A stretch of 64,000 nucleotides of DNA from Cyanophyceae cyanobacterium (GTDB taxonomy: Bacteria; Cyanobacteriota; Cyanobacteriia; Cyanobacteriales; JBHJGN01). Shown in pieces: positions 1 to 64,000 of this stretch. Within the stretch, counting starts at the first letter, position 1. Each line of letters begins with the position of its first letter. The stretch covers positions 37,869 to 101,868 of the forward strand of contig JBHJGN010000001.1 of NCBI GenBank assembly GCA_050331735.1. Reading direction: 5' to 3'. The translations under genes and the position numbers were made by a program. The notes below the pieces were generated by a model. That model was not told where the DNA came from. It saw only the letters and a program-made list of their open reading frames with translations, and searched no databases.

Positions 1-362
1 GTTCCGCACGTAAGACTGCCCCAAAGCCGGAGAAAGCTCCGGCGGAACATTGAGCAGTACAGGCTAATCACTGGTAGGCTACGGGTGTCGGTTGGTATCG
101 CCACTTTAAGGAGCAGCCAGTGATTCTTCTCGCAGTATGCGAATATACATTTAAGAGCCGACGAGGAATCTTATAATTTGCATCATAAAAATTAAAGAAT
201 AGACTTGTAATCAGTAAAATCGCGGTCTTTTGCTCTTCTCTGGGAAGAGAAGCGGCGGGGATCGCCTAGTCATCACAACCAGGAATTGATACTCAAAGCG
301 CAGCTAGAACCTTTGCCAAATGATGCTTTGAGCCAGCTCAGTTTTAAGCTTGTTTATTGTCT

Positions 363-1580
363 ATGACTTCAACCAACATCTCGCAAGAACCAGCCCCCCT
401 CGCCCGACAAACTAAACCGCTGGTTTGGCTTAAGAAAAATTTATTTAGTACCTGGTACAACAGTATTCTCACCGTTGTCAGTCTCTTGCTGATCTATTGG
501 TTAGCAACGGGATTTGTTTCTTGGCTCTTAACTGAAGCAGATTGGGGAGTTATTCAAGCGAATCTGCGTCTATTTTTTGTCGGTCGCTACCCGGCGGAGC
601 TACTGTGGCGTACCTGGGCCACTCTGGGCTTGATTGTGGCCCTAGGAGGATTTAGCTGGGGCGTTCTGGCGCGTTCGTCGCGGCTGTTCAATCGAACTAG
701 CTTAATTGTATTAGCGATCGCCGCCGCCGTTAGCGTTGTCCTGGCCTTGCCCGTCAGTGCAGTAGCGACGCTACTGCTGCTGGGGATGCTGATACTGCTC
801 GTTGTGGCCGCGGTCCTAGGACAACAAATTGCTCAGCGGGCAGAATCATTGGCCAACTGGCTGCCGCTGCTGTGGCTGCTGGCTTTTTTTGTCGGGCTGT
901 GGCTGCTTCAGGGTGGGTTCTTCCTGCGGCGCGTCCGCCTCGACAACTTCAGCGGACTAATCCTGACGCTGCTGGTGGCGGTGGTCAGTATTGTGCTGTC
1001 GTTTCCGTTTGGGGTGCTGCTTGCCTTGGGGCGGCAAAGCCATCTCCCCGTGATTCGCTGGCTGTCGATTGCCTACATCGAAGTGATTCGGGGCTTGCCT
1101 CTAATTGGAATTCTGTTTATGGCTCAGGTGATGCTGCCCCTGGTGCTGCCGGTGGGGGTGCGACCTGATCGGGTCGTGCGGGCGATCGCCGGATTTACCC
1201 TCTTTAGCGCAGCCTACCTAGCAGAAAACGTGCGGGGCGGCCTACAGTCGGTTCCGAGAGGTCAAGCCGAAGCCGCCAGAGCCTTGGGTCTTAATTCTCT
1301 GCTGGTCGTGGGCCTGATTGTGCTGCCCCAGGCGCTGAAGGCGGTTATTCCCACGATTGTCGGCCAGTTTATCAGTCTGTTTAAAGATACCTCCCTGCTG
1401 GCGATCGTCGGCTTGGTGGAGCTTCTCGGCATCTCTCAATCGATTCTGTCTAACCCGAAGTTTATTGGCGAGTACGCAGAAGTGTATCTATTTGTCGCGT
1501 TAATCTATTGGCTCTGCTGCTATTCAATGGCTTTAGCGAGTAGAAGATTAGAAAAGCAGTTAAATGCTGGTCAGAGATGA
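363..1580 (+). CDS. amino acid ABC transporter permease (HisM/GlnP family, long AapM/NatH-like form)
   Basis: 407-aa ORF (track 357..1580 starts at TTG; first ATG at 363). Many hydrophobic helices. Permease EAA-type loop FSAAYLAENVRGGLQSVPRGQAEAARALGL. Followed by a GlnQ-type ATPase gene. Confidence 0.85.
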   Translation: MTSTNISQEPAPLARQTKPLVWLKKNLFSTWYNSILTVVSLLLIYWLATGFVSWLLTEADWGVIQANLRLFFVGRYPAELLWRTWATLGLIVALGGFSWGVLARSSRLFNRTSLIVLAIAAAVSVVLALPVSAVATLLLLGMLILLVVAAVLGQQIAQRAESLANWLPLLWLLAFFVGLWLLQGGFFLRRVRLDNFSGLILTLLVAVVSIVLSFPFGVLLALGRQSHLPVIRWLSIAYIEVIRGLPLIGILFMAQVMLPLVLPVGVRPDRVVRAIAGFTLFSAAYLAENVRGGLQSVPRGQAEAARALGLNSLLVVGLIVLPQALKAVIPTIVGQFISLFKDTSLLAIVGLVELLGISQSILSNPKFIGEYAEVYLFVALIYWLCCYSMALASRRLEKQLNAGQR

Positions 1581-1715
1581 AGCAAGCAGTAACGCTTGAG
1601 AAGCGTACTAGCGAGGCAGAGAGGTACAAGCTTATGCTTTTGTTGCAAAATCAACAGATTAGCCCGAATAAACCGAGATAATTGATCTATAATTTAGCGT
1701 TTTCAATTTTTTGAT

Positions 1716-2495
1716 ATGACCCGCTCCGATCTTGATACAGATATGGCTCAAGAAGCTTCCGTCAGCGACATTATCGTGGCCGATGATGTCCATAAGTGGT
1801 ACGACAATGACTTTCACGTGCTGCGGGGAGTCAATCTGACCGTGAATAAGCAGGAAGTGGTCGTCATTATGGGGCCTTCTGGTTCGGGAAAATCGACTTT
1901 CATCCGCACGTTTAATGCTTTAGAGCCTTATCAAAAAGGCAAAATCGTCGTGGACGGCACTGAGCTGTCCCACGATTTAAAAAACATTGAAACAATTCGC
2001 CGGGAAGTGGGCATGGTGTTTCAGCAGTTTAACTTGTTTCCCCATCTCAGCGTTCTCAAAAATGTGACGCTCGCGCCAATTTGGGTGCGTCGCTGGCCCA
2101 AGAAAAAAGCCGAAGAAGTGGCCATGCAGCTTCTCGAGCGAGTGGGAATTTTAGAACAGGCCCATAAGTATCCCGGGCAACTTTCTGGCGGGCAACAGCA
2201 GCGAGTGGCGATCGCCCGCGCCCTCGCCATGCAGCCCAAAGTCATGCTGTTTGACGAACCCACCTCCGCCCTCGATCCAGAAATGGTCAGAGAAGTGCTA
2301 GACACCATGCGCAGCTTAGCCAGTTCTGGCATGACAATGGTTTGCGTCACCCACGAAGTCGGCTTCGCCCGGGAAGTAGCCGACCGCGTAGTGCTGATGG
2401 ACGAAGGAACCATTGTCGAAATTGCCAAGCCAGAAGAATTTTTCAACAATCCCCAAGAAGAACGTTCCCAAAAGTTCCTCTCCCAAATTCTTTAG
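1716..2495 (+). CDS. amino acid ABC transporter ATP-binding protein (GlnQ/AapP/BgtA-like)
   Basis: Walker [13 protein letters not shown] signature [15 protein letters not shown], Walker [13 protein letters not shown]-loop VTHE. Lies directly downstream of the permease. Confidence 0.9.
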
Positions 2496-2531
2496 CCCTG
2501 ACAGAAGTTGGCAGTCAGCAATTCGCTCATT

Positions 2532-4649
2532 CTAATACCTCCGTTCTCTTTCCCCTTTCCCCTTTTCCCGTTGCGGAGCAACAGTTTCCCTGCCCCCTCC
2601 CGCAGGGACCAACGGCCTAGACGCATGCACCAACGGCAGTAAGGGTCCGGTCTGTTCGGTGCCGTTAACTCCCAAATCGCTGTGGCACAGAAACACTCTT
2701 TCCTCGACCCGCCCAAGAACATCCTTGAGGATACGCTGCAAACGCTGTTGGTCCGCCTCTAGCTGCTCTTCCGATGTCCACCGATGCCCAGACCATCCCC
2801 TCAGAAACAGCGGTGCGGCAAACAACGTCGCCGCGCCGCCCTTCTCCCAAAGACTCGATGAGGCATCTAGCCAAAACTGCCAGCGGTGGGCGCTCCGCCG
2901 CGAGCGGTACTGAAAGATGGTGGCCATCATCACCGCGCCCTGGTCGCCAAACGAACGCGTTGGGCGTGGATTGGCGGTAATGGTTCCCCGGCGCAATAGC
3001 TGCACAAACTGGGCCACCGTTGCCGTTGCCGACTGGAAACTCGGCTCGTTCTGCCGCAGTCGGCGGTCTACCTCCCAGTAGTGCTGAGCGGTTTCCATCA
3101 GTTCGCGGAGGGCAGAGAGCTGGTCGTAGGCACAATAGCTGCTGAGAAACCGCTCGCTGGCCTGGTTCAACAACGCGATCGCACTGGTAGGCTTCGGTAG
3201 CGCTTTGGCCCATTTTAGCCACTCCACAATCTCTTGATAAGCAGCCGTAGCGCGGTGTCCGAGGCGGTCCCAGCGCGGAAATGCTTCGACCGCTAGCAGG
3301 CGCGGCTGTTCTGGATCGACCTGGTAGCAATAATCGGCTAGTAACCCAGCTCGAACGGGGTCTATCCTGGGTGCTAATCGTCCCGGCTCGGCATCGTTAT
3401 CTTGACTCAGCATTACTAGCATTTCAGCGACTGCATCTCGATCTACTAAACGTCCTAACCCCGGATACACCAGCGATAGTAACGTCAGCAGAGCGCGAAT
3501 CAGCGGCGAACTGGCCAGAGGACGCTGTTCGTTGAGCGGCTCAACGGGAATACCGTGACCAGAGAGAATTTCAATGAGGGTATAGCGAGCAATTTCGTCT
3601 AAACCAGGAGCAATAATGACAATTTCTGAGGGTTCGACGGCTCCGGTTGTCACTCCGTGGGCGATTGTCGCGGCAGTTTCGCGCAGCAGTTCGGCGCGAG
3701 AGATAGTCTGAATCGACTGCACCGAGGCTGGTAGACTGACGAGAATTGGCTCTGTGACCAAGGCAACAGCAGTTTGGGGCAAGTCATCCTTCTCTAAAGA
3801 AAGGGTTATCTGTTGACAGCGAGACGCTAAGCTCGCTAGGTACTCCGGATCGGCCCCTAAACCAAGCCGGACCTGAGAGTTGGGGTTATAGGTAAACACG
3901 CCCCAGGCTTTCTGGTCGAGCAGAAAATCAAACAAATCTTTAGCAATGGCCGGGTAGTCATCTACATCATCAGCAAAGACGGCCCGATAGCGATGGGAAA
4001 GATGTTGCTGATAGGTCGGGTCTGGAAGGAGGTAACGCCAGTACAGTTCGTACATCAGACCGTAGGTGAGCAAGCCTCGATGCAGGCACCACTGCCGCCA
4101 TGACCTCAGCAGCGCTTCCTCATCAAGAGCCACAGCAGGTGATCGCTCTTCGTCTAGTCCCTGCTCAAGAATAGTTCCAATCTGCTCGGCCTCAATTCCG
4201 CTGGCTCCCGCTAGCTGGAAGAGATCGAGTAAGCGGCGGACCAGGCGATATTGAGGAATGTCGGTAAGCTGAAGCTGCTCTAGCGGCTCTCGCCACAGTT
4301 GCGTTGCCAGTTCCTGCTCTGTTTCAGGACGCAGCCGGACCGGGAATTGAGCTTTCAGATTCAGCTTGTTAAATAGCAGCGGCCAAAACAAAATTACTTC
4401 ATCGGAAATAAATCCCAGAGGCGTTTTCGAGATCGCTGGATAACTTCCTTCGATGGCTGTCGAGAGGCGGTCGGCTAGGTTTTGACGACACTCGTCATTG
4501 GCTGCCAGAACTAACACCGCCGCTGTCATCTGCTTCGCGGGATGTTTGCTTCTGCTCCCCTTCACCCACCGACGAAACTCCTGCACCAACCGACTGGTTT
4601 TGCCAGTGCGCGTAGCTCCGGTAATCCAAACTGATAAAAGCAGCACCAT
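2532..4649 (-). CDS. UvrD/Rep-like superfamily 1 helicase-related P-loop protein, divergent motifs
   Basis: 705-aa ORF. N-terminal Walker A GATRTGKTS. Acidic box FADDVDDYP sits where SF1 helicases have DExQD. Length and layout resemble UvrD/AddB-type proteins. The last ~25 codons lie inside a repeat element. Confidence 0.5.
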   Translation of the reverse strand: MVLLLSVWITGATRTGKTSRLVQEFRRWVKGSRSKHPAKQMTAAVLVLAANDECRQNLADRLSTAIEGSYPAISKTPLGFISDEVILFWPLLFNKLNLKAQFPVRLRPETEQELATQLWREPLEQLQLTDIPQYRLVRRLLDLFQLAGASGIEAEQIGTILEQGLDEERSPAVALDEEALLRSWRQWCLHRGLLTYGLMYELYWRYLLPDPTYQQHLSHRYRAVFADDVDDYPAIAKDLFDFLLDQKAWGVFTYNPNSQVRLGLGADPEYLASLASRCQQITLSLEKDDLPQTAVALVTEPILVSLPASVQSIQTISRAELLRETAATIAHGVTTGAVEPSEIVIIAPGLDEIARYTLIEILSGHGIPVEPLNEQRPLASSPLIRALLTLLSLVYPGLGRLVDRDAVAEMLVMLSQDNDAEPGRLAPRIDPVRAGLLADYCYQVDPEQPRLLAVEAFPRWDRLGHRATAAYQEIVEWLKWAKALPKPTSAIALLNQASERFLSSYCAYDQLSALRELMETAQHYWEVDRRLRQNEPSFQSATATVAQFVQLLRRGTITANPRPTRSFGDQGAVMMATIFQYRSRRSAHRWQFWLDASSSLWEKGGAATLFAAPLFLRGWSGHRWTSEEQLEADQQRLQRILKDVLGRVEERVFLCHSDLGVNGTEQTGPLLPLVHASRPLVPAGGGRETVAPQREKGKGERERRY
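2538..2610. repeat. hairpin + G-tract modular repeat, single arm (C-rich on + strand)
   Basis: Sequence CCTCCGTTCTCTTTCCCCTTTCCCCTTTTCCC, then GTTGC-GGA-GCAAC (2570-2582), then TCCCTGC-ccccctcc-GCAGGGA (2587-2608). Same module type as at 16447, 57540 and 61412. Confidence 0.8.
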
Positions 4650-4845
4650 TTCCCTTCAGTTAGTTTGATAGCATTTTTGCTACATTCAGTATGATGTTTT
4701 TGGTCGTCTTCATCACCTTAACAGCTTGTCAAGAGCAGCAAGCAGCAAATTAACTGACTCCCGGCTGTCTTCTCTTCTACAGTTAAAGCTGGGAGGTTTT
4801 CACTATCTCCAACCGACATCTATTGTTAAAACTGTAGCAGTTTCA

Positions 4846-6195
4846 ATGATTAATGCTATTTTTCGGGTTGCTAAGCAATGGTTTTCTGATACGCCAGAAA
4901 GTTCCTTGGAGCAGGCCTATCAAGCAGCTCTCACGGTCAAAGCTATCGAAGAACAACACTTCAACGGTCAACAAGTTTCTCAATTCCCTAACTACAGCGA
5001 AAGTGTCGCTGCTTATTTTCAAGCAGAAGTCAAGAAATATGTCAAGATAGCCCGAATTAAGCTGGCCGAGTTTCAGGCTAGTAGCTCACTCCCGCTCACT
5101 CCAACCAGCAAAACAGGAACCCGCACTGCTCTAAGAACCAACAGCTTAGAATCCTCTAGCCGGGAATATTCTGCGATTTTAGAGAAGCTAAAATTGATTG
5201 ACAGCGTTATCTCGAAATATTCTCACGAAGAGATAGCAAGCGGCACTTCTCCTCGGGCTCAGGCTGACAAGCTTGGCAAAATAGCTCAGAGTCAAGGCAA
5301 ATTAAGACCCCCCAGTAGCCAAATTAGCTTGCAGAACAAAAAGATTAGTAGAGCTAAGGTTGAGCATGAAGCAAGCATGGAAACCGTTACGGATAAAACA
5401 GGAGTTCTCCCGCGCTCTTTCTTAAGAACATTTAATAGAATTAAGCAGGAAATAGATCCTAATTCAGAAGAGACAGAAGAAAAAGTTCTGAAAAAATTTA
5501 GAACCTCTAGAAACAAAACAACCGTCTCTGTCAAATTCTTTTTGCTGCTAATTATTATTCCACTGCTAACGCATCAGGTCACTAAAGCCTTTATTGTTAG
5601 TCCCATTGTTGAATACTATTTTGCTAGACACCCGCAGATCGTGTTTGTCAATCAAGACTTGCAAGAAGAAGCTTTTATCGAGCTACAGAGATTTGAAGAG
5701 GGATTGCGCTTCAAAAGCTTGCTCGGTTTAGCTCCTAATTTTACAGCAGAAAAAGCCGAGGAGCAGCTCAGAGAAAAAGCAACGGAAGTTGCCGAAAATT
5801 TCCGCCATCGAGGAGCAGATGCCGTAGAGAATATTTTTGCCGACATTTTTTCGCTGGCGGCCTTTGCGACAATTATTTATACAAGCAAAAAAGAAATCTT
5901 AATTGTTAAATCATTTCTGGATGAGATTATCTACGGACTCAGTGATTCTGCCAAAGCTTTTCTAATTATTCTCTTAACGGATATGTTCGTTGGCTATCAC
6001 TCTCCGCACGGCTGGGAAGTCATTCTAGAGGGCGTTAGTCGGCACTTCGGTCTCCCAGAAAACCGAGAGTTTAATTTTCTCTTTATTGCTACTTTTCCAG
6101 TTATCTTAGATACAGTATTAAAGTATTGGATCTTTCGCTACCTCAACCGGATTTCTCCGTCTGCTGTTGCTACCTACAGAAATATGAATGAGTAA
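4846..6195 (+). CDS. pxcA: proton extrusion protein PxcA (CemA/Ycf10 family)
   Basis: C-terminal region YHSPHGWEVILE...FIATFPVILDTVLKYWIFRYLNRISPSAVATYRNMNE is the CemA/PxcA signature. The track ORF starts at TTG 4726. ATG 4846 (MINAIFRVAKQWF..TPESSLEQAY) gives the usual ~450 aa. Confidence 0.85.
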   Translation: MINAIFRVAKQWFSDTPESSLEQAYQAALTVKAIEEQHFNGQQVSQFPNYSESVAAYFQAEVKKYVKIARIKLAEFQASSSLPLTPTSKTGTRTALRTNSLESSSREYSAILEKLKLIDSVISKYSHEEIASGTSPRAQADKLGKIAQSQGKLRPPSSQISLQNKKISRAKVEHEASMETVTDKTGVLPRSFLRTFNRIKQEIDPNSEETEEKVLKKFRTSRNKTTVSVKFFLLLIIIPLLTHQVTKAFIVSPIVEYYFARHPQIVFVNQDLQEEAFIELQRFEEGLRFKSLLGLAPNFTAEKAEEQLREKATEVAENFRHRGADAVENIFADIFSLAAFATIIYTSKKEILIVKSFLDEIIYGLSDSAKAFLIILLTDMFVGYHSPHGWEVILEGVSRHFGLPENREFNFLFIATFPVILDTVLKYWIFRYLNRISPSAVATYRNMNE

Positions 6196-6452
6196 TGGGG
6201 GTTCTTGATGCGATTGCTAGGGAAGAGAGCTTCAATCCCTTGATACATCATATTCTAAGACGGCGATCTGGCTGATTGAGTTGTGTGGCCCTCAACTAGG
6301 CCTGCTGGCCATCAACAACGAATCACCAGCGATTTTTCGGCTCTATTCTACTCCATTTAGTAACGCCAAGAGATAAATTGTCAGTTAATTTAAACTATGC
6401 TCGATCACTCTTATAGATTGCTATAGTAGACAAGGCTTGAATAAAGATTATT

Positions 6453-6548
6453 ATGTCTCCCCACGATCTACTCCTGTTGGTTCTGTTGCTCAGTCCCGGT
6501 CTGCTGCTGTCGGTGCTGGTGATGCTGACTTTTGCCAAGGGTGGCTAG
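6453..6548 (+). CDS. possible small hydrophobic peptide (31 aa), not on the ORF track
   Basis: ATG 6453 to TAG 6546-6548 encodes MSPHDLLLLVLLLSPGLLLSVLVMLTFAKGG, a single TM-like helix. No clear Shine-Dalgarno and no family recognised. Confidence 0.25.
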   Translation: MSPHDLLLLVLLLSPGLLLSVLVMLTFAKGG

Positions 6549-6594
6549 CGCTAATAGAGAACTAGCTGATTCTGCGACCGTGTTCTGAACCCAG

Positions 6595-6942
6595 TTATGA
6601 TTCTTCGCTATCGTTTTTGACATTGAGAGAGTTAGAGTCAGACAGCGTTTCTTCTAAATCCCGACGCTGTTCCATCTGCCGCAGAAAATACCCCGTCATC
6701 ATCGCGGAGGCTAGCAAATTAGCGAGGTTCTCTCGATTGGTCGTGACGTGGACATTAAAATTCTCCATCGGCAGCATCCCTACGAGGCCGCGAACGTTCT
6801 GAGAAATAATTTGTTTAATTTCTGGGCTGGCCGATTGAGCCACCTGCGCTAAAATTTCTGGATGCTGTTGCTGAAGATACTGCCAAAGAGTATTACTTTG
6901 CTGTTCTGGGTCAGAATTAAAAAAATCAGCGTCAAAAAACAT
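6595..6942 (-). CDS. DUF760 family protein
   Basis: 115 aa. LWQYLQ...PE....V....SPE....I..NV.GLVG.LP...F.V.V.T.RE.LA.LL.SAMMTGYFLR matches my memory of the cyanobacterial/plastid DUF760 family. Confidence 0.65.
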   Translation of the reverse strand: MFFDADFFNSDPEQQSNTLWQYLQQQHPEILAQVAQSASPEIKQIISQNVRGLVGMLPMENFNVHVTTNRENLANLLASAMMTGYFLRQMEQRRDLEETLSDSNSLNVKNDSEES

Positions 6943-7012
6943 GTAGATCTTCGGTGATACACAGAGATATTTCTATTTTACTGTACCGAATAGGAAGCCG
7001 AAGTCCGAAAAA

Positions 7013-7537
7013 CTAACTAACGTGAGGTTTAATTGGGGTAGCTTCTTGAGTGGCTTGGGTATCCAGCTCAAAATACTGGTGAAACTTATCCGTTAACTCT
7101 AGCCAGTAAGAACGGCCATCAGCTTGACGGCGTTTGCGCACAAACCCAAGCTGCACTAGCTCCTGAATTTGTCCGTAGGCACTGCTCCCCCGGAGTTCAA
7201 TCAAAGCCGTTTGTAGGACGGGAGATTTCAGGGCGATCGCCGCGAGCGTTCTTAGAGTACCAGTACCGAGTTCTGCTGGCACCAAATTATGCAGCAGCCC
7301 CGCAAACGGCGGACGTAACTGGAGAGCATATCCCCGAGAAGTTTCGACCACTTCTAAAGCGCTGTCTCGATGGGCATAATCTGCCATCAGCTCAATCAGG
7401 GCGGCTTCTGTGGCCGGGCGATCGCTCTGCACGTACTGGGCAATTTCTGCTAGAGAAAGAGGCTGTCCTTTGAGGTACAGCACCGCTTCAATACGAGTAG
7501 CTAATCGCAACTTCTGCCTCCATAGACGCTCACTCAA
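7013..7537 (-). CDS. scpB: segregation and condensation protein B (SMC-Scp complex subunit ScpB)
   Basis: 174 aa with TTG start. IEAVLYLKGQPLSLAEIAQ... is followed by a second winged-helix-like half (LRTLAAIALKSPVLQTALIELRG), typical of ScpB. Confidence 0.8.
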   Translation of the reverse strand: MSERLWRQKLRLATRIEAVLYLKGQPLSLAEIAQYVQSDRPATEAALIELMADYAHRDSALEVVETSRGYALQLRPPFAGLLHNLVPAELGTGTLRTLAAIALKSPVLQTALIELRGSSAYGQIQELVQLGFVRKRRQADGRSYWLELTDKFHQYFELDTQATQEATPIKPHVS

Positions 7538-7715
7538 TTAAGCCTTAATTTATCAGTAGACGCTGAGCGGTGACCAGTGGCCAGACCAAGTAGCTTACTG
7601 CTCACTCTGGCATTGCTGCCCATCGTCATAATTGCCTAGACCAAACTCGTTTAAAGACAATCCCCCATCAACAATTATCCCACCTAATCCTTACCGCTCC
7701 AGCAACCCCCTTACT

Positions 7716-8561
7716 CTAACCAAGCTGTCTGCCAGTTAACTCGACGAAAATATCTTCTAAGTTAGATTCGCGACTCATCATGCCCGTTTTATCCGGCTGG
7801 GAGTCAAGATAACGATGAGCTGCGGCGAGATCGGCAAAGAATTTGTATTCTAAACGGTCGCCTCCTTGCACGACGAGTCCCTTGCCGTAGCGAGAGCGCA
7901 GGGCTTCAGGAGTCCCCAACTCGATCAGTCGTCCCGCATTCATAATGCCAAGGCGATCGCACAAAAATTCGGCCTCTTCCATGTAGTGAGTGGTCAGTAC
8001 AATGGTCATTCCTTGGCGATTAAGATCTCGAATGATTTCCCACAGACGACGACGAGTTTGTGGATCTAAACCAACAGTAGGTTCGTCTAAAAAGAGCACC
8101 TGGGGATAATGCAGCAGCGCTCTTGCAATCTGCAAGCGGCGCTTCATCCCGCCAGAAAGAGTTTTAGCAAGGGCATCCCGGCGCTCGGTTAGCTCTACAT
8201 ACTCTAGCCATTGCTCAATTAACTGCTGCCGTCTCGGATGCGGAATATGGTGCATACGCCCGTGAAACTCCATGTTCTCCCACACCGAGAGGTCGCCGTC
8301 AACGCTAGTTTGCTGCAAAACAACCCCGATGTTCTGTTTAATCTTGGCTGGTTGACTAATCGGGAATCCCGCTACCTCAATCTGACCTTGAGTTGGCTTG
8401 GTCAGAGTAATCAACATCCGAATCGTGGTTGTTTTTCCGGCTCCATTAGGACCGAGTAAGCCAAACATTTCTCCAGCTTCAATTGAGAAAGACAAACCAT
8501 CGACGACTGGAACCTGTTTATAGAGCTTGTAAACGTCTTTAAGAACAACAGCGGCAACCAT
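7716..8561 (-). CDS. ABC transporter ATP-binding protein (ABC-2/DrrA-like exporter ATPase)
   Basis: Walker A GPNGAGKTT, signature LSGGMKRRLQIARAL, Walker B LFLDEPTVGLD. No permease gene adjacent. Confidence 0.85.
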   Translation of the reverse strand: MVAAVVLKDVYKLYKQVPVVDGLSFSIEAGEMFGLLGPNGAGKTTTIRMLITLTKPTQGQIEVAGFPISQPAKIKQNIGVVLQQTSVDGDLSVWENMEFHGRMHHIPHPRRQQLIEQWLEYVELTERRDALAKTLSGGMKRRLQIARALLHYPQVLFLDEPTVGLDPQTRRRLWEIIRDLNRQGMTIVLTTHYMEEAEFLCDRLGIMNAGRLIELGTPEALRSRYGKGLVVQGGDRLEYKFFADLAAAHRYLDSQPDKTGMMSRESNLEDIFVELTGRQLG

Positions 8562-8676
8562 AGAATTAACTTTTCAGAGAAGTGTGGGGAAAGAACAAAG
8601 GGACAAGCAAGCGCTTTAAGCAAGCCTTGAGGAGCAGCTCAATCCTGAATGACCATTTATAATCTACAATCTTCTG

Positions 8677-8946
8677 CTATTCAATAATGCTCGCTTCCCA
8701 ATCGCTGTCTGGATACTCAATTTCCCGGAGAGTTTTCCAACCTGAATGCCAGAGAGCCTCATCTTTAAGCTGTTTGGCATTGACCCAAAACCGCACACTG
8801 GGGTCGCAAGAGGCCACCATCTCAGCAAATACCCACTGGCCCTGATTTTTCCGGTTGATCACCTGAAAATGACGCCAGCCCCAGGTTTTTTGTCTGGCAG
8901 TCCACTTGGAGCCGAGGAGATGAGGAAATTTGAGTTTTTTCGTCAT
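8677..8946 (-). CDS. tryptophan-rich small conserved protein (TIGR02450-like)
   Basis: Internal ATG at 8946 gives 89 aa, MTKKLKFPHLLGSKWTARQKTWGWRHFQVI..., with 8 Trp. The longer track ORF (to 9102) overlaps the divergent wza-like start and is probably over-extended. Confidence 0.55.
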   Translation of the reverse strand: MTKKLKFPHLLGSKWTARQKTWGWRHFQVINRKNQGQWVFAEMVASCDPSVRFWVNAKQLKDEALWHSGWKTLREIEYPDSDWEASIIE

Positions 8947-9091
8947 TTTCACTATTGCGTCGCTACTATAGGTTATGACTATCAGGAAAGCAAGATCCTC
9001 GTAAAGAGGGGCTAGGACTGCCTCAAAAGTATTAGCAAAATTATTTTTTGCCGCCAATTCGGTCATTAATAGTGTTAATCTAATCGCAATT

Positions 9092-10543
9092 GTGCATACC
9101 AATCACTTCGACAGTTGTTCTATGAGGTTCTTCGCTGTTTTTAGTTTATCGGCTCAGTGGCTCCCCACGGCTGGCCTTCTGCTGAGTGCTTCCTTCTTGC
9201 CGCCAACCCTAGCTCAGCCTGCCCCAGCCCTGCCCTCTCTCGGCGCAAGCGTTAATTCGGTAGAAACCGACTATACGCTAGGGGCGGGCGATCGCCTCCG
9301 CATTGATATTTTGCAGGTTGAAGAGTTCAGCGGCGAATATCTGGTATTGGTCGATGGCACCATCAGCTTACCTCTAGTTGGCAGAATTCAGGCCGAAGGA
9401 CAAACAATTCCGCAGGTTTCTACGGCTGTTAGTCAGGCCTACACTCAGTACTTAAAGCGTCCCGTTGTTACCGTTAGTCTGCTGTCGCCTCGTCCTCTTA
9501 AGCTCGCTATTTCTGGAGAAGTCAATCGCCCCGGTTCCTATACGGTCGATCTTAACGAGACGGGAAAATTTCCCTCGGTAACCGATTTAATTAGGCAAGC
9601 CGGAGGATTGAGAGCTACGGCGAATATTCGTTCTGTTCAGGTGCGCCGCTTTCTAGAGGGCAGAGAACAGGTTTTAAACGTTAACCTGTGGGAGCTTCTC
9701 GAACAGGGAAATCTGGCTCAGGATGTGACTCTGCGCGATGGAGATACCGTCATCATTCCGACCCAAGACAGAATTGATGTTGCAGAAACGTTCCAGCTTG
9801 CCGATGCCAGCTTCGGTATCGCCACTAATCAGCCCGTCAACGTTGCCGTTGTCGGCGAGGTTAACCGTCCTGGGTCTTACCAGGTAACGCCCCAGCAGAT
9901 CACAAGAGACACCGGACAAAGCGTTCCGCTACCGCCTAGACTCACTCAGGCAGTTGCCCAAGCTGGAGGCATTGAACCGCTAGCTGACGTTCGTAACGTT
10001 GAGGTTCGTCGCTTAACTCGCTCTGGGGCGGTGCAAACGATTGAGGTCAATCTTTGGGAGCTGCTTCAATCAGGCAACACCTATGAAGATGTCATTCTCC
10101 AAGAGGGCGATACCATTGTGATTCCTACCGCTACAGACCTCGACCCAGAAGAAGCCGAATCATTAGCATCAGCAAGCTTCGCTCCAGAAACAATTCAGGT
10201 CAACGTAGTCGGTGAAGTAGAAAACCCCGGCGTTGTCCAAGTTGACCCCAATACGCCCCTCAATCAGGCACTGCTCGCCGCCGGCGGATTTGACGAGCAA
10301 AGAGCCGACGAAAGTGAAGTCGAACTCATTCGCCTCAATCCAAACGGAACAGTCTCTAAACGAGAGGTAAACATCGATTTGTCTGCTGGGATCAACGAGG
10401 AAACTAACCCCACCTTACGCAATAACGACGTGGTTGTGGTAGAGCGCTCCGGATTTACTCAGGCAACGGATGTTTTAGGAAATGTCTTAAGACCCGTTGT
10501 GAATGCATTTACGCTATTTCAGCTATTTGGAGTCGATTTCTAA
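9092..10543 (+). CDS. polysaccharide export protein (Wza-like, Poly_export + repeated SLBB domains)
   Basis: Signal-like N-terminus. YTLGAGDRLRIDIL....GEY.VLVDGTISLPLVGRIQAEGQT is the Poly_export motif. Three reiterated soluble-ligand-binding beta-grasp units (..NRPGSY.V...). GTG start at 9092, alternative ATG at 9122. Confidence 0.85.
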   Translation: MHTNHFDSCSMRFFAVFSLSAQWLPTAGLLLSASFLPPTLAQPAPALPSLGASVNSVETDYTLGAGDRLRIDILQVEEFSGEYLVLVDGTISLPLVGRIQAEGQTIPQVSTAVSQAYTQYLKRPVVTVSLLSPRPLKLAISGEVNRPGSYTVDLNETGKFPSVTDLIRQAGGLRATANIRSVQVRRFLEGREQVLNVNLWELLEQGNLAQDVTLRDGDTVIIPTQDRIDVAETFQLADASFGIATNQPVNVAVVGEVNRPGSYQVTPQQITRDTGQSVPLPPRLTQAVAQAGGIEPLADVRNVEVRRLTRSGAVQTIEVNLWELLQSGNTYEDVILQEGDTIVIPTATDLDPEEAESLASASFAPETIQVNVVGEVENPGVVQVDPNTPLNQALLAAGGFDEQRADESEVELIRLNPNGTVSKREVNIDLSAGINEETNPTLRNNDVVVVERSGFTQATDVLGNVLRPVVNAFTLFQLFGVDF

Positions 10544-10598
10544 CGGACTAGCTAGTCTAAATGTAATGTGAGGATACTGAGGAGTGAAAGAGTGACGA

Positions 10599-12884
10599 AT
10601 GAAAAATACTCATTCTGAAGAGTTGAGACTGCCGAGCGGAAATAATGGATATCAAGCTTATCCATTTCCTCCAGCTCCCCCGGTTCGCGTCGATGAAGAT
10701 GAATCTAATCTCGATCTCCGCCAGCTCTGGACGGTGGTTCGGCATCGGATGCGCTTGTTTGCTGGGGTGGCGTTAGGCGTGACGACCGTGATTGGATTGT
10801 GGACGTTTAATCAAACGCCTAAGTACCAAGGAGATTTCGATTTGCTGATTGAGTCAGCAACCGGAGGAGAATCAAACGAATCGTTTCTGGGCTGGGGTGT
10901 GCCTCTTGTTGATTATGAAACAAAAATTGAGCTTCTCAGCAGCCCGAGCGTATTAGAACCCATTGCCGAGCAAATTGCTCAACAGTATCCAGGAACAACC
11001 TACAAAAAGATTGTTGGCGCACCGCTGAGAATTACTCAAGTTAAAGACACCAAGATCCTACAGGTAACCTATCAAGATGAAGATCCTGAGAAAGTGGAGT
11101 ACGTGCTTGAGCAGATTGCTCAGGGGTATCTAAACTATTCTCTCTCTGAACGGCAAATAGAAATTAATCAGGGAATTGAGTTTGTTGAAGAGCTGTTGCC
11201 GGGGTTGCGAGAGCGAGTAGATGGTTTGCAGGAAAGATTGCAAAAATTTCGGCAACAGTATAATCTTCTCGATCCAGAAAATCAGGCAGGAACGTTATCC
11301 AATCAGCTTATTAATTATGAATCTCAGTATTTCGAAACGCAGGTAGAGCTCGGCGAAGCCCGTTCTCGCTATCAGCTTTTACAGAACCAACTGGGTCTCG
11401 ATCCTCAAGAGGCATTAGTATCTAGCTATTTGAGTGAGTCTCCCCGCTACCAAAATCTGCTCAATCAGCTTCAGGAAATAGAAATTGAGCTGGCTGAACA
11501 GTCGGCCATATTTCGCGAAGGGACACCAACCATTGCCGCCCTTGAAGAAGAACGAGCTAATTTACTGCCTCTCCTTCAGCAGGAAGCACAAACTGTTCTA
11601 GGACAAGTTTTTAATCCAGATAACATAGAAACCTTAGCGTCACCCAGCTCCCTGCGCCTAGAGCTGAAGCAAGACTTCATCCTCACGGCAAACGAGCTTC
11701 AAATTCTGGAGCTGCGCCGTCAAGCTTTAGAGCAAGCCACTCGTTCGCTCAATCAGCAGGTCCAGCAAATGCCGGTTTTGGCTCGCTATTACACAGATAT
11801 TCAGCGAGAACTTGAAGTAGCCACAGAAAGCCTCAATCGCTTCCTCAAGGCGCGGGAAGAGCTGCAGTTTGAGGCGGCGCAAAAAGCCTTGAAATGGAAG
11901 ATTATTGCGCATCCTGAAGAACCTTCTAATCCAATCTCTCCGCGCCCGGTTCAAGCCATAAGCTTTGGCATTGTTGCTGGCCTGTTGCTGGGTCTTGTTG
12001 CGGCTTACATTGCTGAACGACTCGATCCCGTTTTCCACTCCTCCGAGGAACTCAAAGACGCGATTAAACTGCCAATTCTGGCTAATATTCCCATTCAAAA
12101 GGATCTAGACGTCATTGAGCAAACCTTAGAAGGCAGCGTTCCTCAGCTACAAATTGGCGATCGCAAGCTCAACATCACTTCCCCTGCTAATGGTCATCAG
12201 AAAGAGCAGCGCTATCAGTCTTCTCCCTTCTTGGAAGCGTTTCGTTCACTCAATACTAATATTCGCTTGTTGGGGTCTGAAACTCGCAATACGTCTTTGG
12301 TGGTGAGTTCTTCAGCTCCAGCCGAGGGAAAATCCACCGTTTCGGTTCATTTGGCTAAAGCAGCGGCGGCTATGGGTCAGCGGGTGCTCATTATCGATGC
12401 TGACCTGCGACGACCGCAGGTTCACAAGCGTCTTGGCCTTGAACAGGATGGCCCGGGGTTAAGTAACGTCATTGCTGATGGCTTAGATGTTGAAGAGGTC
12501 ATTCAGCGAGTGCCGCAGACAGACAACTTGTTTGTGCTTACGGCTGGAGAAACCGCTCCCGATCCGCCTAGACTGCTCTCTTCGAGAAGAATGCATCAAA
12601 TCATGGAGCATCTCCAGAAAGAAAATAATTACGATCTCATCGTTTACGATACCCCGCCTCTGCTGGGATTCGCAGACGGTAGACTGCTCGCTCCTCGCAC
12701 CAACGGGGTAGTCTTGGTCGTCAAAATGAGTAAAACCGATCGTAGTGCTCTTAAACAAACCATCGACCAGCTCAAGCTAGCGCGAGCTTCCGTCCTGGGC
12801 GTGGTTGCTAATGGAGTTAGCCGTCACGGTCATGGCTCCTACTACTACAGTCACTACTATCGCTACTACAATAAAGAGCGGTAA
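10599..12884 (+). CDS. polysaccharide chain-length determinant / BY-tyrosine kinase (Wzc/GumC-like)
   Basis: 761 aa. Wzz-type TM-coiled coil-TM periplasmic region. C-terminal P-loop SSAPAEGKST, Walker B-like LIIDADLRRP and DLIVYDTPP. Terminal tyrosine cluster GSYYYSHYYRYY. Adjacent to the wza-like gene. Confidence 0.85.
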   Translation: MKNTHSEELRLPSGNNGYQAYPFPPAPPVRVDEDESNLDLRQLWTVVRHRMRLFAGVALGVTTVIGLWTFNQTPKYQGDFDLLIESATGGESNESFLGWGVPLVDYETKIELLSSPSVLEPIAEQIAQQYPGTTYKKIVGAPLRITQVKDTKILQVTYQDEDPEKVEYVLEQIAQGYLNYSLSERQIEINQGIEFVEELLPGLRERVDGLQERLQKFRQQYNLLDPENQAGTLSNQLINYESQYFETQVELGEARSRYQLLQNQLGLDPQEALVSSYLSESPRYQNLLNQLQEIEIELAEQSAIFREGTPTIAALEEERANLLPLLQQEAQTVLGQVFNPDNIETLASPSSLRLELKQDFILTANELQILELRRQALEQATRSLNQQVQQMPVLARYYTDIQRELEVATESLNRFLKAREELQFEAAQKALKWKIIAHPEEPSNPISPRPVQAISFGIVAGLLLGLVAAYIAERLDPVFHSSEELKDAIKLPILANIPIQKDLDVIEQTLEGSVPQLQIGDRKLNITSPANGHQKEQRYQSSPFLEAFRSLNTNIRLLGSETRNTSLVVSSSAPAEGKSTVSVHLAKAAAAMGQRVLIIDADLRRPQVHKRLGLEQDGPGLSNVIADGLDVEEVIQRVPQTDNLFVLTAGETAPDPPRLLSSRRMHQIMEHLQKENNYDLIVYDTPPLLGFADGRLLAPRTNGVVLVVKMSKTDRSALKQTIDQLKLARASVLGVVANGVSRHGHGSYYYSHYYRYYNKER

Positions 12885-12907
12885 TCCCTTTAAGAAAGCG
12901 GCAGCAT

Positions 12908-13456
12908 GTGGTTTTGAGCGTGAATACGTCAGTTCTTTCCTCAACTTTCCTGCTCACCCTTCTCCTGATGGTGGGACTGTTTTTTTTCATCCGGGCTTCA
13001 ACCAAGGATCGCACTCAGCAGCTCGAACTGGTAGCGCAGGCTCCCGGAACCCAGCTCATGAATCAAATGCGAGAATACTTTGAACGCCGCGCTTACCGAA
13101 CGACTGCTGTTGATGAGACGAAGCAGGTGGTGACTTTAGAGGGGTTTGTCCGCCCGAGTCTTTTTTTGGCTCTCTTTCTGACTGCTTTAGCAGGAATAGG
13201 TTTTCTTTGTCTCGCCCTCGTCTTGGCGATCCTGTCTCCGCCGCTCAAGTTTAGTTTTGCTCTCATTCTCCTTGCTCCGGGAGCCGGGATTTTCTACTGG
13301 CGGCGAGCTGGGCGGGTAGAACAGGTTCAATTTGAGGTTCAACCGCTAGCAACGGAGAAGAGTCTGCTAACGGTTACAGCCCACAGAGACGAGTTGAATC
13401 AGCTACGACAGGCCTATCCGCAGTTGACCGCGAGCAGTAATCAGCAACTCAGTTAA
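12908..13456 (+). CDS. membrane protein, probably cofactor assembly of complex C subunit B (CCB1-like)
   Basis: 182 aa with GTG start. N-terminal TM followed by FFFIRASTKDRT, which I recall as typical of the CCB1 family, then two further TM helices. Assignment is from memory only. Confidence 0.45.
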   Translation: MVLSVNTSVLSSTFLLTLLLMVGLFFFIRASTKDRTQQLELVAQAPGTQLMNQMREYFERRAYRTTAVDETKQVVTLEGFVRPSLFLALFLTALAGIGFLCLALVLAILSPPLKFSFALILLAPGAGIFYWRRAGRVEQVQFEVQPLATEKSLLTVTAHRDELNQLRQAYPQLTASSNQQLS

Positions 13457-13528
13457 CTGAATCACCGTGAGGAGCCAGTCGTAAAGTTTCTTAATCTACA
13501 ATAGATGAAGATGAGTTGACTAACAAAA

Positions 13529-14182
13529 ATGGTTTTGTTTGGATTTAATAAAAAGCGCCTGCCGTCTCCGGAGGAAGCCTTACCGGGACGCACGGAGCCC
13601 ATCCCGGTTCCAGAGCATCACTTCGTTAATGGCAATCCCCTGAAGCCTCCTTTCCCAGAAGGCATGGAAATGGCTCTATTTGGTCTGGGCTGCTTCTGGG
13701 GAGCAGAACGCCGATTCTGGCAGCAGCAAGGAGTTTATGTAACCGCCGTTGGCTATGCTGGCGGGAGCACTCCTAACCCAACCTACCAGGAAGTCTGTAC
13801 TGGCATGACAGGACACAATGAAGTAGTGCGTGTCGTTTTTGACCCTGAAAAAATTACCTATGAGACACTGCTCAAAGTCTTTTGGGAAAGTCACGATCCC
13901 ACTCAGGGAATGCGCCAGGGCAATGATGTCGGTACGCAGTATCGCTCTGGGATTTACACAACTTCTGCTGCACAAATGCAGCTAGCGCGAGCCTCACAAG
14001 CGGCCTTTCAGGAAGCTTTAGAGCAAGCTGGATACGGCAAAATTACAACAGAAATTCAAGAAGCTCCCGAATTTTATTATGCGGAAGGCTATCATCAGCA
14101 GTATCTGGCTAAGAATCCTAACGGCTACTGCGGCTTAGGCGGAACCAACGTGAGTTGTCCCGTTGGCAACTTGACTGCCTAG
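13529..14182 (+). CDS. msrA: peptide-methionine (S)-S-oxide reductase MsrA
   Basis: Catalytic motif [47 protein letters not shown]. Confidence 0.92.
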
Positions 14183-14428
14183 CAACTGCGCAAACCGAGA
14201 GCCAACAGCACCGAATCTGAAGGCAATTCTGCTCAGGCAGCCTAGCCGTAAACGATTAAGCTCCTTCAATAGCGCTGGCTTAAAGTAAGCTACGCTACAC
14301 CTGCCCTCCAGTACCGGAGAGCAGGTGGGAGTACCCAAATTAAACTCTGAGCAATAGCTGGATGAGAAAGTGTAGCGCAGCTTTGCAGATTAGGCTATCT
14401 CTTAAACGGAAGCTTAAGTTGATTTACG

Positions 14429-14785
14429 TTATCGGACAACAGCAGTCGCCGCCGTCTGTTTATCCCGAGAATTGATAGCAGCAGTCGTTGCCGTTTTTTT
14501 GTCTTGAGGAATATGTAAACGTAAACTAGGAAACAAAAAATGATTCTCTTCAACGTATTGGGCTCCAAATAGCCCTTTCTCTGCCCAGAAATATCTATCT
14601 GTCGTATGTTCGTTTCTTCTCACCACTAGCACTGCCGGAGGTGCAATATTTAGAGAGGCTATATATTTTCTCGCGGCGGTGACTGGTTTATCTTCTCCAC
14701 TTTCAATACTATACTGGGGTACTAGTTCTAAGATTTTCCGTCCTTCTTGGCGGCGGCGGCTTTTCCGTTTTCGTTTTCTTGCCAA
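14429..14785 (-). CDS. hypothetical protein with K/R-rich N-terminus
   Basis: 118-aa ORF with TTG start. MARKRKRKSRRRQEGRK... then ...RNEHTTDRYFWAEKGLFGAQYV. No family confidently recognised. Confidence 0.45.
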   Translation of the reverse strand: MARKRKRKSRRRQEGRKILELVPQYSIESGEDKPVTAARKYIASLNIAPPAVLVVRRNEHTTDRYFWAEKGLFGAQYVEENHFLFPSLRLHIPQDKKTATTAAINSRDKQTAATAVVR

Positions 14786-14907
14786 CCTACTTACCTCCTC
14801 TTTTATTAACTAGCTGTAATCGTGGTTACAAAAGTCGAGGCAATTGTATCCATTCTGTCAAAGAAAAGCAACTCCTCAACAAACTCCTTGAGAACTGAAG
14901 AAGAAGC

Positions 14908-14957
14908 TTAAAAAACAGCCAAAAACCTCAAATATGAGCTCTCGGTGTTTGAGGTTT
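14908..14957 (-). terminator. orphan intrinsic-terminator-like hairpin (minus strand)
   Basis: Perfect 10-bp stem AAACCTCAAA (14923-14932) / TTTGAGGTTT (14948-14957) with a 15-nt loop. On the minus strand it is followed by TT GGCTG TTTTTT. No minus-strand CDS lies upstream of it. Confidence 0.4.
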
Positions 14958-15007
14958 AAAAGATAAAGATTTTTATGTGGTTAAAAAAGTAATTATTATT
15001 TAAAGAA

Positions 15008-15036
15008 ACTACACATATAGGGAGCCATTACGTCAA
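15008..15036 (-). promoter_or_regulatory. candidate sigma70-type promoter (minus strand) upstream of the orphan terminator
   Basis: Minus strand reads TTGACG (15036-15031), 17-nt spacer, TGTAGT (15013-15008). Sequence match only. Confidence 0.2.
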
Positions 15037-15132
15037 TATCCAGCTAAAGAGAGAGGAAATTAGCGTTCTAGGTGAACAATAAATGGGAAAGGGTCAGTTT
15101 CTCTTGAGTGCCGCTGTCTAAGATTAAAATGC

Positions 15133-16446
15133 ATGTTTCATTCTGATTTTTCAATTTCTGCTAGCTCGGATTTTATTGCTCTTTGTCAGTCGCAGGTCGC
15201 TTTACTATCCCAAATCGGAGCCGTCTGGAGTGCTGTATACGTAACAGAAGGGCTGGCAGAGAACTATGCAGACAAGCTCGTTGCTGTTGCTGTCTATCCT
15301 CGTGAAGCCGCTCAAAAATCTGCTCTTCAAGATCAGCGGCCAGAGGTTCCGGCTGCTTTGAGCAAGCTTAATCTTCCCACCCAACTTCCTTCTCGCTTAC
15401 TCACGGCTGTTCCAGAGGAAGCAGGGGCGACTGCTGAGACAGCAATTGAATTTCCTGGGGTACAGGAATTACAAGTCTTGCCAAAATATCAGCTAGTGCT
15501 TCCACTCAGTTATCAGGAGGGAGTGGTGGGACTACTGGTAACGCGGCGCGAAGACAGACCGTGGCTTCAAGGAGAACTCGCTCAAATTCACAATGTTGCT
15601 CAGACCCTTGCGATCGCCCGCCTGCTCGATCGTCACCAGGCGTGGTACAAGCAGCAGTTGGAGGCTCAGCAGCAGATTCGTATCCAAGAACGCGATCGCC
15701 TCGAAACCCTGCTTCATCAGCTCCGTAATCCACTAACCGCCCTGCGCACCTTCAGCAAGCTGCTGCTCAAGCGTTTACTGCCAGAAGACCGCAACCATCC
15801 CGTTGCCAACAGCATCCTGCGAGAAAGCGATCGTCTCCAGGACTTATTGCAGCAGTTCGAGCAGGTGCAGCAGCCTCTAGACTCATCTTTACTTACCCTT
15901 GAAGCTTCGACTACACCAGCCCTCCCCGAAGCCACCTCCTTTATCCAGGCCGAAGCAACAGCCGTCGCTGTTGAGGAGCTTTTAGAACTGCTGCTGGTTT
16001 CTGCCCAGGCGATCGCTCAAGAACGAAACATCGAGCTAACGGCAGACCTGCCGCCGATGCCCCCCGTACGAGGAAATGCGAAAGCTCTACGGGAAGTGTT
16101 TAGCAACTTGCTCGATAACGCCTTAAAATACACTCCGGCGGGCGGTCAGGTAAGGATTTATAAGGTTCCGCAGCGAGGCATTTGGCAAGGAATTGCCATT
16201 CAAGACACGGGCTACGGCATTCCCGCCTCCGAGCAGAAACGAATTTTTGAGCGTCACTATCGAGGTATACAGGCAGATAGTGAAATTCCCGGTAGCGGAT
16301 TAGGACTAGCGATCGCCCGAGAACTCGTTGAGCAAATGCAGGGAAAAATCGAGCTGATCAGCCCCAATCCGGAGCAGACAACACCGCTACCAGGCACGAC
16401 ATTTATTGTTTGGCTTCCTACCGCTGACAGTTCAGTACAGAATTAG
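15133..16446 (+). CDS. GAF-domain sensor histidine kinase (Hik2/CSK-like architecture)
   Basis: 437 aa. N-terminal GAF-like region, H-box LHQLRNPLTALRTFSKLL, N-box FSNLLDNALKYTP, G-boxes IQDTGYGIP and GSGLGLAIAREL. Soluble, no TM. The Hik2 assignment is tentative. Confidence 0.85.
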   Translation: MFHSDFSISASSDFIALCQSQVALLSQIGAVWSAVYVTEGLAENYADKLVAVAVYPREAAQKSALQDQRPEVPAALSKLNLPTQLPSRLLTAVPEEAGATAETAIEFPGVQELQVLPKYQLVLPLSYQEGVVGLLVTRREDRPWLQGELAQIHNVAQTLAIARLLDRHQAWYKQQLEAQQQIRIQERDRLETLLHQLRNPLTALRTFSKLLLKRLLPEDRNHPVANSILRESDRLQDLLQQFEQVQQPLDSSLLTLEASTTPALPEATSFIQAEATAVAVEELLELLLVSAQAIAQERNIELTADLPPMPPVRGNAKALREVFSNLLDNALKYTPAGGQVRIYKVPQRGIWQGIAIQDTGYGIPASEQKRIFERHYRGIQADSEIPGSGLGLAIARELVEQMQGKIELISPNPEQTTPLPGTTFIVWLPTADSSVQN

Positions 16447-16601
16447 GCGCAGGGAAACGGGGAAATTGTCCCTGACGGGACGGGGAAAGGGCAAAAAGTT
16501 CCTCCGAACGGGGAAGGGGGAATTCGTCTCTGAACGGACAGAGAAAGAACACAGGGGTCAAGGAACCAGCTATCGGTCCTCTTTTCCCGCGCCGGCAGCG
16601 C
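16447..16601. repeat. full-length hairpin + G-tract composite repeat
   Basis: Fills the whole spacer between two convergent stop codons (TAG 16444-16446, TTA 16602-16604). G-rich modules include GTCCC-TGAC-GGGAC+GGGGAAAGGGCAAA (16468-) and GTTC-CTCC-GAAC+GGGGAAGGGGGAA (16498-). Core AAAGAACACAG is at 16544-16554. C-rich end is CTCTTTTCCC-GCGC-CGGCA-GCGC. Confidence 0.85.
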
Positions 16602-17012
16602 TTAAACTTCTTGATGGATTTGCTGCCGATATAGCTTCTGAATAATTTTCAAAAGTCTGTAAAAAACTCCTTTCGGAGTTTCTCGGGCCGGATCGAGGCC
16701 CTGTAAGCGCGTGAGCAGTTTAGCTTCTTGAGTATCGATGTTGCCATCGCTGTAGATGAGAGCGCTCATAGCCTTCAGCAGACGCTCATAATCTTCCTGG
16801 GAAGGATGATCGCCTAAGTAATCTTCCAACCAGCCATAACATTCCGCTGGCTTAACGGGTTTTAATTCAAACAGAAGCGGTCTAATTTCTACATCGTCAG
16901 CCACTCCTTGTTCGGCTGCCATGCGACGTAAATAACGCCGTTCTTCTGGCTGTACCATGCCATCAATCCAAGCCGCCCCAATGAGAATCTTGAGTAGTTG
17001 TTTAGTGTTCAT
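16602..17012 (-). CDS. TerB-like (tellurite resistance TerB family) protein
   Basis: 136 aa. KILIGAAWIDGMVQPEERRYLRRMA and ALIYSDGNIDTQEAKLL are the paired helix motifs of the TerB fold. The start overlaps the rsmB stop by 4 nt (ATGA). Confidence 0.6.
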   Translation of the reverse strand: MNTKQLLKILIGAAWIDGMVQPEERRYLRRMAAEQGVADDVEIRPLLFELKPVKPAECYGWLEDYLGDHPSQEDYERLLKAMSALIYSDGNIDTQEAKLLTRLQGLDPARETPKGVFYRLLKIIQKLYRQQIHQEV

Positions 17013-18382
17013 TGCTCTTTGACGAGGTAATCTTGTTTAAGCTTGACCATGAAAAAACCGTCCATCTGATGGTGGTGCGGCAACACTTTAATCCAGCCAG
17101 ATGAGCTGACATAATCCGCTATTGGTTCTGACGGGATCTCGATCTGCCAATGAGGATGGTAGTTGAGAAACGAGTGCAGCACCGCTTCGTTTTCTGGCTG
17201 ACTGAGGGTACACGTAGCATATACTAATGTACCTCCCGGTTTAACCCAAGTGGCTGCTTGTGCTAATAGTTGGTACTGTAGCTCTGAAAGTTCCTGAATC
17301 CGGTCAGGAGATTGTCGCCAGCGAATATCAGGACGACGGTGCAGTGTTCCTAAACCAGAACAGGGAGCATCAATGAGGACGCGATCCGCCCGCTGGGGAA
17401 ATTGAAACTGACGGCTATCGACCTCATGAATGATAATCGACTGAAGCTGTAGGCGCTTGCTGTTGGCTTTGAGCTTGCGCAGCCGACTCGCGGCGCGATC
17501 ACAGGCCCAGATTTGACCGCGATCGCCCATTAGTTCAGCGATGTGAGTGGTTTTGCCCCCGGGAGCTGCACAGGCATCAATAATCACTTCTCCCGGTTGC
17601 GGCGCGAGGAGGTGGGTCACTAGCTGAGCACTACTGTCTTGAACAGTCCACCAGCCGGCTGCAAAGCCGGGCAACTGCTCGATCGAGCGGGTTCCGCCTG
17701 TTAACCTTAGAGACTGGGGCAAGTGGGGCACTCGTTCAACGGCTACTCCCGCAGCGATCAATGTGGCCTCTACTTTATCAACTGATGTTTGCAAAATATT
17801 CACCCGAAGGTCAATTGGGGGGGGGTGGTTAAACCAGTGGCATAGCTGTTCGGTTTCATGAAGACCAATTTGCTTACCCCAGGTTTCGATTAGCCAGTCA
17901 GGAAAACTATGCAAGATCCCAATCCGTTGGTGCGGTTCATCGGGTAACACCAGCGGATCGCCCCTGCGCGAGAGGCGTTCGTAGTGTCTGAGCAACCCGT
18001 TCACAACCCCTGATAATTTAGCCAACCGGTTCTGTTTCGCTAACTCAACGCTGGTATCAACAGCAGCAGCAGCAGGAACTTGGGTAAGATAGCGTAGCTG
18101 GTATAGCCCGAGATGAAGAATAATTCGTAGGTCTGGAGGCTGCTGCACAGCCTTTTTGGTGCCTAACTGATCGATTAAAGCGTCAAGAGAGCGCTGTCTG
18201 CGCACCGTTCCATAGACCAGTTCTGTAAACAATCCACGGTCTATAGTCTTAATGTGAGCTTGGCTGAGGACTCGATCAAGAGCCACATCTGTGTAGGCTT
18301 CCTGCCGATAGACACTCCGAAGCGCCCTAAAGGCAAGTTGACGGGGATTGGCAGCAGAGGACATAGCAAGGATTGACAGCAC
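17009..18382 (-). CDS. rsmB: 16S rRNA (cytosine967-C5)-methyltransferase RsmB
   Basis: 457 aa. N-terminal NusB-like domain. SAM motif IDACAAPGGKTTHIAE. Catalytic Cys motifs DAPCSGLGTLHRRPD and YATCT. Confidence 0.88.
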   Translation of the reverse strand: MLSILAMSSAANPRQLAFRALRSVYRQEAYTDVALDRVLSQAHIKTIDRGLFTELVYGTVRRQRSLDALIDQLGTKKAVQQPPDLRIILHLGLYQLRYLTQVPAAAAVDTSVELAKQNRLAKLSGVVNGLLRHYERLSRRGDPLVLPDEPHQRIGILHSFPDWLIETWGKQIGLHETEQLCHWFNHPPPIDLRVNILQTSVDKVEATLIAAGVAVERVPHLPQSLRLTGGTRSIEQLPGFAAGWWTVQDSSAQLVTHLLAPQPGEVIIDACAAPGGKTTHIAELMGDRGQIWACDRAASRLRKLKANSKRLQLQSIIIHEVDSRQFQFPQRADRVLIDAPCSGLGTLHRRPDIRWRQSPDRIQELSELQYQLLAQAATWVKPGGTLVYATCTLSQPENEAVLHSFLNYHPHWQIEIPSEPIADYVSSSGWIKVLPHHHQMDGFFMVKLKQDYLVKEQ

Positions 18383-18483
18383 CTGATGGCATGAAGGACA
18401 GACTCATATCCTAGCTTCTTGTTTACTGATTAACGATTGTGCTTCTTTGCCTGATGATTTTAAGGCCGCTATAGAGTGCGCTT

Positions 18484-18516
18484 CAAAAATAAAAGTACTC
18501 TTCGATTGAAGAGTAC
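18484..18516 (-). terminator. intrinsic terminator of the small ORF 18614..18811
   Basis: 9-bp stem GTACTCTTC (18495-18503) / GAAGAGTAC (18508-18516), 4-nt loop. On the minus strand it is followed by TTTTATTTTTG. Confidence 0.6.
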
Positions 18517-18613
18517 CCAACTGTCGCTTAAATTAAGTTTTTATTAATCAACAGTCAGGCGGCGGTCTGCCTAACTTATTAAAGTCAACAATGCTGACAA
18601 GTTGTGCTCGTCG

Positions 18614-18811
18614 TTAGCTTAATGAAGCTTGAGAGCGGTCGTAGGTGTTGCGAAAGCTGGAGTGGAGTTTGCCCTGAACAGTGCCTTCGTAGTTTTCTGT
18701 AACCTCTAGCCCAATTTCAGCCGCTGCTCGGCCCAACATAGATTGCTGACGATTTTTGATTGTGTGATGATGCCGATGCATTAAAGCACGAGCTTGTTCT
18801 TGAGTAGACAT
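18614..18811 (-). CDS. small hypothetical protein (65 aa)
   Basis: Internal ATG 18811 is preceded by AGGAGG (18820-18825 region, minus strand). MSTQEQARALMHRHHHTIKNRQQSMLGRAAAEIGLEV... Own terminator downstream. No family recognised. Confidence 0.45.
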   Translation of the reverse strand: MSTQEQARALMHRHHHTIKNRQQSMLGRAAAEIGLEVTENYEGTVQGKLHSSFRNTYDRSQASLS

Positions 18812-19247
18812 GGGACTTCCTCCTAATTGCTGACTGCTAATGGAATGATTGCTTTGATGGCTTACAAATATAATGCTAGCAATTTTCTGTATCATTTTTT
18901 ACAAAAGTGCTTTGACATAAGCAATAAAAATATCTCAAGCCAGTAAAATAAAAAAAAGCAATTAGAATCTCTTGACCGACCGTGTTTATTTTTCGTCCAT
19001 TGAATAATGGACTCAAGCTCACGCTATCTTCACGTTCTTGTGATACTTTAAGCACCGCGATCGCTCGTCATCAATTCATCAGATTCGTCATTTACAGCAA
19101 CTTAACAAATATCTGCCGTTTAAGAACTCTTTAAGACTTTAAATAGATGCAATGGCCTTTAAAAGCGCTTTTTTGCTCGCTTTAAGTCTTTATAGTCGGG
19201 CAGTTTAACTAAACAACCTTAAACGCAGACACCTAAGCTTTCCAACA

Positions 19248-19529
19248 ATGCCTATCACGGACTTTTTTTTCGGATACTTCATCTTTGCCTTGCTCTTTTT
19301 CGGTGTTGGTCTTCAAGCTTTGCTCAAAGATTCTACAACCCCCAAAACTCACTGTGAATCTTGGCTAGCGTTATCAATCGTATTTCTGTTTTGGCCGCTT
19401 GTCGTTGTCTGTGCCTGTCAGGAACTAGCAATCAGAGAGCTACGCACTAATCGCGGCGATACCGCAGATAAACAAGCGGAAAGAGCTATTGTGAATGCGA
19501 TCCAATCCACTCCTGCAAAATGGAATTGA
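19248..19529 (+). CDS. hypothetical small membrane protein
   Basis: 93 aa with two predicted TM helices (FFFGYFIFALLFFGVGLQALL; WLALSIVFLFWPLVVVCAC). The 3' end overlaps the convergent hydrolase gene by 44 nt. Confidence 0.35.
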   Translation: MPITDFFFGYFIFALLFFGVGLQALLKDSTTPKTHCESWLALSIVFLFWPLVVVCACQELAIRELRTNRGDTADKQAERAIVNAIQSTPAKWN

Positions 19530-20382
19530 CAAGCTCTGGAGCTTCATCTTGAGGACAGTGCCCCAATCCTGCTAAAGGAACGAATTTTTCTACGGCGGCA
19601 TAGTCAGCATAGTTGCGTCCTAGCGCGATTGGTTCCCACGGATCTTCCTCTCCCCAAAGAATAATTGTTGGACAGGGTAGATTGGGCAATAAATCTTCTG
19701 GCAGTGGCCCTTGCGAATACCGAGTAAACGCTAGAAAAACATCAGCGGCTCCCACATCAGCGGCTGGCTTCATCAACATCTCTACTAGTTCATCGGTGAC
19801 CGCTTCTGGATCTCGGTAGGCCTGCTTGAGAATGTTGCGCACCACTCTCGGTTTGGCAATTTGCCCAAAGAAAAAATTTCCCACTCTTCGATTCGCCAGA
19901 AGCTTCTGAAATAGAGGAGCTCCAATCCGGCGATACCAGGGCAACCCACCTCGCTTGCGATCGTGAAGTAGCCGAAGCGAGCAGTTAAGCGCAGCAATGC
20001 CCAAAGCAATTTCTGGAGACTCTACCGCCGCCTGCATAATCACAATACAGCCAATCGAGTTGCCAACCAAAAAAGCCGGACCGCCCACCACTTCGCAACA
20101 AAAATCAGCAACCTGCTGTCCCCAAGTTTCAAAAGTATAGGCAACGTCTTGGGGATTTGGTTTAGCTGAGGCCCCAAAACCAATCAAATCAAGTGCATAA
20201 CAGCGACAGGTTTTTCCCAGCACCGGAAGATTTTTGCGCCAGTGCCCCCAGGAAGCTCCAAAGCCATGTACCATAACGACTGCCGGTCCAGAGTGGCCTG
20301 TTGTTTGATAGCAAATCGAATAGCCTCGCCAGGTCCAGGTTTGAGGAGCGTTTAATTGAGTGAGGAGATCGGCAGACGACAT
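19486..20382 (-). CDS. alpha/beta hydrolase fold protein
   Basis: 298 aa. HG oxyanion motif VVMVHGFGAS, nucleophile elbow GNSIG, C-terminal GHCPQDE (catalytic His). Confidence 0.8.
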   Translation of the reverse strand: MSSADLLTQLNAPQTWTWRGYSICYQTTGHSGPAVVMVHGFGASWGHWRKNLPVLGKTCRCYALDLIGFGASAKPNPQDVAYTFETWGQQVADFCCEVVGGPAFLVGNSIGCIVIMQAAVESPEIALGIAALNCSLRLLHDRKRGGLPWYRRIGAPLFQKLLANRRVGNFFFGQIAKPRVVRNILKQAYRDPEAVTDELVEMLMKPAADVGAADVFLAFTRYSQGPLPEDLLPNLPCPTIILWGEEDPWEPIALGRNYADYAAVEKFVPLAGLGHCPQDEAPELVNSILQEWIGSHSQ

Positions 20383-20389
20383 GGAGAAT

Positions 20390-20424
20390 GAGCAGTGAGC
20401 AGTTACCAGTTACCAGTTACCAGT
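20390..20424. repeat. heptamer-periodic tandem tract (GAGCAGT x2, TACCAGT x3)
   Basis: Five consecutive 7-mers ending in CAGT, 8 nt upstream of the hydrolase start codon. STRR-like. Confidence 0.8.
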
Positions 20425-20493
20425 GTAGTGCTTAGTCCTGGTATCTTGAGGATAGAATATTGTTGAGCGAAATACCATGAGTCTATTTGAGCA

Positions 20494-21387
20494 GTGCCGC
20501 GACAATTTTTAGGGTCTGAAGTTGAAACCGCCTATGGAGCGGCTAAAGCCGTTATTTTGCCCATTCCCTATGAGGCCACAACGACTTACCGGAGAGGCTG
20601 CCAACATGGGCCAGCAGCTCTCTTAACGGCCTCAGACCAGCTAGAGGCCTACGATGAAGAACTAGAACGAGAAACCTGCTTTGAAATTGGCATTCACACT
20701 CATGCAGCGATCGCCGATACTCGCCCTGGCCCAGTTGCGGCTCAAGACATGCTTCAAATAACGTCTCAAACGGTATCGCGGTTGCTGGCAGAACAAAAAT
20801 TCGTGATTGCCATCGGCGGTGAGCACAGTATTACCGCCGCAGTGGTGGCTGCCTACCAGCAGGAGCATGGGCCATTTACGGTCATTCAGATTGATGCCCA
20901 CGGCGACCTGCGTCACGAATATGAAGGCTCTATCTACAACCATGCCTGCGTAATGCGGCGCATTGTCGATCTGGAGTTGCCGACTTTACCGGTGGGCATT
21001 CGCAGTATTTGCTTAGAAGAAGCGCAACTGATTAAAAAACACCAGATTCCGGTGGTGTGGGCTCGGGAAATAGCCACCAATCCCGACTGGATTGAAGCAG
21101 CGATCGCCCGCATTGCAACGGACAAGGTTTTTATCACCATCGATGTTGACGGCATTGACCCTAGTTTGTTACCGGGAGTCGGCACCCCAGAACCCGGAGG
21201 ATTAACCTGGTACGCTCTCTTAAAGTTTTTGCATCGCCTTCACCAAACGCATCAGGTAATTGGGTGCGATGTCATGGAGTTGGCCCCAGTCGTGGATTCG
21301 GTGGTTTCTGAATTTACGGCGGCCAAATTGGTGTATAAATTGATCGGCTACCAGGGGATGAGTCGAGGATGGTTCAAGCAGCAGTAA
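20494..21387 (+). CDS. ureohydrolase family protein (agmatinase / guanidine-hydrolase-like)
   Basis: 297 aa with GTG start. Mn-binding motifs GGEHSIT, QIDAHGDLR, ITIDVDGIDP, EPGGLT. The exact substrate cannot be read from sequence. Confidence 0.8.
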   Translation: MPRQFLGSEVETAYGAAKAVILPIPYEATTTYRRGCQHGPAALLTASDQLEAYDEELERETCFEIGIHTHAAIADTRPGPVAAQDMLQITSQTVSRLLAEQKFVIAIGGEHSITAAVVAAYQQEHGPFTVIQIDAHGDLRHEYEGSIYNHACVMRRIVDLELPTLPVGIRSICLEEAQLIKKHQIPVVWAREIATNPDWIEAAIARIATDKVFITIDVDGIDPSLLPGVGTPEPGGLTWYALLKFLHRLHQTHQVIGCDVMELAPVVDSVVSEFTAAKLVYKLIGYQGMSRGWFKQQ

Positions 21388-21542
21388 CCGGTGACCGAAT
21401 CAATCTAGTCACTGGTCATCGACTAAGCGCCATCTCTGAATGCTCAGCACTGCTAACTGAGTTAACGAGTCACTGATTAGTTGGTAACTGATTACTGATG
21501 CCTGCTAAGATGTTGAGGCAGTCATTTAATTGTTAACCGTAG

Positions 21543-22815
<1,273 letters not shown>

Positions 22816-22818
22816 AGA

Positions 22819-22870
22819 AAGTTTGCAGGATCAAGGACTAGCGTCAGTGGCGATCTCATCCTGCAAACTT
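22819..22870. terminator. long-stem hairpin between convergent frr and rpiA
   Basis: 13-bp stem AAGTTTGCAGGAT (22819-22831) / ATCCTGCAAACTT (22858-22870) with a 26-nt loop. It occupies almost the whole 56-nt spacer. No clean U-tract. Confidence 0.35.
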
Positions 22871-22871
22871 G

Positions 22872-23582
22872 CTAGAGTTCCCGCACCAGCGGCTTGCCAT
22901 CTTGGATTTCTCCGACTAACACGACATCAGCAACACCAACAAACAGACCGTTTTCTAAAACTCCCGGAATATTGTTGAGCGTTTTTTCTAGGGTGGCGGG
23001 GTCGCCAATGCTCTCGAACTTGACATCGATAACGAGGTTGCCCTGGTCGGTGACTACTGGACCAGCCTTTCTGACTCCCATGCGCAGTTCCGGCTGACCG
23101 CCAAGCTTTTTGAGTGCCCGCATCACGGGGGCGAGCGCCATCGGAATCACTTCGACTGGCAGCAAGAAAGTCGACCCTAGGCGATCGACTAGTTTGCCGC
23201 TGTCTACCACCACGATAAATTCTTCGGCTAAGGAGTCAACGATTTTTTCTCGCGTATGAGCTGCGCCTCCTCCTTTAATCAGATTCTTGTTCGGATCGAC
23301 TTCATCCGCTCCATCGATGGCGACATCAATGCGCTCGATGGCATCTAGCGTGGTGAGCGGGACGCCGTACTGTTTGGCTAATACTTCTGCCCCAAAGGAA
23401 GTGGGAACGCCCACAATATTGTCAATCTCGCCTTTAGCGAGGCGATCGCCTAAATACTCGATGGTGTAGGCGGTTGTTGAACCCGTGCCTAGGCCAACCA
23501 CCGAGTTTGACTGAACGCGTTCTGCGGCTTGTTTCCCCACTTCTTGCTTCATCAGTTGAACGGGGTCGTCTTTATCGGCCAT
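22872..23582 (-). CDS. rpiA: ribose-5-phosphate isomerase A
   Basis: [36 protein letters not shown]. Confidence 0.9.
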
Positions 23583-23813
23583 TTTTCAAGCTCCTTCTAT
23601 CATGTTTAACAATGTTTTCATTGGGCTTTTCCTCCCCATCCTGATTAACTGAGCAAAGCAACGGTAGTTAGCTGAGTCTACCGATGACTTTGCCCTGGAG
23701 GCTCTGACTATGGGCTGTTAGCGTCCGCAACGATCGAACGATACGATGACGGGTCGAGGTCGCTCGCCTCACCAGGACTAGACGCGAGAAAACACAGGTT
23801 AGCTCTTGACCGC

Positions 23814-24269
23814 TTAGGAATTGGTTGTCTGTGCCGCTAGCATCTCTTTGAGCTTCGCTAGCTCATCAGCCCAGCGCGGATCTGGCTGTACAGAACCACT
23901 ATTAGAGCTACTGTCTTGGCGAGACCGTTTTTTGCCTCGCTTGTTCGGTGTGCTGGTCGGTTTGGCTGGCGATTCTGACGCTGGAGCAGCACCAGAGGGC
24001 TCTTCGCCTTTGCCTTTTGAACGGGGCAGCGCTTTTTCGATCTTGAGCGCACTTTCTCTAAAGGACTGACCGTTGTATTTTTCGATCAGTTCATCTGCCA
24101 TTTCATCGGTGGGGACAGTGACAAAAGCAAAGCCTCGACACTTACCGGTTTTACGGTCTTTGATCACCTTAGTTGAGACGGATTCGCCAGCGTCAGCGAA
24201 TACTGCCTGTAAATCGTCACGCTCGATGGGTTCTTTTGGCAAATTACCAACGTATAAGCGAACTGACAT
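23814..24269 (-). CDS. RRM-type RNA-binding protein with long basic/Ser-rich C-terminal tail
   Basis: RNP2 LYVGNL and RNP1 CRGFAFVTV in the first ~85 aa. The C-terminal ~65 aa is low complexity. Confidence 0.85.
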   Translation of the reverse strand: MSVRLYVGNLPKEPIERDDLQAVFADAGESVSTKVIKDRKTGKCRGFAFVTVPTDEMADELIEKYNGQSFRESALKIEKALPRSKGKGEEPSGAAPASESPAKPTSTPNKRGKKRSRQDSSSNSGSVQPDPRWADELAKLKEMLAAQTTNS

Positions 24270-24786
24270 AAAATGACCTCCAAATTTGGCTTAATAATTT
24301 ACTGTATTTCTGCAAACTGAAAAAATCGGGACAGACACAGGTTCTCCCGATAGCAGTCCTGATTGCTTTTTTCGACTCGGCTTGGCTGTGTCAAAACGAC
24401 CGTCCTTGTCAACCTCATCACCAGGAATCGGCGGATATTCGCTATTCAAAAATCTTAGTGGCAGACTGAACCCGATTTTTACTTCTTCTTTGATTATTAC
24501 AGAATGTTTACGTGATTGATCACCGGATTGTGATTTCGCCGCTAAATTTGGTGCTCGCCTCCTCAAAAATTAAGGCTTTGTTCGTTTTGAGCAGTTCTAG
24601 TTGAAATCGGCTGCTAAAACTCTTCATAAGCTGATGATTCAACCGAAAGTACACCCAAGGGAAGAGGGACATCTTGTCAAACGATTGTTACATTACTTAA
24701 ACTAAAGACAGCAGTGCCCACAAGCATTGTTGATTGTCCTTAGTTGAGTGACACAAACAGTAACCTTATAGTAGGGGAGTTTACCA

Positions 24787-24975
24787 ATGTCTCAACCAGC
24801 CCAGCTTACGCTAGAGCAGCAGTTTAACGTTCGCTCCTTTGAAACCCAGGTGAAAAGGATGAGTCGAGAACAAGCTCAAGACTTCTTAGTCAAACTGTAT
24901 GAACAGATGATGCTCAGAGAAAATATGTACAAAGAGTTCATCAAGCATCAGTGGGGCATTGAGCCGACTGCATAG
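24787..24975 (+). CDS. nblA: phycobilisome degradation protein NblA
   Basis: 62 aa. LTLEQQFNVRSFETQVKRMSREQAQDFLVKLYEQMM matches the NblA helix-loop-helix pattern (LS.EQ.F....F..QV..MS.EQA..FL..L..QMM). Confidence 0.85.
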   Translation: MSQPAQLTLEQQFNVRSFETQVKRMSREQAQDFLVKLYEQMMLRENMYKEFIKHQWGIEPTA

Positions 24976-25133
24976 CAAGAGCGCCAGTGATACTGGACGA
25001 CCTCCTTCTCTGGCTCGGTTCCAACTGGAAAAAAGCTGGGGATCTGGGGCGTCACCACCAAACTTTGTCAGATTACTATTGCCCGCGTCAATCTTTCTGC
25101 TAGGGTAAAGGGAAACTAAGCACTTCCTTACGT

Positions 25134-26012
25134 ATGTTTCAGCGTTGCCTTATCTGTACAGATTTCTCAGACGGTCTGGAGCGCCTTGTTAGTTTCGTTC
25201 CCCAGTTAGCGAGCAGCGGACTACAGCAAATCGTTTTTTTGCACAGCGTACCTTTGTGGGAGCAGGGCAGCATCCCAAGAGTGGATGAAGATAAAGTCGC
25301 AGCAGCCAAAGAGCACTTATCGCAAGCCCTCAACAAGGTTCCTGAAGGAGTTGACGTTAGGATAGAAGTTCCTTCAGGCAAACCAACAGATCATATTCTT
25401 CGGACCCTCAAAGAATACCAGAGCGAGGTTGTTCTGTTGGGAACTCCAGTGCGTAGCTCACTCCAGGAGAAATTTGTTGGCAGTACTAGTATGGGGCTAG
25501 CCAAGCAAACGCCCACTCCCCTGATGATCTTTCGTCCCCAACTGATTACCACCTATACTCAAGAGGAATTGGCCCTACGCTGTCAGCACCTGTGGCGATA
25601 CTTACTGATTCCCTTCAACGACAGTAAAACCGCTCAGTACCTCATCGAACGGATCAAAGACTATACCCAAAACTGCCCCTCAAGCACCTTAGAAAAGTGC
25701 ATGCTCATCTGGGTAATTGAAGATGGACCACGCCAGGAAGTGATTAGAGAAAGTCGGCGCGAAGAGGCTCAGAAGAAGCTAGCAGCGGTAAAAGCCGAGC
25801 TAGAGGAGCTTGGGTTGCAGGTGAATACAGCAGTCAGAGAAGGTAATGGTCTACAGGAAATTTTGCAGGCTGCCCTCACCTTCGACATTAGCGCGATCGC
25901 CATTGCCACCGATTATCGCAGCAATCCGCTGGAGTGGACAGTATCAAGCTTTGCGAACGAGGTGTTGCATAAAAGTTGGTTTCCACTGCTGTTTTTCTCT
26001 CCCAAAAAGTAA
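25134..26012 (+). CDS. universal stress protein, tandem USP domains
   Basis: 292 aa. Two Usp-like halves (CLICTDFSDG...VVLLGT..RS....F.GST and a second half ending IAIATDYRSN). Confidence 0.7.
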   Translation: MFQRCLICTDFSDGLERLVSFVPQLASSGLQQIVFLHSVPLWEQGSIPRVDEDKVAAAKEHLSQALNKVPEGVDVRIEVPSGKPTDHILRTLKEYQSEVVLLGTPVRSSLQEKFVGSTSMGLAKQTPTPLMIFRPQLITTYTQEELALRCQHLWRYLLIPFNDSKTAQYLIERIKDYTQNCPSSTLEKCMLIWVIEDGPRQEVIRESRREEAQKKLAAVKAELEELGLQVNTAVREGNGLQEILQAALTFDISAIAIATDYRSNPLEWTVSSFANEVLHKSWFPLLFFSPKK

Positions 26013-26039
26013 CCACCGCCCTTGGTGCGGGGAAAGGGA
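26013..26039. repeat. solo hairpin + G-tract module
   Basis: The 27-nt spacer between convergent stop codons (TAA 26010-26012, TTA 26040-26042) is CACC-GCCCTT-GGTG followed by CGGGGAAAGGGA. Confidence 0.6.
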
Positions 26040-27560
26040 TTAACTAATCAGTGACGAACGAGTATAAACGGACTTGAGCTTGAGCAGAATTTGCGGCTTG
26101 AGCTTTTGGTACTCTTGCTTGAGGAGCTTTTTGCTGAGCTGCGGAACGTTGGGAGGAACAATTTGACTAGCGTTGGCCCAGTCTTGAAGGCGATCGCACA
26201 TTCTCGGGGCGACCGTTGAAGCAAGAATATTTTTAGGACGTTGCGGTTCACCAAGAGCAAATAACAAGATTTTGTAGTCTCCAGATTGGGCTAAAGCTCG
26301 CACCGCTTCCTGTCCGAGGTTAGACTTCATATCGAGGTAGCAAGGCAGCCAGCGAGGACCGTACTCGCGGTGATACAGAACCGAAATCCACAGCAGCATC
26401 GGATGGGGAGATTTGGTAAACAAAAACTGATTGTAGCGAGTACAGGGCATGCGTTGAAGAATTTCCTGATGCTCTAGCATGACGCAAAGAGTGACAATCC
26501 TTTGCCGGGGCATGTGGACTAAGTAGGGAAACACAATTTTTTGTTGTGGTTTATCTTTAGGCCAAGCCGTGTAGAAGCAGATTTCGTCGGCAGAGGGGAC
26601 AAACGTACAGGTCTCGTCCTTGTCTCCCTGTTGTCGGGGTTGGGCAGCCGGAGAGGGTTGTTGAACTGAGCCTCCTTTTTCTAATTTTTCGAGGACAGAA
26701 AGAATCTCGGTAACGGACTGGGGGCGAGCGTCCGGCGTTTTCGCCAAACACTGCATAATTAATTCTTCTAGCTCTGAAGGCAGGTTAATCTCTTTAGCAA
26801 ACGGGTGCGGTTCGTATTCACGATGGGCTTTATACCAGCCGCCAAAAGAAGAGGTTTCGGGCAGCAGGGGCATTTCGTTGGTGAGCATCTCGTACATCAT
26901 GACCCCGAAGCTATAGATATCCGAGCGGCTGTCAAGTTCTTGGCCTTCGATTTGCTCGGGTGAACAGTAGGCTAAAGTTCCCATAAAAGAATGGGTTTGA
27001 GCGTCATTATCCTGAATTAGTTTGGCAATCCCAAAGTCAAGAATTTTGACTAGCTCTCCTAAAGAGGGATCTTGGATGACAAAAATATTGCTCGGCTTAA
27101 TATCGCGGTGGACAATTGGGCAGAGCTGCTCCTCGAAAATAATCCCTTGATGAGCGCTTTGCAAGCCTAAGCCAATTTGGCGAGCTAGCTTGAAGAATCG
27201 CGGGAGCGCGAGGGGGCGCAGTTCAAGAACGTCGTCAAGACTTTCTCCGGTTAATAGTTCCATCACATAGAACGGAACCTTGTGTTCATCTACTCCGTAG
27301 TCTTTCACGCGCACAACATGAATACTCTTCTCTCCCAACAGAGCGCTGATCGTGGCTTCCTGTTCAAAGCGTTCCCGCATCCTCTGATTCAGGAGCGTCT
27401 GCGAGAGGAACTTGACGGCTACAGTAACGTTACCCAGCAAAGTATCTTGGGCGCGATACACCTGTCCCATTGCACCAGTGCCAATTAGATCGACAAGACG
27501 GTAGCGGTTGGCAAGCAGGCGGGGAGAATGAGATGACATAGACGCAAAGACCGAATGCAA
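26040..27560 (-). CDS. serine/threonine protein kinase with uncharacterised C-terminal domain
   Basis: Hanks kinase motifs GTGAMGQV, VAVK, HRDIKPSNI, DFGIAK, SPEQ in residues ~20-290. Residues ~330-506 match no domain I recognise. Confidence 0.85.
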   Translation of the reverse strand: MHSVFASMSSHSPRLLANRYRLVDLIGTGAMGQVYRAQDTLLGNVTVAVKFLSQTLLNQRMRERFEQEATISALLGEKSIHVVRVKDYGVDEHKVPFYVMELLTGESLDDVLELRPLALPRFFKLARQIGLGLQSAHQGIIFEEQLCPIVHRDIKPSNIFVIQDPSLGELVKILDFGIAKLIQDNDAQTHSFMGTLAYCSPEQIEGQELDSRSDIYSFGVMMYEMLTNEMPLLPETSSFGGWYKAHREYEPHPFAKEINLPSELEELIMQCLAKTPDARPQSVTEILSVLEKLEKGGSVQQPSPAAQPRQQGDKDETCTFVPSADEICFYTAWPKDKPQQKIVFPYLVHMPRQRIVTLCVMLEHQEILQRMPCTRYNQFLFTKSPHPMLLWISVLYHREYGPRWLPCYLDMKSNLGQEAVRALAQSGDYKILLFALGEPQRPKNILASTVAPRMCDRLQDWANASQIVPPNVPQLSKKLLKQEYQKLKPQILLKLKSVYTRSSLIS

Positions 27561-27774
27561 CTAATCAGCAAAAATATGGCTCCGTGATTTAGGTTGCCCG
27601 AAAAAAGCCAATCGCATTCAGTTTGAGCGTGAAAAAACGAACCGAAATGAATCGAAAAGGATCATCGATGGCAGCAGCCAGAAAGATAGAGACGGTAATA
27701 CCATTTACCGAAAGTAGTCAGATAGTTCCCAAACCAACCAACAATTGGAGGTTCAAGGGCAAAGAGCTGCTGTG

Positions 27775-27795
27775 CTTCCCTTTTCCCTTTCCCCC
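27775..27795. repeat. solo C-rich G-tract fragment of the repeat family
   Basis: CTTCCCTTTTCCCTTTCCCCC in the anmK / kinase intergenic region. Confidence 0.45.
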
Positions 27796-27976
27796 AACTC
27801 ATCAAGTCTCCTATTACTTTTTCTAATTGGTATAAGACGCACTGAAAGCGATTCTAGTCAGGCATTCTACTGATCGACAAAGGCGGTTCCCACTAACCAC
27901 GAACTCTCGCTCAAGTAACGTTATGGCTATTTAAACGGATGTGATATTGCTTCTGACCCTTGCTAGTTTCATCAAA

Positions 27977-29158
27977 CTAAACGATCGGCCAATGAATATC
28001 TCCAAGAAGCATTGGTTGTCTTGCGCCGGTGACGAGCGGCAAATTGCCCGGAATGGATTGATGACGCCAGTAGGCAAGCACAGCAAAAGCGATCGCTTCT
28101 TTGTAATCTTCGTTTAGTCCGGCGGCATCGGTAGTCATCACGGCGGCTTCCGACAAACGACTCTGGAGACGCTGTTTCAGATAGAGATTGCGACTGCCTC
28201 CACCGCACAGGAGAATTTCATCGGGCAGTTGCGGAAGAAAGGTGCGATAGCTCTGGACAACAGAAGCCACCGTTAGCTCTGTTAAGGTAGCAAGCCAATC
28301 TGAAGAGCTTAACTGGTAAGCGGCAGCATCCTGCCAACACTGCTGAAGATAGGCTTCCCCAAATAGCTCTCGACCGGTAGATTTCGGCGGCGGCTGGCGG
28401 AAATAGTCCTGGTCTAGCCACCGCTCCACTAACTCCTGACAAGGCTCGCCCTGGGCCGCCCAATTCCCATCGCGGTCATAGGTTTCCCTTCCTTGGGTAA
28501 GCTCCTGCACCGCTAGGTCAATCAACGCATTCCCAGGCCCCGTATCCCATCCGGCAATCTGCTGCTCCCAGTTTTCCGGCTCGCGAGCCGGCAGATAGGT
28601 AACGTTGCCAATGCCGCCAAGATTTTGAATACATCTCCGTCTCTTTGGATGACTGAGGACACAAGCATCCACTTTAGAAACTAGCGGTGCCCCCTGACCG
28701 CCTGCTGCAATATCTGCTGCCCGAAAATTACTCACTGTGGGAATGCCTGTTAAGTGAGCAATCACCTCGCCTCGTCCAAGCTGAAGGCTGTAGCCCAACG
28801 AGGAAGTAGACTGAAGCCCTTTCCCCTCCTTGCCCTGTGCCAGGGTTGCCCTTGGCGCTCGATGAAAGACCGTTTGGCCATGAGAACCAATCAGGGTAGC
28901 GCCAACGCCTGCGCTAATCTCTTGAGCGGTTCGAGCGAAGCTGTCGGCGATCGCCTCATCTAGCTGGGCAAGCTGCGCCATTGCCAGAGAAGCCCCACCG
29001 CATACCGCCAAAATTTGCTCTCTGAGGTCTGCCGGATAGGGAAAAGTATCTCCCGCCAGCAGCTCGACTGCTAAATCTGTCTCGGCTCCGGTCACTTTGA
29101 CGAGAGCAGCATCAATGCCATCAACCGAAGTCCCACTGATTAAACCAACAATTTTCAT
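27977..29158 (-). CDS. anmK: anhydro-N-acetylmuramic acid kinase
   Basis: N-terminal [47 protein letters not shown]. Confidence 0.88.
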
Positions 29159-29189
29159 GTCCCCCCGACGGTTAACTAACCCGATCCAC

Positions 29190-31652
29190 TTAGTCTATCG
29201 CTAACGGGTCAACATCAATCGTCAGGCTGACTGAGCGGGGGCAGAGGGAACGTAGCGACCCTAGAGGCTGAACCGTGGCGGAAGACGCAAACTTGAGCAA
29301 GAGCTGCCAGCGGTAGCGACGCGCTACGCGCCGGATGTTGGCTGGGGCTGGACCCAAAATTTCATCTTCTGCCCCAACCAAGCTCATACAGGCATCTGCT
29401 AGCGCCTCAGCGGTTTGCTGTACCTCTGCTTCATCCAGTCCACTTAAGCGAATTAACACTAAACGACCGTAGGGAGGATAGTTTAATTCGGCTCTGGCCT
29501 TCAATTCAGGGTCCGTAAACGCGATATAGTCATGGTGCTTTACAGCCTGAATCGCCGGATGTTCGGGGGAATAGGTTTGAATAATCACCTGTCCGGGGAT
29601 ATCTCCCCGCCCAGCCCGACCCGCCACTTGGGTGAGGGTTTGAAACGCTCGTTCTGAGGCGCGGTAATCCGACCGGTGCAGCAAACCATCCGCCGCCACC
29701 ACTCCCACCAACGTTACTTGGGCTAGATCTATGCCCTTCGTCAGCATTTGCGTACCGACTAAGACGTTGGCTTCTCCGCGAGCAAAGCGGTTGAGCAGGT
29801 GGCGATGGGCTCCTTTGGTGCGTGTCGTATCGCTGTCGAACCGCAAGGGACGGAGATGGGGAAACTGCTGCTGTAGCTCCAGCATCACTCGTTGCGTCCC
29901 GCTGCCGAAAAATTTGAGATAGGGAGAACGACACTGGGGGCACTGAGGCGGCTGTAAACAGCTATAGTTACAGTAGTGGCAGCGTAACCGTTCCGTGGCT
30001 CCTTCGTGAGTGTAGTGGTACGACAGCGAAACATCGCAGTAAGGACACTCAATGACAGTGCCGCAACTGCGACAAGACACAAAGGTACTGTGTCCGCGAC
30101 GGGAGACAAATAAAATTCCCTGCTCTTGAAGCTGAGCGAGAGCCTGCCTCAGCGAACGACTAAAAATAGAGCGGTTGCCGCTGTGCAACTCCTGCCGCAT
30201 GTCAACAATTTCGACCGCAGGGAGGGGGCGAGAGCCAATTCTTGCTGGCAAAGAGAGGTAGATTCCCGATAACGGGTTGCTGGCCGCTGAGTCTTTCACC
30301 CCGACCCAAGTTTCCAAGGAGGGAGTCGCGGAGCCAAGAATGAGCGGACAGCGGTCCAGTTCGGCTCGCCATTGAGCTACAGTGCGGGCGTGATAGGTGG
30401 GAGCCGGTTGGTTTTGCTTGAAGCTCGCGTCGTGTTCTTCATCTAAGACGATCAGTCCTAGGTGGGGCAGGGGAGCAAAAACAGCAGAACGAGTGCCAAT
30501 CACGACCTGCGGCTCGCCCGTGAGCATCTGTCGCCAAGTATCAAAGCGTTCGCCGTCGGATAGAGCGCTATGGTAAACGCACACTTGACGACCAAACCGA
30601 GCGCGGAAGCGATCCGTGAGCTGTGGAGTTAGGCCAATTTCGGGAACGAGAACCAGCGCTGACTGTCGCCGCTTCAAAATCGGGGCGATCGCCTGGAGAT
30701 ACACTTCCGTTTTTCCGGAGCCAGTCACTCCATGCAGCAGCACTTGGGCACTGCCTTCTAGAGCCTGAATAATCTGGACAGCCTCGGTTTGGGCGGCGGT
30801 TAATTCCTTGGCTTGGTCGGCGGTGGTGGCAGCCTGCTCCAGGCGAAGCCGTTCTCGCCACTCCACGACAACACATCCTTTGCGCTGGAGAGCCTCGACG
30901 GTCGCAGAACTCGTCCGGCAAATTTGAAGCAGATGCGTCAGCCACAGTTCTCCACCCCGCTGCCGCAGCGCTTCAACCACTTCCCGCTGTCGCTCGGTGA
31001 GGTCCACAGGTTCATCGACAATCAGAGTCACCGCTTTTTGCCGCTTCGGACTGACCGTTTTCGGCGGTTCGAGGTAGCTTTCTACCCAGCCTCGTTTTAA
31101 CAGTTCTCTGACTCCCCGATGGGCTCCGCGCACTTGGCGCTGTAGATACTGAGCGCTGTAGTTCCCGTGCTTTTGGGACTGAAGCAGCTTGAGCACCTGG
31201 CGAGCCACCGGGCTACAGAGAGCTTCGGCTCCGGGAGGCAGGGATTTGAGGCGAATCCGTCGCTGTGATCGCCCCAGCAGACCGGGGGGTAAAGCGACGC
31301 GAATGACCGTTATCAAGTCGGTACAGGTGTACCGGGCAACGCGCTCGAGCAACTGCCAGTATGAGCGAGGGAAAAAGGCAGCACTCACCACCTCCTCAAT
31401 CTCTCGAATCCTTTCTAGCGGCAGATTGGGGGGAGATTGCACAAGACGAATCACAATGCCCCCCATAAGCTGCGCTCCAACGGGTACGCTGACAATATCT
31501 CCTGGCTGGGCCGAGACGCCCGTCGGTAAGCAATACGTCAACAGCTCTTGAACTCCCGGACAGTCTACTAACACTTCCACCCACTGCGGAGACTGATATG
31601 GAGCTGATGACCCAGGCTCAGCTAAAACCAAGCCAGAGTGACGATTAACCAT
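29190..31652 (-). CDS. priA: primosomal protein N' (replication restart helicase PriA)
   Basis: 820 aa. Walker [17 protein letters not shown] box, Cys-rich zinc region CRSCG...CPYCD...LRCHYCNY...CPQCRS, C-terminal helicase lobe. Confidence 0.9.
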
Positions 31653-32335
31653 GAATAAGCTAAAGATAACGTTTCTCTAGAAATTTGTCTCGCAACCAGA
31701 CTTGAAACCACCAAGGCTTTCAAAGCTTACCATTTAGTTCGTTTCACTATCAAACTAACTCTTCTGAAAACTTTAAGCAATGTGTTATTACTTACTTAGC
31801 TAAAGCTGATAGTTGATGAGCAAGATGCGATTAGTATACAGAATTCTCACTAACGGTAGAGAGAGAAAAACATTCCTATATGAGATGCTACCTTTATAGC
31901 AACAGCAGTTTATAAAACGTAGCAATTCAAGAGATTAGCCCTGCTTTAGAGTTTAATCCCACAGCTTGTCGACTGGTGGATACGGCCCTCCAACTTCCGA
32001 GAAAGGTAGCCGTGTTTTCTGTCCTCAAATCTTCCACGAAGAGTTGTCGATTGTTACCGTAGCATTGTCAACCCTAAGTTTTGTAGTTAGAGAAACAAAT
32101 GAACCCGATAAATTTGGTAGTCTTGTTCGCGAGACTCATCCTAGGCTAGCTAGCGGGCAGAGCCACGCCTTCAGGCCACACTTTCCTCAGCGGGCTTGGC
32201 TATGGTGGCGTTATGGCAGCGAAAACCCGACCGATTGACCAGCAGACACAGTATTTATTTTAGTTATCGCAGTTATGTAGAAGCTGAGTAGAAATATCCG
32301 AAGTCAATTTATTTAATAGTAAAAATAGAACGCAT

Positions 32336-33448
32336 ATGAACATTGCCGAACTGACCCAAGAGGAAACAATTCACTCCACAACAGATGAAAAAGAATTCAC
32401 TCAGGCAGATGCTGGTGCTGATGATTCTGAGCTTGTTGAAGTTGAATTTTCTGACTTGGCTGACGATCTAGATAGTCCCCGATATAGTAAAACGAGATCT
32501 GAAGATACCGTTGGGGCTTTCTTTAAGGAAATGGCGCGGTATCCTCTTCTCAAACCAGAAGAGGAAGTAGAGCTGGCTCATCGCGTTAAGTTTTTAGTTG
32601 AAACCGAAGAAAAACGGCAGCAGCTAAAAGAAGAGCTGAAGCGTCCTCCCACGAAAGCGGAATTGGCCGAATCTTTAGGCTTAAAGAGTGAGCGTCAGCT
32701 AGAGAATCAACTTTATCGTGGCCGGGTAGCGAAGCGGAAAATGATTCGCTCTAACCTCAGATTAGTCGTTTCCATTGCCAAGCGCTACCTCAATCGCGGA
32801 GTTCCGTTTCTCGATCTGATTCAAGAAGGAGCCATTGGATTGAACCGCGCCGCTGAAAAATTTGACCCCAACAAGGGGTATAAGTTTTCTACCTACGCTT
32901 ACTGGTGGATTCGGCAAGCGATCACACGCACGATCGCTAACGATGCTAGAACCATTCGTCTCCCGATTCACATTGTTGAAAAGCTGAACAAGCTCAAAAA
33001 GGCGCAGCGCAATCTGAAGCAGAAACTTCAGCGCAATCCGTCTGAAGAAGAGCTCGCCGAAGAGATGGAAGTGTCTCGTTCTCAACTGCGCCAGCTCCTC
33101 CAGCTACGCCGACAGTCGCTGTCCCTCAATCACCGCGTCGGGAAAGGAGAAGATACGGAATTAGTGGACCTGCTGGAGGACAACGAGCTTCAGTCTCCCG
33201 AAGAAAGCATGAACGAAGCAATGCTGCGTCAGGAAATTTTAGACGTGCTGTGCGACGTGCTCACAGAGCGAGAAAAAGATGTTATCTCTCTCCGCTATGG
33301 CTTGTCGTCTAGTCAACCCCATACCCTAGAAGAAGTTGGAGGCATTTTTAACTTATCCCGCGAGCGAGTGCGGCAAATCCAGAGTAAGGCCATGCGCAAG
33401 CTGCGGCGTCCACAAGTGGCTCGTCGGCTCAAAGGGTGGTTAACGTAA
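32336..33448 (+). CDS. RNA polymerase sigma factor, group 2 (RpoD/SigA-like)
   Basis: Region 2 LRLVVSIAKRY...FLDLIQEG.IGL..A.EKFD...GYKFSTYAYWWIRQAITR, region 3, and region 4.2 TLEEVGGIFNLSRERVRQIQSKAMRKLR. Acidic N-terminal extension. Confidence 0.9.
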   Translation: MNIAELTQEETIHSTTDEKEFTQADAGADDSELVEVEFSDLADDLDSPRYSKTRSEDTVGAFFKEMARYPLLKPEEEVELAHRVKFLVETEEKRQQLKEELKRPPTKAELAESLGLKSERQLENQLYRGRVAKRKMIRSNLRLVVSIAKRYLNRGVPFLDLIQEGAIGLNRAAEKFDPNKGYKFSTYAYWWIRQAITRTIANDARTIRLPIHIVEKLNKLKKAQRNLKQKLQRNPSEEELAEEMEVSRSQLRQLLQLRRQSLSLNHRVGKGEDTELVDLLEDNELQSPEESMNEAMLRQEILDVLCDVLTEREKDVISLRYGLSSSQPHTLEEVGGIFNLSRERVRQIQSKAMRKLRRPQVARRLKGWLT

Positions 33449-33450
33449 GT

Positions 33451-33492
33451 GTCCTCGGTCATTGGTCCTTTGTCCTTCGTTGTCCCAGTGAC
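33451..33492. repeat. heptamer-periodic tract (GTCCTCG GTCATTG GTCCTTT GTCCTTC GTTGTCC CAGTGAC)
   Basis: 7-nt periodicity starts 3 nt after the sigma factor stop codon. Confidence 0.6.
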
Positions 33493-33503
33493 CCTCTAGT
33501 GTT

Positions 33504-33971
33504 ATGACTGCTCATGCTCAATTAACCATTCGTGCTGCTCAGCCGTCCGACGTGACGGCTATTTTTCAGCTCATTGAAGCCCTTGCTCAGTATGAAAAGC
33601 TCTCCCAGGCAGTGACAGGTAATGTAGAGGCTTTAGAAAAACATTTGTTTGGTCCGCGCCCCTACGCTGAAGCAATCGTCGCTCAGTGGGAAGAGCAAGT
33701 GGTCGGATTTGCCCTATTTTTTACCAACTACTCCACCTTCTTAACCCGGCCAGGAATTTATCTAGAGGACATTTTTGTGCTGCCAGAGTATCGTCGTCGC
33801 GGAATTGGTCGAGCCATCCTGGACCGGGTTGCTCAAATCGCTAGGGAGAGAGGCTGTAGTCGGCTGGAGTGGAGCGTTCTCGACTGGAATGAACCCGCGA
33901 TCGCCTTTTACAAAGAGCTAGGGGCAACCGTGTTAGAAGAGTGGCGCATCTGCCGCATCTCCTCCCCCTAG
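33504..33971 (+). CDS. GNAT family N-acetyltransferase
   Basis: 155 aa. Acetyl-CoA motif A VLPEYRRRGIGRAIL. Confidence 0.8.
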   Translation: MTAHAQLTIRAAQPSDVTAIFQLIEALAQYEKLSQAVTGNVEALEKHLFGPRPYAEAIVAQWEEQVVGFALFFTNYSTFLTRPGIYLEDIFVLPEYRRRGIGRAILDRVAQIARERGCSRLEWSVLDWNEPAIAFYKELGATVLEEWRICRISSP

Positions 33972-34062
33972 ATCAAGACGGAGCAACGCTCGCTCCGATT
34001 TTTCTGATTAAACGCTACACAAGTTAAACCTCGGCCAAGGGTTAAAGGAAAAGACAAATCAA

Positions 34063-34097
34063 CTGTCCTTTTCCCTTTCCCCCTTCCCCTTGACCCC
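34063..34097. repeat. C-rich fragment of the hairpin + G-tract repeat family
   Basis: CTGTCCTTTTCCCTTTCCCCCTTCCCCTTGACCCC, preceded by the partly complementary AAAGGAAAAGACA. Confidence 0.55.
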
Positions 34098-34145
34098 ATT
34101 CAACCATTGGTAGCTCTCTCAAGCTGATGCCAAGACAAATGCCAG

Positions 34146-34925
34146 CTACTTGAAGCGAGTGAGCTGAACGCGGTAGCGCTGCTTTTTGGTGATGGCGACT
34201 TCTCCTACCTCGACTCGTCCTTTCCCGCGTACCGAGATCAGGTCTCCTGGGCGAACGGTGTGGCTTGGCTGAGTCACTTCTTTCCAGTTGACCCGTACAT
34301 CTCCTGTGCTAATGGCATCCGCCATCTTACTGCGGGACATGCCTAAGCCAGCCGAGGCGATCGCATCGAGGCGCAGCGACGCTTCCACCGTGGTCATCGC
34401 TTTTTGCTGAGGCGGACGAATCTTCAACTCGCTCAGTTCGATGCGCCGGGTTTTCACAGGGACAGAGCGGACCTGCACCAGCGCCGTTTCTAAAAACTCT
34501 ACTAGTTCTGGCACCACAATCACCTGAGCCCCTCGTTCGCCGAGCACGTTAATATCGCCGATTTTCTCGCGAACGACTCCCGTTCCCAAAATCGCGCCCA
34601 AGAAATCTCGATGAGTAGCAGAATCGAACAGAAAATTTCCGGCAATATCAAGAGCCGCTAATTCGATCGAAGACTGCTCTAGAGGCACTTCAGAACGAGA
34701 AATACCGATGCGTTGACGTTCGGCTTGCGGATAGCCCCCCCAGGCCAGAATCTCTACTTCCGTCAGCCGACTGAAGGCTTGCTGAACATCGACAATGACC
34801 GCCGGAGAAACAAAATCGGTGGCAACCACTTCCCACGTTCTGAGCGCTTGCTCGGCTTTGTCTACAACCCGAACTACCGCTTCTCGCTCGGCAACTCCTT
34901 TGAGTAATTCTTCTCTTGGCAGCAT
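34146..34925 (-). CDS. photosystem II S4 domain protein
   Basis: 259 aa. C-terminal S4 RNA-binding-like domain (LRLDAIASAGLGMSRSKMADAISTGDVRVNW). Overall layout of the cyanobacterial/plastid PSII S4 family. Confidence 0.7.
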   Translation of the reverse strand: MLPREELLKGVAEREAVVRVVDKAEQALRTWEVVATDFVSPAVIVDVQQAFSRLTEVEILAWGGYPQAERQRIGISRSEVPLEQSSIELAALDIAGNFLFDSATHRDFLGAILGTGVVREKIGDINVLGERGAQVIVVPELVEFLETALVQVRSVPVKTRRIELSELKIRPPQQKAMTTVEASLRLDAIASAGLGMSRSKMADAISTGDVRVNWKEVTQPSHTVRPGDLISVRGKGRVEVGEVAITKKQRYRVQLTRFK

Positions 34926-34937
34926 AATGTTTAAAAA

Positions 34938-35456
34938 TTAAGCACTGAGCGTCTCAGTCTCGGTGAAAGTTTGCAGGTCTTCGGGGTCAAACTGCTGAAG
35001 AACCTCAGTAGCTCGGTTCTTCACGTTCGCTGTTCCTTTCACCGCGACTAAATACTTGCCAGCTTGAAGGCGATCGCGGTAGGGAGGCTCTTCTTCCCGT
35101 CCAAAATTCAACACCCCACCGCCAACAAAAAAGCTCCCCATGGCCGCCGCTACGGCCCCAAACAGCCCTCCCAGGACGTGATTGCCTAAAGCTCCTAGGG
35201 GTTCTACAATCGCGATGCCGGTTTGCAAATTAAAGACGTAGCCCGCCACAAAGCCAAAGGGAATGAGCCACAAAGCCATTCCGCGCGATCGCCGACTAGC
35301 CAGCGCCTTTGGGTCCAGCACACTAAACGCCTCGCTTGTCTGATATCCCTGACCGATAATCGTTATTTGCTCGGAAGACAATCCGGCTTTTTCCAACCCG
35401 GTTAAGGCGGCTTCAGCCTTAGTTTTATCTGGCAAGACCGCCACTAAGTAGTTCAT
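34938..35456 (-). CDS. hypothetical membrane protein (Gly-zipper TM core flanked by two small soluble domains)
   Basis: 172 aa. N-terminal YLVAVLPDKTKAEAAL and C-terminal KYLVAVKGTANVKNRATEVL flank the Gly-rich hydrophobic segments. Lies 12 nt upstream of the S4-domain gene. Confidence 0.5.
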   Translation of the reverse strand: MNYLVAVLPDKTKAEAALTGLEKAGLSSEQITIIGQGYQTSEAFSVLDPKALASRRSRGMALWLIPFGFVAGYVFNLQTGIAIVEPLGALGNHVLGGLFGAVAAAMGSFFVGGGVLNFGREEEPPYRDRLQAGKYLVAVKGTANVKNRATEVLQQFDPEDLQTFTETETLSA

Positions 35457-35768
35457 GACTAGAATTCAACGACGATTTCTTCTAGCGTAGCAGTCGCCGT
35501 CTGGCGTTAACAGTCTTTGACCACTTGCTTAAGCATTGACGAAAATAAGCCTATTTTGTTAGCAAATACCTAGCCAAATGCTCATAGCTAATAAAAGGTA
35601 GCTGCTCCCGACAAATTAACGATTGAGGAGAGCTCCCTTTCCCGTTACAATAGGCTACTGCGGCTGCTTGTTGCAGATTCAATCTGAGACGCAAGCTTAA
35701 ATAACGCTTTAACTAGCCTTACGGAGCTAGTTATCTAATACTGGTTCGCTCTCACCCCTCTATTGACT

Positions 35769-37349
35769 ATGGCTAAGGTTCTTGTCTCTGATTCCATCGA
35801 TCAAGCTGGCATTGATATTCTCTCCCAAGTTGCCCAGGTTGATGTCAAAACAGGTCTTCCTCCTGAAGAACTCGCTAAAATTATTCCCGAATACGATGCC
35901 TTAATGCTCCGCTCTGGAACCAAAGTCACCCAAGAGGTGATTGAGGCTGGCACTCGATTGAAGATCATTGGACGGGCTGGAGTAGGCGTTGACAATATTG
36001 ATGTCCCGAGCGCCACTCGCTATGGCATTGTGGTGGTTAACTCTCCTGAAGGCAATACGATTGCCGCCGCCGAACACGCTCTGGCCATGATGCTTTCTCT
36101 TTCTCGCTACATTCCAGAAGCAAATCAGTCGGTCAAAGCCGGCAAGTGGGAACGCAAAAAATTTATTGGCTCTGAAGTTTATAAAAAGACGCTCGGAGTG
36201 GTCGGTTTAGGAAAAATTGGCGCTCATGTGGCGACTGTCGGGCGCTCCATGGGCATGAAACTGCTGGCTTACGACCCGTTTATTTCCAAAGAGCGAGCCG
36301 ACCAGCTCGGCTGTAGCCTTGTCGATCTAGATCTCCTCTTTACGGAATCAGACTATATCACCCTCCACGTTCCCAAAACCCCAGAAACCACTCATCTGAT
36401 TAACGCTCAAACTCTGGCCAAAATGAAGCCCGCGGCTCGACTGATTAACTGCTCTCGCGGCGGGATTATTGATGAGGACGCTCTTGTTGAGGCGATCGCC
36501 GCTAAGAAAATTGCCGGTGCAGCCCTCGATGTCTATGAAACAGAGCCATTGGGGGAATCACGGCTCAAAGACATGGGGAGCAACGTTGTCCTCACTCCCC
36601 ACCTCGGAGCCTCGACAGCAGAAGCCCAGGTTAATGTTGCTATTGATGTGGCCGAACAAATTAGAGACGTAATTTTGGGGCTGCCTGCCCGGTCTGCGGT
36701 GAACATTCCCGGGCTGAATCCGGACGTAATGGAGAAACTGAGACCTTACCTGAAAATGGCAGAAACGCTCGGAAAGCTGGTGGGTCAATTAGCCGGGGGC
36801 AGAATCGAGCAGCTCAACGTTCGTCTTCAGGGAGATTTAGCCAGCAACGCCAGCCAACCGCTCGTTGTAGCAGCCATCAAAGGTTTGTTAACTCCGGCCC
36901 TGCGGGAGCGGGTAAACTACGTTAACGCCAGTATTGAAGCCAAAGAGCGAGGCATTCGGGTTGTAGAAACGAGAGATGCGTCGATGCGAGATTACTCCGG
37001 CTCGCTGCATCTAGAGGCCAAAGGCTCCCTCGGACAGCATTCAGTGATGGGTACGCTCCTCAGTGACGGAGAAATTCGGATTACAAATCTGGACGAATTT
37101 CCGATCAATGTGCCTCCGAGCGGTCACATGCTGTTTACCCTACACCGGGATATGCCGGGAATCATTGGTAAAATCGGGTCTTTGCTGGGCAGCTTTAACG
37201 TCAACATTGCCAGTATGCAGGTAGGACGCAAAATCGTGCGCGGCGACGCGGTGATGGTGCTCAGCCTTGACGATCCGCTCCCAGACGGGCTGCTCTCAGA
37301 AATCACTAAAGTCGCCGGAATCAGAGATGCCTACACCGTACAGCTTTAA
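35769..37349 (+). CDS. serA: D-3-phosphoglycerate dehydrogenase
   Basis: 526-528 aa (TTG 35763 or ATG 35769). NAD motif GVVGLGKIGAHVA, catalytic R/E/H region, intervening domain and C-terminal ACT domain. Confidence 0.9.
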   Translation: MAKVLVSDSIDQAGIDILSQVAQVDVKTGLPPEELAKIIPEYDALMLRSGTKVTQEVIEAGTRLKIIGRAGVGVDNIDVPSATRYGIVVVNSPEGNTIAAAEHALAMMLSLSRYIPEANQSVKAGKWERKKFIGSEVYKKTLGVVGLGKIGAHVATVGRSMGMKLLAYDPFISKERADQLGCSLVDLDLLFTESDYITLHVPKTPETTHLINAQTLAKMKPAARLINCSRGGIIDEDALVEAIAAKKIAGAALDVYETEPLGESRLKDMGSNVVLTPHLGASTAEAQVNVAIDVAEQIRDVILGLPARSAVNIPGLNPDVMEKLRPYLKMAETLGKLVGQLAGGRIEQLNVRLQGDLASNASQPLVVAAIKGLLTPALRERVNYVNASIEAKERGIRVVETRDASMRDYSGSLHLEAKGSLGQHSVMGTLLSDGEIRITNLDEFPINVPPSGHMLFTLHRDMPGIIGKIGSLLGSFNVNIASMQVGRKIVRGDAVMVLSLDDPLPDGLLSEITKVAGIRDAYTVQL

Positions 37350-37423
37350 GAATATTAAGAATAATGGACAGAGCGAACAATTAGTAGACAGGCTCATTGA
37401 TAATTGCTCATCGGTCACTAAAT

Positions 37424-38296
37424 ATGCGCTGGTGGAAAATAGAAGTTCAGTGTAGTCCCGAACAGGAGGAGTCTGTTTTTTATCGACTAGACGAATTTGG
37501 CTGTCGCGGGACGGCAACAGAGGTTCAAGGGGAAACGCTTTGGGTGCGCGGCTATCTTCCCCAGGAAGAAACAGCGGTTGCCGAGCTAGAGGCGCTGGCG
37601 CAGCGGCTTAGGAAAGATGCGGCGGAGCTATGGCGATCACCACTCATCGATTGGGACTCTCTAGACGAAGAGGACTGGGCAAATAGCTGGAAGCAGGACT
37701 GGCAGCCAACCCCCGTTGGCGATCGCTTTTTGGTGTGTCCGGCTTGGCTCTCGCCTGCTCCTGACGAGCAGCGCACGGTCATTCGCCTCGATCCGGGGGC
37801 GGCTTTTGGCACCGGAACCCATCCGACAACGCAGCTTTGCCTAGCCGCGCTCGCAAGCTGCCTTAACGAGGCTCCGCTCCTCGCCGATATTGGCTGTGGC
37901 TCTGGGATTCTCTCGATTGGTGCGCTCTTGCTGGGGGCACAACGAGTCTATGCGGTCGATTTAGATCCCCTCGCCGTTAGCGCTACGGCTAATAATCGAC
38001 AGCTAAACCACCTTGAAGAGACTCGTCTGCTTGTAGAGCAAGGCAGTATTGAAAAGATAGCGGAAAAGGTTGACGGGGTAATGTGCAATATTTTAGCTCC
38101 TGTGATCGTCCAATTGATTCCGCAACTGTCGAGGATTACGAAACCGCATAGTTGGGGGCTGCTGAGCGGAATTTTGGGGCGCCAAGTCAACGACGTTGCT
38201 GCTGTTTTGCAGCAGCATCGCTGGACCATTGCTCAGCATTGGCAGCAGCAAGAGTGGAGTTGCCTCAAAATTGTTCAAAACTTGAATAAAGATTAA
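37424..38296 (+). CDS. prmA: ribosomal protein L11 methyltransferase
   Basis: MRWWKIEV start is typical of PrmA (the track ORF begins at TTG 37397). FGTGTHPTT and SAM motif DIGCGSGILSI. Confidence 0.85.
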   Translation: MRWWKIEVQCSPEQEESVFYRLDEFGCRGTATEVQGETLWVRGYLPQEETAVAELEALAQRLRKDAAELWRSPLIDWDSLDEEDWANSWKQDWQPTPVGDRFLVCPAWLSPAPDEQRTVIRLDPGAAFGTGTHPTTQLCLAALASCLNEAPLLADIGCGSGILSIGALLLGAQRVYAVDLDPLAVSATANNRQLNHLEETRLLVEQGSIEKIAEKVDGVMCNILAPVIVQLIPQLSRITKPHSWGLLSGILGRQVNDVAAVLQQHRWTIAQHWQQQEWSCLKIVQNLNKD

Positions 38297-38486
38297 TATT
38301 TTCTGGAAAATCTATTCTTACTCGTTGAACTGCGCGTTAAGATAACGAGCTCATCAAAATCAAACGAAAGAACGAAAAAAGAAGCTAAAATATTTGAGCT
38401 TGCTCAAAGCCGCCACCGGAGTTCACGTCTGGTAGAACGATGAGTTTGAAATATGCTGCCAAGCTAGTCTCCTCTTTATTTCTCGT

Positions 38487-40409
38487 ATGAGCCAACAATC
38501 TAACTTTCTGCCGATTTCTCGACGAACTGCTGTTAAGCTGCTAGGTGTTGGTGCCGTGGGAGGCTTACTAGGGTATTCAAGGTTTGCTAAACCTCAGCCA
38601 TCAGTCTTTGAGCAAGATCGCCTAGAGCTGCCGCCGCGACTGAATCAGCCGAAGACGGCTGTTGTCGTTGGTGCCGGTTTAGCCGGACTCGCCTGCGCCT
38701 ACGAACTCAGTCAGCGAGGATTTGCCGTCACCTTGCTGGAGAAGTCGTCTAACCTCGGCGGTAAAGTGGCGAGCTGGCAAATTCGCGTCGGGGAAGAAGA
38801 ATTTAGAATGGAGCATGGCTTTCACGGCTTTTTTCCCCAGTACTACAATCTCAATAATCTTGTCCAGGAACTGAACCTCGTCGAGAATTTTAAATCGTTA
38901 GATTTTTACTCTCTCGTTTTCCGAGATGCTGTTTATCAGCCAGAGGTGTTTCGTCCCAGTCACTCGGCCTTTCCGTGGAATATCGTTGATTTGGCGATCG
39001 CTTCTCCCAATCGTTGGCGTTGGGGCATTAATTTAGCCAAGCTCAAGCATCTGGAGGTTTTCCACGAAATTACGGGATTCAAAATTCCGAAAACCTTCGA
39101 TCATCTCGACAGGATGTCGGTGGCTCAGTGGGTTGCTCGAGATTTTCCGCAAGGTCTCTACGATCTCTACTTTCTGCCCTTTGCCAAATCGAGCCTCAAT
39201 GCCCCAGACCGCCTCAGCGCCGGAGAACTGCTCCAGTTCTTTCACTTTTATTTCTTTGGCAACCCCGAAGGGCTAGCTTTTAACGGAACTCGGCAGGATA
39301 TGGGGACGAGTTTAGTAAAGCCGATTGCGGAAGCGATAGAGCGCAATGGGGGTCGAATCATCACAGAAGCAGCAGTAAGCTCCATTACCTGTAGCGAGAA
39401 GAAGATTGCCTCTGTAAGCTATCAGCAGGGTCATCGGGCGAGTACTATCCCTTTCTGGGTGGAGAGCACAGCGCAAGACAACCAGATGAAATACTACGGT
39501 GCGGCTGATACTGTTTTTGCCGCGGCACCAGAAGGGAACGAAGCGCTGTCTCTCAAATGCACCCATCAAGGTTGTACGGTAGGACGACAAGCCGATGGCA
39601 CTTTCTTATGTCCGTGTCATGGTGCTCGTTATGATGAGCAAGGACGGGTAGTTAGCGGTCCAGCGACCAGAGATTTACGCCGTTTCCAGATTACCGAACG
39701 CAACAACCAAGCACTTCAGTTGGTAGCTGACACCTCCCTTGCCTCCCCAGAAGAGACAATCGTCGCTGATTATACGGTGATCGCCACTGACGTTCCGGGA
39801 GTGCAGCAGTTGCTGCGGCTGATGCAGGGAAACGATTGCGGAGTGAAAGCCCAGGTGGAACGATTGGCAGTAGCCGATCCGTTTGCTGTCGCTCGTTTCT
39901 GGTTCGACCAAGATTTTGAGTGGGAACATAGTCATTTCACCTCTCTTTCCGGCTATCAGCTCACCGACAGTATTACTCTTTATCACCGCATCCAGGATCA
40001 GTTTATTGACTGGGCGCAGCGCACCGGAGGCAGCGTCGTAGAGCTACACGCCTACTGTTACAAAGAGAAGGAGTTTCCGACTCAACAAGCGTTGCTATGC
40101 ACCTTTGAGCAGGAACTCTATGAAATTGTTCCCGCTTTAGCCCAGGCAAAGATGCTGCACCGGGAATTGGTTAACCAGAAGAATTTTTCTGGCTATCCTC
40201 CGAACAGCTACGATGAGCGTCCTGAAACCACCACTCAAATTCCTAATTTAGTTTTTGCTGGAGACTGGGTAAAAATGCCGTTTCCCTGCGGCTTGATGGA
40301 GCGAGCCGTCAGCAGTGGCTTGCTGGCCGCCAATGCGATTCTTCATCGGGAAGGATTGCAAAGAAAGACGCTGCTATCGGTGAATCCCGAGGGAGTATTT
40401 AAAATTTAG
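38487..40409 (+). CDS. Tat-signal FAD-dependent oxidoreductase (amine oxidase/phytoene desaturase-like) with an internal Rieske [2Fe-2S] domain
   Basis: Twin-arginine motif [20 protein letters not shown] fold [16 protein letters not shown]...EKSSNLGGK. Rieske box CTHQGC-x11-CPCHG at residues 358-379. C-terminal FAGDWV...[10 protein letters not shown]. Confidence 0.75.
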
Positions 40410-40524
40410 CTAAACCAGAAGCAAAAGAGCCCCATTGTGGAGAAACGGTAATCAGGGCAGCAGAGTCAAAATTTTTTCTAGCCAGCCGTAGCGTCCCCAC
40501 AGAAGCGTGACTCATGACCCTTAA

Positions 40525-42978
40525 TCAGGTTAACACGTCTCCTCCCATCATCCGCTGATAGCGAACCTCCAGCTCTTGCTTCAAAGACGGCATCTTTTTC
40601 AACGAGGCATCGGCTAGAATCAGTTTTTCTGCCGCCTCCCGCGCTAAATTTAATACTTCCTGATCTTCGACTAAACTTGCTAACGCAAAATCCGGCAGCC
40701 CTGACTGACGCTTGCCTAATACCTCTCCAGGACCGCGAAAGCGCAGATCCATTTCTGAGATGAAAAAGCCATCTTGAGACTGTTCCAAGACGCCGAGCCG
40801 CTGCCGCGAGTCTGGAGTCTTGCTGGTGCTCATCAGCAAGCAGTAGGATTTATGGGAGCCGCGCCCTACCCGCCCTCGAAGCTGATGCAGTTGCGATAAC
40901 CCAAACCGTTCCGCATTTTCAATCAGCATCACGGTCGCGTTGGGAACGTCAACGCCGACCTCAATCACCGTCGTTGAAACGATAATTTGAGTAGCATTAT
41001 CCCGAAACGCCGACAGTGCCTCCTCCTTTTCTACTGCGCTCATCCGTCCGTGGAGCAAGCCGACCTGAAACTCACAGAAAATGCTTTCCGAAAGGCGCTG
41101 ATGTTCCTCGACGGCGGCCCGCACGTCGAGCTTTTCTGATTCTTCGATCATCGGCAAAATAATGTAGGCCTGCCGTCCCTGCGCTACTTCCCGGCGAATC
41201 AAGTCATAGGCCTGGAGACGTTCTTTGCCAGCGAGGACAGAGGTTTGAATCGGCTGACGACCGGGGGGCAGTTCGTCTACCTGGCTAACATCTAAATCAC
41301 CGTGGAGAGTGAGCGCTAGCGTTCGAGGAATGGGGGTGGCCGTCATCGTGAGCACGTGGGGAGACTGACCCTTGGCCAGCAACCGAGAGCGCTGCTGCAC
41401 TCCAAAGCGGTGCTGTTCGTCGATTACCACTAGCCCTAACTGACTAAAATTCACGGGGTCTTGAATTAGAGCATGAGTACCAACCAGTAACGGGAGTTCC
41501 CCAGTGGCTAGCTGCGCGTAAATTTCGCGACGTTTCGCTGTTTTAGTCGATCCCGTCAGCAGCTCTACGGGGAGGTGCAGCAGATTAAACCAGCCCACTA
41601 GCTTCCGGTAGTGTTGCTCGGCTAACACCTCCGTTGGAGCCATCAGCGCCGCCTGATACCCCGACTGAATGGCGGCTAAAATCGCAAACACCGCGACAAC
41701 GGTCTTGCCCGAGCCCACATCTCCCTGCACGAGCCGATTCATCGGCGTGGCCGATTGGAGATCTTGCAAAATGTCGCTAATCACTCGCTCTTGCGCTCCT
41801 GTGAGCGCAAACGGCAGCAGCCGCTGAAACTTCTCAATCAGTTGACCTTTGGGGAGCAACACGGCGCTGTGTTGCTCTCGCCGCTGCTGCTGGCGGCGCT
41901 CCAAAAAACCAAGCTGGAGGTAAAAAAATTCGTCAAACACCAACCGCCGTCTGGCGTGGGCGAGGGCAGTGTGCTCCTTGGGAAAATGAATATTGGCGAT
42001 CGCCTCGGGCAGGGGAACTAAACCGTACTGACGGCGAAGGCGAGCGGGCAGGGGGTCTTTAAGCTGCTCTAGGGCAGGCAGACAAGCGACAACCGCTTTG
42101 CGCACAGCATCGGCGGCAATGCCTTCGCTCAGCGGGTAAACCGGCAGCACTCGCCCGATTTTCAGCGAGTCAATGTTGGCGCCGGGACTGTCAAGGACTT
42201 CGATTTCGGGGTCTTCCAGGGTCAGGCCGTACTTATTTTGCTTAACTAACCCTGAAGCGGCGACCGCTGCCCCCGGAGGGTACTGACGCTTCAGCTTTTG
42301 CTGCCAGCCCCGGTTACTAAAGCGAGCGCCTGCAAAAAAGCGGCTGAGCTTAAGCTGTCCGGTTGGGTCTTTGAGCAGGAGTTCAAAAATGGTCAGCTTT
42401 TTATTTTTTGGGCTGCTGAAGCAGTTGCAGCGCTTCACTGTTCCCACGACGGTCACGGATTCCCCGGGCACGAGGTGGGCCACCGCGACCTGACGAGCGT
42501 AATCGATGTGGTCTCGCGGATAGTAAAACAGCACATCTCGGACTTGGTAGAGGCCAAGACGCTCGAGCTGCTTGCTGCGGGTGCGCCCGATGTCTGGGAC
42601 TCCGCTGAGCGGCGCATCAAGCGCGATCGCCCGCTGGGATAGAGGCAGGGAGCGAGTACGGGGGAGCTTCGGCGGAGGCGGTTCTGAAGAAGCGTCGAGG
42701 TTTTGCTTGAGCTGAAGCAAAAAGCGGCGAGCGTCAGCAACTAAGTGCTGGCGCTGAGCCAGAGACATTTGAGAGTAGCGGGCAAACTGAGTCGCCATTT
42801 CCTGCCAGCGACGGCGCTCCTGAGACGACCCGAGCGAGAGAGATTTGCCAAAGCTGAGGCACAAAAACTCGCTGAAGCGGTAACGATGCCCCTGTAAATC
42901 GCTGAATCCCCGTTCCGCCTCTACTGAAAGCGCTTTTTGTAAGCGAACCCAATCTGGTGTTTCTCCTACATTGGTCAT
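40525..42978 (-). CDS. recG: ATP-dependent DNA helicase RecG
   Basis: 817 aa. Wedge/OB region. Walker A GDVGSGKTVVA, DEQHRFG, helicase C motifs, TRG-like region near the C-terminus. Confidence 0.92.
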   Translation of the reverse strand: MTNVGETPDWVRLQKALSVEAERGFSDLQGHRYRFSEFLCLSFGKSLSLGSSQERRRWQEMATQFARYSQMSLAQRQHLVADARRFLLQLKQNLDASSEPPPPKLPRTRSLPLSQRAIALDAPLSGVPDIGRTRSKQLERLGLYQVRDVLFYYPRDHIDYARQVAVAHLVPGESVTVVGTVKRCNCFSSPKNKKLTIFELLLKDPTGQLKLSRFFAGARFSNRGWQQKLKRQYPPGAAVAASGLVKQNKYGLTLEDPEIEVLDSPGANIDSLKIGRVLPVYPLSEGIAADAVRKAVVACLPALEQLKDPLPARLRRQYGLVPLPEAIANIHFPKEHTALAHARRRLVFDEFFYLQLGFLERRQQQRREQHSAVLLPKGQLIEKFQRLLPFALTGAQERVISDILQDLQSATPMNRLVQGDVGSGKTVVAVFAILAAIQSGYQAALMAPTEVLAEQHYRKLVGWFNLLHLPVELLTGSTKTAKRREIYAQLATGELPLLVGTHALIQDPVNFSQLGLVVIDEQHRFGVQQRSRLLAKGQSPHVLTMTATPIPRTLALTLHGDLDVSQVDELPPGRQPIQTSVLAGKERLQAYDLIRREVAQGRQAYIILPMIEESEKLDVRAAVEEHQRLSESIFCEFQVGLLHGRMSAVEKEEALSAFRDNATQIIVSTTVIEVGVDVPNATVMLIENAERFGLSQLHQLRGRVGRGSHKSYCLLMSTSKTPDSRQRLGVLEQSQDGFFISEMDLRFRGPGEVLGKRQSGLPDFALASLVEDQEVLNLAREAAEKLILADASLKKMPSLKQELEVRYQRMMGGDVLT

Positions 42979-43120
42979 CGTTCTCTGTTGAGTGTTGAGT
43001 CAAGACCACTTAGTTTGGATAAGCTCTTGGCGGTTAGCGGCAGCCGCCTACTCAGAGCTAGTGACGTTCAGCTTCTGGAGCACTTCCCACTCTCTCATCA
43101 CTGTTTCTCTCCTGCCTCAG

Positions 43121-44008
43121 TTAACGATCGAACCAGCTTGCTCGCCAGGCGGCTTCGGCCTCGGCGATGGCATACTCGCGCCGCAGGCGACGATACTGCT
43201 GTCGGAGTTGGCGAATGCGCTCGGCTAATCGCCGAATTTTCTGACGCTTGGTAGTTAAACCCGGTTCAGAAAATTCTATTTCTGACCGACGCAGCCGAAT
43301 TGCTGTAATTTTAGCAACGGTTGACTTTTGCGATCGCTCGTTTTCGGCTTCAACGAGCAAATGAAGCAAGTTAGGCGGACTACTGACGGCGCTAGCTTCT
43401 TCAGACATCGCTACCTCGACCAGCTTTGGCGGGAGCTGATCTGGCAGAATTTTCGCTCGCTGTAGCAGACGATTCACTTCTACCGAGAAGTCAGTCAAAG
43501 TCCGATCGATTTTTTGTTCGATTTTTTTCTGCCAGCGACTCAGGTTTTCTGGGTTTTTTTCTCTATCTGCGTCATCCACTTCATCAAAGCTGGCTTCTTC
43601 CTCGCTCTCATCTTCGCTGGCCAATTCCTCTGTAGCCCCTAGTTCTTCCGCAGCCGATAGTGAAGAGTCTGTCGGCAACTCCTCCAGCAGTTTTTCCATA
43701 ATGTTCAGCTCTTGAGAATCTTCTGGCTCTGATTCTCTGAGTAAGGAGAGCTCATCGTGGATCTGCTCTCCTAGTCTCCGTAAATTTTCCTGAAGCTCTT
43801 CTCTTTGCCGTAAGGTCAAGGCCAGAAATGACTGAGGATAGATTTGAGTACAAACTTGGTAGCAAGCCAGAGCTATCTGCTTGCGCGCTGCTTGACCGAG
43901 TAGATTCAAATACTGCTCGTAAAGATTGTTGAGTTCGGTCTCGACGGCTGTTGATGACTCTTCTAAGGCCGTCAGTTCCTGCTGAATTTGCCCGATTTTC
44001 CTGCCCAT
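43121..44008 (-). CDS. hypothetical coiled-coil protein with acidic centre and Arg-rich C-terminus
   Basis: 295-aa ORF downstream of tsf on the same strand. No family recognised. Confidence 0.45.
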   Translation of the reverse strand: MGRKIGQIQQELTALEESSTAVETELNNLYEQYLNLLGQAARKQIALACYQVCTQIYPQSFLALTLRQREELQENLRRLGEQIHDELSLLRESEPEDSQELNIMEKLLEELPTDSSLSAAEELGATEELASEDESEEEASFDEVDDADREKNPENLSRWQKKIEQKIDRTLTDFSVEVNRLLQRAKILPDQLPPKLVEVAMSEEASAVSSPPNLLHLLVEAENERSQKSTVAKITAIRLRRSEIEFSEPGLTTKRQKIRRLAERIRQLRQQYRRLRREYAIAEAEAAWRASWFDR

Positions 44009-44038
44009 CCTGACTCTAACGTTTTTTTACAGGAAAAG

Positions 44039-44063
44039 GAGCAGCTTGAGGCTCAAGCTACTC
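44039..44063 (-). terminator. palindromic hairpin downstream of tsf
   Basis: GAGCAGCTTGAG-G-CTCAAGCTACTC (one mismatch). On the minus strand it is followed by CTTTTCCTGTAAAAAAAC. Weak U-tract. Confidence 0.35.
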
Positions 44064-44139
44064 TTTCCGTATCAGTAGTAAAACTTTTGATCTACCTATC
44101 GAGAACGACTCCTGCAGCCCTTGGTGGTCAAGACTGACC

Positions 44140-44799
44140 CTATTTTGTGCCTGCCTGTGCTGCTACTTCCTCGGCGAAATTACTTTCTTCTTTCTCAATG
44201 CCTTCGCCGAGAACAAAGCGAGCAAAGCGGCGCACCTGAATATTCTCACCGAGTTGGGAGATGTGTTGCTTGACTAATTCTTCCACGGTAATGCTTTGGT
44301 CGCGGATGTAGGGCTGATCCATCAACGTCAACTCTTTCAGGCGCTTATCAATGCGACCTTGAACGATCTTTTCTTTGATATTGTCGGGTTTTTTTTGTAA
44401 ATCATCCCGACCCATTTCAATTTCTTTTTCTTTCTGAATAATTTCCTCAGGAATATCAGTCACCTTGACGTATTCAACATTTTGGTAGGCAGCTACCTGC
44501 ATGGCAATGTCGCGTACCAAGGTTTGGAACTCTTCACGCCGGGCCACAAAGTCCGTTTCACAGTTCACTTCGACAAGAACGCCAATTCGTCCTCCAGTAT
44601 GGATGTAGCTCTCAATTAATCCCTCGGCAGCAACGCGCCCCGCCTTCTTTTCGGCGGAGGTAATGCCTTTTTGCCGCAGCCACTCTGTGGCTTTGGTAAA
44701 ATCTCCACCACTTTCTGTAAGCGCCTTTTTGCAATCCATCATGCCAGCGCCCGTTTTTTCCCGTAGCTCTTTGACAAGTTTTGCCGATATGTCCGCCAT
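44140..44799 (-). CDS. tsf: translation elongation factor Ts
   Basis: [24 protein letters not shown], short (219 aa) cyanobacterial-type EF-Ts. Downstream of rpsB. Confidence 0.93.
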
Positions 44800-44883
44800 C
44801 TTGTTTTCCTACACTTATACGACCAATTATGAAGACCAGGGTCCGCCTCTATTGTATGAAGCGGAGTTCCTTTGCCATCTTAA

Positions 44884-45693
44884 TTATTCTTCTTCACTCT
44901 TGCCCTCGTCTGCTGCTAGATTGTCTTCGCTCCATTCTTCTGGTTCCTCACCAGCATCAATATCTTCTAAAGATTCTTCAAACTCTTCGTAGTCCTCGCT
45001 CTCGTCGGGTTGACCGTGACGACCTTCATAAATGGCATCGGCTAACTTACCGATAATGAGCTTAATTGAGCGAATGGCATCGTCGTTGGCTGGAATTGGA
45101 ACATCTACAGAATCAGGATCGCAGTTTGTATCTAATAAAGAGACAATGGGAAGGCCCAACTTTTGACACTCTAAAACAGCATTGTATTCCCGACGGAGAT
45201 CCACAATCAACACAATATCAGGGATTTTGCGCATTGTTTTGATGCCGCCCAAATATTTTTGAAGTTTCTCCAGCTCGCGGCGCAGCACGGACGCTTCTTT
45301 TTTCGGGCGCTTGTCGAGGTTTCCACTGTCTTCAAGCTGTTCGAGTTCTTTGAGCCGTTCAATGCGCGACTTAATCGTTTCCCAGTTGGTGAGCATGCCA
45401 CCCAGCCAGCGCTGATTGATGTAGTAGGCTCCACAGCGAGCGGCTTCCTGAGCGACAATTCCCGCTGCTTGACGCTTCGTGCCGACAAATAGAAATCGCT
45501 GACCACTTTCAGAGGAGGAGCGAACGTAATCGTAGGCTTCTTCCATCAGTTGAGCGGTTTGCACCAAATCGATAATGTGAACGCCATTGCGGGCTGTATA
45601 AATGTAGGGAGACATTTTGGGGTTCCAGCGACGAGTTTGATGCCCAAAATGAACTCCTGATTCTAAAAGTTCAGCAAGTGAAATAACGGCCAT
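44884..45693 (-). CDS. rpsB: 30S ribosomal protein S2
   Basis: [20 protein letters not shown]...RNG.HIIDL, acidic C-terminal tail. Confidence 0.95.
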
Positions 45694-45833
45694 TAATTTT
45701 CTCCTGTTCGGGTTTATCCTCCATCCAGGCGGTCTCTCGATACAGAAACACCCGAAGCCCTGGATGTGCGAATTTAGACAACTTTTCTAGAATAGCACGG
45801 GTCGGAGGGAAACAGATAGATTGGGGATATCGC

Positions 45834-45878
45834 CAGCCGCAGCTTGGGAAAAGGGGAAGGGGTAAAGGGGAAAGGAAA
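45834..45878. repeat. G-rich fragment of the hairpin + G-tract repeat family
   Basis: GCCGCAGCTTGGGAAAAGGGGAAGGGGTAAAGGGGAAAGGAAAC, 140-185 nt upstream of the rpsB start codon. Confidence 0.6.
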
Positions 45879-46027
45879 CAATTTTCTATCAACAATCAGC
45901 CATTAACAATTAACCAGAATGTCAGGTTGCTCAAGCTTTCTAAGCTTGAGAAGCTGAGAAGCTGCCTTCACTCCTAATGACTGAGAGAGTACCGCTACAC
46001 TAAAAGGCAACGATAAAAAATAGCACA

Positions 46028-47155
46028 ATGTCCGAGCGACGCCTGATGATTTCGATAGTTAACCTCCTGCTGGTAGTGGCGGCAGTCTTTTTTGCTGTAT
46101 TGGTCTGGCAACTGAGAAGTCTGATTGTGATTTTAATGATTGCGGTGGTGGTTGCTTCTACCCTGGCGCCAATTGTCGCCAGTGTTCAGCGGCTACGGAT
46201 TCCCCGTTGGCTAGCCGTGATTCTAGTCTTCCTAGGCTTAATCTCTATTTTGACAGGAGCGGGACTATTAATCGGTCCGACGGTGGTCGCGCAAATTGAG
46301 CGGCTGGCCCGCACCCTGCCGGGGTATCTGGACGTATTGGGCACTCTCGCCCAGGATCTAGCGGTGCGATTTGGCGTGAATGAACCAGAGGCTTTTGATT
46401 TAATCAATCAACTCTTCGATATTCAGTCTCTAACGGCTTGGGCTTTTCGGTCCAGCCAGCAGCTACTAGTGCGCTCGGTGGGAGTAACGCGGGGTCTCCT
46501 CGGTGGAGTGTTCAATCTGATTTTGGCACTGTTGCTCTCTGGCTATATGCTTGCTGGCTCCAGCAAGCTGATTGACGGCCTCGTCAGTCTATTTCCGAAG
46601 CCCTGGGACGATCGCCTAGCGGCGCAGGTAGCTCCTGTCAGTCAGCGTATGGGAGGATATATTCAAGGTCGGCTGCTTGTATCGTCAATTTTAGCGATGG
46701 CGGTTAGCTTCGGCCTGATTGTTCTCGGCATTCCCGAATTTGCCCTCGGTTTAGGCGTTATTGCCGGATTTACCAATTTAATCCCCTTTTTTGGTCCGTT
46801 CTTAGGAGCTATCCCGGCCCTAATCGTCGCCGTTGCCCAAGGAGGCTTAACCTTTCTGTGGGTGTTGCTGCTGTTTGTGATTATTCAAAATCTAGAAACC
46901 TACGTGCTCGATCCGCTGCTGGTGGGATCTTCAGTGAGGGTGGCTCCACTGTATCAGCTCTTAGCGGTGTTAGGCGGCGTTCAGGTTTTGGGTATCATCG
47001 GAGCATTAATTGTGCCTCCGTGGGTCGCTGGTGCTGCGGTGGTTTTAGAAAATCTCTATCTCAAGCCGAAGTTACGAGCCGAGCAAACTATCGCCAGTCC
47101 GTCTTCAACCTTGACGGCGGCAGAACCGGAAGCGAGTCCCGTTTCTACCCAGTAA
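46028..47155 (+). CDS. AI-2E family transporter (PerM/UPF0118)
   Basis: 375 aa with ~8 TM helices. Conserved GFTNLIPFFGPFLGAIPA segment. Confidence 0.8.
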   Translation: MSERRLMISIVNLLLVVAAVFFAVLVWQLRSLIVILMIAVVVASTLAPIVASVQRLRIPRWLAVILVFLGLISILTGAGLLIGPTVVAQIERLARTLPGYLDVLGTLAQDLAVRFGVNEPEAFDLINQLFDIQSLTAWAFRSSQQLLVRSVGVTRGLLGGVFNLILALLLSGYMLAGSSKLIDGLVSLFPKPWDDRLAAQVAPVSQRMGGYIQGRLLVSSILAMAVSFGLIVLGIPEFALGLGVIAGFTNLIPFFGPFLGAIPALIVAVAQGGLTFLWVLLLFVIIQNLETYVLDPLLVGSSVRVAPLYQLLAVLGGVQVLGIIGALIVPPWVAGAAVVLENLYLKPKLRAEQTIASPSSTLTAAEPEASPVSTQ

Positions 47156-47182
47156 ATCAGTCTCAATCGGGAATGACTAACC

Positions 47183-48850
47183 ATGCGCCTTTTCTCTGTG
47201 CAGGTTTCTATCACTCAGGTGTGGCTCGGGGCGATCGCCTTTTGTCTAACGTGCCTGCTCTCAATCGCTCCCGTTGTCGGCCAAAGCCAGTCCCCCGCTC
47301 CGATTACCCTCGATGGTCGTCGTTTGTTTGAAGTCAGTTCTTCGGGAGGATACGACGCTCAAGAACGAGCCGCCGATGCCAATCGGCTGCTGCGGCAAAA
47401 GATTACCCAAGCCGAACCACCCGTCGAAGTAGAAATCGATCGAACAACCGAGCTGCCGGTGATTCGCGTTGATGGCGACCACCTCCTCACCGTCACTTTT
47501 GAAGATGCCCCCAGAGGCAGAAGCGTCCAGGAACAGGCCCAAATTTGGGCCACCGAGCTTCAGAACGCCATTGCTCGAGCGCAGCGCGAACGGACGAATA
47601 GTTATCTAGGGCGAGCCGTGCTGCTTGCTGCTGGGTATCTTGTCTTAGCTGCGGTGATGAGCTGGGGCTTAGGCTGGCTATGGCGCTACTGGCTACAGCC
47701 CAAGCTCGAACGAGATTCCCACTCTACTCCCAGTCAGGAGGACACTTCGCCTTCATCGGTCAGTGCAGAAATTGGGGCCCAGGTGCTCTTAACCCTAGTA
47801 CGAGGAGCAGTCTGGCTTTATGCCGTTATTGCTGCCAGCAAGCTCTTTCCCCAAACTCGGCAGTGGAGTCGGGATGTGGTAGACGTAATCGCTAACAGTT
47901 TGTTTGCGGATTTATTTTCTCTAGGCGATAGCTCGTACTCGGTTCTAGACCTATTAATCCTCATTGGGCTGTTGGCAGGACTAATTATTGTCGCCAGATC
48001 CGTCAGAAAAATTCTCAAGTCACGGGTTTTGAGCCTCACAGGACTGAATCGGGCAACCCAAGAAACCATTGCCTTAGTAGCCAACTACGGATTTATTTTT
48101 ATTGGCAGTCTTGTACTCTTACAGCTCTGGGGGCTAGATCTGAGTTCGCTCACGGTGTTCGCCGGGGTTTTAGGGGTTGGGGTTGGTTTAGGCATTCAGG
48201 GCATTGCTAAGGAATTTGTCAGCGGACTTGTGTTAATGCTGGAGCGCCCGATTCAGGTGGGGGATTTTGTCGAAATTGGCGAACTGATGGGAACCGTAGA
48301 GCGGATCAGCGTACGCTCGACAGAAATCCGGACTCTCGATCAGGTTTCACTGATTCTGCCTAACTCCCGCTTTCTAGAAACGGAGGTGATTAACTGGAGC
48401 CATCACTCTTCGGTGTCGCGGCTGCGGCTTCCCGTTGGAGTTGCCTATGGCTCCAATTTAACTACGGTACGTACGGCGCTAATGAATGCAGCCAAAGAAC
48501 ACAGCGACGTGCTCTCCTCCCCCGCACCGAGAGTCTTCTTCCTTGGGTTTGGCGATAGTTCTCTTGATTTTGAGCTGTTAGTATGGATTGCTGAACCCCG
48601 TAAGCAGTTTCAGATCAAAAGCGATCTTTATTTTCGTATCGAAGCGATTCTGCGCCATCGCGGTGTGGAAATTCCCTTTCCTCAAAGAGATCTACACGTT
48701 CGCGGTCGCTTACCGATAGACGTGTCCCCCGAGCTAGTACAGTCCTTAACCGAACTCACCACTGGATTGACTAATTGGCTCAATCACCAGTCTAACGGGG
48801 CTGCTGGACCATCGAGATTAGGGGTTAGGGATGGTCAAGACGACAACTAA
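47183..48850 (+). CDS. mechanosensitive ion channel family protein (MscS-like)
   Basis: 555 aa. Signal/TM N-terminus. MscS core ERPIQVGDFVEIGELMGTVERISVRSTEIRTLDQVSLILPNS and C-terminal alpha/beta domain. Confidence 0.85.
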   Translation: MRLFSVQVSITQVWLGAIAFCLTCLLSIAPVVGQSQSPAPITLDGRRLFEVSSSGGYDAQERAADANRLLRQKITQAEPPVEVEIDRTTELPVIRVDGDHLLTVTFEDAPRGRSVQEQAQIWATELQNAIARAQRERTNSYLGRAVLLAAGYLVLAAVMSWGLGWLWRYWLQPKLERDSHSTPSQEDTSPSSVSAEIGAQVLLTLVRGAVWLYAVIAASKLFPQTRQWSRDVVDVIANSLFADLFSLGDSSYSVLDLLILIGLLAGLIIVARSVRKILKSRVLSLTGLNRATQETIALVANYGFIFIGSLVLLQLWGLDLSSLTVFAGVLGVGVGLGIQGIAKEFVSGLVLMLERPIQVGDFVEIGELMGTVERISVRSTEIRTLDQVSLILPNSRFLETEVINWSHHSSVSRLRLPVGVAYGSNLTTVRTALMNAAKEHSDVLSSPAPRVFFLGFGDSSLDFELLVWIAEPRKQFQIKSDLYFRIEAILRHRGVEIPFPQRDLHVRGRLPIDVSPELVQSLTELTTGLTNWLNHQSNGAAGPSRLGVRDGQDDN

Positions 48851-49070
48851 AGGTAGGTCTTGGCTATTTAGCTGTTAGCTACTCAAGTAGTGGAAATCTA
48901 ATATTAGCTCTGCTTGGTTAGTTGCTGTCTAAAAGGAAATCGCTTGAGTTAGTCAAAGCGTGGAAAACTGTCTTCATTGGTAACACCTAACCACTAACTC
49001 TTAATTGAACTTGGGGAGTAGCGACTGATAAAGTCAAGTTTCCTCAAGGAAAAACTTTGAGCCGTCAATC

Positions 49071-49100
49071 AAGCTAAGAGCTAAAAGCTCTTAGCTTTTC
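49071..49100 (+). terminator. intrinsic-terminator-like hairpin between mscS-like gene and convergent SBP gene
   Basis: 11-bp perfect stem AAGCTAAGAGC (49071-49081) / GCTCTTAGCTT (49087-49097), 5-nt loop, then TTC (the run TTTT includes the stem end). Confidence 0.5.
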
Positions 49101-49107
49101 ATCCCGT

Positions 49108-50013
49108 CTACTCGCCGCCGAGCAACCCTTCTTGCTCTAAAAACTCGCGGGCCACCTCATCCGGCTCGCGTCCGTTCCCCGCTACTTCCCAGTTGAGCCG
49201 CTGCATCGTATCCGCATCGAGCACCGCCGCTACCTCATTGAGTCGCTCTGCTACTTCAGGATGCTCTGCTAAGGTATCTTGACGCACGAAAGCAGCAGCC
49301 GGGTAGGGAGGCCAAAAGTTTTTATCGTCTTCTAACACTACTAAATCGTAGGCAGCAATCTGTCCATCGGTGCCATACCCGCTAGTCACGTCGATTTCAC
49401 CTTCTTCTAGCCCAGAGTACAGCAGCCCTGGATCGAGGGTAACCACTTCTTCAAAATTGAAGCCGCCGTAGGTAGTTTGTAGTCCAGGCAAACCATCACC
49501 GCGCTCAGCAAACTCGAGATCGACTCCCAGGGTCAAATCGCTAGCTTTCTGCGAGAGTTCGCTAACGGTTTCTACGCCTAACTCGTTAGCCAAATCTTTA
49601 GGCATCACCAGAGCATAGGTATTATTGAAAGAAGTTGGCTCCAGCACAGCAACATCATACTCTTCTGCGTAGGTCTCTTTGACAACGTTGTAAACTTCTT
49701 CTCTCGTCATCTCGGGGTCAAATTCCTGACCAAGAATCGAAATCAGCGCCGTGCCCGTATATTCTGGATACACATCAATATCGCCTTCCACTAAAGCCGA
49801 ATGATTTTCATCGGTTTGACCAATGGGGGTATATTCAGCATCAAATCCGGCATCATCTAAAACCATCTCGTACATATTGCCGAGAAGATATTGTTCTGTA
49901 AAAGATTTAGAGCCTATTTTAATTTCGTCGCCTGAGCCACCACCGCCGCAAGCCGTCGTTAAGCTAATCGAGGCTAAACCTAAAACCCCTAGAACTATTT
50001 GTCGCTTAAGCAT
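49108..50013 (-). CDS. glycine betaine/choline-type ABC transporter substrate-binding lipoprotein (OpuAC family)
   Basis: Lipobox LTTAC. DVYPEYTGTAL motif typical of OpuBC/OpuCC-type binding proteins. No permease or ATPase gene adjacent. Confidence 0.8.
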   Translation of the reverse strand: MLKRQIVLGVLGLASISLTTACGGGGSGDEIKIGSKSFTEQYLLGNMYEMVLDDAGFDAEYTPIGQTDENHSALVEGDIDVYPEYTGTALISILGQEFDPEMTREEVYNVVKETYAEEYDVAVLEPTSFNNTYALVMPKDLANELGVETVSELSQKASDLTLGVDLEFAERGDGLPGLQTTYGGFNFEEVVTLDPGLLYSGLEEGEIDVTSGYGTDGQIAAYDLVVLEDDKNFWPPYPAAAFVRQDTLAEHPEVAERLNEVAAVLDADTMQRLNWEVAGNGREPDEVAREFLEQEGLLGGE

Positions 50014-50410
50014 TCTTCTTTCCTCTTAACTTGACGCTGGTACTGTAGCCACATAAATACTGCCTGTCGTGAAAACTAGTATAGATCGTCAACAGCGACT
50101 CGTTATCGATCGTTAATTGCTGAGTGTTTAGTAGAAGCTGGAGTCGAACAAGGAAGAGTTGCTCCCGAAACCTTGAACAACTTAGCCTATCTCAACGCTG
50201 TCGACCTGCATTTAAACACTCTGACTAATACTCGGTAAGCCCCAATACTCAAAAAAAGCGTTGAATCTGACTGCCGTTTTAATAACTTCTTGCTACTGTT
50301 ATCCCAGCGTTGACCATACTAGGATTTTTTAATGGCTCCAAAAAAAATTCATGGCTGGCTATCCTAGCCCAAACGAAACTATAGTGAGGAGAGGGTGATG
50401 GCGGATAATT

Positions 50411-50983
50411 ATGTTGAACTTATTAGACAAAAAGCAGTTTTGGTCTTCTCCACAACGACGCTCATTGGCCTATTTACTCGGGCTGACTTCAGCCGTTGCC
50501 CTCTGTAGCTCGGGGATGCTATTGCCGTTACCTCAAGGTTGGGCCGGAATTTTGTTAGGCAGTTCTAAGCAAGCGCAAGCTTCCCCGCATCGTCCAATGA
50601 CTCTAAAATCGTCTGCTCCCCAAAGCATTCAGCAATTAATAGAAAAACAGGCTAGAGGCTGGGAAAACGCCGACTCGAAGTCTATTATTGAGGATTTTGC
50701 TGAAGAAGCTCTCTTTGTTGTTCCCGGCTCTGTCTTTAAGGGCAGATCAGCTATTAAAGCCGCCGCAGAAGACTATTTTTCTCAGTTTTCTCAAACTCAA
50801 ATTACTATCGACCGTATTGTGGTAAGCGGCAATGAAGGAGTTGTGGAATGGCGCTGGAGCGATGTTAATGACCGAACGGGAGAGAAAACCTTGGCTGACG
50901 ATGCCATTGTCTTTGAACTAGAAGACGGCAAGATTAAGTATTGGCGCGAGTATATTGATACTCAGTCGCCTGCTCAAGAATAA
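50411..50983 (+). CDS. secreted SnoaL-like / NTF2-fold protein
   Basis: 190 aa. Signal-like N-terminus. The C-terminal ~125 aa has the NTF2/ketosteroid-isomerase-like pattern (W...D...I...F.E.A.F...G....G..AI......F). Confidence 0.55.
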   Translation: MLNLLDKKQFWSSPQRRSLAYLLGLTSAVALCSSGMLLPLPQGWAGILLGSSKQAQASPHRPMTLKSSAPQSIQQLIEKQARGWENADSKSIIEDFAEEALFVVPGSVFKGRSAIKAAAEDYFSQFSQTQITIDRIVVSGNEGVVEWRWSDVNDRTGEKTLADDAIVFELEDGKIKYWREYIDTQSPAQE

Positions 50984-51219
50984 GCAAGACTTTTGAATCT
51001 GATTAAACGGAGTCTACCCGAGCTGGCGGGCTAGATGCTGATCGCTTTTGTCTGGCTGACACTTTGTTTAGCTCCTGCTCAGAGAATACGCTCAAAAAAA
51101 CAAGAGTTTGTCCTGATCAAGCAGTACTGCACTAGCGAAGCTTTCCCTTGCAAAGGACAAGTTGACCAATTTACTATATTGAGCAGACAGTAATTCCATT
51201 CAGAGTTTTAAAAAGTATC

Positions 51220-51765
51220 ATGGCAGAAGAAAATTCCTCTAACGCAGAATCGCCAAAAACTGACGACAAGACGGCTGAAACGACCGCTAAGAAACAGGCT
51301 GGAACCGATGATTCTACAGCTAATAAACCTGCTACTAAACCAGCCGCTAAGAAACCATCTACCAAGGGCGGCAAGAAGGAGAAGCCTCCTGCTATTGAAG
51401 ACAAACCTTTTACAGAATTTGTTGAGCAACACTTTGTCCCTGCTCTTAAAGAGGCTTTTGCCGAACAGGGAGTCGAGGAGATTGACTTAAATTTTCTCAA
51501 GCAAAACCTCCCCAGCACCGTTATTAACTCTGACGAACAGTGCTGGCAAGTAACGGGTAACTGGCAAAATGGACAGCGCCAGTTTATTCTGTATTTTCTG
51601 GAGGAAGATATCAAAGGGCCAAAGGCGTTTACTTATGCCACCAATGGTTCTGCCCCAAGCACCATTGAATCATTTATGATTGACGAGCGTAAAGTCAATT
51701 TGGATTTGTTAGTTCTGTATACCCTCCAGCGTCTCAACGGGCAAAAGTGGCTGGTGCGAAATTAA
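51220..51765 (+). CDS. DUF2996 domain protein
   Basis: 181 aa. Lys/Ala/Thr-rich N-terminus then KPPAIEDKPFTEFVEQHFVPALKEAF, which I recall as the DUF2996 signature. Confidence 0.55.
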   Translation: MAEENSSNAESPKTDDKTAETTAKKQAGTDDSTANKPATKPAAKKPSTKGGKKEKPPAIEDKPFTEFVEQHFVPALKEAFAEQGVEEIDLNFLKQNLPSTVINSDEQCWQVTGNWQNGQRQFILYFLEEDIKGPKAFTYATNGSAPSTIESFMIDERKVNLDLLVLYTLQRLNGQKWLVRN

Positions 51766-51847
51766 GGAGACGGCTGTATCCGAGCGCACTCTTTGCCTTG
51801 AGATTGCTTCTGTCTCTAAAATAACGCGGTTCCTGAGTGAAACCGAA

Positions 51848-52351
51848 TTAAAGCTCGAAGAAATCGTAAACAACGACTCCGGTATCCGAGTGATTGCCCA
51901 CGCCGATATAGCCTTTTGTCAGCATCTCGTTGAGAGTCTGCTGAACTTCCTCAAAGCTTCCCCCGGTATCGATCACTCCTTGAGTCACAGAAAGTTTGCC
52001 GCCCCGTTTTTGAGCCGCTCGCGCTAGCTCGACCATAAGCTGTTCCTGGCGAGGTAGCTGAACAGGACTCTGGGACGAAGCGGGCTGGAAAGGTTCTTGG
52101 ACCTGAGCTGTTCCATAGCTTTGAGGAATGCCCGTTGAGGATAGACCGAGACGCTGCCGCACTCTGAGGTTGTGCTCGTCAACCATGCTGGGAATCAGCA
52201 GCAAATCAACAAGTTGACCGACTCCAAAAAGCCCCCAGGTGCAAAACCACAAAAATCCGCTGAGAAATTTCCGATTGTAGATGCGATGAAATCCAGCAAA
52301 ACCTAAAAGCCAACAGAGCCAGAGTAGATAACTAGTGCTAGAACGATTCAT
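51848..52351 (-). CDS. TM2 domain-containing protein
   Basis: The N-terminal YLLWLCWLLGFAGFHRIYNRKF..GFLWFCTWGLFGVGQLVDLLLIP is the TM2 two-helix motif. Confidence 0.7.
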   Translation of the reverse strand: MNRSSTSYLLWLCWLLGFAGFHRIYNRKFLSGFLWFCTWGLFGVGQLVDLLLIPSMVDEHNLRVRQRLGLSSTGIPQSYGTAQVQEPFQPASSQSPVQLPRQEQLMVELARAAQKRGGKLSVTQGVIDTGGSFEEVQQTLNEMLTKGYIGVGNHSDTGVVVYDFFEL

Positions 52352-52545
52352 TGTTAATGAACGAGAAAGGGCTGTTGTCGCAGTTAGAAAAATTGGTAAG
52401 CAGCTTCAGGACACAGAACGTCTTAACATAGATGAAAGGCTGCTTGTACTTTAGTTTATATTCTAAGTCTTTCTTTTCTGTTAGAGATTCTAGAAAACAG
52501 AGAAGGTTGAGGGGTCTTAACTTATTTTCATATAGCTAGTTGACC

Positions 52546-52932
52546 ATGCAGGTATTTGTTTTACTGTTTAACGCCCAAACCGAAAACGAAGGGATTCATA
52601 CCGTTCAATCGGGCGAACACAACAAAGTATTGATGTTTGAATCAGAGGACGATGCAACTCGTTTTGCCCTGTTGCTCGAAGCGCAAGATTTCCCGACTCC
52701 GACCGTTGAAGCCATTGATTCTAAAGACGTAGAAGAGTTTTGTCTTGGGGCTGGTTACGAGTGTGAACTGATTCGAGAAGGAATGTTAGTTATTCCACCA
52801 GAGGCCAACGTTGAAAAAACCGACTGTTCTACTGAAGCAGACGCCCAGACCGCAGAAGCGACAGTCGATGAATCAGAATTAAGCAACGAGCAGCTCGAGC
52901 AAATTCGTCGTCAGTTAGAAGGGCTACTCTAG
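52546..52932 (+). CDS. DUF3110 domain protein
   Basis: MQVFVLLFNAQTENEGIHT....NKVLMFESEDDATRFALLLEAQDF. The track ORF starts two codons earlier at TTG 52540. Confidence 0.55.
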   Translation: MQVFVLLFNAQTENEGIHTVQSGEHNKVLMFESEDDATRFALLLEAQDFPTPTVEAIDSKDVEEFCLGAGYECELIREGMLVIPPEANVEKTDCSTEADAQTAEATVDESELSNEQLEQIRRQLEGLL

Positions 52933-52969
52933 TCTGACCAAGGCATTCGAGCAGCAAAAGTGAGGTAGG

Positions 52970-53887
52970 ATGAATATAGACAGAGGTCATCTGCTCACGG
53001 AGCAGATTAATCCCAACAGCCACAATCTCGATCGGCTCACTGCGCTAGAGTTAGTCGAACTATTCAACCGCGAGGACGCGCACACAATCGAGGCCATTGC
53101 TCATGCTAAAGAGGCTCTGGCTGAAGCGATTGAGGCGATCGCTTGCGCTCTGCGCCGGGGAGGACGTTTATTCTATGTGGGGGCTGGAACCAGCGGACGC
53201 TTGGGGGTTTTGGATGCAGCAGAATGTCCGCCAACCTTCTGTACCCCTCCTGAAATGGTGCAGGGAATGATTGCCGGGGGAGCCGCGTCTTTAGTGAAAA
53301 GCTCAGAAAGTTTGGAGGACCGCGCTGAAGATGGAGCCGCAGAAATCGAGCAGCGACAGATTACGGACTCCGATGTTGTCGTCGGCATTAGCGCTGGCGG
53401 CACTACCCCATTTGTGCGGGGAGCCGTGGAGGCTGCCAAGGAACGCGGAGCGACAACGATTTACATTAGCTGCGTTCCTGTGGCCCAGGTCAGCCATCGC
53501 GCCGACATTGATATTCGCCTGCTCGTCGGACCGGAAGTATTAGCCGGGTCTACGCGCCTCAAAGCCGGAACCGCGACAAAAATGGCCCTCAACATTCTGT
53601 CAACGGGAGTGATGGTGCGTTTAGGGAAAGTGTACGGCAACCGCATGGTAGATGTTTCCGTGACCAACAGCAAGCTGCGCGATCGCGCTCTGCGCATTCT
53701 GCAAGAGCTGACAGAGCTCGACCGCCCAGCAGCCGAACACCTGCTCGAGCGCAGCGGACTGCGGGTGAAGCTGGCGCTGCTGATGCACTGGTGCCATCTC
53801 GACGCTAGCCGAGGCGATCGCCTACTCCAGGAGCATGGTGGCAATCTACGCGCGGCTTTACAAGCTCAGCGGAGTCATGAGAATTAG
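52970..53887 (+). CDS. murQ: N-acetylmuramic acid 6-phosphate etherase
   Basis: SIS domain GAGTSGRLGVLDA.ECPPTF, ISAGGTTPFV, TRLKAGTATKM.LN. Confidence 0.88.
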   Translation: MNIDRGHLLTEQINPNSHNLDRLTALELVELFNREDAHTIEAIAHAKEALAEAIEAIACALRRGGRLFYVGAGTSGRLGVLDAAECPPTFCTPPEMVQGMIAGGAASLVKSSESLEDRAEDGAAEIEQRQITDSDVVVGISAGGTTPFVRGAVEAAKERGATTIYISCVPVAQVSHRADIDIRLLVGPEVLAGSTRLKAGTATKMALNILSTGVMVRLGKVYGNRMVDVSVTNSKLRDRALRILQELTELDRPAAEHLLERSGLRVKLALLMHWCHLDASRGDRLLQEHGGNLRAALQAQRSHEN

Positions 53888-53941
53888 TAACTATTCTGAT
53901 TGAGCCTTCCGCTCTTAGCAACCACCATACCAGCAAAAACC

Positions 53942-55423
53942 ATGTTTAACGGATCGCAGTCAACAGCAGTGCTTTTCATTCTCCTCGTCGTCGCCATTCA
54001 GGTCTGGGGCTTTAACCGCGCGCGAGCCTACGGCAAGCCAGGCATCTTAGCCTGGCTCCAGTCTGTTGTTCTGTTAGCCCCTTGGGTGGTTTTCTTTGGC
54101 CTACTGGCTGCCGGAATTTATATTAATATTGTGGGCATTATCTTTTTGCTGGTGGCCTCAGCAGGAGCCTACATTTGGATCGGTAGACAGGTGAGGACAG
54201 CCGGTCAAGAGCGTCTGAAAGAACAGGCTGTACATGAACCCACAGCAGAACTGCCACAGCCTCCCACCGAAGCAGAAACAGTCGCTCCTGAGTCGGAAGT
54301 ACCGCCGATTGATGCGGGCGATCTCAAGCTGATTCAAGGAATTTTTGGGATCGATACCTTTTTTGCCACTGAAACCATCGCCTATCAAGAAGGGGCAATT
54401 TTTAAAGGTAATCTGCGGGGAGACCCCGAGACCGTTCATTCCCGTCTTTCGGCTAAGCTTCAACAACTCTGGGCAGACAAATATCACCTGTTTCTGGTAG
54501 AAAGCCCAGAAGGCAAGCCAGTCGTGATTGTGCTTCCCAGCAGCAACGGTCCTCAGCCCGCTACCCTGGCTCAAAAAAACTTGGCGCTGGTGCTGCTAGT
54601 GGCAACGGTGGCAACCACTCTAGAAGCGGGTGGTTTACTGCTAGGCTTCGACTGGTTTAGCGAACTGGGACGGTATCAAGAAGCCCTGCCCCTGAGCCTA
54701 GGACTGTGGAGTATCCTCCTCGCCCACGAACTCGGCCATTTTTTCGTAGCCAAGCGTTATCAGGTACGCCTGAGCCTCCCCTATTTTCTCCCTAGCTGGC
54801 AAATCGGTTCGTTTGGAGCGATCGCTCGCTTTGAGTCACTGCTCCCCCATCGCACCGCTCTCTTTGATATCGCTTTAGCGGGTCCAGCCTGCGGCGGCAT
54901 CGTTTCCCTCGTCCTCTTTGTGATCGGCTTGCTGCTGTCCCGTTCAGGAAGTTTGTTTCAAGTGCCGACCCAATTATTTCAGGGATCGATTTTAGTCGGA
55001 GGATTGGCGCGAGCTGTTTTAGGGTCCGCCTTAGAAAAAACGCTGGTCGATCTGCATCCGCTGACGGTGATCGGCTGGCTCGGTCTGGTGATTACGGCTT
55101 TAAATCTCCTGCCTGCGGGCCAGCTCGATGGCGGGCGCATTCTTCAGGCCATTTATGGACGCAAAGTGACCAGGCGCGCAACAATCGCTACCCTCGTCGC
55201 CCTCGGCATTGTGGCGCTGATCAATCCGAATAACCCGATTCCCCTCTACTGGGGCATTGTGATTCTGTTTTTGCAAAGAGACTTAGAAAGACCGAGCCTC
55301 AACGAACTCACCGAACCCGATGATGCCAGAGCTGCCTGGGGATTACTGGCCCTCTTCCTGATGCTCGCGACGCTCATTCCTCTCAGTCCAAGTTTAGCGG
55401 GTCGTCTGGGGATTGGAGGCTAG
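53942..55423 (+). CDS. site-2 protease family (M50) membrane metalloprotease
   Basis: HELGH (HExxH) within a TM helix. Second motif NLLPAGQLDGGRI. Polytopic. The track ORF starts at TTG 53900, first ATG at 53942. Confidence 0.8.
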   Translation: MFNGSQSTAVLFILLVVAIQVWGFNRARAYGKPGILAWLQSVVLLAPWVVFFGLLAAGIYINIVGIIFLLVASAGAYIWIGRQVRTAGQERLKEQAVHEPTAELPQPPTEAETVAPESEVPPIDAGDLKLIQGIFGIDTFFATETIAYQEGAIFKGNLRGDPETVHSRLSAKLQQLWADKYHLFLVESPEGKPVVIVLPSSNGPQPATLAQKNLALVLLVATVATTLEAGGLLLGFDWFSELGRYQEALPLSLGLWSILLAHELGHFFVAKRYQVRLSLPYFLPSWQIGSFGAIARFESLLPHRTALFDIALAGPACGGIVSLVLFVIGLLLSRSGSLFQVPTQLFQGSILVGGLARAVLGSALEKTLVDLHPLTVIGWLGLVITALNLLPAGQLDGGRILQAIYGRKVTRRATIATLVALGIVALINPNNPIPLYWGIVILFLQRDLERPSLNELTEPDDARAAWGLLALFLMLATLIPLSPSLAGRLGIGG

Positions 55424-55465
55424 AAACAGTGACCAGTGGCCCATCAACAATCAACAATTAACAGC
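55424..55465. repeat. heptamer-periodic tract (AAACAGT GACCAGT GGCCCAT CAACAAT CAACAAT TAACAGC)
   Basis: Begins immediately after the M50 protease stop codon (TAG 55421-55423) and ends 5 nt before the next ATG. Confidence 0.65.
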
Positions 55466-55470
55466 ATTCA

Positions 55471-56592
55471 ATGACCCCGGAAATTTCAACGGTAGATGTG
55501 TTGCAGCTCGCTTCTGGCGATCGCCTACAGATTCAGATATACCAGTTTAAGGGAGCGCAGCCGGGCAAGAAAGCCTACCTCCAGGCTAATCTTCACGGAG
55601 CGGAAATCGTTGGCAATGCGGTGATTGAGCGTCTGATTCAGTTTTTAGGAACTTTAACGGCTGAACAGCTCGTTGGGGAAATTTGGCTAGTTCCGGCGTG
55701 TAACCCTGTGAGCACCAATCAGCGCTCTCACTTCTTCTCAACGGGGCGCTACAATAGCTACGATGGCAAAGACTGGAACCGCATTTGGGACTATGAAGCA
55801 GGGGACATTCAAACTTTTGCTCAAGCTCACCTCGATTTAGATCCAGAAGAGATTAGAACCCGGTATCTATCTCAGCTCAAAGGCATCTTTCAACAGCAAT
55901 TAGCAGACATTCAGCGCCCGAGCAGCGTTGAGTATGGTCAGTACTTCCGCTTCCAGCTTCAGTCGCTCTGTTTAGATGCTAACTACGTCATCGATCTGCA
56001 TAGCTCTAGCAACCACGGCATTGACTATCTTTACTGCTTTCACAGTCGCGAAGCCAGCGCTCCGTATTTGCTCCTGGAGTACGGCATTTTGATGAAGGAG
56101 TACGATGGCATTTCCTTTGATGAAGCGTTTATGAAGCCGTGGTTAGAGTTAGAAGCCCAGTTCGCTCAGTTGGGCCACCCGGTTCGGTTTGATGTTGAAT
56201 CGTGGACTTTGGAGCTCGGGACAGGCATGCAGCTTAATCCTATATCGGTGGACAAGGGAGTGGCTGGGATTAAGAACTATCTGATTTACAAAGGAATGCT
56301 CGCCATCGCTGATTCTCATCCCTTAGCTTCAACCGCCATCACGCTGGTTGAAAAGAGTAGGCTGAAGAAGTATTACGCGCCCACTGGCGGCATGATTCAG
56401 CATAGAGTCCCGCTTAGGAAGACTGTTCAGGCTGGAGAAAAACTTTACCAAATTCTCAGATTTTCCCTAGGGCAGTTGCCAATCGTCGTGGACGTTTGTG
56501 CCGAGCAAGATGGCTTAGTCTACGATGTTTCTACTAACGAAGCCGTCAATCAAGGAGAATACGTTTTGTCTATGATGAATGCCAGGAATTAA
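55471..56592 (+). CDS. succinylglutamate desuccinylase/aspartoacylase family (M14-like) protein
   Basis: 373 aa. N-terminal zinc-site pattern YLQANLHGAEIVGN, and DLHSS later in the sequence. Confidence 0.65.
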   Translation: MTPEISTVDVLQLASGDRLQIQIYQFKGAQPGKKAYLQANLHGAEIVGNAVIERLIQFLGTLTAEQLVGEIWLVPACNPVSTNQRSHFFSTGRYNSYDGKDWNRIWDYEAGDIQTFAQAHLDLDPEEIRTRYLSQLKGIFQQQLADIQRPSSVEYGQYFRFQLQSLCLDANYVIDLHSSSNHGIDYLYCFHSREASAPYLLLEYGILMKEYDGISFDEAFMKPWLELEAQFAQLGHPVRFDVESWTLELGTGMQLNPISVDKGVAGIKNYLIYKGMLAIADSHPLASTAITLVEKSRLKKYYAPTGGMIQHRVPLRKTVQAGEKLYQILRFSLGQLPIVVDVCAEQDGLVYDVSTNEAVNQGEYVLSMMNARN

Positions 56593-56601
56593 AACTGCAA
56601 A

Positions 56602-57540
56602 GTGGAGCACAGCGATTTGACGGATACAGTTATTCCGATGGCCCCAGAGGGGTTTAAATCCGGATTCGTCGGAATTGTGGGACGACCCAACGTGGGGAAA
56701 TCGACTCTCATGAATCAACTGGTGGGGCAGAAAATCGCCATCACCTCTCCCGTTGCTCAGACGACGCGCAACCGCCTCAGAGGAATTTTGACCACCGACC
56801 GCGCCCAGCTCATCTTTGTCGATACCCCCGGAATCCACAAACCCCACCACGAACTCGGTAAGGTGCTGGTTAAAAACGCCCAGAGAGCGATCGCCTCGGT
56901 GGATGTGGTGCTGTTGGTTGTTGACAGTACCGGGGTTGCCGGAGGCGGCGATCGCTTTATTGTCGATCTGCTCAAGCAGTCTTCTGTTCCGGTGATTCTT
57001 GGTCTCAATAAGTCGGATCTCCAGCCAGCCGAGTATCACCCCATCGATGATACCTATCGGCAAATTGCCGAGGAACACAACTGGTCTATTGTCAAGTTTT
57101 CCGCCTTGACAGGAGCCGGACTAGCATCGCTTCAGCAACTCCTGAGCGACCGTCTCGAACCAGGCCCCTATTACTATCCTCCCGATTTAGTGACTGACCA
57201 GCCAGAGCGGTTTATTATGGGCGAACTGATTCGAGAACAAATCCTGTTGCTGACCCGTCAAGAAATTCCCCATTCAGTCGCCATCACCGTAGAAAAAGTT
57301 GAAGAAACCCCCCGCATTACCCGAGTTTTTGCCGCCATCAACGTTGAAAGAGACTCTCAAAAAGGCATTCTCATTGGTAAAAAAGGCAGTATGCTCAAAG
57401 CCATTGGCACTCAAGCAAGAGAGCAAATGCAAAAGCTCATTGCCGGAGATGTCTATCTTGAGCTATTTGTCAAAGTTCAGCCGAAGTGGAGACAGTCGCG
57501 GTTACGCCTAGCCGAACTCGGCTACCGAGTTGAAGACTAG
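56602..57540 (+). CDS. era: GTPase Era
   Basis: G1 GRPNVGKSTL, G3 DTPGIH, G4 NKSD, C-terminal KH domain. GTG 56602 or ATG 56638 as the start. Confidence 0.92.
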   Translation: MEHSDLTDTVIPMAPEGFKSGFVGIVGRPNVGKSTLMNQLVGQKIAITSPVAQTTRNRLRGILTTDRAQLIFVDTPGIHKPHHELGKVLVKNAQRAIASVDVVLLVVDSTGVAGGGDRFIVDLLKQSSVPVILGLNKSDLQPAEYHPIDDTYRQIAEEHNWSIVKFSALTGAGLASLQQLLSDRLEPGPYYYPPDLVTDQPERFIMGELIREQILLLTRQEIPHSVAITVEKVEETPRITRVFAAINVERDSQKGILIGKKGSMLKAIGTQAREQMQKLIAGDVYLELFVKVQPKWRQSRLRLAELGYRVED

Positions 57541-57761
57541 CGCCGCAGGCGCGGGAAAAGGGGAAAAAGTTGCTCCGCAACGGGGAAAGGGGAAATTATT
57601 GAGCTTATTTCTTAGCTCTGTGTTCTTTTGCTGTCCCGCACCGGACAGATTTCCCCTTCCCCGTCCCAACCGGGACAATTTCCCCTTTTCCCTTTCCCCA
57701 TCGCGGAGCGATTTCCCCCTTCCCCGTCCCAACCGGGACAATTTGCCCGCGCCTGCGGTGC
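57540..57761. repeat. full-length hairpin + G-tract composite repeat (largest copy)
   Basis: Starts on the G of the era stop codon. G-rich arm 57540-57596, core containing CTGTGTTCTTT (57618-57628), C-rich arm 57631-57761. There is an internal direct duplication (57649-57681 / 57711-57745). Terminal hairpins are GCGCC-GCA-GGCGC and GCGCC-TGC-GGTGC. Confidence 0.9.
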
Positions 57762-57835
57762 TTCTTTACCAAAATTAATTATTTAAATGGTATTTCCGGG
57801 CGTAATCCTGGGTACGTTAGCTCTAGCTTCAAGGG

Positions 57836-60800
57836 TTGCTAGCTTATCGTTGGCTCAGGAAATTCGCTGTGCAAAAGAAATCTCTCACCGGAAAAACGAC
57901 GATTCCAGAATATCTCGACCAAGCAGAGTTCAAGGGAGAAGTTTTGCTTCAACTTGGACAAATGCTTCAGATGTTGAAGCAAGGGAATCACCCCGAATGC
58001 CGCAAACAGCTACAGGAGCAATGTCAGCAGCTATCAGAGCTTGGCCAAGAAGCCAAGCTTTATCAGTGGGTGACGCTGCTGCAAACGGCTCAAAGAGCGA
58101 TCGCCAATCGCGACAATCCGTTTCAGGAAACGGCGAAAAGAATTATCAGAGATATCAAACGGGCGTTAGAAAAAGTAATAGCAGGCTGCGGTGATGAAAT
58201 TGAACTCACTCAAGAACTGCAAGCTCTTGCTCCTCTTGAAAAGAGTTTAGAAGAGCCGCAATCAGTATCCAAACCTTCTGAAGGGGAGGCTAGCTCCCCC
58301 TCTGATGAGCTGCTCTCGCTGTTTGCGGATGTCTCTGATGAGGCTCGAACTGTCATCGAAGCGCCGCCTGACGACTTCGGCGACTACTGGCTTGAGGCAG
58401 CATCAGCCGCCGATCCTCCAGAATCAGCGGCTGAATTGGCCAGCTTGTTTAGCTCCTCTGAAGCGACTGAGGATGCGGCAACTCCGTCTTTAACCGACGA
58501 GAGCAGCTTATTTGGCGAGACGGAAGCGGAATTGAGTTCGTCCGATGAAATTCTTGAGCTGTTTGAGCCTGAGCCATCGAGCCAGCAAACAGACTCAGCC
58601 GATGCCCCGGTAGAGTTAGCAAGCCTGTGGGAGGATGAAGACGAACCAGAGTTATTAGCTGCCGCTCAGCCAGAGCCGTTGTTGTCGCCAGACCTGACAA
58701 CCGACGATTTCACCGTCCGTGATTCTGAATCGATGCCGCCGTCAGCAATACTAGCCCGTCAAGATTGGGAACTCGTTTACTATGGTCTTGACGAGCTAGA
58801 GGCTTTGCTCGAGCAAACCCCTCAAACCTGGTTTGCGTCTTTTGATGAGTTAGAAGCGTCGCTAGCAGGCGACTCCAGCGAGCAGGCGAATTTCTTGGAG
58901 TCGTTAGGGAGCCCCCTCGAGGCGCTGCCTGATAGCGAGCGTCAGCTACTAGACGAGGGGACTACCGAGCTTCAGAAACTGCTCGAGGAGGCCAGCCAAG
59001 TAACGCCACAGCCTCAATCGGCCAGTAGCCAACCGCTGGCGACAGCGTTTGAACAAACCATGCGGGTGCCAGTGAAGCAGTTGGATACTTTAAATAACCT
59101 CATTGGGGAACTGGTCGTCAACCGCAATACCCTCGAGCAAGATCATGGCAGGCTGCGGCAGTTTTTAGACAGTTTACTGCATTACGTCCAGGGTCTGAGC
59201 GATATTGGCGGTAGAATGCAGGAACTCTACGAGCGATCGCTGCTGGAGGGAGCACTGCTAGCAAGCCGTCACGGAGAGCGCAACGATTGGTCTGAACCGA
59301 GCGCTAGCAGTAGCGATCGCAGTCTTAATGCCCTAGAGATGGACAGATTTACGGGCTTTCATACCCTCTCCCAAGAGATGATTGAACTGATCGTGCGCGT
59401 CCGAGAGTCTGCTTCGGATATCCAGTTTTTGGTAGACAATACCGAACAGGTTTCTCTATCCCTCCAGCAAATTACCTCTCAGCTTCAAGAAGGTCTCAAT
59501 AAAGCGCGCATGGTGCCTTTTTCTCAAACGGCAGACCGTTTACCCAGAGCCGTTCGGGAAATTTCGCGGCGCTTAAATAAGCAAGCGCAGCTCAAAGTAG
59601 AAGGACGAGATGTTCTCATCGATAAGATGCTCCTCGAGCAGCTCTACGATCCGATGACTCATTTGGTGAACAACGCCATTACTCACGGCATCGAATCGCC
59701 AGAAGAACGCCAGCAGCAAGGGAAACCTCTCTGCGGTCAGGTGACCGTTAGTGCTTTTCTCCAGGGAAATCAAACGATCATTTCCATTGCCGATGATGGC
59801 GCGGGCATTGATTCGCGCAAAGTCAAAGCAAAAGCCTTAGAAAAAGGACTGCTCTCCCCGGCCAAGGCTAAAGCTCTGGCGCATCAAGATTGCTACGAAT
59901 TTTTGTTTCATCCCGGTTTTAGCACCAAAGACAAAGCGGACGACTTCGCCGGTCGCGGAGTGGGGATGGATGTAGTGCGGACCAGTCTAGAGGCCATTCG
60001 CGGCAAGATTGGCATTGATTCTACTCTGGGGAAAGGCACGACCTTTACCGTTCGTCTGCCGCTAACGCTCAGCATTTGTAAGGCTCTCTGCTGTTTGAGC
60101 AATCAGTTCCGCATTGCTTTTCCCATGGATGGCGTAGAAGACATGCAGGACTACGCCGCGTCAGATATTCAGACCGATGCAGAGGGTCAGCCGTGCGTTC
60201 CGTGGCGCAATACCCTCCTGCCTTTCCGTTCTCTCAAAGAACTGCTGTCCTATCGTCGCTCGGTTGGTCGGAGAATGAGAGGCACTCAGTCAGAAGACAC
60301 CGTGTCGATTGTCGTCCTGCGAGGAGCGGGAACCTTACTCGCTGTCGAGGTCGAACGGGTACTTGGGGAGCAGGAAATCGTCATTAAGCAAATTGAAGGC
60401 CCCATTCCTAAGCCTTTGGGCATTGCCGGAGCAACTGTACTTGGAGACGGTAGCGTCATGGCCATTGGTGATGTGCTGGAATTAATTGAAATCGCTCAAG
60501 GAAATCACAGCCTAGAGGGGCAGCTCTGGCAGAAGACCATTATTTATGCTCAACCAGAGGCGATCGTCGATCAAAAACCAGCGGTGTTAATTGTTGACGA
60601 CTCCATTACTGTTCGAGAACTGTTGTCGATCAGCTTTAGTAATGCCGGATATCGCGTTGAGCAAGCACGAGACGGCTCAGAAGCCTGGGAAAAGCTTCGC
60701 TCTGGACTAGCGTGCGATATCATTTTCTGCGACGTAGAAATGCCGAGAATGAACGGTCTAGAACTACTCTCCTGTCTGCAAAAAGACGAACGGTTAGCGT

Positions 60801-61411
60801 CGATTCCGGTGGCCTTACTGACCTCTCGCGGTGCAGCCCGTCATCGTCAAGTTGCCGTTGAGCTTGGAGCTAGAGGATACTTCACCAAACCTTACACCGA
60901 GAAAGATTTGTTGGATGCGGCGCAAAAGATGATTGCTGGAGAAGTGTTAGTCTCTGGCAGTCCTCGATCTAAATCAACAGCAGATAAACCGCCAGAAGAC
61001 GCAGAACCACCGGCAGAACCAACCGTGCTCATTGTCGATGACTCAGTGATGGTGCGAGAAATGCTGTCGATGACGTTTAAAAAAGCCGGTTATCAAGTGG
61101 AACAAGCCAGAGATGGACAAGATGCCCTGGAAAAGCTGCGCTCTAGCTTGCCCATCGATCTCGTTTTCTGCGACATCGAGATGCCGAGAATGAACGGACT
61201 AGACCTGTTAGCCCGTCTTCAGCAAGATCCCACGCTTTCTCAGCTCCCCGTAGCGATGATTACTTCCAGAGGAGCCGAACGTCACCGCAATATTGCCCAA
61301 GAACGAGGAGCTAAGGGCTATTTTACTAAACCCTACATCGAGAAGACCCTCTTAGAAGCAGCGAAGGAATTACTCAAAGGAGAAAACCTCATGGCGCAAG
61401 CAGCCGATTAA
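57836..61411 (+). CDS. CheA-like hybrid histidine kinase (dimerisation-HATPase-CheW-REC-REC), PilL-C/PixL-like, no recognisable Hpt
   Basis: 1191-aa ORF, start uncertain (TTG 57836, GTG 57869, ATG 57962). H-kinase dimerisation segment MRVPVKQLDTLNNLIGELVV. HATPase N-box HLVNNAITHGIE and G-boxes DDGAGID, GRGVGMD. CheW-like domain. Two receiver domains (60584-60943, 61025-61384). Confidence 0.85.
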   Translation: MLAYRWLRKFAVQKKSLTGKTTIPEYLDQAEFKGEVLLQLGQMLQMLKQGNHPECRKQLQEQCQQLSELGQEAKLYQWVTLLQTAQRAIANRDNPFQETAKRIIRDIKRALEKVIAGCGDEIELTQELQALAPLEKSLEEPQSVSKPSEGEASSPSDELLSLFADVSDEARTVIEAPPDDFGDYWLEAASAADPPESAAELASLFSSSEATEDAATPSLTDESSLFGETEAELSSSDEILELFEPEPSSQQTDSADAPVELASLWEDEDEPELLAAAQPEPLLSPDLTTDDFTVRDSESMPPSAILARQDWELVYYGLDELEALLEQTPQTWFASFDELEASLAGDSSEQANFLESLGSPLEALPDSERQLLDEGTTELQKLLEEASQVTPQPQSASSQPLATAFEQTMRVPVKQLDTLNNLIGELVVNRNTLEQDHGRLRQFLDSLLHYVQGLSDIGGRMQELYERSLLEGALLASRHGERNDWSEPSASSSDRSLNALEMDRFTGFHTLSQEMIELIVRVRESASDIQFLVDNTEQVSLSLQQITSQLQEGLNKARMVPFSQTADRLPRAVREISRRLNKQAQLKVEGRDVLIDKMLLEQLYDPMTHLVNNAITHGIESPEERQQQGKPLCGQVTVSAFLQGNQTIISIADDGAGIDSRKVKAKALEKGLLSPAKAKALAHQDCYEFLFHPGFSTKDKADDFAGRGVGMDVVRTSLEAIRGKIGIDSTLGKGTTFTVRLPLTLSICKALCCLSNQFRIAFPMDGVEDMQDYAASDIQTDAEGQPCVPWRNTLLPFRSLKELLSYRRSVGRRMRGTQSEDTVSIVVLRGAGTLLAVEVERVLGEQEIVIKQIEGPIPKPLGIAGATVLGDGSVMAIGDVLELIEIAQGNHSLEGQLWQKTIIYAQPEAIVDQKPAVLIVDDSITVRELLSISFSNAGYRVEQARDGSEAWEKLRSGLACDIIFCDVEMPRMNGLELLSCLQKDERLASIPVALLTSRGAARHRQVAVELGARGYFTKPYTEKDLLDAAQKMIAGEVLVSGSPRSKSTADKPPEDAEPPAEPTVLIVDDSVMVREMLSMTFKKAGYQVEQARDGQDALEKLRSSLPIDLVFCDIEMPRMNGLDLLARLQQDPTLSQLPVAMITSRGAERHRNIAQERGAKGYFTKPYIEKTLLEAAKELLKGENLMAQAAD

Positions 61412-61609
61412 GTCCCTTCGGGACGGGAAAAGGGGAAACAGTTCCTGCGGAACGGGGAAGGGGGAAAGGAAAATTCCTCCGGGACGGGGAAAGAACACAG
61501 AATCAAGGACTAGGCTGAGTAACCCCCTTTACCCTTTTCCCCTTCCCCTTTTCCCGCGCCTGTGGCGCTATTCCCTTTACCCTTTACCCTTTACCCGCGC
61601 CGACGGCGC
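61412..61609. repeat. full-length hairpin + G-tract composite repeat
   Basis: Starts 1 nt after the TAA of the cheA-like gene. Modules GTCCC-TTC-GGGAC+GGGAAAAGGGGAAA and GTTCC-TGC-GGAAC+GGGGAAGGGGGAAA. Core AAAGAACACAG at 61490-61500. C-rich arm with two terminal hairpins GCGCC-TGT-GGCGC (61556-61568) and GCGCC-GAC-GGCGC (61597-61609), separated by (CCCTTTA)x3. Confidence 0.9.
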
Positions 61610-61650
61610 TAAAATAGCGACAGACGAAAATTCAACAGATCGTTAACACA

Positions 61651-63240
61651 ATGCTTCTCAAAATCTCTCAGAAACAATTTTTGGCGTGTTCTTTTTTCCT
61701 GGGGTTGCTTTTTAGCCCATCCGTCAGAGCTGAAGAGATCGAAATTAAAGTTGGCATTGTTCAGCGCTTTGGAGATGAAGAGACTGATGAACTGACCATC
61801 GCCTCTCCTCAAGGAGATACGCTCACTCTCCGGGGTGAAGCGGTGGAGCTAGAGGCCAACCAAGTCGAACTAGAAGTGGAAATGCGGCCTTTGGCTATAC
61901 CGGCGGTGGAAGAACGGTTGGTGCTCAGCGATCACGCCACCTTTGAAACAGCAGAATACAGCGCTCAACAGTGGGAAGCCCTTGGCATTGAAGTAGAAGT
62001 CACTCAGCCCGAACGCTGGCAGGTCTGGGCCAAACGAGACGTGTATGAAACTCCGCTGCTGCGTCGGTGGCTGTTGCAGAGTCTCCAGGCTCAAGGATAC
62101 GCCGAGCCGTATTTAGATACTCAGGTTGTTTTAGAGAAGCCGCAGATTATTTTAAATGTTGATGGCGATCGCACGGCGGTCAGCGAGCTAGAAATTACCG
62201 CAGCAGGGGCGTTGATCCAGGTGAAAGAAGCCCCGGAGCAGAAAACTCACCTTTATCCAGGCTCTCTCAAGCTTCAGCCCAATGCCTACGGCACGTTTAC
62301 CTTAGTTAATGAAGTCCCCTTAGAAAGCTACCTGCGGGGCGTGGTTCCTCACGAAATTGGTCCAGCGGCCCCGAAAGGAGCCGCCGAAGCGCAGGCTATT
62401 ATTGCTCGGACCTATGCCCTCCGGAATCTGCGGCGGTTTCAAGCGGACAACTATGAGCTGTGCGCGAGCGTTCACTGCCAGGTTTATTTTGGGTTAGCCG
62501 ACACTCATCCCCAGGCCGACCAGTCGATCGCCGCGACCCGAGGCTTGGTGTTAACCTATCAAAATGAACTAGTAGACGCGCTGTATTCCTCTACTACCGG
62601 CGGGATTACGGCCCCGTTCAGCGATATTTGGAACGGCAGCGATCGCCCCTACCTTAAAGCCGTAATCGACTCGCCTCAGCCGGTTTGGGATCTTTCTCAA
62701 CGCTCCTTGGCTGACGAACAGGCGTTTCGGGACTTTATTTCCCTCCAGCAGGGATTCAATGAAACGGGCCGAAACGTTTTTCGCTGGAGCAAGCAGGGCG
62801 ACCTCGAGCAGCTCAACGAAGATTTACAGAAGTATCTAGAGAAAACTAATCATCCTCTGGCTGACTTCAACACCATTGAGAGCCTGGAGATCGTCGAGCG
62901 ATCGCCCTCGGGCCGAATTCTCAAGCTGATCGTGCAAACGGATCGGGGTTTGCTCGAACTGCATAAAACTGAGGTTCGCAGTGCTTTGGGTCCGCCCCGC
63001 AGTACGCTATTCTACATCGAGCCGATTTACGACGAAGCGCAAGTCCTCAAAGGATACACCTTTATTGGTGGTGGTTTCGGTCACGGGGTAGGCTTAAGTC
63101 AGTTTGGTTCCTACAATCTGGCCAATCTCGGCTGGTCTGCTGAGCAAATTTTGTCTTTCTACTACCCCGGCACCACTCTCCAGTCTCTTGACGAATCTGT
63201 TGTCTTTTGGCGGGCAGAAAAACCAAAAGAGCTAAATTAG
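61651..63240 (+). CDS. SpoIID/LytB domain protein
   Basis: 529 aa, signal peptide. SpoIID core YLRGVVPHEIGP....EA.KAQAI.ARTYAL, CAS.HCQVY.G, VL.Y....V.ALY.S..GG.T. Confidence 0.8.
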   Translation: MLLKISQKQFLACSFFLGLLFSPSVRAEEIEIKVGIVQRFGDEETDELTIASPQGDTLTLRGEAVELEANQVELEVEMRPLAIPAVEERLVLSDHATFETAEYSAQQWEALGIEVEVTQPERWQVWAKRDVYETPLLRRWLLQSLQAQGYAEPYLDTQVVLEKPQIILNVDGDRTAVSELEITAAGALIQVKEAPEQKTHLYPGSLKLQPNAYGTFTLVNEVPLESYLRGVVPHEIGPAAPKGAAEAQAIIARTYALRNLRRFQADNYELCASVHCQVYFGLADTHPQADQSIAATRGLVLTYQNELVDALYSSTTGGITAPFSDIWNGSDRPYLKAVIDSPQPVWDLSQRSLADEQAFRDFISLQQGFNETGRNVFRWSKQGDLEQLNEDLQKYLEKTNHPLADFNTIESLEIVERSPSGRILKLIVQTDRGLLELHKTEVRSALGPPRSTLFYIEPIYDEAQVLKGYTFIGGGFGHGVGLSQFGSYNLANLGWSAEQILSFYYPGTTLQSLDESVVFWRAEKPKELN

Positions 63241-63277
63241 AGGTGTAGAAAAGCGAGATAGCGTTCTGAAGGATGTT

Positions 63278-64000
63278 ATGTCTGAACCACTTCTTGAAGT
63301 CCCTTACGTAGCGCTTCCGCCAACTCAGGACGAGCTACCGTGCGATGACGATATTCCGATGGAAACTCAGCGCCACAAATTCCAGATGGATTTACTCATC
63401 GAGCAACTGCTGCTGTGGCTGGAGACGCGAGACAACGGCTATGTTAGTGGCAATATGTTTGTTTACTACAGCATGGCGCAGATTCGCAATCAGGACTTTC
63501 GGGGGCCGGATTTTTTTGCCGTTTTAGGCGTTCCTAAAAAAGAACGTAAAAGCTGGGTCGTTTGGGAAGAAGGCAAGGGCCCCGATGTGGTCATTGAACT
63601 GTTGTCTGACAGCACCAGAGATCAAGACAAGACGGAGAAAAAAGCCATCTATCAAAACCAGATGCGCGTTCCAGAATACTTCTGGTTCGATCCGTTTAAC
63701 CCTCAAGACTGGGCTGGTTTTGCCTTACGAGATGGAGTTTACGAACCCCTGGTGACAGACTGCCAACGCTTTGTGAGTCAGCAGTTACAGTTAGCTTTGG
63801 TTCAGTGGGACGGAACCTATAGAGGCGTGAATACCACTTGGCTGCGATGGGCAACCTTAGCTGGAGAACTACTGCCGACAGAGCGAGAAAAAGCGACGCA
63901 AGAAGAGCAGCGGGCCGAGCAAGCTGAACAGCGGGCCGAGCAAGCTGAACAGCGGGCTAGAGAGTTAGCCGCACAACTGCGAGCAATGGGCATCGAACCA
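63278..64000 (+). CDS. Uma2 family (DUF820) endonuclease, 3' end beyond the window
   Basis: Not on the ORF track because no stop lies inside the window. ATG 63278 is in frame to 64000 (241 codons). Core motifs YVSGNMFVYY, PDFFAVLGVPKKERKSWVVWEEGKGPDVVIELLS.ST...D...K...Y, VPEYFWFDP. Tail EQRAEQAEQRAEQAEQRARELAAQLRAMGIEP. Confidence 0.8.
   Translation, partial: MSEPLLEVPYVALPPTQDELPCDDDIPMETQRHKFQMDLLIEQLLLWLETRDNGYVSGNMFVYYSMAQIRNQDFRGPDFFAVLGVPKKERKSWVVWEEGKGPDVVIELLSDSTRDQDKTEKKAIYQNQMRVPEYFWFDPFNPQDWAGFALRDGVYEPLVTDCQRFVSQQLQLALVQWDGTYRGVNTTWLRWATLAGELLPTEREKATQEEQRAEQAEQRAEQAEQRARELAAQLRAMGIEP

Follow-up and report, generated by a model that had tools for sequence, protein, structure and literature searches.

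The gene described here most probably encodes CruE, the cyanobacterial counterpart of CrtU, a membrane-associated flavoenzyme that turns the beta-rings of beta-carotene into aromatic chi rings and some phi rings. The protein is an ordinary CruE copy, both its Rieske insert and its export signal being already on record for the CruE family. The features of the gene are collected in Table 1; its product is called the window protein, the window being the whole stretch of DNA that was analysed (64,000 nucleotides).

Table 1. Features of the probable cruE gene, with positions in the window
Feature	Position	Strand	Remarks
cruE CDS	38487..40409	+	640 aa plus stop; probable beta-carotene desaturase/methyltransferase, carotenoid chi/phi-ring synthase
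N-terminal twin-arginine leader	38487..38588	+	residues 1-34: n-region, S11-R12-R13, Gly-rich h-region 14-30, c-region SRFA-KP
FAD dinucleotide-binding beta-alpha-beta, ends LGGK	38655..38765	+	residues 57-93; NAD_binding_8 at 60-129
Inserted Rieske [2Fe-2S] domain, all-beta (predicted)	39429..39749	+	residues ~315-421, between flavoprotein strands 306-314 and 422-425
Cluster-binding boxes CTHQGC (358-363) and CPCH (375-378)	39558..39620	+	motif scan; alignment to b6f Rieske structures
C-terminal FAD-contact segment	40254..40319	+	residues 590-611; in second Amino_oxidase stretch

The reading frame is unbroken and gives a product of 71.76 kDa. A cyanobacterial MAG has an identical protein sequence (P0001), and the window protein is collinear end to end with its homologues, which come from at least 516 matched genome stretches. 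An artefactual joining of separate genes, a concern of the preliminary description, is dispelled by the intact frame and the full-length collinearity. The antisense ORFs that lie within the gene on the minus strand, at 39312-39590 and 39675-39986, are mechanical and lack support, and a promoter/terminator scan around the gene gave nothing interpretable above shuffled expectation.

Family assignment and genomic setting

In the window protein, Pfam recognizes Amino_oxidase (E 7e-36) and NAD_binding_8 (E 6e-18), together with further FAD-fold matches. The N-terminal GxGxxG and the C-terminal FAD-contact motif of the amine-oxidase/phytoene-desaturase-like fold are both present. Among 94 diverse relatives, G62, G64, G67, E85, G91, and G92 are almost invariant, while A591, G592, D593, E605, A607, and G611 are conserved at 90% or more. 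The AF2 model, obtained with 94 diverse sequences, has a pLDDT of 92 and a pTM of 0.90, and the solved fold nearest to it in Foldseek is rice phytoene desaturase (PDS; 5MOG, E 3e-29, TM 0.81 normalised to PDS). The coexistence of a FAD fold and a [2Fe-2S] Rieske domain in one flavoprotein, as first described, is borne out by the Pfam matches and the conserved motifs.

Homologues with 70-79% identity bear the JGI names 'isorenieratene synthase' or 'carotenoid phi-ring synthase / carotenoid chi-ring synthase', which are KO-based annotations and not experiments. The best 120 matches are without exception cyanobacterial proteins of 626-742 aa that share this set of domains. A further homologue search, started from a Merismopediaceae orthologue, named Synechocystis sp. 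LKSZ1 and Rippkaea PCC 8801, though not PCC 6803. After clustering at 50% identity, a library contained a single close full-length cluster, which is cyanobacterial (P0121, 62%); behind it come clusters of ~35% identity and the same architecture, from Thiohalocapsa (Chromatiaceae) and Chlorobiales, which are also named isorenieratene synthase. The FAD-domain tree places all forms with both Rieske domain and Tat leader in one clade, sister to Rieske-less CrtU-like proteins of 500-550 aa. None of the NCBIfam models was passed, the top match being HpnE with 154 bits against a cutoff of 283, and the scores with the PDS, ZDS, and CrtD models are far below their cutoffs. The window protein is thus nearer to annotated CruE/CrtU (EC 1.3.99.39 / 1.3.99.40) than to other carotenoid desaturases, and its Rieske insert, with all four ligands and at the same site as in the Chromatiaceae and Chlorobiales forms, places it in the phototroph-type subfamily.

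Within the same family, the main product could be another one, namely that of a CrtU-type phi-ring synthase (isorenieratene/chlorobactene type) instead of the chi-ring product of CruE. Many close homologues are labelled 'isorenieratene synthase' by JGI, and cyanobacteria with CruE make some isorenieratene and renieratene in an isomer ratio that depends on the strain (PMC7395447). The phi ring was moreover proposed as an intermediate toward the chi ring (PMC10604819). Nevertheless, the window protein lies inside a tight cyanobacterial clade and shares only ~35% identity with the Chlorobiales form, and we consider a phi-ring synthase improbable.

For CruE, the published pathway leads, together with CruH, to synechoxanthin via renierapurpurin, and CruE-positive cyanobacteria hold all three diaromatic carotenes (PMC7395447). 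The aromatisation was described as proceeding through a C4 carbocation, followed by methyl shifts from C1 to C2 and then from C5 to C3 (PMC10604819). In the published reaction, two FAD-dependent desaturations per ring are coupled to the migration of a methyl group; the resulting renierapurpurin, renieratene, and isorenieratene are the precursors of synechoxanthin.

As placed in the preliminary description, prmA lies upstream and a convergent recG downstream of the gene; serA also lies upstream. The synteny of serA, prmA, recG, tsf, and rpsB near cruE is not kept in related loci; therefore, the window's own neighbours give no hint of function. The statement that partner genes are lacking holds for the window, in which neither a second Rieske gene nor a CruH-like match was found, but not for other genomes. 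A gene for a CruH-type oxygenase (Rieske + VanA_C) adjoins the cruE homologue in 30 of 80 related loci, and in many cyanobacteria other than this one the surroundings of cruE include, besides such a CruH-like gene, those for an ABC-2 transporter and a TetR regulator. The co-occurrence with cruH, whose Rieske oxygenase yields synechoxanthin by oxidising the ring methyl, defines the synechoxanthin pathway and not the CruE enzyme. The window gene adds one orthologue to the well-distributed cruE, and its presence suggests that the organism can make the aromatic carotenoids renierapurpurin, renieratene, and isorenieratene, which bear on the reading of aryl-isoprenoid biomarkers in rocks (PMC7395447).

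Leader peptide and location

The leader carries the motif S11-R12-R13-T-A-V-K, a basic c-region, and a moderately hydrophobic h-region (mean Kyte-Doolittle 1.38), in keeping with an S/T-R-R-x-F-L-K-like Tat signal. In an alignment of 21 sequences, S11, R12, R13, Y30, S31, R32, and F33 are invariant, and [ST]RR was found in every one of 80 loci, which substantiates the twin-arginine signal seen at the outset. In the AF2 model, residues 12-33 form a helix.

The location on the periplasmic or lumenal side, proposed in the same description, fits published data on an orthologue. In Synechococcus 7002, lumenal PsbU-APEX2 alone labelled CruE (A1248, 71.95 kDa), which did not turn up in the cytoplasmic control; SignalP5 called its leader TAT(Tat/SPI) with the site RFA-KP at 34-35, the probabilities being only 0.63 and 0.48 (PMC7880944). 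In Synechocystis 6803, CruE sits at the thylakoid membrane (PMC6878006). The site RFA-KP, with Arg at position -3, is a poor one for signal peptidase, and the leader of the window protein may be cleaved off as a signal or stay in place as an anchor. The strong conservation of the CruE leader suggests that it is probably retained as an anchor, as in PetC.

A different view of the N-terminus, to which we give little credence, is that it is a plain membrane anchor, that Tat makes no use of the RR pair, and that the catalytic domains face the cytoplasm. It draws on the absence of a canonical AxA cleavage site and on a c-region which, together with the following KPQP, is unusually conserved for a signal peptide. 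The upstream enzymes of the carotenoid pathway act on the cytoplasmic side, and the literature found on CruE contains no test of Tat dependence. Against a plain anchor stand the [ST]RR motif of all the loci and the occurrence of RR leaders in all full-length Chromatiaceae- and Chlorobiales-type homologues, while they are rare in the Rieske-less clade. Rich in Gly and of no more than moderate hydrophobicity, the h-region resembles that of Tat signals, and bc-type Rieske proteins are said to be classical Tat passengers, Aldridge et al. 2008 having reportedly described Tat targeting of Rieske proteins in Synechocystis. The lumenal labelling of A1248 also speaks against catalytic domains in the cytoplasm.

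The Rieske insert and a possible electron route

Pfam Rieske (PF00355) matches residues 342-400 with E 3.7e-10 and 40 bits, against a cutoff of 20.3, and in the AF2 model beta strands of the insert span residues 323-414. Alignment to the CTHxGC/CPCHG boxes of b6f structures predicts C358, H360, C375, and H378 as cluster ligands and C363/C377 as a disulfide pair. The box CTHQGC-x11-CPCH is the sole one in any real gene of the window by motif scan. The six Cys and His residues are invariant in the alignment of 21 sequences, and a complete box is present in 79 of 80 species loci and in all 174 full-length cyanobacterial homologues; the ligands, whose conservation had been left to be checked, are evidently kept. 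As the Rieske-less relatives have ~8 residues at this site, the domain reads as a clean insertion of ~110 residues into the flavoprotein fold. The earlier idea that it replaces part of the substrate-binding lobe was accordingly given up.

In NCBIfam and PDB sequence searches, the nearest kin of the Rieske segment are b6f PetC-type proteins. The first description of the domain as a high-potential bc1/b6f-type Rieske protein stands as to the type and the disulfide Cys pair, while its implication for the potential is weakened by a missing Ser. Instead of CPCHGSxY, the window protein has the Cys pair and Tyr382 with Ala380 in place of Ser. The position after CPCHG is Ala in 169 of 174 cyanobacterial homologues and Ser in 4, and sulfur-bacterial CrtU/CruE have Gly there, versus the Ser of PetC1 and bc1. 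Mutational work on bc1 implies a lower midpoint potential for a CPCHGA(R)Y motif without Ser. Judged by predicted fold and disulfide, the window Rieske domain is of bc type, but not demonstrably high-potential.

Mohamed and Vermaas 2006 reportedly were the first to propose the function of a bifunctional lycopene cyclase/dioxygenase for myxoxanthophyll, 'CrtLdiox', for the Synechocystis orthologue Sll0254, and are said to have noted its Rieske centre. For the window protein such a function is very unlikely: a mononuclear-iron oxygenase domain is absent, Lycopene_cycl reaches 17.7 bits, below the Pfam cutoff of 23.4, and later work reassigns the family to CruE of synechoxanthin synthesis (PMC7395447, PMC6878006). 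A later paper also reports finding no evidence that beta-carotene is formed by Sll0254.

In the literature, a Rieske centre is already attributed to Sll0254/CruE, and CruE/CrtU are genetically characterised. The preliminary description had recognised no characterised enzyme of this architecture, and its claim of novelty falls because the family is already characterised. No curated NCBIfam equivalog passes and the majority of database entries bear the generic name 'FAD-dependent oxidoreductase', but a new periplasmic/lumenal flavo-iron-sulfur oxidoreductase unrelated to carotenoids is hardly credible in view of the homologue names, clusters, tree, CruH-like neighbours, A1248 leader, and literature, all of which point to CruE/CrtU.

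The real gap lies at the level of the CruE/CrtU family, where the purpose of the bc-type Rieske domain and the Tat leader of the phototroph forms is not addressed in the literature searched. Our search likewise found no in vitro or biochemical study of any CruE/CrtU Rieske centre and no paper on the electron acceptor of these enzymes or on the reason for their lumenal/periplasmic side. For CruE, we propose a route in which the holoenzyme, with FAD and [2Fe-2S], folds in the cytoplasm and is moved by Tat to the lumenal/periplasmic face. The Rieske cluster would then accept the four electrons removed per ring from FAD and hand them to a carrier at the same face, which may be cytochrome c6 or plastocyanin, or c-type cytochromes in sulfur bacteria. 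Such a route would free the reaction from the need for O2.

We therefore put forward, tentatively and with more doubt than conviction, that phototroph CruE/CrtU with a Rieske domain may act as a Tat-exported carotenoid:cytochrome c6 / plastocyanin (or periplasmic cytochrome c) oxidoreductase on the lumenal/periplasmic face, by which aromatisation would deliver electrons to the high-potential chain of photosynthesis, with neither O2 nor quinone involved. If true, this role would explain why insert and Tat leader occur together in cyanobacteria, Chromatiaceae, and Chlorobiales, and why the Rieske-less CrtU-like clade lacks the one and usually the other. It would belong to the whole CruE/CrtU family and not to the window locus.

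Comparison with known systems

The closest known counterparts are the cyanobacterial CruE proteins, and the window protein falls in the only cyanobacterial cluster with this architecture. CruE of Synechococcus sp. PCC 7002 (SynPCC7002_A1248, UniProt A5A547) was compared by leader site and mass alone; the site RFA-KP at residues 32-36 is identical, and the masses are 71.95 kDa and, for the window protein, 71.76 kDa. Sll0254/CruE of Synechocystis sp. PCC 6803 has, by published description, a FAD fold with a Rieske 2Fe-2S centre like the window protein. There is no known functional difference between these two proteins and the window protein. In its surroundings the window gene differs from many cruE loci, as it stands alone between prmA and recG, without cruH, ABC-2, or TetR neighbours.

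CrtU of Chlorobiales and CrtU/CruE of okenone-producing Chromatiaceae share with the window protein the RR leader, the FAD fold, and the CTHxGC...CPCH insert at the same site. These proteins of 620-647 aa belong to the same FAD-domain clade and are ~33-37% identical to the window protein. They have Gly after CPCH(G), or a CPCHAG motif, whereas the window protein has Ala. In these anoxygenic phototrophs, CrtU/CruE forms either phi rings, as in chlorobactene and isorenieratene, or the chi ring found in okenone.

In the Rieske-less CrtU-like proteins, the FAD domain is homologous on either side of the insert, with ~30-33% identity in two stretches, and an RR leader is usually lacking. Some of them carry a lycopene cyclase fused to their N-terminus (P0138). 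They probably represent the actinobacterial CrtU type of Streptomyces griseus and Brevibacterium; two of them, P0142 and P0144, carry the JGI label 'isorenieratene synthase' only. The CrtU of Streptomyces griseus performs the same ring aromatisation (PMC10604819).

Plant and cyanobacterial PDS/CrtP (5MOG), the closest solved fold, is likewise a FAD carotene desaturase, acting on a membrane-dissolved substrate. It shares 19% identity with the window protein and has neither a Rieske insert nor a Tat leader. PDS uses plastoquinone as its electron acceptor and does not form aromatic rings.

PetC1 and PetC3 of cytochrome b6f share the CTHxGC and CPCHG boxes and the disulfide pair with the window insert. 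They are subunits of a bc complex, while the Rieske domain of the window protein is an internal insert of a flavoprotein. The best PDB sequence matches of the Rieske segment are 5cxm (E 9e-13) and b6f PetC (~1e-10), and the CPCHGA(R)Y of the window protein resembles CPCHGAEF of 5cxm and not CPCHGSQY of b6f PetC1.

Architecture and family of the window protein

Pfam analysis of the 640-residue product (71.76 kDa), encoded in one unbroken reading frame, revealed Amino_oxidase in two stretches (E 7e-36) together with NAD_binding_8 and Rieske (PF00355; E 3.7e-10, score 40 bits, gathering threshold 20.3) domains. The Rieske segment was found closest to cytochrome b6f PetC proteins by NCBIfam and PDB sequence searches, and a motif scan returned its CTHQGC-x11-CPCH as the sole Rieske box within a real gene of the window. 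S11-R12-R13 and all six Cys/His residues (C358, H360, C363, C375, C377, and H378) are invariant in an alignment of 21 cyanobacterial homologues. Conservation of the ligands in orthologues was confirmed by the complete box in 174/174 full-length proteins and 79/80 species loci, and the [ST]RR leader motif occurs in 80/80 of these loci. Evidently, the sequence features in the preliminary description are real and non-random, and its reading as Tat leader, FAD fold, and Rieske domain was right. The uninterrupted frame, the box in every full-length homologue, and an identical database protein from a cyanobacterial MAG (P0001) rule out an assembly or fusion artefact.

Features of the window protein and its flanking region
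Feature	Window (nt)	Strand	Residues	Remark
cruE ORF	38487-40409	+		
N-terminal helix			12-33	model; followed by FAD fold
NAD_binding_8			60-129	Pfam
Flanking strands			306-314, 422-425	model
All-beta domain			about 323-414	model
Site of linker in other orthologues			between about 333 and 334	A1 (homologue alignment) columns 355-405
Rieske PF00355			342-400	Pfam
CTHQGC-x11-CPCH	39558-39620			
Residue after CPCHG	39624-39626		Ala380	
Flanking ORF, 172 aa	34938-35456	-		no Pfam match at E <= 0.001
Flanking ORF, 295 aa	43121-44008	-		no Pfam match at E <= 0.001; Glu/Leu/Arg-rich, coiled-coil look

In some orthologues (e.g., P0031, P0036, P0041, P0043, P0067, and P0073), the Rieske domain is preceded by a low-complexity, sometimes repetitive linker of 30-55 residues (e.g., GVRSQESGVRSQELGVRSQ...), which the window protein lacks.

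The best 120 database matches (67-100% identity, 626-742 aa) are all cyanobacterial with the same domain set, and JGI names, where specific, are "isorenieratene synthase" or "carotenoid phi-ring synthase / carotenoid chi-ring synthase". A scan with one genome per species confirmed at least 516 of 600 matched stretches as relatives, the best 80 of these loci being cyanobacterial without exception. A wide search covered 1.84 billion representatives after clustering at 50% identity; its sole close full-length cluster again came from cyanobacteria (Prochlorothrix P0121, 62%). Behind it stand P0123-P0132 (620-647 aa, 32-37% identity), which share the RR leader, the FAD fold, and the CTHxGC...CPCH insert; the named members among them, from Thiohalocapsa (Chromatiaceae) and Chlorobiales, are labelled "isorenieratene synthase". 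Further-off matches of 500-550 aa, aligned in two stretches without the Rieske box and usually without the RR leader, were read as putative actinobacterial-type CrtU. In a neighbour-joining tree of FAD-domain columns only, all Rieske plus Tat proteins form one clade, sister to the Rieske-less one.

The taxonomic spread of this architecture matches what is known for CruE/CrtU: CruE and CruH convert beta-carotene by way of renierapurpurin into synechoxanthin in cyanobacteria (PMC7395447), chlorobactene or isorenieratene is the CrtU product in Chlorobi (PMC9342728), and the okenone of Chromatiaceae owes its chi ring to a CrtU/CruE (PMC10604819). Since cyanobacteria have only one cluster with this architecture, the window protein is placed in the same family as A1248 of Synechococcus sp. 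PCC 7002 and Sll0254 of Synechocystis sp. PCC 6803. By this sequence-based placement, it would be the orthologue of a genetically characterised enzyme and therefore already known. Sll0254 is described as a CruE that encloses a 2Fe-2S centre of Rieske type in PMC6553663 (citing Mohamed and Vermaas 2006). The proposal that no enzyme of this architecture had been characterised was thus wrong, the Rieske centre of Sll0254 and the Tat call of A1248 being already published.

Among more distant flavoprotein clades, the Rieske insert occupies the same position. It is accompanied by a short RR leader immediately before the FAD motif in P0175, P0200, P0202, and P0243 (560-594 aa) and by no leader whatsoever in P0188, P0193, and P0269 (583-612 aa). 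P0192 (1004 aa), P0207 (1283 aa), and P0186 (891 aa) include fusions of the FAD-Rieske module with a Ferritin-like domain (PF12902) or with a YceI-like (polyisoprenoid-binding) domain. P0138 (747 aa) is a Rieske-less CrtU-like protein with an N-terminal lycopene cyclase domain.

Gene neighbourhood

The window cruE is solitary: serA and prmA lie upstream of it and a convergent recG downstream, none of which is kept in related loci. The earlier statement that no partner genes are adjacent therefore holds for the window but not for the related loci, where a Rieske plus VanA_C oxygenase (about 350 aa; read here as CruH-like) adjoins cruE in 30/80. This linkage provides independent support for the CruE assignment. 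An ABC-2 permease is present in 31/80 related loci and its ATPase in about 22, usually upstream and in divergent orientation, while a TetR regulator occurs in about 22; neither these nor the CruH-like oxygenase was found within the 64-kb window.

The recurrent order is ABC-2 ATPase and permease (divergent), TetR regulator, cruE, and CruH-like oxygenase, as in L004:8163-13276, L006:5834-10630, L014:8355-13316, L029:8136-13285, and L074:8309-13071. The exporter might move the dicarboxylic carotenoid; no mention of it beside synechoxanthin genes was found in the CruE/CrtU literature searched.

Leader peptide, probable location, and proposed electron path

In Synechocystis, CruE and CruH were localised to thylakoid membranes (PMC6878006). 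A1248 (71.95 kDa) was labelled by lumenal PsbU-APEX2 and was missing from the cytoplasmic GFP-APEX2 control, and in the supplement of that study its SignalP5 entry reads "TAT(Tat/SPI)", with a cleavage site at 34-35, RFA-KP, and probability 0.63 / 0.48 (PMC7880944); R32-F33-A34 and K35-P36 are identical in the window protein. The published labelling and this call make the lumenal or periplasmic location proposed earlier probable. The Gly-rich h-region (mean KD 1.38) is the only hydrophobic segment, the c-region YSRF..KPQP is almost invariant among the 21 cyanobacterial homologues, and no small residue stands at -3 of RFA/KP. Retention of the leader as an uncleaved Tat signal-anchor, like that of PetC, appears no less likely than its cleavage.

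Desaturation of each beta-ring at C3,4 proceeds through a C4 carbocation. The phi ring then arises by a second desaturation accompanied by a C1-to-C2 methyl shift, and the chi ring by an additional C5-to-C3 shift (PMC10604819). We suggest that FAD would take the hydrides and be re-oxidised, one electron at a time, by the Rieske centre, which would in turn reduce a p-side carrier; Tat export of the folded FAD and [2Fe-2S] protein would bring it to that side of the membrane. The same architecture in strict anaerobes argues against O2 as obligatory acceptor. No biochemical test of the FAD/Rieske electron path or of Tat export in CruE/CrtU was found in the searchable literature.

Insertion and type of the Rieske domain

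A structure model built from 94 diverse sequences (pLDDT 92, pTM 0.90) places an all-beta domain between two strands. Rice phytoene desaturase 5MOG comes nearest among known structures (E 3e-29), with TM 0.81 on target and 0.60 on query, as expected for a query with an additional domain; PPO, LAAO, MAO, and NicA2 follow, and no CruE/CrtU structure was found among solved structures by fold and PDB sequence searches. The span 305-425 corresponds to a median of about 8 residues in Rieske-less relatives vs 110-176 in Rieske-bearing ones. Therefore, the domain is a clean insertion into a hairpin and does not, as had been suggested, replace part of the substrate lobe.

The Rieske box contains the disulfide Cys pair, from which a high-potential centre had been proposed. 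PetC of b6f reads CPCHGSQY, while the window protein has Ala in place of that Ser, as do 169/174 cyanobacterial homologues (Ser in 4); the sulfur-bacterial (Chromatiaceae-type) forms have Gly. Throughout the family, this position departs from the CPCHGS of b6f/bc1 Rieske proteins. Ser-to-Ala mutagenesis in bc1 is reported to reduce the potential by roughly 100 mV. Thus, the Cys pair notwithstanding, a high-potential centre does not seem to be implied, and that reading is unsupported. The best PDB match, 5cxm, which we take to be the low-potential PetC3 of Synechocystis, reads CPCHGAEF and carries Ala after CPCHG like the window protein.

Follow-up and report, generated by a model that had tools for sequence, protein, structure and literature searches.

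A dispersed intergenic repeat built of heptamer arrays and small hairpins in a cyanobacterial genome

Known small repeats and the present family

Cyanobacteria have long been known to carry tandem heptamer arrays (since 1990) and tiny hairpin repeats (since 2008). The former, termed STRR (short tandemly repeated repetitive heptamers), were reportedly described in filamentous cyanobacteria by Mazel et al. in 1990. The latter, the SDRs, are said to have been characterized by Elhai et al. in 2008 as units of 21-27 nt with a family-specific conserved sequence and a structure backed by compensatory changes, frequently situated inside tandem heptameric repeats or mini-transposons. By the account of later papers, SDR1-8, from Nostoc punctiforme and its relatives, lie between genes and form very small hairpins (PMC5861425, PMC4390886, PMC3733652); they are reported only in Nostocaceae (PMC5861425) and amount to untagged REP-like sequences (PMC3733652). 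Heptamer repeats are also documented in Nostoc PCC 7120 (bioRxiv 10.1101/2022.06.06.494920), and TAACTGA heptamer repeats in Beggiatoaceae and cyanobacteria (PMC4679880). REP sequences are palindromes of 20-40 bp whose stem-loop bears an unpaired GTAG or CGTC tag at one end (PMC3733652), and REP, BIME and REPIN elements come with RAYT (TnpA-REP) transposases (PMC3733652, PMC3116915, PMC6006769). Bacterial MITEs include Nezha in cyanobacteria, Correia/NEMIS, ERIC and RUP (reviewed in PMC3733652).

The block studied here, at 57540-57761 of a window of 64,000 nucleotides (64 kb from a single genome, the whole sample for the family), is a single copy of an intergenic repeat that is genuine and specific to a cyanobacterial lineage. 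The repeat is assembled from modules of 27-31 nt, in each of which an A-tract leads into a hairpin of 13-14 nt (stem of 5 bp, loop of mostly 3 nt) and then into (GGGGAAA)2-3; seen from the complementary strand, the order is C-run, hairpin, T-tract. The family is a new form of the known cyanobacterial heptamer-array and small-hairpin repeats, not a new kind of element, and the initial annotation, which had likened it to cyanobacterial small dispersed repeats and MITEs, placed it in the right neighborhood. Like the SDRs, it consists of tiny intergenic hairpins with compensatory changes, embedded in tandem heptamers, REP-like yet untagged, in a HIP1-rich cyanobacterial host (49 HIP1 sites in the window). 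It departs from them in that the hairpin measures 13-14 nt as against an SDR unit of 21-27 nt (a comparison of descriptions, not of SDR1-8 sequences), is always coupled to GGGGAAA heptamers, and forms part of a polar composite with a unique core.

The resemblance to STRR resides in the G-runs. That these come in pairs had been recorded initially, but their nature had been missed: they are tandem heptamers (TRF period 7), forming intergenic head-to-tail arrays of 2-4 seven-nucleotide units with 7-bp steps of copy number in relatives. STRR and TAACTGA arrays consist of direct repeats and nothing else, frequently in front of start codons, whereas those of the family are short and broken up by hairpins, have inverted arrays as partners, and for the most part follow stop codons. 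With REP, BIME and REPIN elements the family shares extragenic palindromic units arranged in mosaics directly behind genes, a candidate role as mRNA 3′ stabilizer or terminator, and conservation of hairpin structure rather than sequence. Membership in the REP/BIME class, which had been suggested, does not withstand comparison of size, terminal tag and orientation pattern. Units of 13-14 nt with 5-bp stems fall short of the 20-40 bp of REP; GTAG and CGTC are absent, the 5′ flanks being A-rich (AAATT, AAAAA, AAACA) and the 3′ flanks GGGG; and the modules run in one direction along each arm and are inverted once, at the core, whereas the units of a BIME alternate and have fixed linker motifs between them. 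Two further types of array were considered and rejected: a CRISPR array, as the modules abut without unique spacers and the repeats vary, and integron attC-like sites, for want of an integrase and of unique spacers and because the architecture does not fit.

Layout of the composite element and its copies

The block spans 222 bp and comprises two modules G-rich on the plus strand and five inverted ones, around the core CTGTGTTCTTT (57618..57628), which reads AAAGAACACAG on the minus strand. As first annotated, it begins within the stop codon of era (TAG, 57538-57540), whose G is the first base of the terminal hairpin GCGCC GCA GGCGC (57540..57552, plus strand); the inverted-arm layout around the core and every hairpin listed at the outset were likewise found in place. 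The terminal hairpin pairs with 57749-57761 in the long fold, belongs to an inverted repeat (I2; 21 nt, 90% complementary), and is followed by a heptamer pair in the G-rich orientation, GGGAAAA GGGGAAAA (57553..57567, plus strand; direct repeat D4). Next comes a module in which the hairpin GTTGC TCC GCAAC (57569-57581) precedes GGGGAAA GGGGAAA (57569..57595, plus strand; 37.1 bits with the covariance model R1); the identical 13-nt hairpin is found at 2570-2582. A spacer hairpin specific to this copy, GAGCT TATTTCTT AGCTC (57601..57618, plus strand), occupies the tip of the long fold. Because AAAGAACACAG lies on the minus strand here, the copy is in minus orientation relative to those at 16447 and 61412. 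On the far side of the core, a minus-strand hairpin made of CTGTCC, a 6-nt loop and GGACAG (57631..57648) is homologous to the arm (..GGACAG / ..GGGAC) that precedes the core in these two copies.

The rest of the block is a four-module arm, G-rich on the minus strand (57649..57761). Read on that strand, its modules are GCACC GCA GGCGC with GGGCAAA, GTCCC GGTT GGGAC with heptamers, ATCGC TCC GCGAT with three heptamers, and again GTCCC GGTT GGGAC with heptamers. The corresponding hairpins are GCGCC/GGTGC, with one G-T wobble, at 57749-57761, GTCCC/GGGAC at 57726-57739 and 57663-57676, and ATCGC/GCGAT at 57700-57712. The arm includes a direct duplication with a 63-bp period (D1; 36 nt, 94% identity), and evidently there has been local growth by module duplication. 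The RNA fold of the entire block has an energy of -128.8 kcal/mol (z = -11) and the DNA fold one of -66.7 kcal/mol (z = -8.5). The description of the element as a long imperfect palindrome thus holds for this copy but not for the family, the other two composites folding weakly (z from -2.4 to -3.0 for the 61412 copy and from -1.4 to -1.6 for the 16447 copy). Since the fold far surpasses shuffles in the 57540 copy only, and does not in the 16447 copy, a function of the long hairpin is not conserved across copies.

The second composite (16447..16601, plus strand) takes up the whole spacer between convergent histidine-kinase and TerB-domain genes and has its left terminal hairpin truncated at the stop codon. 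The third (61412..61609, plus strand) directly follows the stop codon of a cheA-like gene and contains, besides the core, three G-modules, two GCGCC hairpins and C-rich heptamers, (CCCTTTA)3 among them. Two other loci carry one or two hairpin modules. At 2538..2610 (minus strand), ORF 2532..4649 runs into two modules in the same orientation (GTCCC TGC GGGAG and GTTGC TCC GCAAC, each with heptamers), from which its last ~25 codons and its stop are read. At 26013..26039 (plus strand), a single degenerate module, CCACC GCCCTT GGTGC with GGGGAAAGGGA (18.1 bits), leaves no base over in the 27-bp spacer that separates two convergent stop codons. The three loci that complete the eight-locus family of the initial annotation are heptamer arrays without a convincing hairpin: one at 27775..27795 (minus strand, 14.2 bits), one at 34063..34097 (minus strand, where it forms a canonical four-run G-quadruplex motif), and one of 4.3 units at 45834..45878 (plus strand), in the divergent spacer between rpsB and an AI-2E-transporter gene. 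The last array includes a canonical G-quadruplex motif and has a weak hairpin upstream, none stronger.

When aligned, the three composites (155, 198 and 222 bp) agree in the order of their modules, in the core and in the right end, and are 61% identical. All three have kept the right end, CCYCTTTTCCCGCGCCNGNRGCGCT, the shared stretch being 25 nt. Recurrence of the core, already noticed initially, is borne out by AAAGAACACAG at 16544 and 61490, inside the other two composites; the same string occurs at 48494, inside a coding region with no other similarity to the family. In general plan, same-orientation modules make up a purine-rich arm; next come the core AAAGAACACAG and a spacer that varies, and last between one and five modules in inverted orientation, ending in CTTTTCCC GCGCC NNN GGCGC. 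As the three copies share one backbone, the composite has been copied to several places.

The copying could be that of a purely selfish MITE, derived by deletion from an insertion sequence and ending in terminal inverted repeats (GCGCC NNN GGCGC GGGAAAAG) bound by a transposase encoded elsewhere; position and RNA effects would then be side effects. The family is like MITEs in its size (155-222 bp, within their 70-300 bp), want of coding capacity, place beside coding sequences and robust RNA fold, and it is present in three homologous copies. Further points on this side are a terminal inverted repeat in the 57540 copy (21 nt at 90%, compared with 15-30 bp in MITEs), the right end common to all three copies, the TA/TAA/TTA that flank the ends, and the presence of the same terminal module in another cyanobacterial MAG (L066, 36.1 bits). 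The flanking triplets, however, are the stop codons of the neighboring genes, so that no target duplication can be claimed, and no transposase or Y1/RAYT gene was found among the 50 ORFs of the window. Besides the truncated left end of the 16447 copy, that of the 61412 copy starts with a GTCCC rather than a GCGCC module. Unlike MITEs, the family has a modular interior that varies between copies, and a search of the window turned up no parent insertion sequence for it. The copies speak against this reading too: differing in number and type of modules and only 61% identical, these do not resemble recent products of cut-and-paste or copy-and-paste transposition. Finally, dispersed fragments down to a single module, and loci made of heptamers only, have no termini. 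The suggested MITE status is borne out only in part, and we consider the purely selfish origin unlikely.

The module itself stands out clearly from background. Searched for 5-bp hairpins without mismatch that are directly joined to a G3-5 A2-4 run, much as recommended initially for the genome, the 64-kb window gave 12 occurrences, whereas its second-order Markov randomizations (100 in number) averaged 0.88 and never exceeded 4; 10 of the 12 are inside the family. With R1, 16 matches were obtained at E<0.005 and 20 at E<0.05 over the 64 kb, all within the eight loci. The family's period-7 arrays are detected by TRF at 2548, 27776, 45846, 57679, 61525 and 61573, along with tandem periods of 29 and 41 nt, which are further signs of local growth; other heptamer arrays in the window are CAGTTAC/CAGTGAG at 20389, GGTCCTT at 33451 and ATCAACA at 55443. 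Distances between module starts (22-36 nt) are not multiples of 7, which means that no whole heptamer is exchanged for a hairpin. The five stem classes described below have 11 perfect occurrences in all, each of them adjoining heptamers and none standing alone. A hairpin is not a general trait of (GGGGAAA)n arrays: of 124 metagenomic arrays, a single one was joined on its 5′ side to a perfect hairpin of 5 bp or more, and the 3′ side, used as control, gave the same count.

Paired stem changes and comparison with relatives

The hairpin is kept through paired changes in its stem. The five perfect stem classes, GCGCC, GTCCC, GTTCC, GTTGC and ATCGC, are separated by at least six paired changes. When explicit arms were counted, 74 of 80 stem cells were Watson-Crick, a value reached by one in 20000 shuffles. 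In a separate, gap-free alignment of the 3-nt-loop hairpins, 95.4% of the cells were paired (72.2% in shuffles), four of five pairs were altered on both sides, and the covariation score was 0.692 as against 0.247 in shuffles (0 of 500 reached it) and at most 0.17 in slid controls. Both counts were preferred to the covariance-model alignment because the latter mis-registers three 4-nt-loop hairpins. The covariation seen initially therefore exceeds shuffled controls and slide controls alike. The step from there to selection on structure needs more than this: among paralogous copies covariation alone is insufficient. Inverted duplication preserves palindromes, and template-switch correction of quasi-palindromes can give paired changes in one step.

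The same events could make the family a neutral by-product of mutation, in which slippage expands the heptamers, template switching perfects the palindromes and strand-switch duplication inverts the arms, with neither mobility nor function required. Paired stem changes produced by template switching in a single event have reportedly been described by Ripley in 1982 and by Dutra and Lovett in 2006. Close relatives differ by exactly one 7-bp unit, and many unrelated heptamer arrays are found in the window and in the relatives' spacers. Heptanucleotide repeats are moreover the most abundant long simple repeats in prokaryotes, and polymerase slippage has been proposed as their source (PMC4679880). 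Yet slippage leaves unexplained why three copies should have in common a non-repetitive 11-nt core, an order of modules and a right end. The strict coupling of hairpin to heptamers in this genome, when one of 124 metagenomic arrays has an abutting hairpin of 5 bp or more, is equally unaccounted for, as is the 20 to 0 polarity of paired arrays (see below). In our judgment this neutral origin is improbable.

The nearest relative has 85% Era identity, and the closest named relatives by Era are Coleofasciculus, Xenococcaceae, Gloeothece and Pleurocapsa. The Era homologues and the HIP1 sites together assign the window to cyanobacteria. At only ~85% identity in Era, the relatives' spacers are not alignable with the window. 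Their counterpart spacers contain other heptamer and hairpin repeats, the era/cheA spacer too having structured repeats. Among themselves, close relatives differ by the one 7-bp unit, by an 85-bp block and by presence or absence of a hairpin block; as far as these spacers tell, heptamer arrays change quickly in the clade. No element of the present type was found in the cheA/spoIID spacer of five relatives (L001, L002, L204, L205, L206). This spacer measures ~20-75 bp in L001, L002, L205 and L206, 174 bp in L204, where it holds different heptamers, (TTGGGCA)n, and 239 bp here.

Scanning a genome collection (which does not include the source genome) with GGCGCGGGAAAAGGGGAA yielded mostly chance matches, three single cyanobacterial matches and an unrelated Chthoniobacterales repeat. 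The Rfam search advised in the initial annotation found no match in the window at gathering score; the matches below threshold were to miRNA-precursor models only (29 bits versus 137) and reflect a generic long hairpin. Plasmid BLAST found nothing. No description of the family was found in the searchable literature, and a literature search on the heptamer strings returned primer sequences only.

Position behind genes, polarity and candidate roles

The family sits in spacers abutting stop codons. All but one of the eight loci follow at least one stop codon, and family loci occupy 4 of 10 convergent spacers versus 4 of 39 others (Fisher p = 0.044). The flanking genes are ordinary housekeeping genes, and the ORFs that overlap the composites are spurious only (e.g., 57530..57778). 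These data support the original view of a non-coding family adjoining gene ends.

Bidirectional intrinsic terminators have a polarity of A-tract, GC hairpin and U-tract. The family is like them in being purine/A-rich on the 5′ side and pyrimidine/U-rich on the 3′ side on both strands, in lying between convergent genes, and in having GC-rich hairpins followed by T-rich tracts (in the family, on the C-rich strand). In all 8 paired arrays of the window, and in 20 of 20 from unrelated metagenome loci, the purine arm comes before the pyrimidine arm. Gene context of the metagenomic arrays, obtained with a crude ORF finder, placed half of them inside spurious open frames, the rest having no clear orientation bias. 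Hairpins of the element match the terminator consensus at 57749-57761, followed by TTCTTTACC, and at 61556-61568, and on the minus strand at 57569-57581, followed by TTTTTCCCC, and at 16501-16517. Between 57300 and 62000 there are 10 terminator-like sites versus 6.3 +/- 2.8 in shuffles, a difference that is not significant; the U-tracts after element hairpins are short (3-5 U) and some begin 2 nt past the stem. Whereas bidirectional terminators have one strong hairpin and a long U-tract, the family has several tiny 5-bp hairpins with short, interrupted U-tracts, and it is repeated and homologous between loci.

Terminators might also have evolved in place, each spacer building its own array under selection and the similarity arising by convergence on a favored module. 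Position at gene 3′ ends, the polarity of the paired arrays, the hairpin followed by a T-tract on the C-rich strand and the structured repeats in the relatives' era/cheA spacer all agree with such an origin. The common core AAAGAACACAG, module order and 25-nt right end, on the other hand, mean homology, not convergence. In the four relatives with a short cheA/spoIID spacer, no such structure is present, which implies that a terminator is not required there. Taken together, the points make evolution in place very unlikely. The 45834 array, located in a divergent promoter region, counts against it and also against the explanation preferred below.

A further possibility is regulation of transcription or replication by a non-B DNA or RNA switch, with a G-quadruplex, i-motif or triplex competing with hairpins or a cruciform; a G-quadruplex/i-motif versus cruciform switch had been raised initially. 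By the definition used (four runs of at least three G, loops of 1-7 nt), the window has five canonical G-quadruplex motifs, four of them inside the family (34073, 45846, 61532 and 61573; 0.7 expected), another five motifs have a long central loop that holds a hairpin, and the heptamer tracts are homopurine mirror repeats, as seen directly in the sequence. The four G-runs reported at 57553-57592 do exist; with a central loop of 18 nt, though, the left arm of this copy has no canonical motif and becomes one only if a loop of that length is allowed. The case for a switch amounts to sequence potential, against which the stable duplex and the long hairpin (-129 kcal/mol) compete strongly, and it leaves the covarying stems and the core unexplained. 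We attach hardly any probability to it.

Overall, we read the family as a dispersed repeat of SDR/REP/MITE-like character that probably serves as a weak terminator or 3′-end structure in both directions. The explanation we prefer, tentatively, combines a lineage-specific dispersed repeat of heptamer arrays and small hairpins with non-autonomous spread and a weak bidirectional terminator or 3′-end structure. The element would spread by means of machinery located outside the window, in a manner for which the hairpin is needed or at any rate kept intact. Behind a gene, an inserted copy would be transcribed into the 3′ UTR. RNA polymerase arriving from either side would copy the purine arm first and the pyrimidine arm second; the hairpins of the latter would be followed by U-rich tracts, and the pyrimidine arm could pair back onto the purine arm. 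The purine-first order, the U-rich tracts and the pairing of the arms could together provide weak, additive termination and 3′-end protection in both directions between neighboring genes.

A bolder version, which we regard as distinctly improbable, is that of a self-propagating micro-element, smaller than SDRs, that builds two-way terminators behind genes, with purine-first paired heptamer arrays forming a widespread terminator/3′-end class. If this were true, (GGGGAAA)n, loop, (TTTCCCC)n would represent an unrecognized class of bidirectional terminators or 3′ ends in Rho-less cyanobacteria and some other phyla, and STRR-type heptamer repeats would at last have a role. On this view, single-strand recognition or exceptional stability would be signaled by the conserved T-N-C loop, which on the C-rich strand is G-N-A with a closing C:G pair. 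The family offers three handles on these questions: a short, clean module with measurable covariation, a composite with a traceable unique core, and a strict purine-first polarity that makes the terminator hypothesis testable. As to annotation, the elements create spurious ORFs, such as 57530..57778, and can extend real genes, as in the tail of ORF 2532..4649; they are also likely breakpoints in MAG assemblies.

Hairpin-heptamer modules and their composite copies

The era gene (ORF 56602..57540), whose Era GTPase product matches a protein of a "Cyanophyceae cyanobacterium" MAG at 100% identity, ends with a TAG codon at 57538-57540, the G of which is the first base of a hairpin, GCGCC GCA GGCGC. 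This hairpin opens the composite repeat at 57540-57761 (the "flagship" copy). The initial annotation had described the block as non-coding and this was borne out, the overlapping ORFs being short and spurious only; its coordinates for hairpins, G-runs and core all proved correct on rechecking against the sequence. The pattern search that it had proposed, run on the window, counted 12 hairpins that have a perfect 5-bp stem and adjoin a G3-5 A2-4 run, versus 0.88 expected from Markov-2 randomisations. A covariance model of the module (R1), built from 17 modules, yielded 16 matches in the window below E = 0.005 and 20 below E = 0.05, none of them outside the eight loci originally assigned to the family. 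These loci are not uniform, however: three are composites (57540-57761, 16447-16601 and 61412-61609), two hold one or two modules (2538-2610 and 26013-26039) and three are heptamer-only arrays (27775-27795, 34063-34097 and 45834-45878). The module family is real, non-coding and lineage-specific.

In G-rich orientation, the module begins with an A-rich run (the tail of the preceding heptamer), continues with a 13-14 nt hairpin (5-bp stem [G/A][C/T][C/T/G][C/G]C, loop of 3 or 4 nt) and ends with 2-3 units of GGGGAAA, GGGAAAA or GGGGGAA. Since TRF scores the G-runs as period-7 tandem repeats, they are tandem heptamers, and the earlier description of "two G-runs" was too narrow. Once set in common orientation, the three large copies can be aligned along a single backbone. 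A terminal GGCGC hairpin with GGGAAA is followed by a GTCCC and a GT[T/C]CC module; next come a degenerate hairpin with GGGAC(A)G at its end, the core AAAGAACACAG and a variable 20-30 nt spacer; finally, C-rich heptamers and a conserved right end, CCYCTTTTCCC GCGCC NGN RGCGC T. Compared with the other two, the 57540 copy has minus orientation. The 11-mer core is present in all three, with one extra occurrence in an unrelated coding stretch of the window. Backbone order and copy orientation therefore define a family polarity, from purine-rich modules through the core to pyrimidine-rich modules. The composites are dispersed homologues of one another, and modules also duplicate locally, as seen in a 36-nt direct repeat (94% identity, 63-bp period) and in tandem periods of 29 and 41 nt.

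Stem covariation, loops and predicted folding

Watson-Crick pairing is found in 74 of the 80 stem cells of 16 hairpins. Perfect stems fall into five classes (GCGCC, GTCCC, GTTCC, GTTGC and ATCGC) connected by a minimum of six paired changes. When 3' arms were shuffled among ten unique hairpins, the observed pairing was reached in 1 of 20000 trials. A tool-based covariation count, made on the thirteen hairpins with 3-nt loops aligned without gaps, gave pairing in 95.4% of cells (72.2 +/- 3.7% in shuffles), both-sided change in four of the five stem pairs and a covariation score of 0.692, versus 0.247 in shuffles (0/500) and <=0.17 in all slid registers. Because pairing and score exceed the shuffled and slid controls, the covariation claimed by the initial annotation stands: paired changes have preserved the hairpins. 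Three caveats apply. The copies are paralogues, so that independent events are few (about six). A palindrome stays a palindrome under inverted duplication. Quasi-palindrome correction by template switch can yield paired changes without selection. The family might be a neutral by-product of slippage and template switching, an explanation that we consider unlikely. In the reading we prefer, the element would have spread non-autonomously, in a way that depends on, or preserves, the hairpin.

The 3-nt loops of non-GCGCC hairpins all conform to T-N-C (8/8; TCC five times, TGC twice, TTC once), the middle base alone varying; examples are found at 57574-57576, 57705-57707, 61417-61419, 61446-61448 and 2575-2577. 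On the C-rich strand, the loop becomes G-N-A closed by C:G, and C-GNA-G is reportedly a motif of exceptionally stable DNA mini-hairpins, from work of Hirao and Yoshizawa in the 1990s. As the sample is small (eight loops), this apparent pattern is a lead only.

For the flagship, the predicted fold is one long, imperfect hairpin, at -128.8 kcal/mol for RNA (z = -11) and -66.7 kcal/mol for DNA (z = -8.5), with the left arm pairing with two right-arm modules and the surplus modules forming mini-hairpins. The long palindrome proposed earlier thus holds for the flagship but not for the family as a whole, z being -2.4 to -3.0 for the 61412-61609 copy and -1.4 to -1.6 for the 16447-16601 copy, which has four G-modules and a single C-module. 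Conservation extends to the mini-hairpins, heptamers, core and terminal hairpin, but not to the long stem. Four of the window's five canonical G-quadruplex motifs fall within the family, as might be expected of a G-quadruplex, i-motif or triplex switch, but these motifs represent sequence potential only and we give such a switch very little credence.

Gene 3' ends and the polarity of paired arrays

A Pfam scan of all 50 substantial ORFs in the window showed the usual chromosomal repertoire, with genes for ABC transporter components, a sigma factor and a cheA-like hybrid kinase as well as rpsB, tsf, frr, priA, recG and era among them, and no transposase or Y1/RAYT enzyme. The family qualifies as a MITE in part, and that it should be a purely selfish one seems improbable. 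Of the eight loci, seven follow one stop codon or more, and the family occupies 4/10 convergent, 3/29 tandem and 1/10 divergent spacers (Fisher p = 0.044, convergent versus rest), showing a preference for gene 3' ends. Elements end 0-1 nt from stop codons at 57540, 16447, 16601 and 61412, and on both sides of 26013-26039. The element at 2538-2610 supplies the final ~25 codons (..LVPAGGGRETVAPQREKGKGERERRY) and the stop codon, at 2532-2610, of a minus-strand ORF of 705 aa (2532..4649) that has no Pfam match; either the element replaced the natural C-terminus or it artificially lengthens the ORF.

Behind era, the variable repeat region has a fixed right-hand limit, a sequence (ATGGTA...GGGTACGTTA...TGGCTCAGGAA; 57787-57870) conserved between the window and distant relatives (L002:11211-11310, L204:11085-11150). 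It closely precedes the start called for the cheA-like gene and may represent a leader peptide, an element of the 5' UTR or the gene's true N-terminus.

Paired arrays, that is, a G-rich and a C-rich array within 120 nt, are strictly purine-first. The (GGGGAAA)n arm is 5' and the (TTTCCCC)n arm 3' without exception, in 8 versus 0 pairs in the window (57553-57725, 61425-61596) and 20 versus 0 in metagenome loci (about 14 among L084-L203). G-then-C is identical on both strands and C-then-G is a separate arrangement; therefore, the bias is real and no artefact of strand choice. We have not seen this polarity described for such arrays. It is shared with bidirectional intrinsic terminators (A-tract, hairpin, U-tract), and the C-rich strand of the module consists of a C-run, a GC hairpin and a T-tract (e.g., GCAAC TTTTTCCCC, GGGAC AATTTCCCC). 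A terminator consensus scan marks several element hairpins, the regional count (10 versus 6.3 +/- 2.8) not being significant. With the composites homologous and dispersed, terminators evolved in place are a distinctly unlikely source of the family. At the RNA level, the element might serve as a terminator or 3'-end structure whose effect is weak, additive and bidirectional. The combined reading, a dispersed non-autonomous repeat that would double as a weak bidirectional terminator or 3'-end structure, is one we adopt tentatively, at a little under an even chance. The leads of most value, both directly testable, are the purine-first rule and the view of the module as terminator-like.

The same G-then-C order occurs in a dispersed palindrome of a Chthoniobacterales (verrucomicrobial) MAG (contig set CAXTSM01). 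This MAG has its own abundant dispersed repeat (period ~230 bp; L079:1-880, L041 and about 10 more loci), holding a palindrome, GGGCGCGGGAAAAGGGGAA...TTCCCCTTTTCCCGCG, similar to the cyanobacterial purine-first heptamer palindromes. The likeness may be convergent.

Known repeats and the spacers of relatives

The family is real and well observed, and behaves like known cyanobacterial small repeats, as the initial annotation had suggested. The closest are the small dispersed repeats (SDRs) of Nostoc, which Elhai reportedly described in 2008 as small hairpins with compensatory changes, often within tandem heptameric repeats. Passages of citing papers (including PMC5861425) confirm the SDR family and its reported confinement to Nostocaceae. 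By the SDRs' description, the window's family is set apart: its hairpin is smaller and constantly coupled to one heptamer, it forms a polar composite with a unique core, and its host is apparently not a Nostocacean. The heptamer part belongs to the STRR class of short tandemly repeated heptamers. Membership among REP/BIME elements, one of the classes first proposed, fails on unit size, GTAG/CGTC tag and orientation pattern. The suggested database check found no match to the family in Rfam, nor was one found in plasmid sequences or the searchable literature.

All perfect hairpins of the five stem classes in the window adjoin heptamers. By contrast, a set of 124 metagenomic arrays with GGGGAAAGGGGAAAGGGG yielded a single abutting perfect hairpin (>=5 bp) at the 5' side and likewise a single one at the 3' side. 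The hairpin as a general companion of (GGGGAAA)n is rejected; its coupling to heptamers is particular to the window's lineage. One strong R1 match outside the window (36.1 bits), in the unrelated Cyanobacteriota MAG of locus L066, is a GCGCC TAC GGCGC hairpin ahead of a purine-then-pyrimidine paired array.

The nearest relatives compared (about 83-85% Era identity) keep the gene order DUF2996, TM2, DUF3110, SIS, M50, AstE, era, cheA, spoIID, and their era/cheA and cheA/spoIID spacers contain no element of the window's type. The era/cheA spacer carries AGCTTTT and CCCTGCC arrays in L001, L002 and L206, with a nested GGGGCGGGG...CCCCGCC hairpin block between them (L001:10990-11090), and GGGCATT, AGGTTGA and TCCCCTA arrays in L204. 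L205 (10990-11060) is without the ~40-55 nt block (GGGGCGGGG...TTCGGG...CCCGAA...CCCCGCC), and the difference between L001 and L002 amounts to exactly one 7-bp unit plus an 85-bp block inside an array. The cheA/spoIID spacer measures 239 bp in the window, about 20-75 bp in L001, L002, L205 and L206, and 174 bp, with (TTGGGCA)n heptamers, in L204. Across the clade, heptamer arrays that embed hairpin blocks therefore change rapidly in these spacers. The window's family is their local version.

Classic cyanobacterial-type heptamer arrays also occur in the window: CAGTGAG/CAGTTAC x5 (20389-20425), GGTCCTT-like x4 (33451-33477), ATCAACA x3 (55443-55463) and one at 61573. A convergent spacer holds the palindromic AAGCTAAGAGCTAAAAGCTCTTAGCTT (49071-49100). 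Near the window end, the 21-nt unit CAGCGGGCCGAGCAAGCTGAA is perfectly repeated in tandem (2.4 copies, 63908-63957), probably as in-frame codons of a gene that continues beyond the window. Finally, a 745-bp spacer (L002:17719-18464) full of varied small GC-rich hairpins, including GGGGGGCGAATGCGATTCGCCCCCC, CCGGAACTCGTTCCGG and GGGGGGTCCCCCC, as well as GTCAATT TTC AATTGAC followed by GGGTAAAGGG heptamers, illustrates the clade's wealth of small hairpin repeats.

Follow-up and report, generated by a model that had tools for sequence, protein, structure and literature searches.

The G-rich heptameric intergenic repeats of cyanobacteria reportedly make up the STRR class, credited to Mazel et al. 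in 1990, and small dispersed repeats (SDRs), which Elhai et al. are said to have described in 2008, sit within arrays of heptamers and within MITE-like elements in Nostoc punctiforme. Nezha is a cyanobacterial MITE. G-rich heptamers were also described by Rehm et al. (2015), as GGGGA(T/C)T repeats in Nostoc PCC 7120 and GGGAATC repeats in Xanthomonas, where they lie 0-50 bp behind, or overlap, stop codons on the coding strand (PMC4692102). On the protein side, the closest described system is PilL-C (Slr0322/Hik43) of Synechocystis PCC 6803, a CheA-like hybrid of ~1100 residues with kinase, ATPase, CheW-like, and receiver domains (PMC4632739, PMC7076178, PMC7656254), whose gene lies apart from its partners, pilG-J (PMC7076178, PMC4632739).

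Within the 64-kb stretch of cyanobacterial DNA analyzed here (the window), a gene for a CheA-like hybrid histidine kinase (57836..61411, + strand) is bracketed by two copies of a composite repeat. The original prediction placed this gene between era and a spoIID-like gene with no other che/pil gene in the window, and Pfam scans of 54/54 ORFs bear it out, identifying the GTPase Era upstream (56602..57540, +) and a SpoIID/LytB-domain protein downstream (61651..63240, +). The kinase has H-kinase_dim, HATPase_c, CheW, and two REC domains, with no Pfam match to an Hpt domain, and by domain architecture it is of the same type as PilL-C. It is an orphan, lacking che/pil partners, in every genome examined; since PilL-C is itself encoded apart from pilG-J, an orphan che-type gene is normal for this presumed orthologue group. 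In Synechocystis, slr0321 is probably era. The nearest relatives of the kinase are distant and share no more than 75% amino-acid identity with it, measured over its conserved part. Because homology to relatives begins at approximately residue 18-31, where the start codon of a relative also aligns, GTG 57869 appears more likely as the start than TTG 57836. The 75-nt gap that had been given between the upstream repeat and the kinase thus holds for the TTG start and widens to up to 107 nt with the GTG start. In composition, the gene is native, with a GC content of 0.51-0.535 (neighbors, 0.49-0.55) and a HIP1 density of 0.84/kb (neighbors, 0.77/kb).

The order era/CheA-like kinase/SpoIID recurs in seven other loci (L005, L013, L048, L062, L081, L082, and L203), in all of which the slot and orientation of the kinase are unchanged, and in L203 the collinearity with the window extends across 11 genes. 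Era and the kinase are adjacent in two more, L039 and Crocosphaera subtropica ATCC 51142, and none of 80 Era-anchored loci has era directly beside spoIID without the kinase. The native gene row reads SnoaL, DUF2996, TM2, DUF3110, SIS, M50, AstE, era, PilL-C-type CheA-like kinase, and SpoIID. This shows that a stand-alone PilL-C-type kinase beside era is a conserved cyanobacterial arrangement, and the recurrence of the order indicates that era/CheA-like/SpoIID is ancestral. The repeat family is carried by none of the seven era/kinase/SpoIID loci, and 1.3 Mb of other cyanobacterial loci contain none of its motifs. The comparison of synteny that had been proposed as a check on the bracketing therefore finds era, kinase, and SpoIID kept together in relatives without the flanking elements.

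The two bracketing repeats, whose sequence and coordinates are as originally predicted, belong with a third full copy to one family. Copy A (16447..16601, + strand, 155 nt) and copy C (61412..61609, +, 198 nt) carry the core AAAGAACACAG on the + strand, at 16544-16554 and 61490-61500, respectively. Copy B (57540..57761, 222 nt) has its canonical orientation on the − strand, with the core reading CTGTGTTCTTT on the + strand at 57618-57628; CTGTGTTCTTT is thus on the − strand in copies A and C. In these orientations, the three are mutually homologous (nhmmer, E 1e-7 to 1e-16). The identical 11-mer core occupies the same internal position in 3/3 full copies, where chance would give ~0.03 exact matches in the 128 kb of both strands (128,000/4^11), and its flanks are alike (GGAC-N4-core-RR) in copies separated by 3.7 and 41 kb. 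The right end, TTTTCCCGCGCC-N4-GCGCT, is likewise identical in copies A, B, and C (0.03 expected). A fourth exact core match at 48494 falls within the coding region of an MscS-type channel and has no arms; we reject it as chance rather than a family member.

Each copy consists of two self-complementary arms around a core region of ~35 nt, within which AAAGAACACAG lies. The arms are runs of GGGGAAA heptamers (TTTCCCC on the other side) broken up by GC-rich palindromes of 12-14 nt with 5-bp stems, of which the family has several types (GTCCC..GGGAC, GCGCC..GGCGC, GTTCC..GGAAC, and ATCGC..GCGAT), and they differ in length between copies by the gain or loss of hairpin-plus-heptamer modules of ~29-41 nt. 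Copy B ends in terminal GCGCC-N4-GGCGC palindromes, has GTCCC-N4-GGGAC, GTTGC-N3-GCAAC, and ATCGC-N3-GCGAT palindromes within its heptamer arms, and shows terminal inverted repeats in which GCGCCGCAGGCGCGGG pairs with CCCGCGCCTGCGGTGC. The right arm of copy C holds two GCGCC-N4-GGCGC palindromes with CCCTTTA heptamers between them, and copies A and C have a hairpin plus GGGNAAA at both ends, with palindromes of unlike type. Period-7 arrays are detected by TRF at 2548, 27776, 45846, 57679, 61525, and 61573, along with 29- and 41-nt periodicities within copy C, and a G4-type sequence motif (four or more G3+ runs) is present in the arms. An 82-codon ORF across copy B (57530-57778) was rejected as a gene because it is composed of low-complexity repeat sequence.

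Whichever strand is taken, the left arm is rich in G and the right arm in C. Because they are self-complementary, copies B and C align about equally well directly (59% identity) or inverted (54%), and orientation is set only by the core with a few bases around it. Between these copies, exact inverted matches reach no more than 20 nt, and a 31-nt stretch at their outer ends is 94% complementary. The description of the two copies as inverted relative to each other is therefore correct for the 11-nt core and does not extend to the arms.

Our census covers the 64-kb window, from which genome-wide density is extrapolated, and comprises three full copies and four fragments. A partial copy at 2540..2600 has C-rich heptamers and a GTTGCGGAGCAAC palindrome without the core, and 35 nt of it (2556-2590) are 91% complementary to 57561-57595. 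The remaining fragments are a short TTCCCTT/TTTCCCC heptamer run (27776..27795), a C-rich heptamer run in a convergent gap (34066..34096), and a GGGGAAA run (x4.3; 45846..45879) in the divergent gap between rpsB and an AI-2E transporter gene. Copy B had no blastn match among PLSDB plasmids, the window had none to Rfam 15 at gathering score, and no tRNA or tmRNA was found in the 64 kb. With Rfam in E-value mode, the long hairpins draw only miRNA and snoRNA models, far below threshold. The right end TTTTCCCGCGCCNNNNGCGCT has at least 120 matches in metagenome contigs, which we reject as chance because none of the matches listed has heptamer context or the core.

At each of their four gene-proximal ends, the full copies meet a stop codon with 0 nt in between. 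The first base of copy B is the G of the era TAG stop, copy C begins on the base after the kinase TAA stop, and copy A fills exactly the gap between the stops of two convergent genes, a HisKA/HATPase kinase gene (15133-16446, +) and a TerB-like gene (16602-17012, −). In 4/4 cases, the mRNA strand reads stop, small GC hairpin, and G-rich heptamers. Simple neutral accumulation would predict looser spacing than this, which hints that the copies are targeted or have a function. Target-site duplications are ambiguous at copies A and C because the flanking bases (TAA on both sides of C, TA/TTA on both sides of A) are stop codons, and copy B has no clear duplication. The bracketing itself is less striking: the probability that two of three full copies fall in neighboring gaps among 53 intergenic gaps is 0.10-0.14, it rises to 0.6-0.7 when the four partial copies are added, and the opposite core orientation contributes a further factor of only 0.5. 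Chance had been offered as one reading in the original prediction, and we favor it here: the flanking of one gene on both sides with opposite cores is best read as coincidence, aided by spacers that in relatives are also permissive for heptamer repeats.

These spacers differ widely between relatives. They are short and plain in L005, L048, L062, and Crocosphaera, and the kinase-SpoIID spacer of L081 and L082 is 72 nt long and repeat-free. The era-kinase spacer of L081, L082, and L203 holds other, unrelated heptamer and hairpin repeats, with a repeat indel between L081 and L082, and GGGGAAA heptamers occur at 7472-7495 of L082. In L203, GGGCATT heptamers directly follow the kinase stop, so that G-rich heptamer repeats different from the window's occupy both equivalent slots. 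When the spacers are aligned with those of L081, L082, and L203, the kinase-SpoIID spacer is too diverged to define an empty site, and the kinase leader is alignable. This leader or promoter region (57762..57868, +) is conserved at the DNA level with L081 and L082, and the homology starts where copy B ends. At the other boundary, the C-terminus and stop position of Era match those of relatives, so the stop codon was left as it was when copy B was added behind it.

Taken as a whole, the explanation that we hold to be probable is that both flanking sequences belong to a non-coding mosaic repeat specific to this lineage, and that each copy entered its own spacer of an old native gene row independently of the other, directly behind a stop codon. 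We are similarly confident in its central statement, that the bracketing copies are lineage-specific intergenic repeats added to a native row with no cassette involved. The family would have spread by copying and insertion of the MITE/REPIN kind, combined with heptamer slippage. Where they are transcribed, the copies would form large 3'-end hairpins, and copy B probably helps to end the era transcript ahead of the kinase's own conserved leader.

Whether selection has kept the elements is a separate matter, and one compatible with this origin. The elements might be retained as bidirectional terminators, insulators, or 3'-end stabilizers, acting through a large hairpin and possibly G-quadruplexes, and would then split era, the kinase, and spoIID into independent transcripts. 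Transcriptional insulation had been one of the readings in the original prediction. The strict stop abutment and the common order on the mRNA strand speak for such a role, as do the position of copy A between convergent genes, the G4-type motifs in the arms, and the G4 effects reported in UTRs for similar stop-proximal G-rich heptamers (PMC4692102). Copy B folds very stably as RNA, with −124.7 kcal/mol (z −10.3); TTCTTTA follows the GC stem at the end of its hairpin, and the copy lies between era and the conserved kinase leader, which starts right after it. A consensus scan places a terminator-like GCGCCTGCGGTGC+TTCTTTACCA at 57749-57761, and matches in 57400-57950 number 4 versus 1.0 in shuffles. 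That the era-kinase slots of L081, L082, and L203 contain unrelated heptamer/hairpin composites adds to this evidence. Copies C (−86.5 kcal/mol, z −3.2) and A (−59.7 kcal/mol, z −2.2), however, fold only modestly better than shuffles and lack good U-tracts. Copy C has weak terminator features only, its scan match being at 61556-61568 (+TATTCCCTTT), and matches in 61300-61750 are no more frequent than in shuffles. Moreover, relatives have plain or repeat-free spacers, so this gene row can do without such a function. A terminator role of the elements is plausible, and we regard maintenance by selection as possible, if doubtful.

A stronger version, which we think unlikely, is that the element represents a previously undescribed mobile family, here with three copies, that inserts precisely at stop codons (TAA/TAG) and thereby installs a 3'-end module. 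Such a module of a GC hairpin, quadruplex-prone G-rich heptamers, and a long hairpin may terminate or stabilize transcripts in either direction.

Conversely, mobility might be dispensed with altogether, such that slippage expanded heptamer microsatellites into the copies where they now stand, and the likeness of the copies is owed to shared mutational bias or gene conversion. The heptamer runs at 27776, 34066, and 45846, which have neither core nor palindromes, runs in relatives such as that of L082, the variable number of modules between copies, the TRF periodicities of copy C, and the indel that separates L081 and L082 in the same slot all fit this reading. Yet the non-repetitive 11-nt core with its similar flanks sits at the same internal position in three widely separated copies, and their right ends are identical. 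A shared core and right end are impossible by local slippage, and the composite unit was therefore copied at least twice, which leaves growth in place improbable.

Least of all do we credit the insertion, inversion, or recombination cassette of the original prediction. In one form of it, the kinase would have entered between era and spoIID together with the copies on both sides; in another, recombination between the inverted copies would flip or remove the segment, as might happen in a phase switch for motility. Although the copies bracket the gene with opposite cores and complementary outer ends, relatives keep era, kinase, and SpoIID without the elements, no empty site is seen, composition and HIP1 density are native, no transposase, recombinase, invertase, integrase, or Y1 transposase is found by Pfam among the 54 ORFs of the 64-kb window, the direct matches between B and C would favor deletion as much as inversion, and copy A brackets nothing. 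A length of 20 nt, that of the longest exact inverted match, is at or below what efficient RecA recombination requires. On these sequence comparisons, the cassette is refuted; the kinase gene is not a chemotaxis cassette of either the mobile or the invertible kind, and the copies do not delimit one.

For gene mobility, this result is of little import beyond the removal of a false lead. The repeat family adds one more lineage-specific example to the poorly understood heptamer-plus-hairpin intergenic repeats of cyanobacteria. Because stop abutment is strict and relatives repeatedly hold unrelated heptamer repeats in these two spacers, the gene row could serve as a small test bed for whether repeats are targeted to, or selected at, the 3' ends of genes.

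Among known systems, the STRR-type heptamers and those of Rehm et al. share with the window's family tandem 7-nt G-rich units that are intergenic, variable in copy number, near the stop codon, and G-rich on the coding strand. The unit here is instead GGGGAAA, in short runs with GC palindromes between them, and the element is a dispersed composite with complementary arms around a non-repetitive core rather than a simple microsatellite. The SDRs of Nostoc punctiforme, as they are reportedly described, are tiny hairpin units inside heptamers and MITE-like intergenic repeats of filamentous cyanobacteria, much as here, and in both cases no transposase is evident nearby; the palindromes of the window are 12-14 nt long, whereas SDRs are said to measure ~21-27 nt. 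Several marks of a MITE are present: the elements are under ~500 bp, non-coding, intergenic, and multicopy (three full copies of 155-222 nt, or roughly 150-220 nt, and four fragments), they occur in both orientations (+, −, +), and they have terminal inverted repeats, clearest in copy B. Their TA/TAA flanks are compatible with TA duplication, although this is confounded with the stop codons. Unlike typical MITEs, they have no cognate insertion sequence in the 64-kb window, and their length variation stems from internal modules rather than from deletions of a parent element. REP/BIME and REPIN elements are likewise short extragenic palindromes in inverted sets that form one long hairpin or 'clover', with mosaic, variable modules and clusters at gene 3' ends (Bertels and Rainey 2011, PMC3116915). 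Compared with REPINs, which have no unique central core (PMC3116915), the window's family has such a core, at least four sequence types of palindrome with heptamer runs between them, and no RAYT (Y1 transposase) in the 64 kb scanned.

The window belongs to a cyanobacterial chromosome (GC content 50%, 49 HIP1 sites, GCGATCGC), and its 54 ORFs, all of which were scanned, are housekeeping genes. By Pfam and NCBIfam, these include era (56602-57540), a CheA-like hybrid histidine kinase gene (57836-61411; H-kinase_dim, HATPase_c, CheW and two receiver domains) and a SpoIID/LytB-domain gene (61651-63240). The bracketing of the kinase gene by two full copies of a composite repeat with opposite cores, as described in the original prediction, is borne out: the coordinates match, and the sequence and nhmmer agree. 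Copy B (57540-57761) shares its first base with era, the G of the TAG stop; copy C (61412-61609) starts directly 3′ of the kinase TAA stop; and a third full copy, A, occupies 16447-16601. The 11-mer CTGTGTTCTTT is found on the + strand in copy B (57618-57628); in copies C (61490-61500) and A it is on the − strand. The homology of A(+), B(−) and C(+), so oriented, is confirmed by nhmmer with E-values of 1e-7 to 1e-16. These are the only full copies available for study (n = 3, all within the 64-kb window). A fourth exact core match, at 48494, is within a channel gene, has no arms and is not a family member.

The element has two arms around a core region of ~35 nt, GGAC-N4-AAAGAACACAG-RR.... With the core read as AAAGAACACAG, the left arm consists of GGGGAAA-type heptamers broken by 12-14-nt palindromes with 5-bp stems (GTCCC-N3/4-GGGAC; GTTCC-N3-GGAAC or GTTGC-N3-GCAAC; ATCGC-N3-GCGAT), an example of the G-rich arm sequence being GGGAAAAGGGGAAAAAGTTGCTCCGCAACGGGGAAAGGGG. 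The right arm consists of TTTCCCC-type heptamers and terminates in TTTTCCC-GCGCC-N4-GCGC-T, an end that is the same in 3/3 full copies (expected matches 0.03). The number of modules varies, giving lengths of 155, 222 and 198 nt for copies A, B and C, and TRF detects internal periodicities of 29 and 41 nt in copy C. The complementarity of its arms gives the element a similar appearance whichever strand is read: copies B and C are 59% identical in direct alignment and 54% in inverted alignment, with longest exact common stretches of 15 and 20 nt, respectively. Given such near-equality, only the core can be said to have an "opposite orientation". When folded as RNA, copy B is predicted to form one long hairpin with branches (−124.7 kcal/mol, z −10.3), copy C a structure of moderate stability (−86.5 kcal/mol, z −3.2) and copy A a weak one (−59.7 kcal/mol, z −2.2).

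Coreless fragments made of the same heptamers occur at 2540-2600, 27776-27795, 34066-34096 and 45846-45879. The last ~20 codons (...GGGRETVAPQREKGKGERERRY*) of a − strand ORF at 2532-4649 (705 residues, without a Pfam match) come from a fragment of this family (window 2532-2600), which may have replaced or extended the 3′ end of the ORF and supplied its stop codon. Three intergenic heptamer arrays are unrelated to the GGGGAAA family: TGACCAG ×5.3 (20389-20425), GTCCTTG ×3.9 (33451-33477) and ATCAACA ×3 (55443-55463). The first is one mismatch from the reverse complement of the classical STRR2 TTGGTCA. Downstream of the SpoIID gene, near the window end, there is also a perfect 21-nt tandem repeat, CAGCGGGCCGAGCAAGCTGAA (×2.4, 63908-63957).

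The kinase itself has no che/pil partners nearby, as originally noted; no further che/pil gene is present among the 54 ORFs scanned. Its domain architecture is like that of Synechocystis PilL-C/Slr0322/Hik43, a likeness of architecture only. That protein is required for motility, pilus biogenesis and competence, and its gene likewise lies away from pilG-J (PMC4632739, PMC7076178). No che/pil partners adjoin the kinase in Crocosphaera, Gloeothece or the other genomes examined, and the "orphan" status of the gene is normal. The gene is judged to start at 57869 rather than 57836, from homology at the N-terminus and from alignment with the GTG start of the gene in L082, one of the related loci compared. 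NCBI's protein call, P0001, has 892 residues, whereas the ORF has 1191 codons. Since homologues align from about residue 18-31 of this ORF, the NCBI start is probably ~290 codons late (window 57836-58732), and P0001 is probably too short. A 211-nt direct repeat within the gene (60576-60786 / 61017-61227, 73% identical) corresponds to its two tandem receiver domains. Upstream of the start, ~105 nt are conserved at the DNA level (window 57762-57868, L082 9880-10000, L081 8476-8600), although the kinase proteins are only ~60-75% identical between these genomes. The conserved blocks, which include ATGGTA, GGGTACGTTA and CGYTGGCTCAGGAA, may represent a promoter, leader or regulatory element.

When era is used as an anchor (one genome per species, n = 80, 10-kb flanks, following genes by tblastn), the gene row is found in several relatives. 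Two Prochloraceae MAGs share AstE-era-kinase-SpoIID, Aphanothece hegewaldii has era-kinase-SpoIID, and Oscillatoria PMC 1068.18 has the era-kinase pair. In Pleurocapsales LEGE 06147, era-kinase-SpoIID is likewise kept, with ~6 kb inserted between the first two genes (4879-11252 of that locus), so this slot accepts larger insertions too. In Crocosphaera subtropica ATCC 51142, era is immediately upstream of the kinase; in Gloeothece PCC 7424, the kinase is located elsewhere. In 0 of the 80 loci does SpoIID lie near era without an intervening kinase. The closest kinase homologues, on three long ENA contigs (L081, L082 and L203), have the same row, and in L203 collinearity with the window extends over 11 genes (SnoaL, DUF2996, TM2, DUF3110, SIS, M50, AstE, Era, kinase and SpoIID, with Uma2 as an extra). 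Even the closest of these relatives is far removed: over its conserved part, the kinase is at most 75% identical. In L081 (8506-12385), the kinase is called as two products of 343 and 794 residues, probably a long-read assembly frameshift and not a true split like Synechocystis PilL-N/PilL-C.

The repeat family is absent from every syntenic locus, and nothing comparable is found by nhmmer and motif counts in the 1.3 Mb of loci searched across 82 other cyanobacterial genomes; a scan of metagenome contigs gave, among the matches listed, chance matches only. The same spacers nonetheless carry other repeats. Between era and the kinase, L081 and L082 have TTAGCTT heptamers, a 60-nt GC hairpin and CCCTGCC-type heptamers, with a repeat indel distinguishing the two; this spacer is a repeat-prone slot. 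Their kinase-SpoIID spacer is a repeat-free 72 nt. L203 has GGGCATT, AGGTTGA and TCCCCTA heptamers directly after the era TAG (9811-9900) and a GGGCATT array (×5.9) directly after the kinase TAA (13625-13671). This same double flanking by a different repeat family argues for permissive or repeat-attracting 3′-end spacers and not for a cassette.

Of the readings originally offered, we favour coincidence in repeat-permissive spacers. On a simple gene map with 53 intergenic gaps, the probability that two of three full copies fall in adjoining gaps is 0.11 (0.10-0.14 without divergent gaps), rising to 0.6-0.7 once the four fragments are counted too, and the requirement of opposite orientations halves such values. 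As a pattern picked after reading the whole window, the bracketing is unremarkable.

What goes beyond neutral expectation is the abutment of stop codons, the sole mildly intriguing residue of the analysis. The full copies have four ends next to genes (two in A, one each in B and C), and every one of these directly abuts a stop codon, with 0 nt between; on the mRNA strand the order is each time stop, small GC hairpin and then G-rich heptamers. Copy A takes up all 155 nt separating the stop codons of a convergent gene pair, whose upstream member encodes another histidine kinase (HisKA and HATPase_c, 15133-16446). Given spacers of 40-190 nt in relatives, three independent insertions ≤1 nt from a stop have a roughly estimated probability well below 1e-3. 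G-rich heptamers in Nostoc and Xanthomonas mostly lie 0-50 bp past the stop on the coding strand, some overlapping it (PMC4692102); thus, stop-proximal placement is already known for the class described by Rehm et al., though unexplained.

The insulator reading would be at most partly plausible. For copy B, a role as terminator or insulator is plausible: its very large predicted hairpin has a closing stem followed by UUCUUUA, and the copy sits between era and the conserved leader. The case is weaker for copies C and A. The gene row can do without any such role, as spacers in several lineages are plain. The cassette reading, by insertion or inversion, is refuted: the synteny comparison named beforehand as its refuting test came out against it, with the row kept in relatives without the repeats and no era-SpoIID locus lacking the kinase among the 80, and the kinase matches its surroundings in GC content and HIP1 density.

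In place of a cassette, we observe a composite unit whose core is unique and whose ends are fixed. It was copied two or more times in this genome, none of the sampled relatives has it, and it occupies 3′ spacers of native genes. The Era C-terminus and stop position are the same as in relatives, so copy B was added downstream of a stop codon that stayed intact; window homology to L081 and L082 restarts exactly where this copy ends and reaches the kinase start. The TAA on both sides of copy C and the TA/TTA on both sides of copy A may be target duplications, but these flanks are stop codons; no such duplication is seen at copy B. Among the 54 ORFs scanned there is no transposase, integrase, invertase or Y1 transposase. 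The unit probably spreads in the manner of a MITE or REPIN, its arms lengthening and shortening through heptamer or module slippage.

Rfam holds no family matching copies A, B and C, and the repeat family, with its core and palindrome set, matched none of the sequences compared. In kind, the element is already known, its counterparts being the intergenic heptamers of cyanobacteria (STRR class, Rehm 2015), the small hairpin units reported to be nested in such heptamers (SDRs, Elhai 2008), the REP/BIME/REPIN mosaics (PMC3116915) and MITEs.
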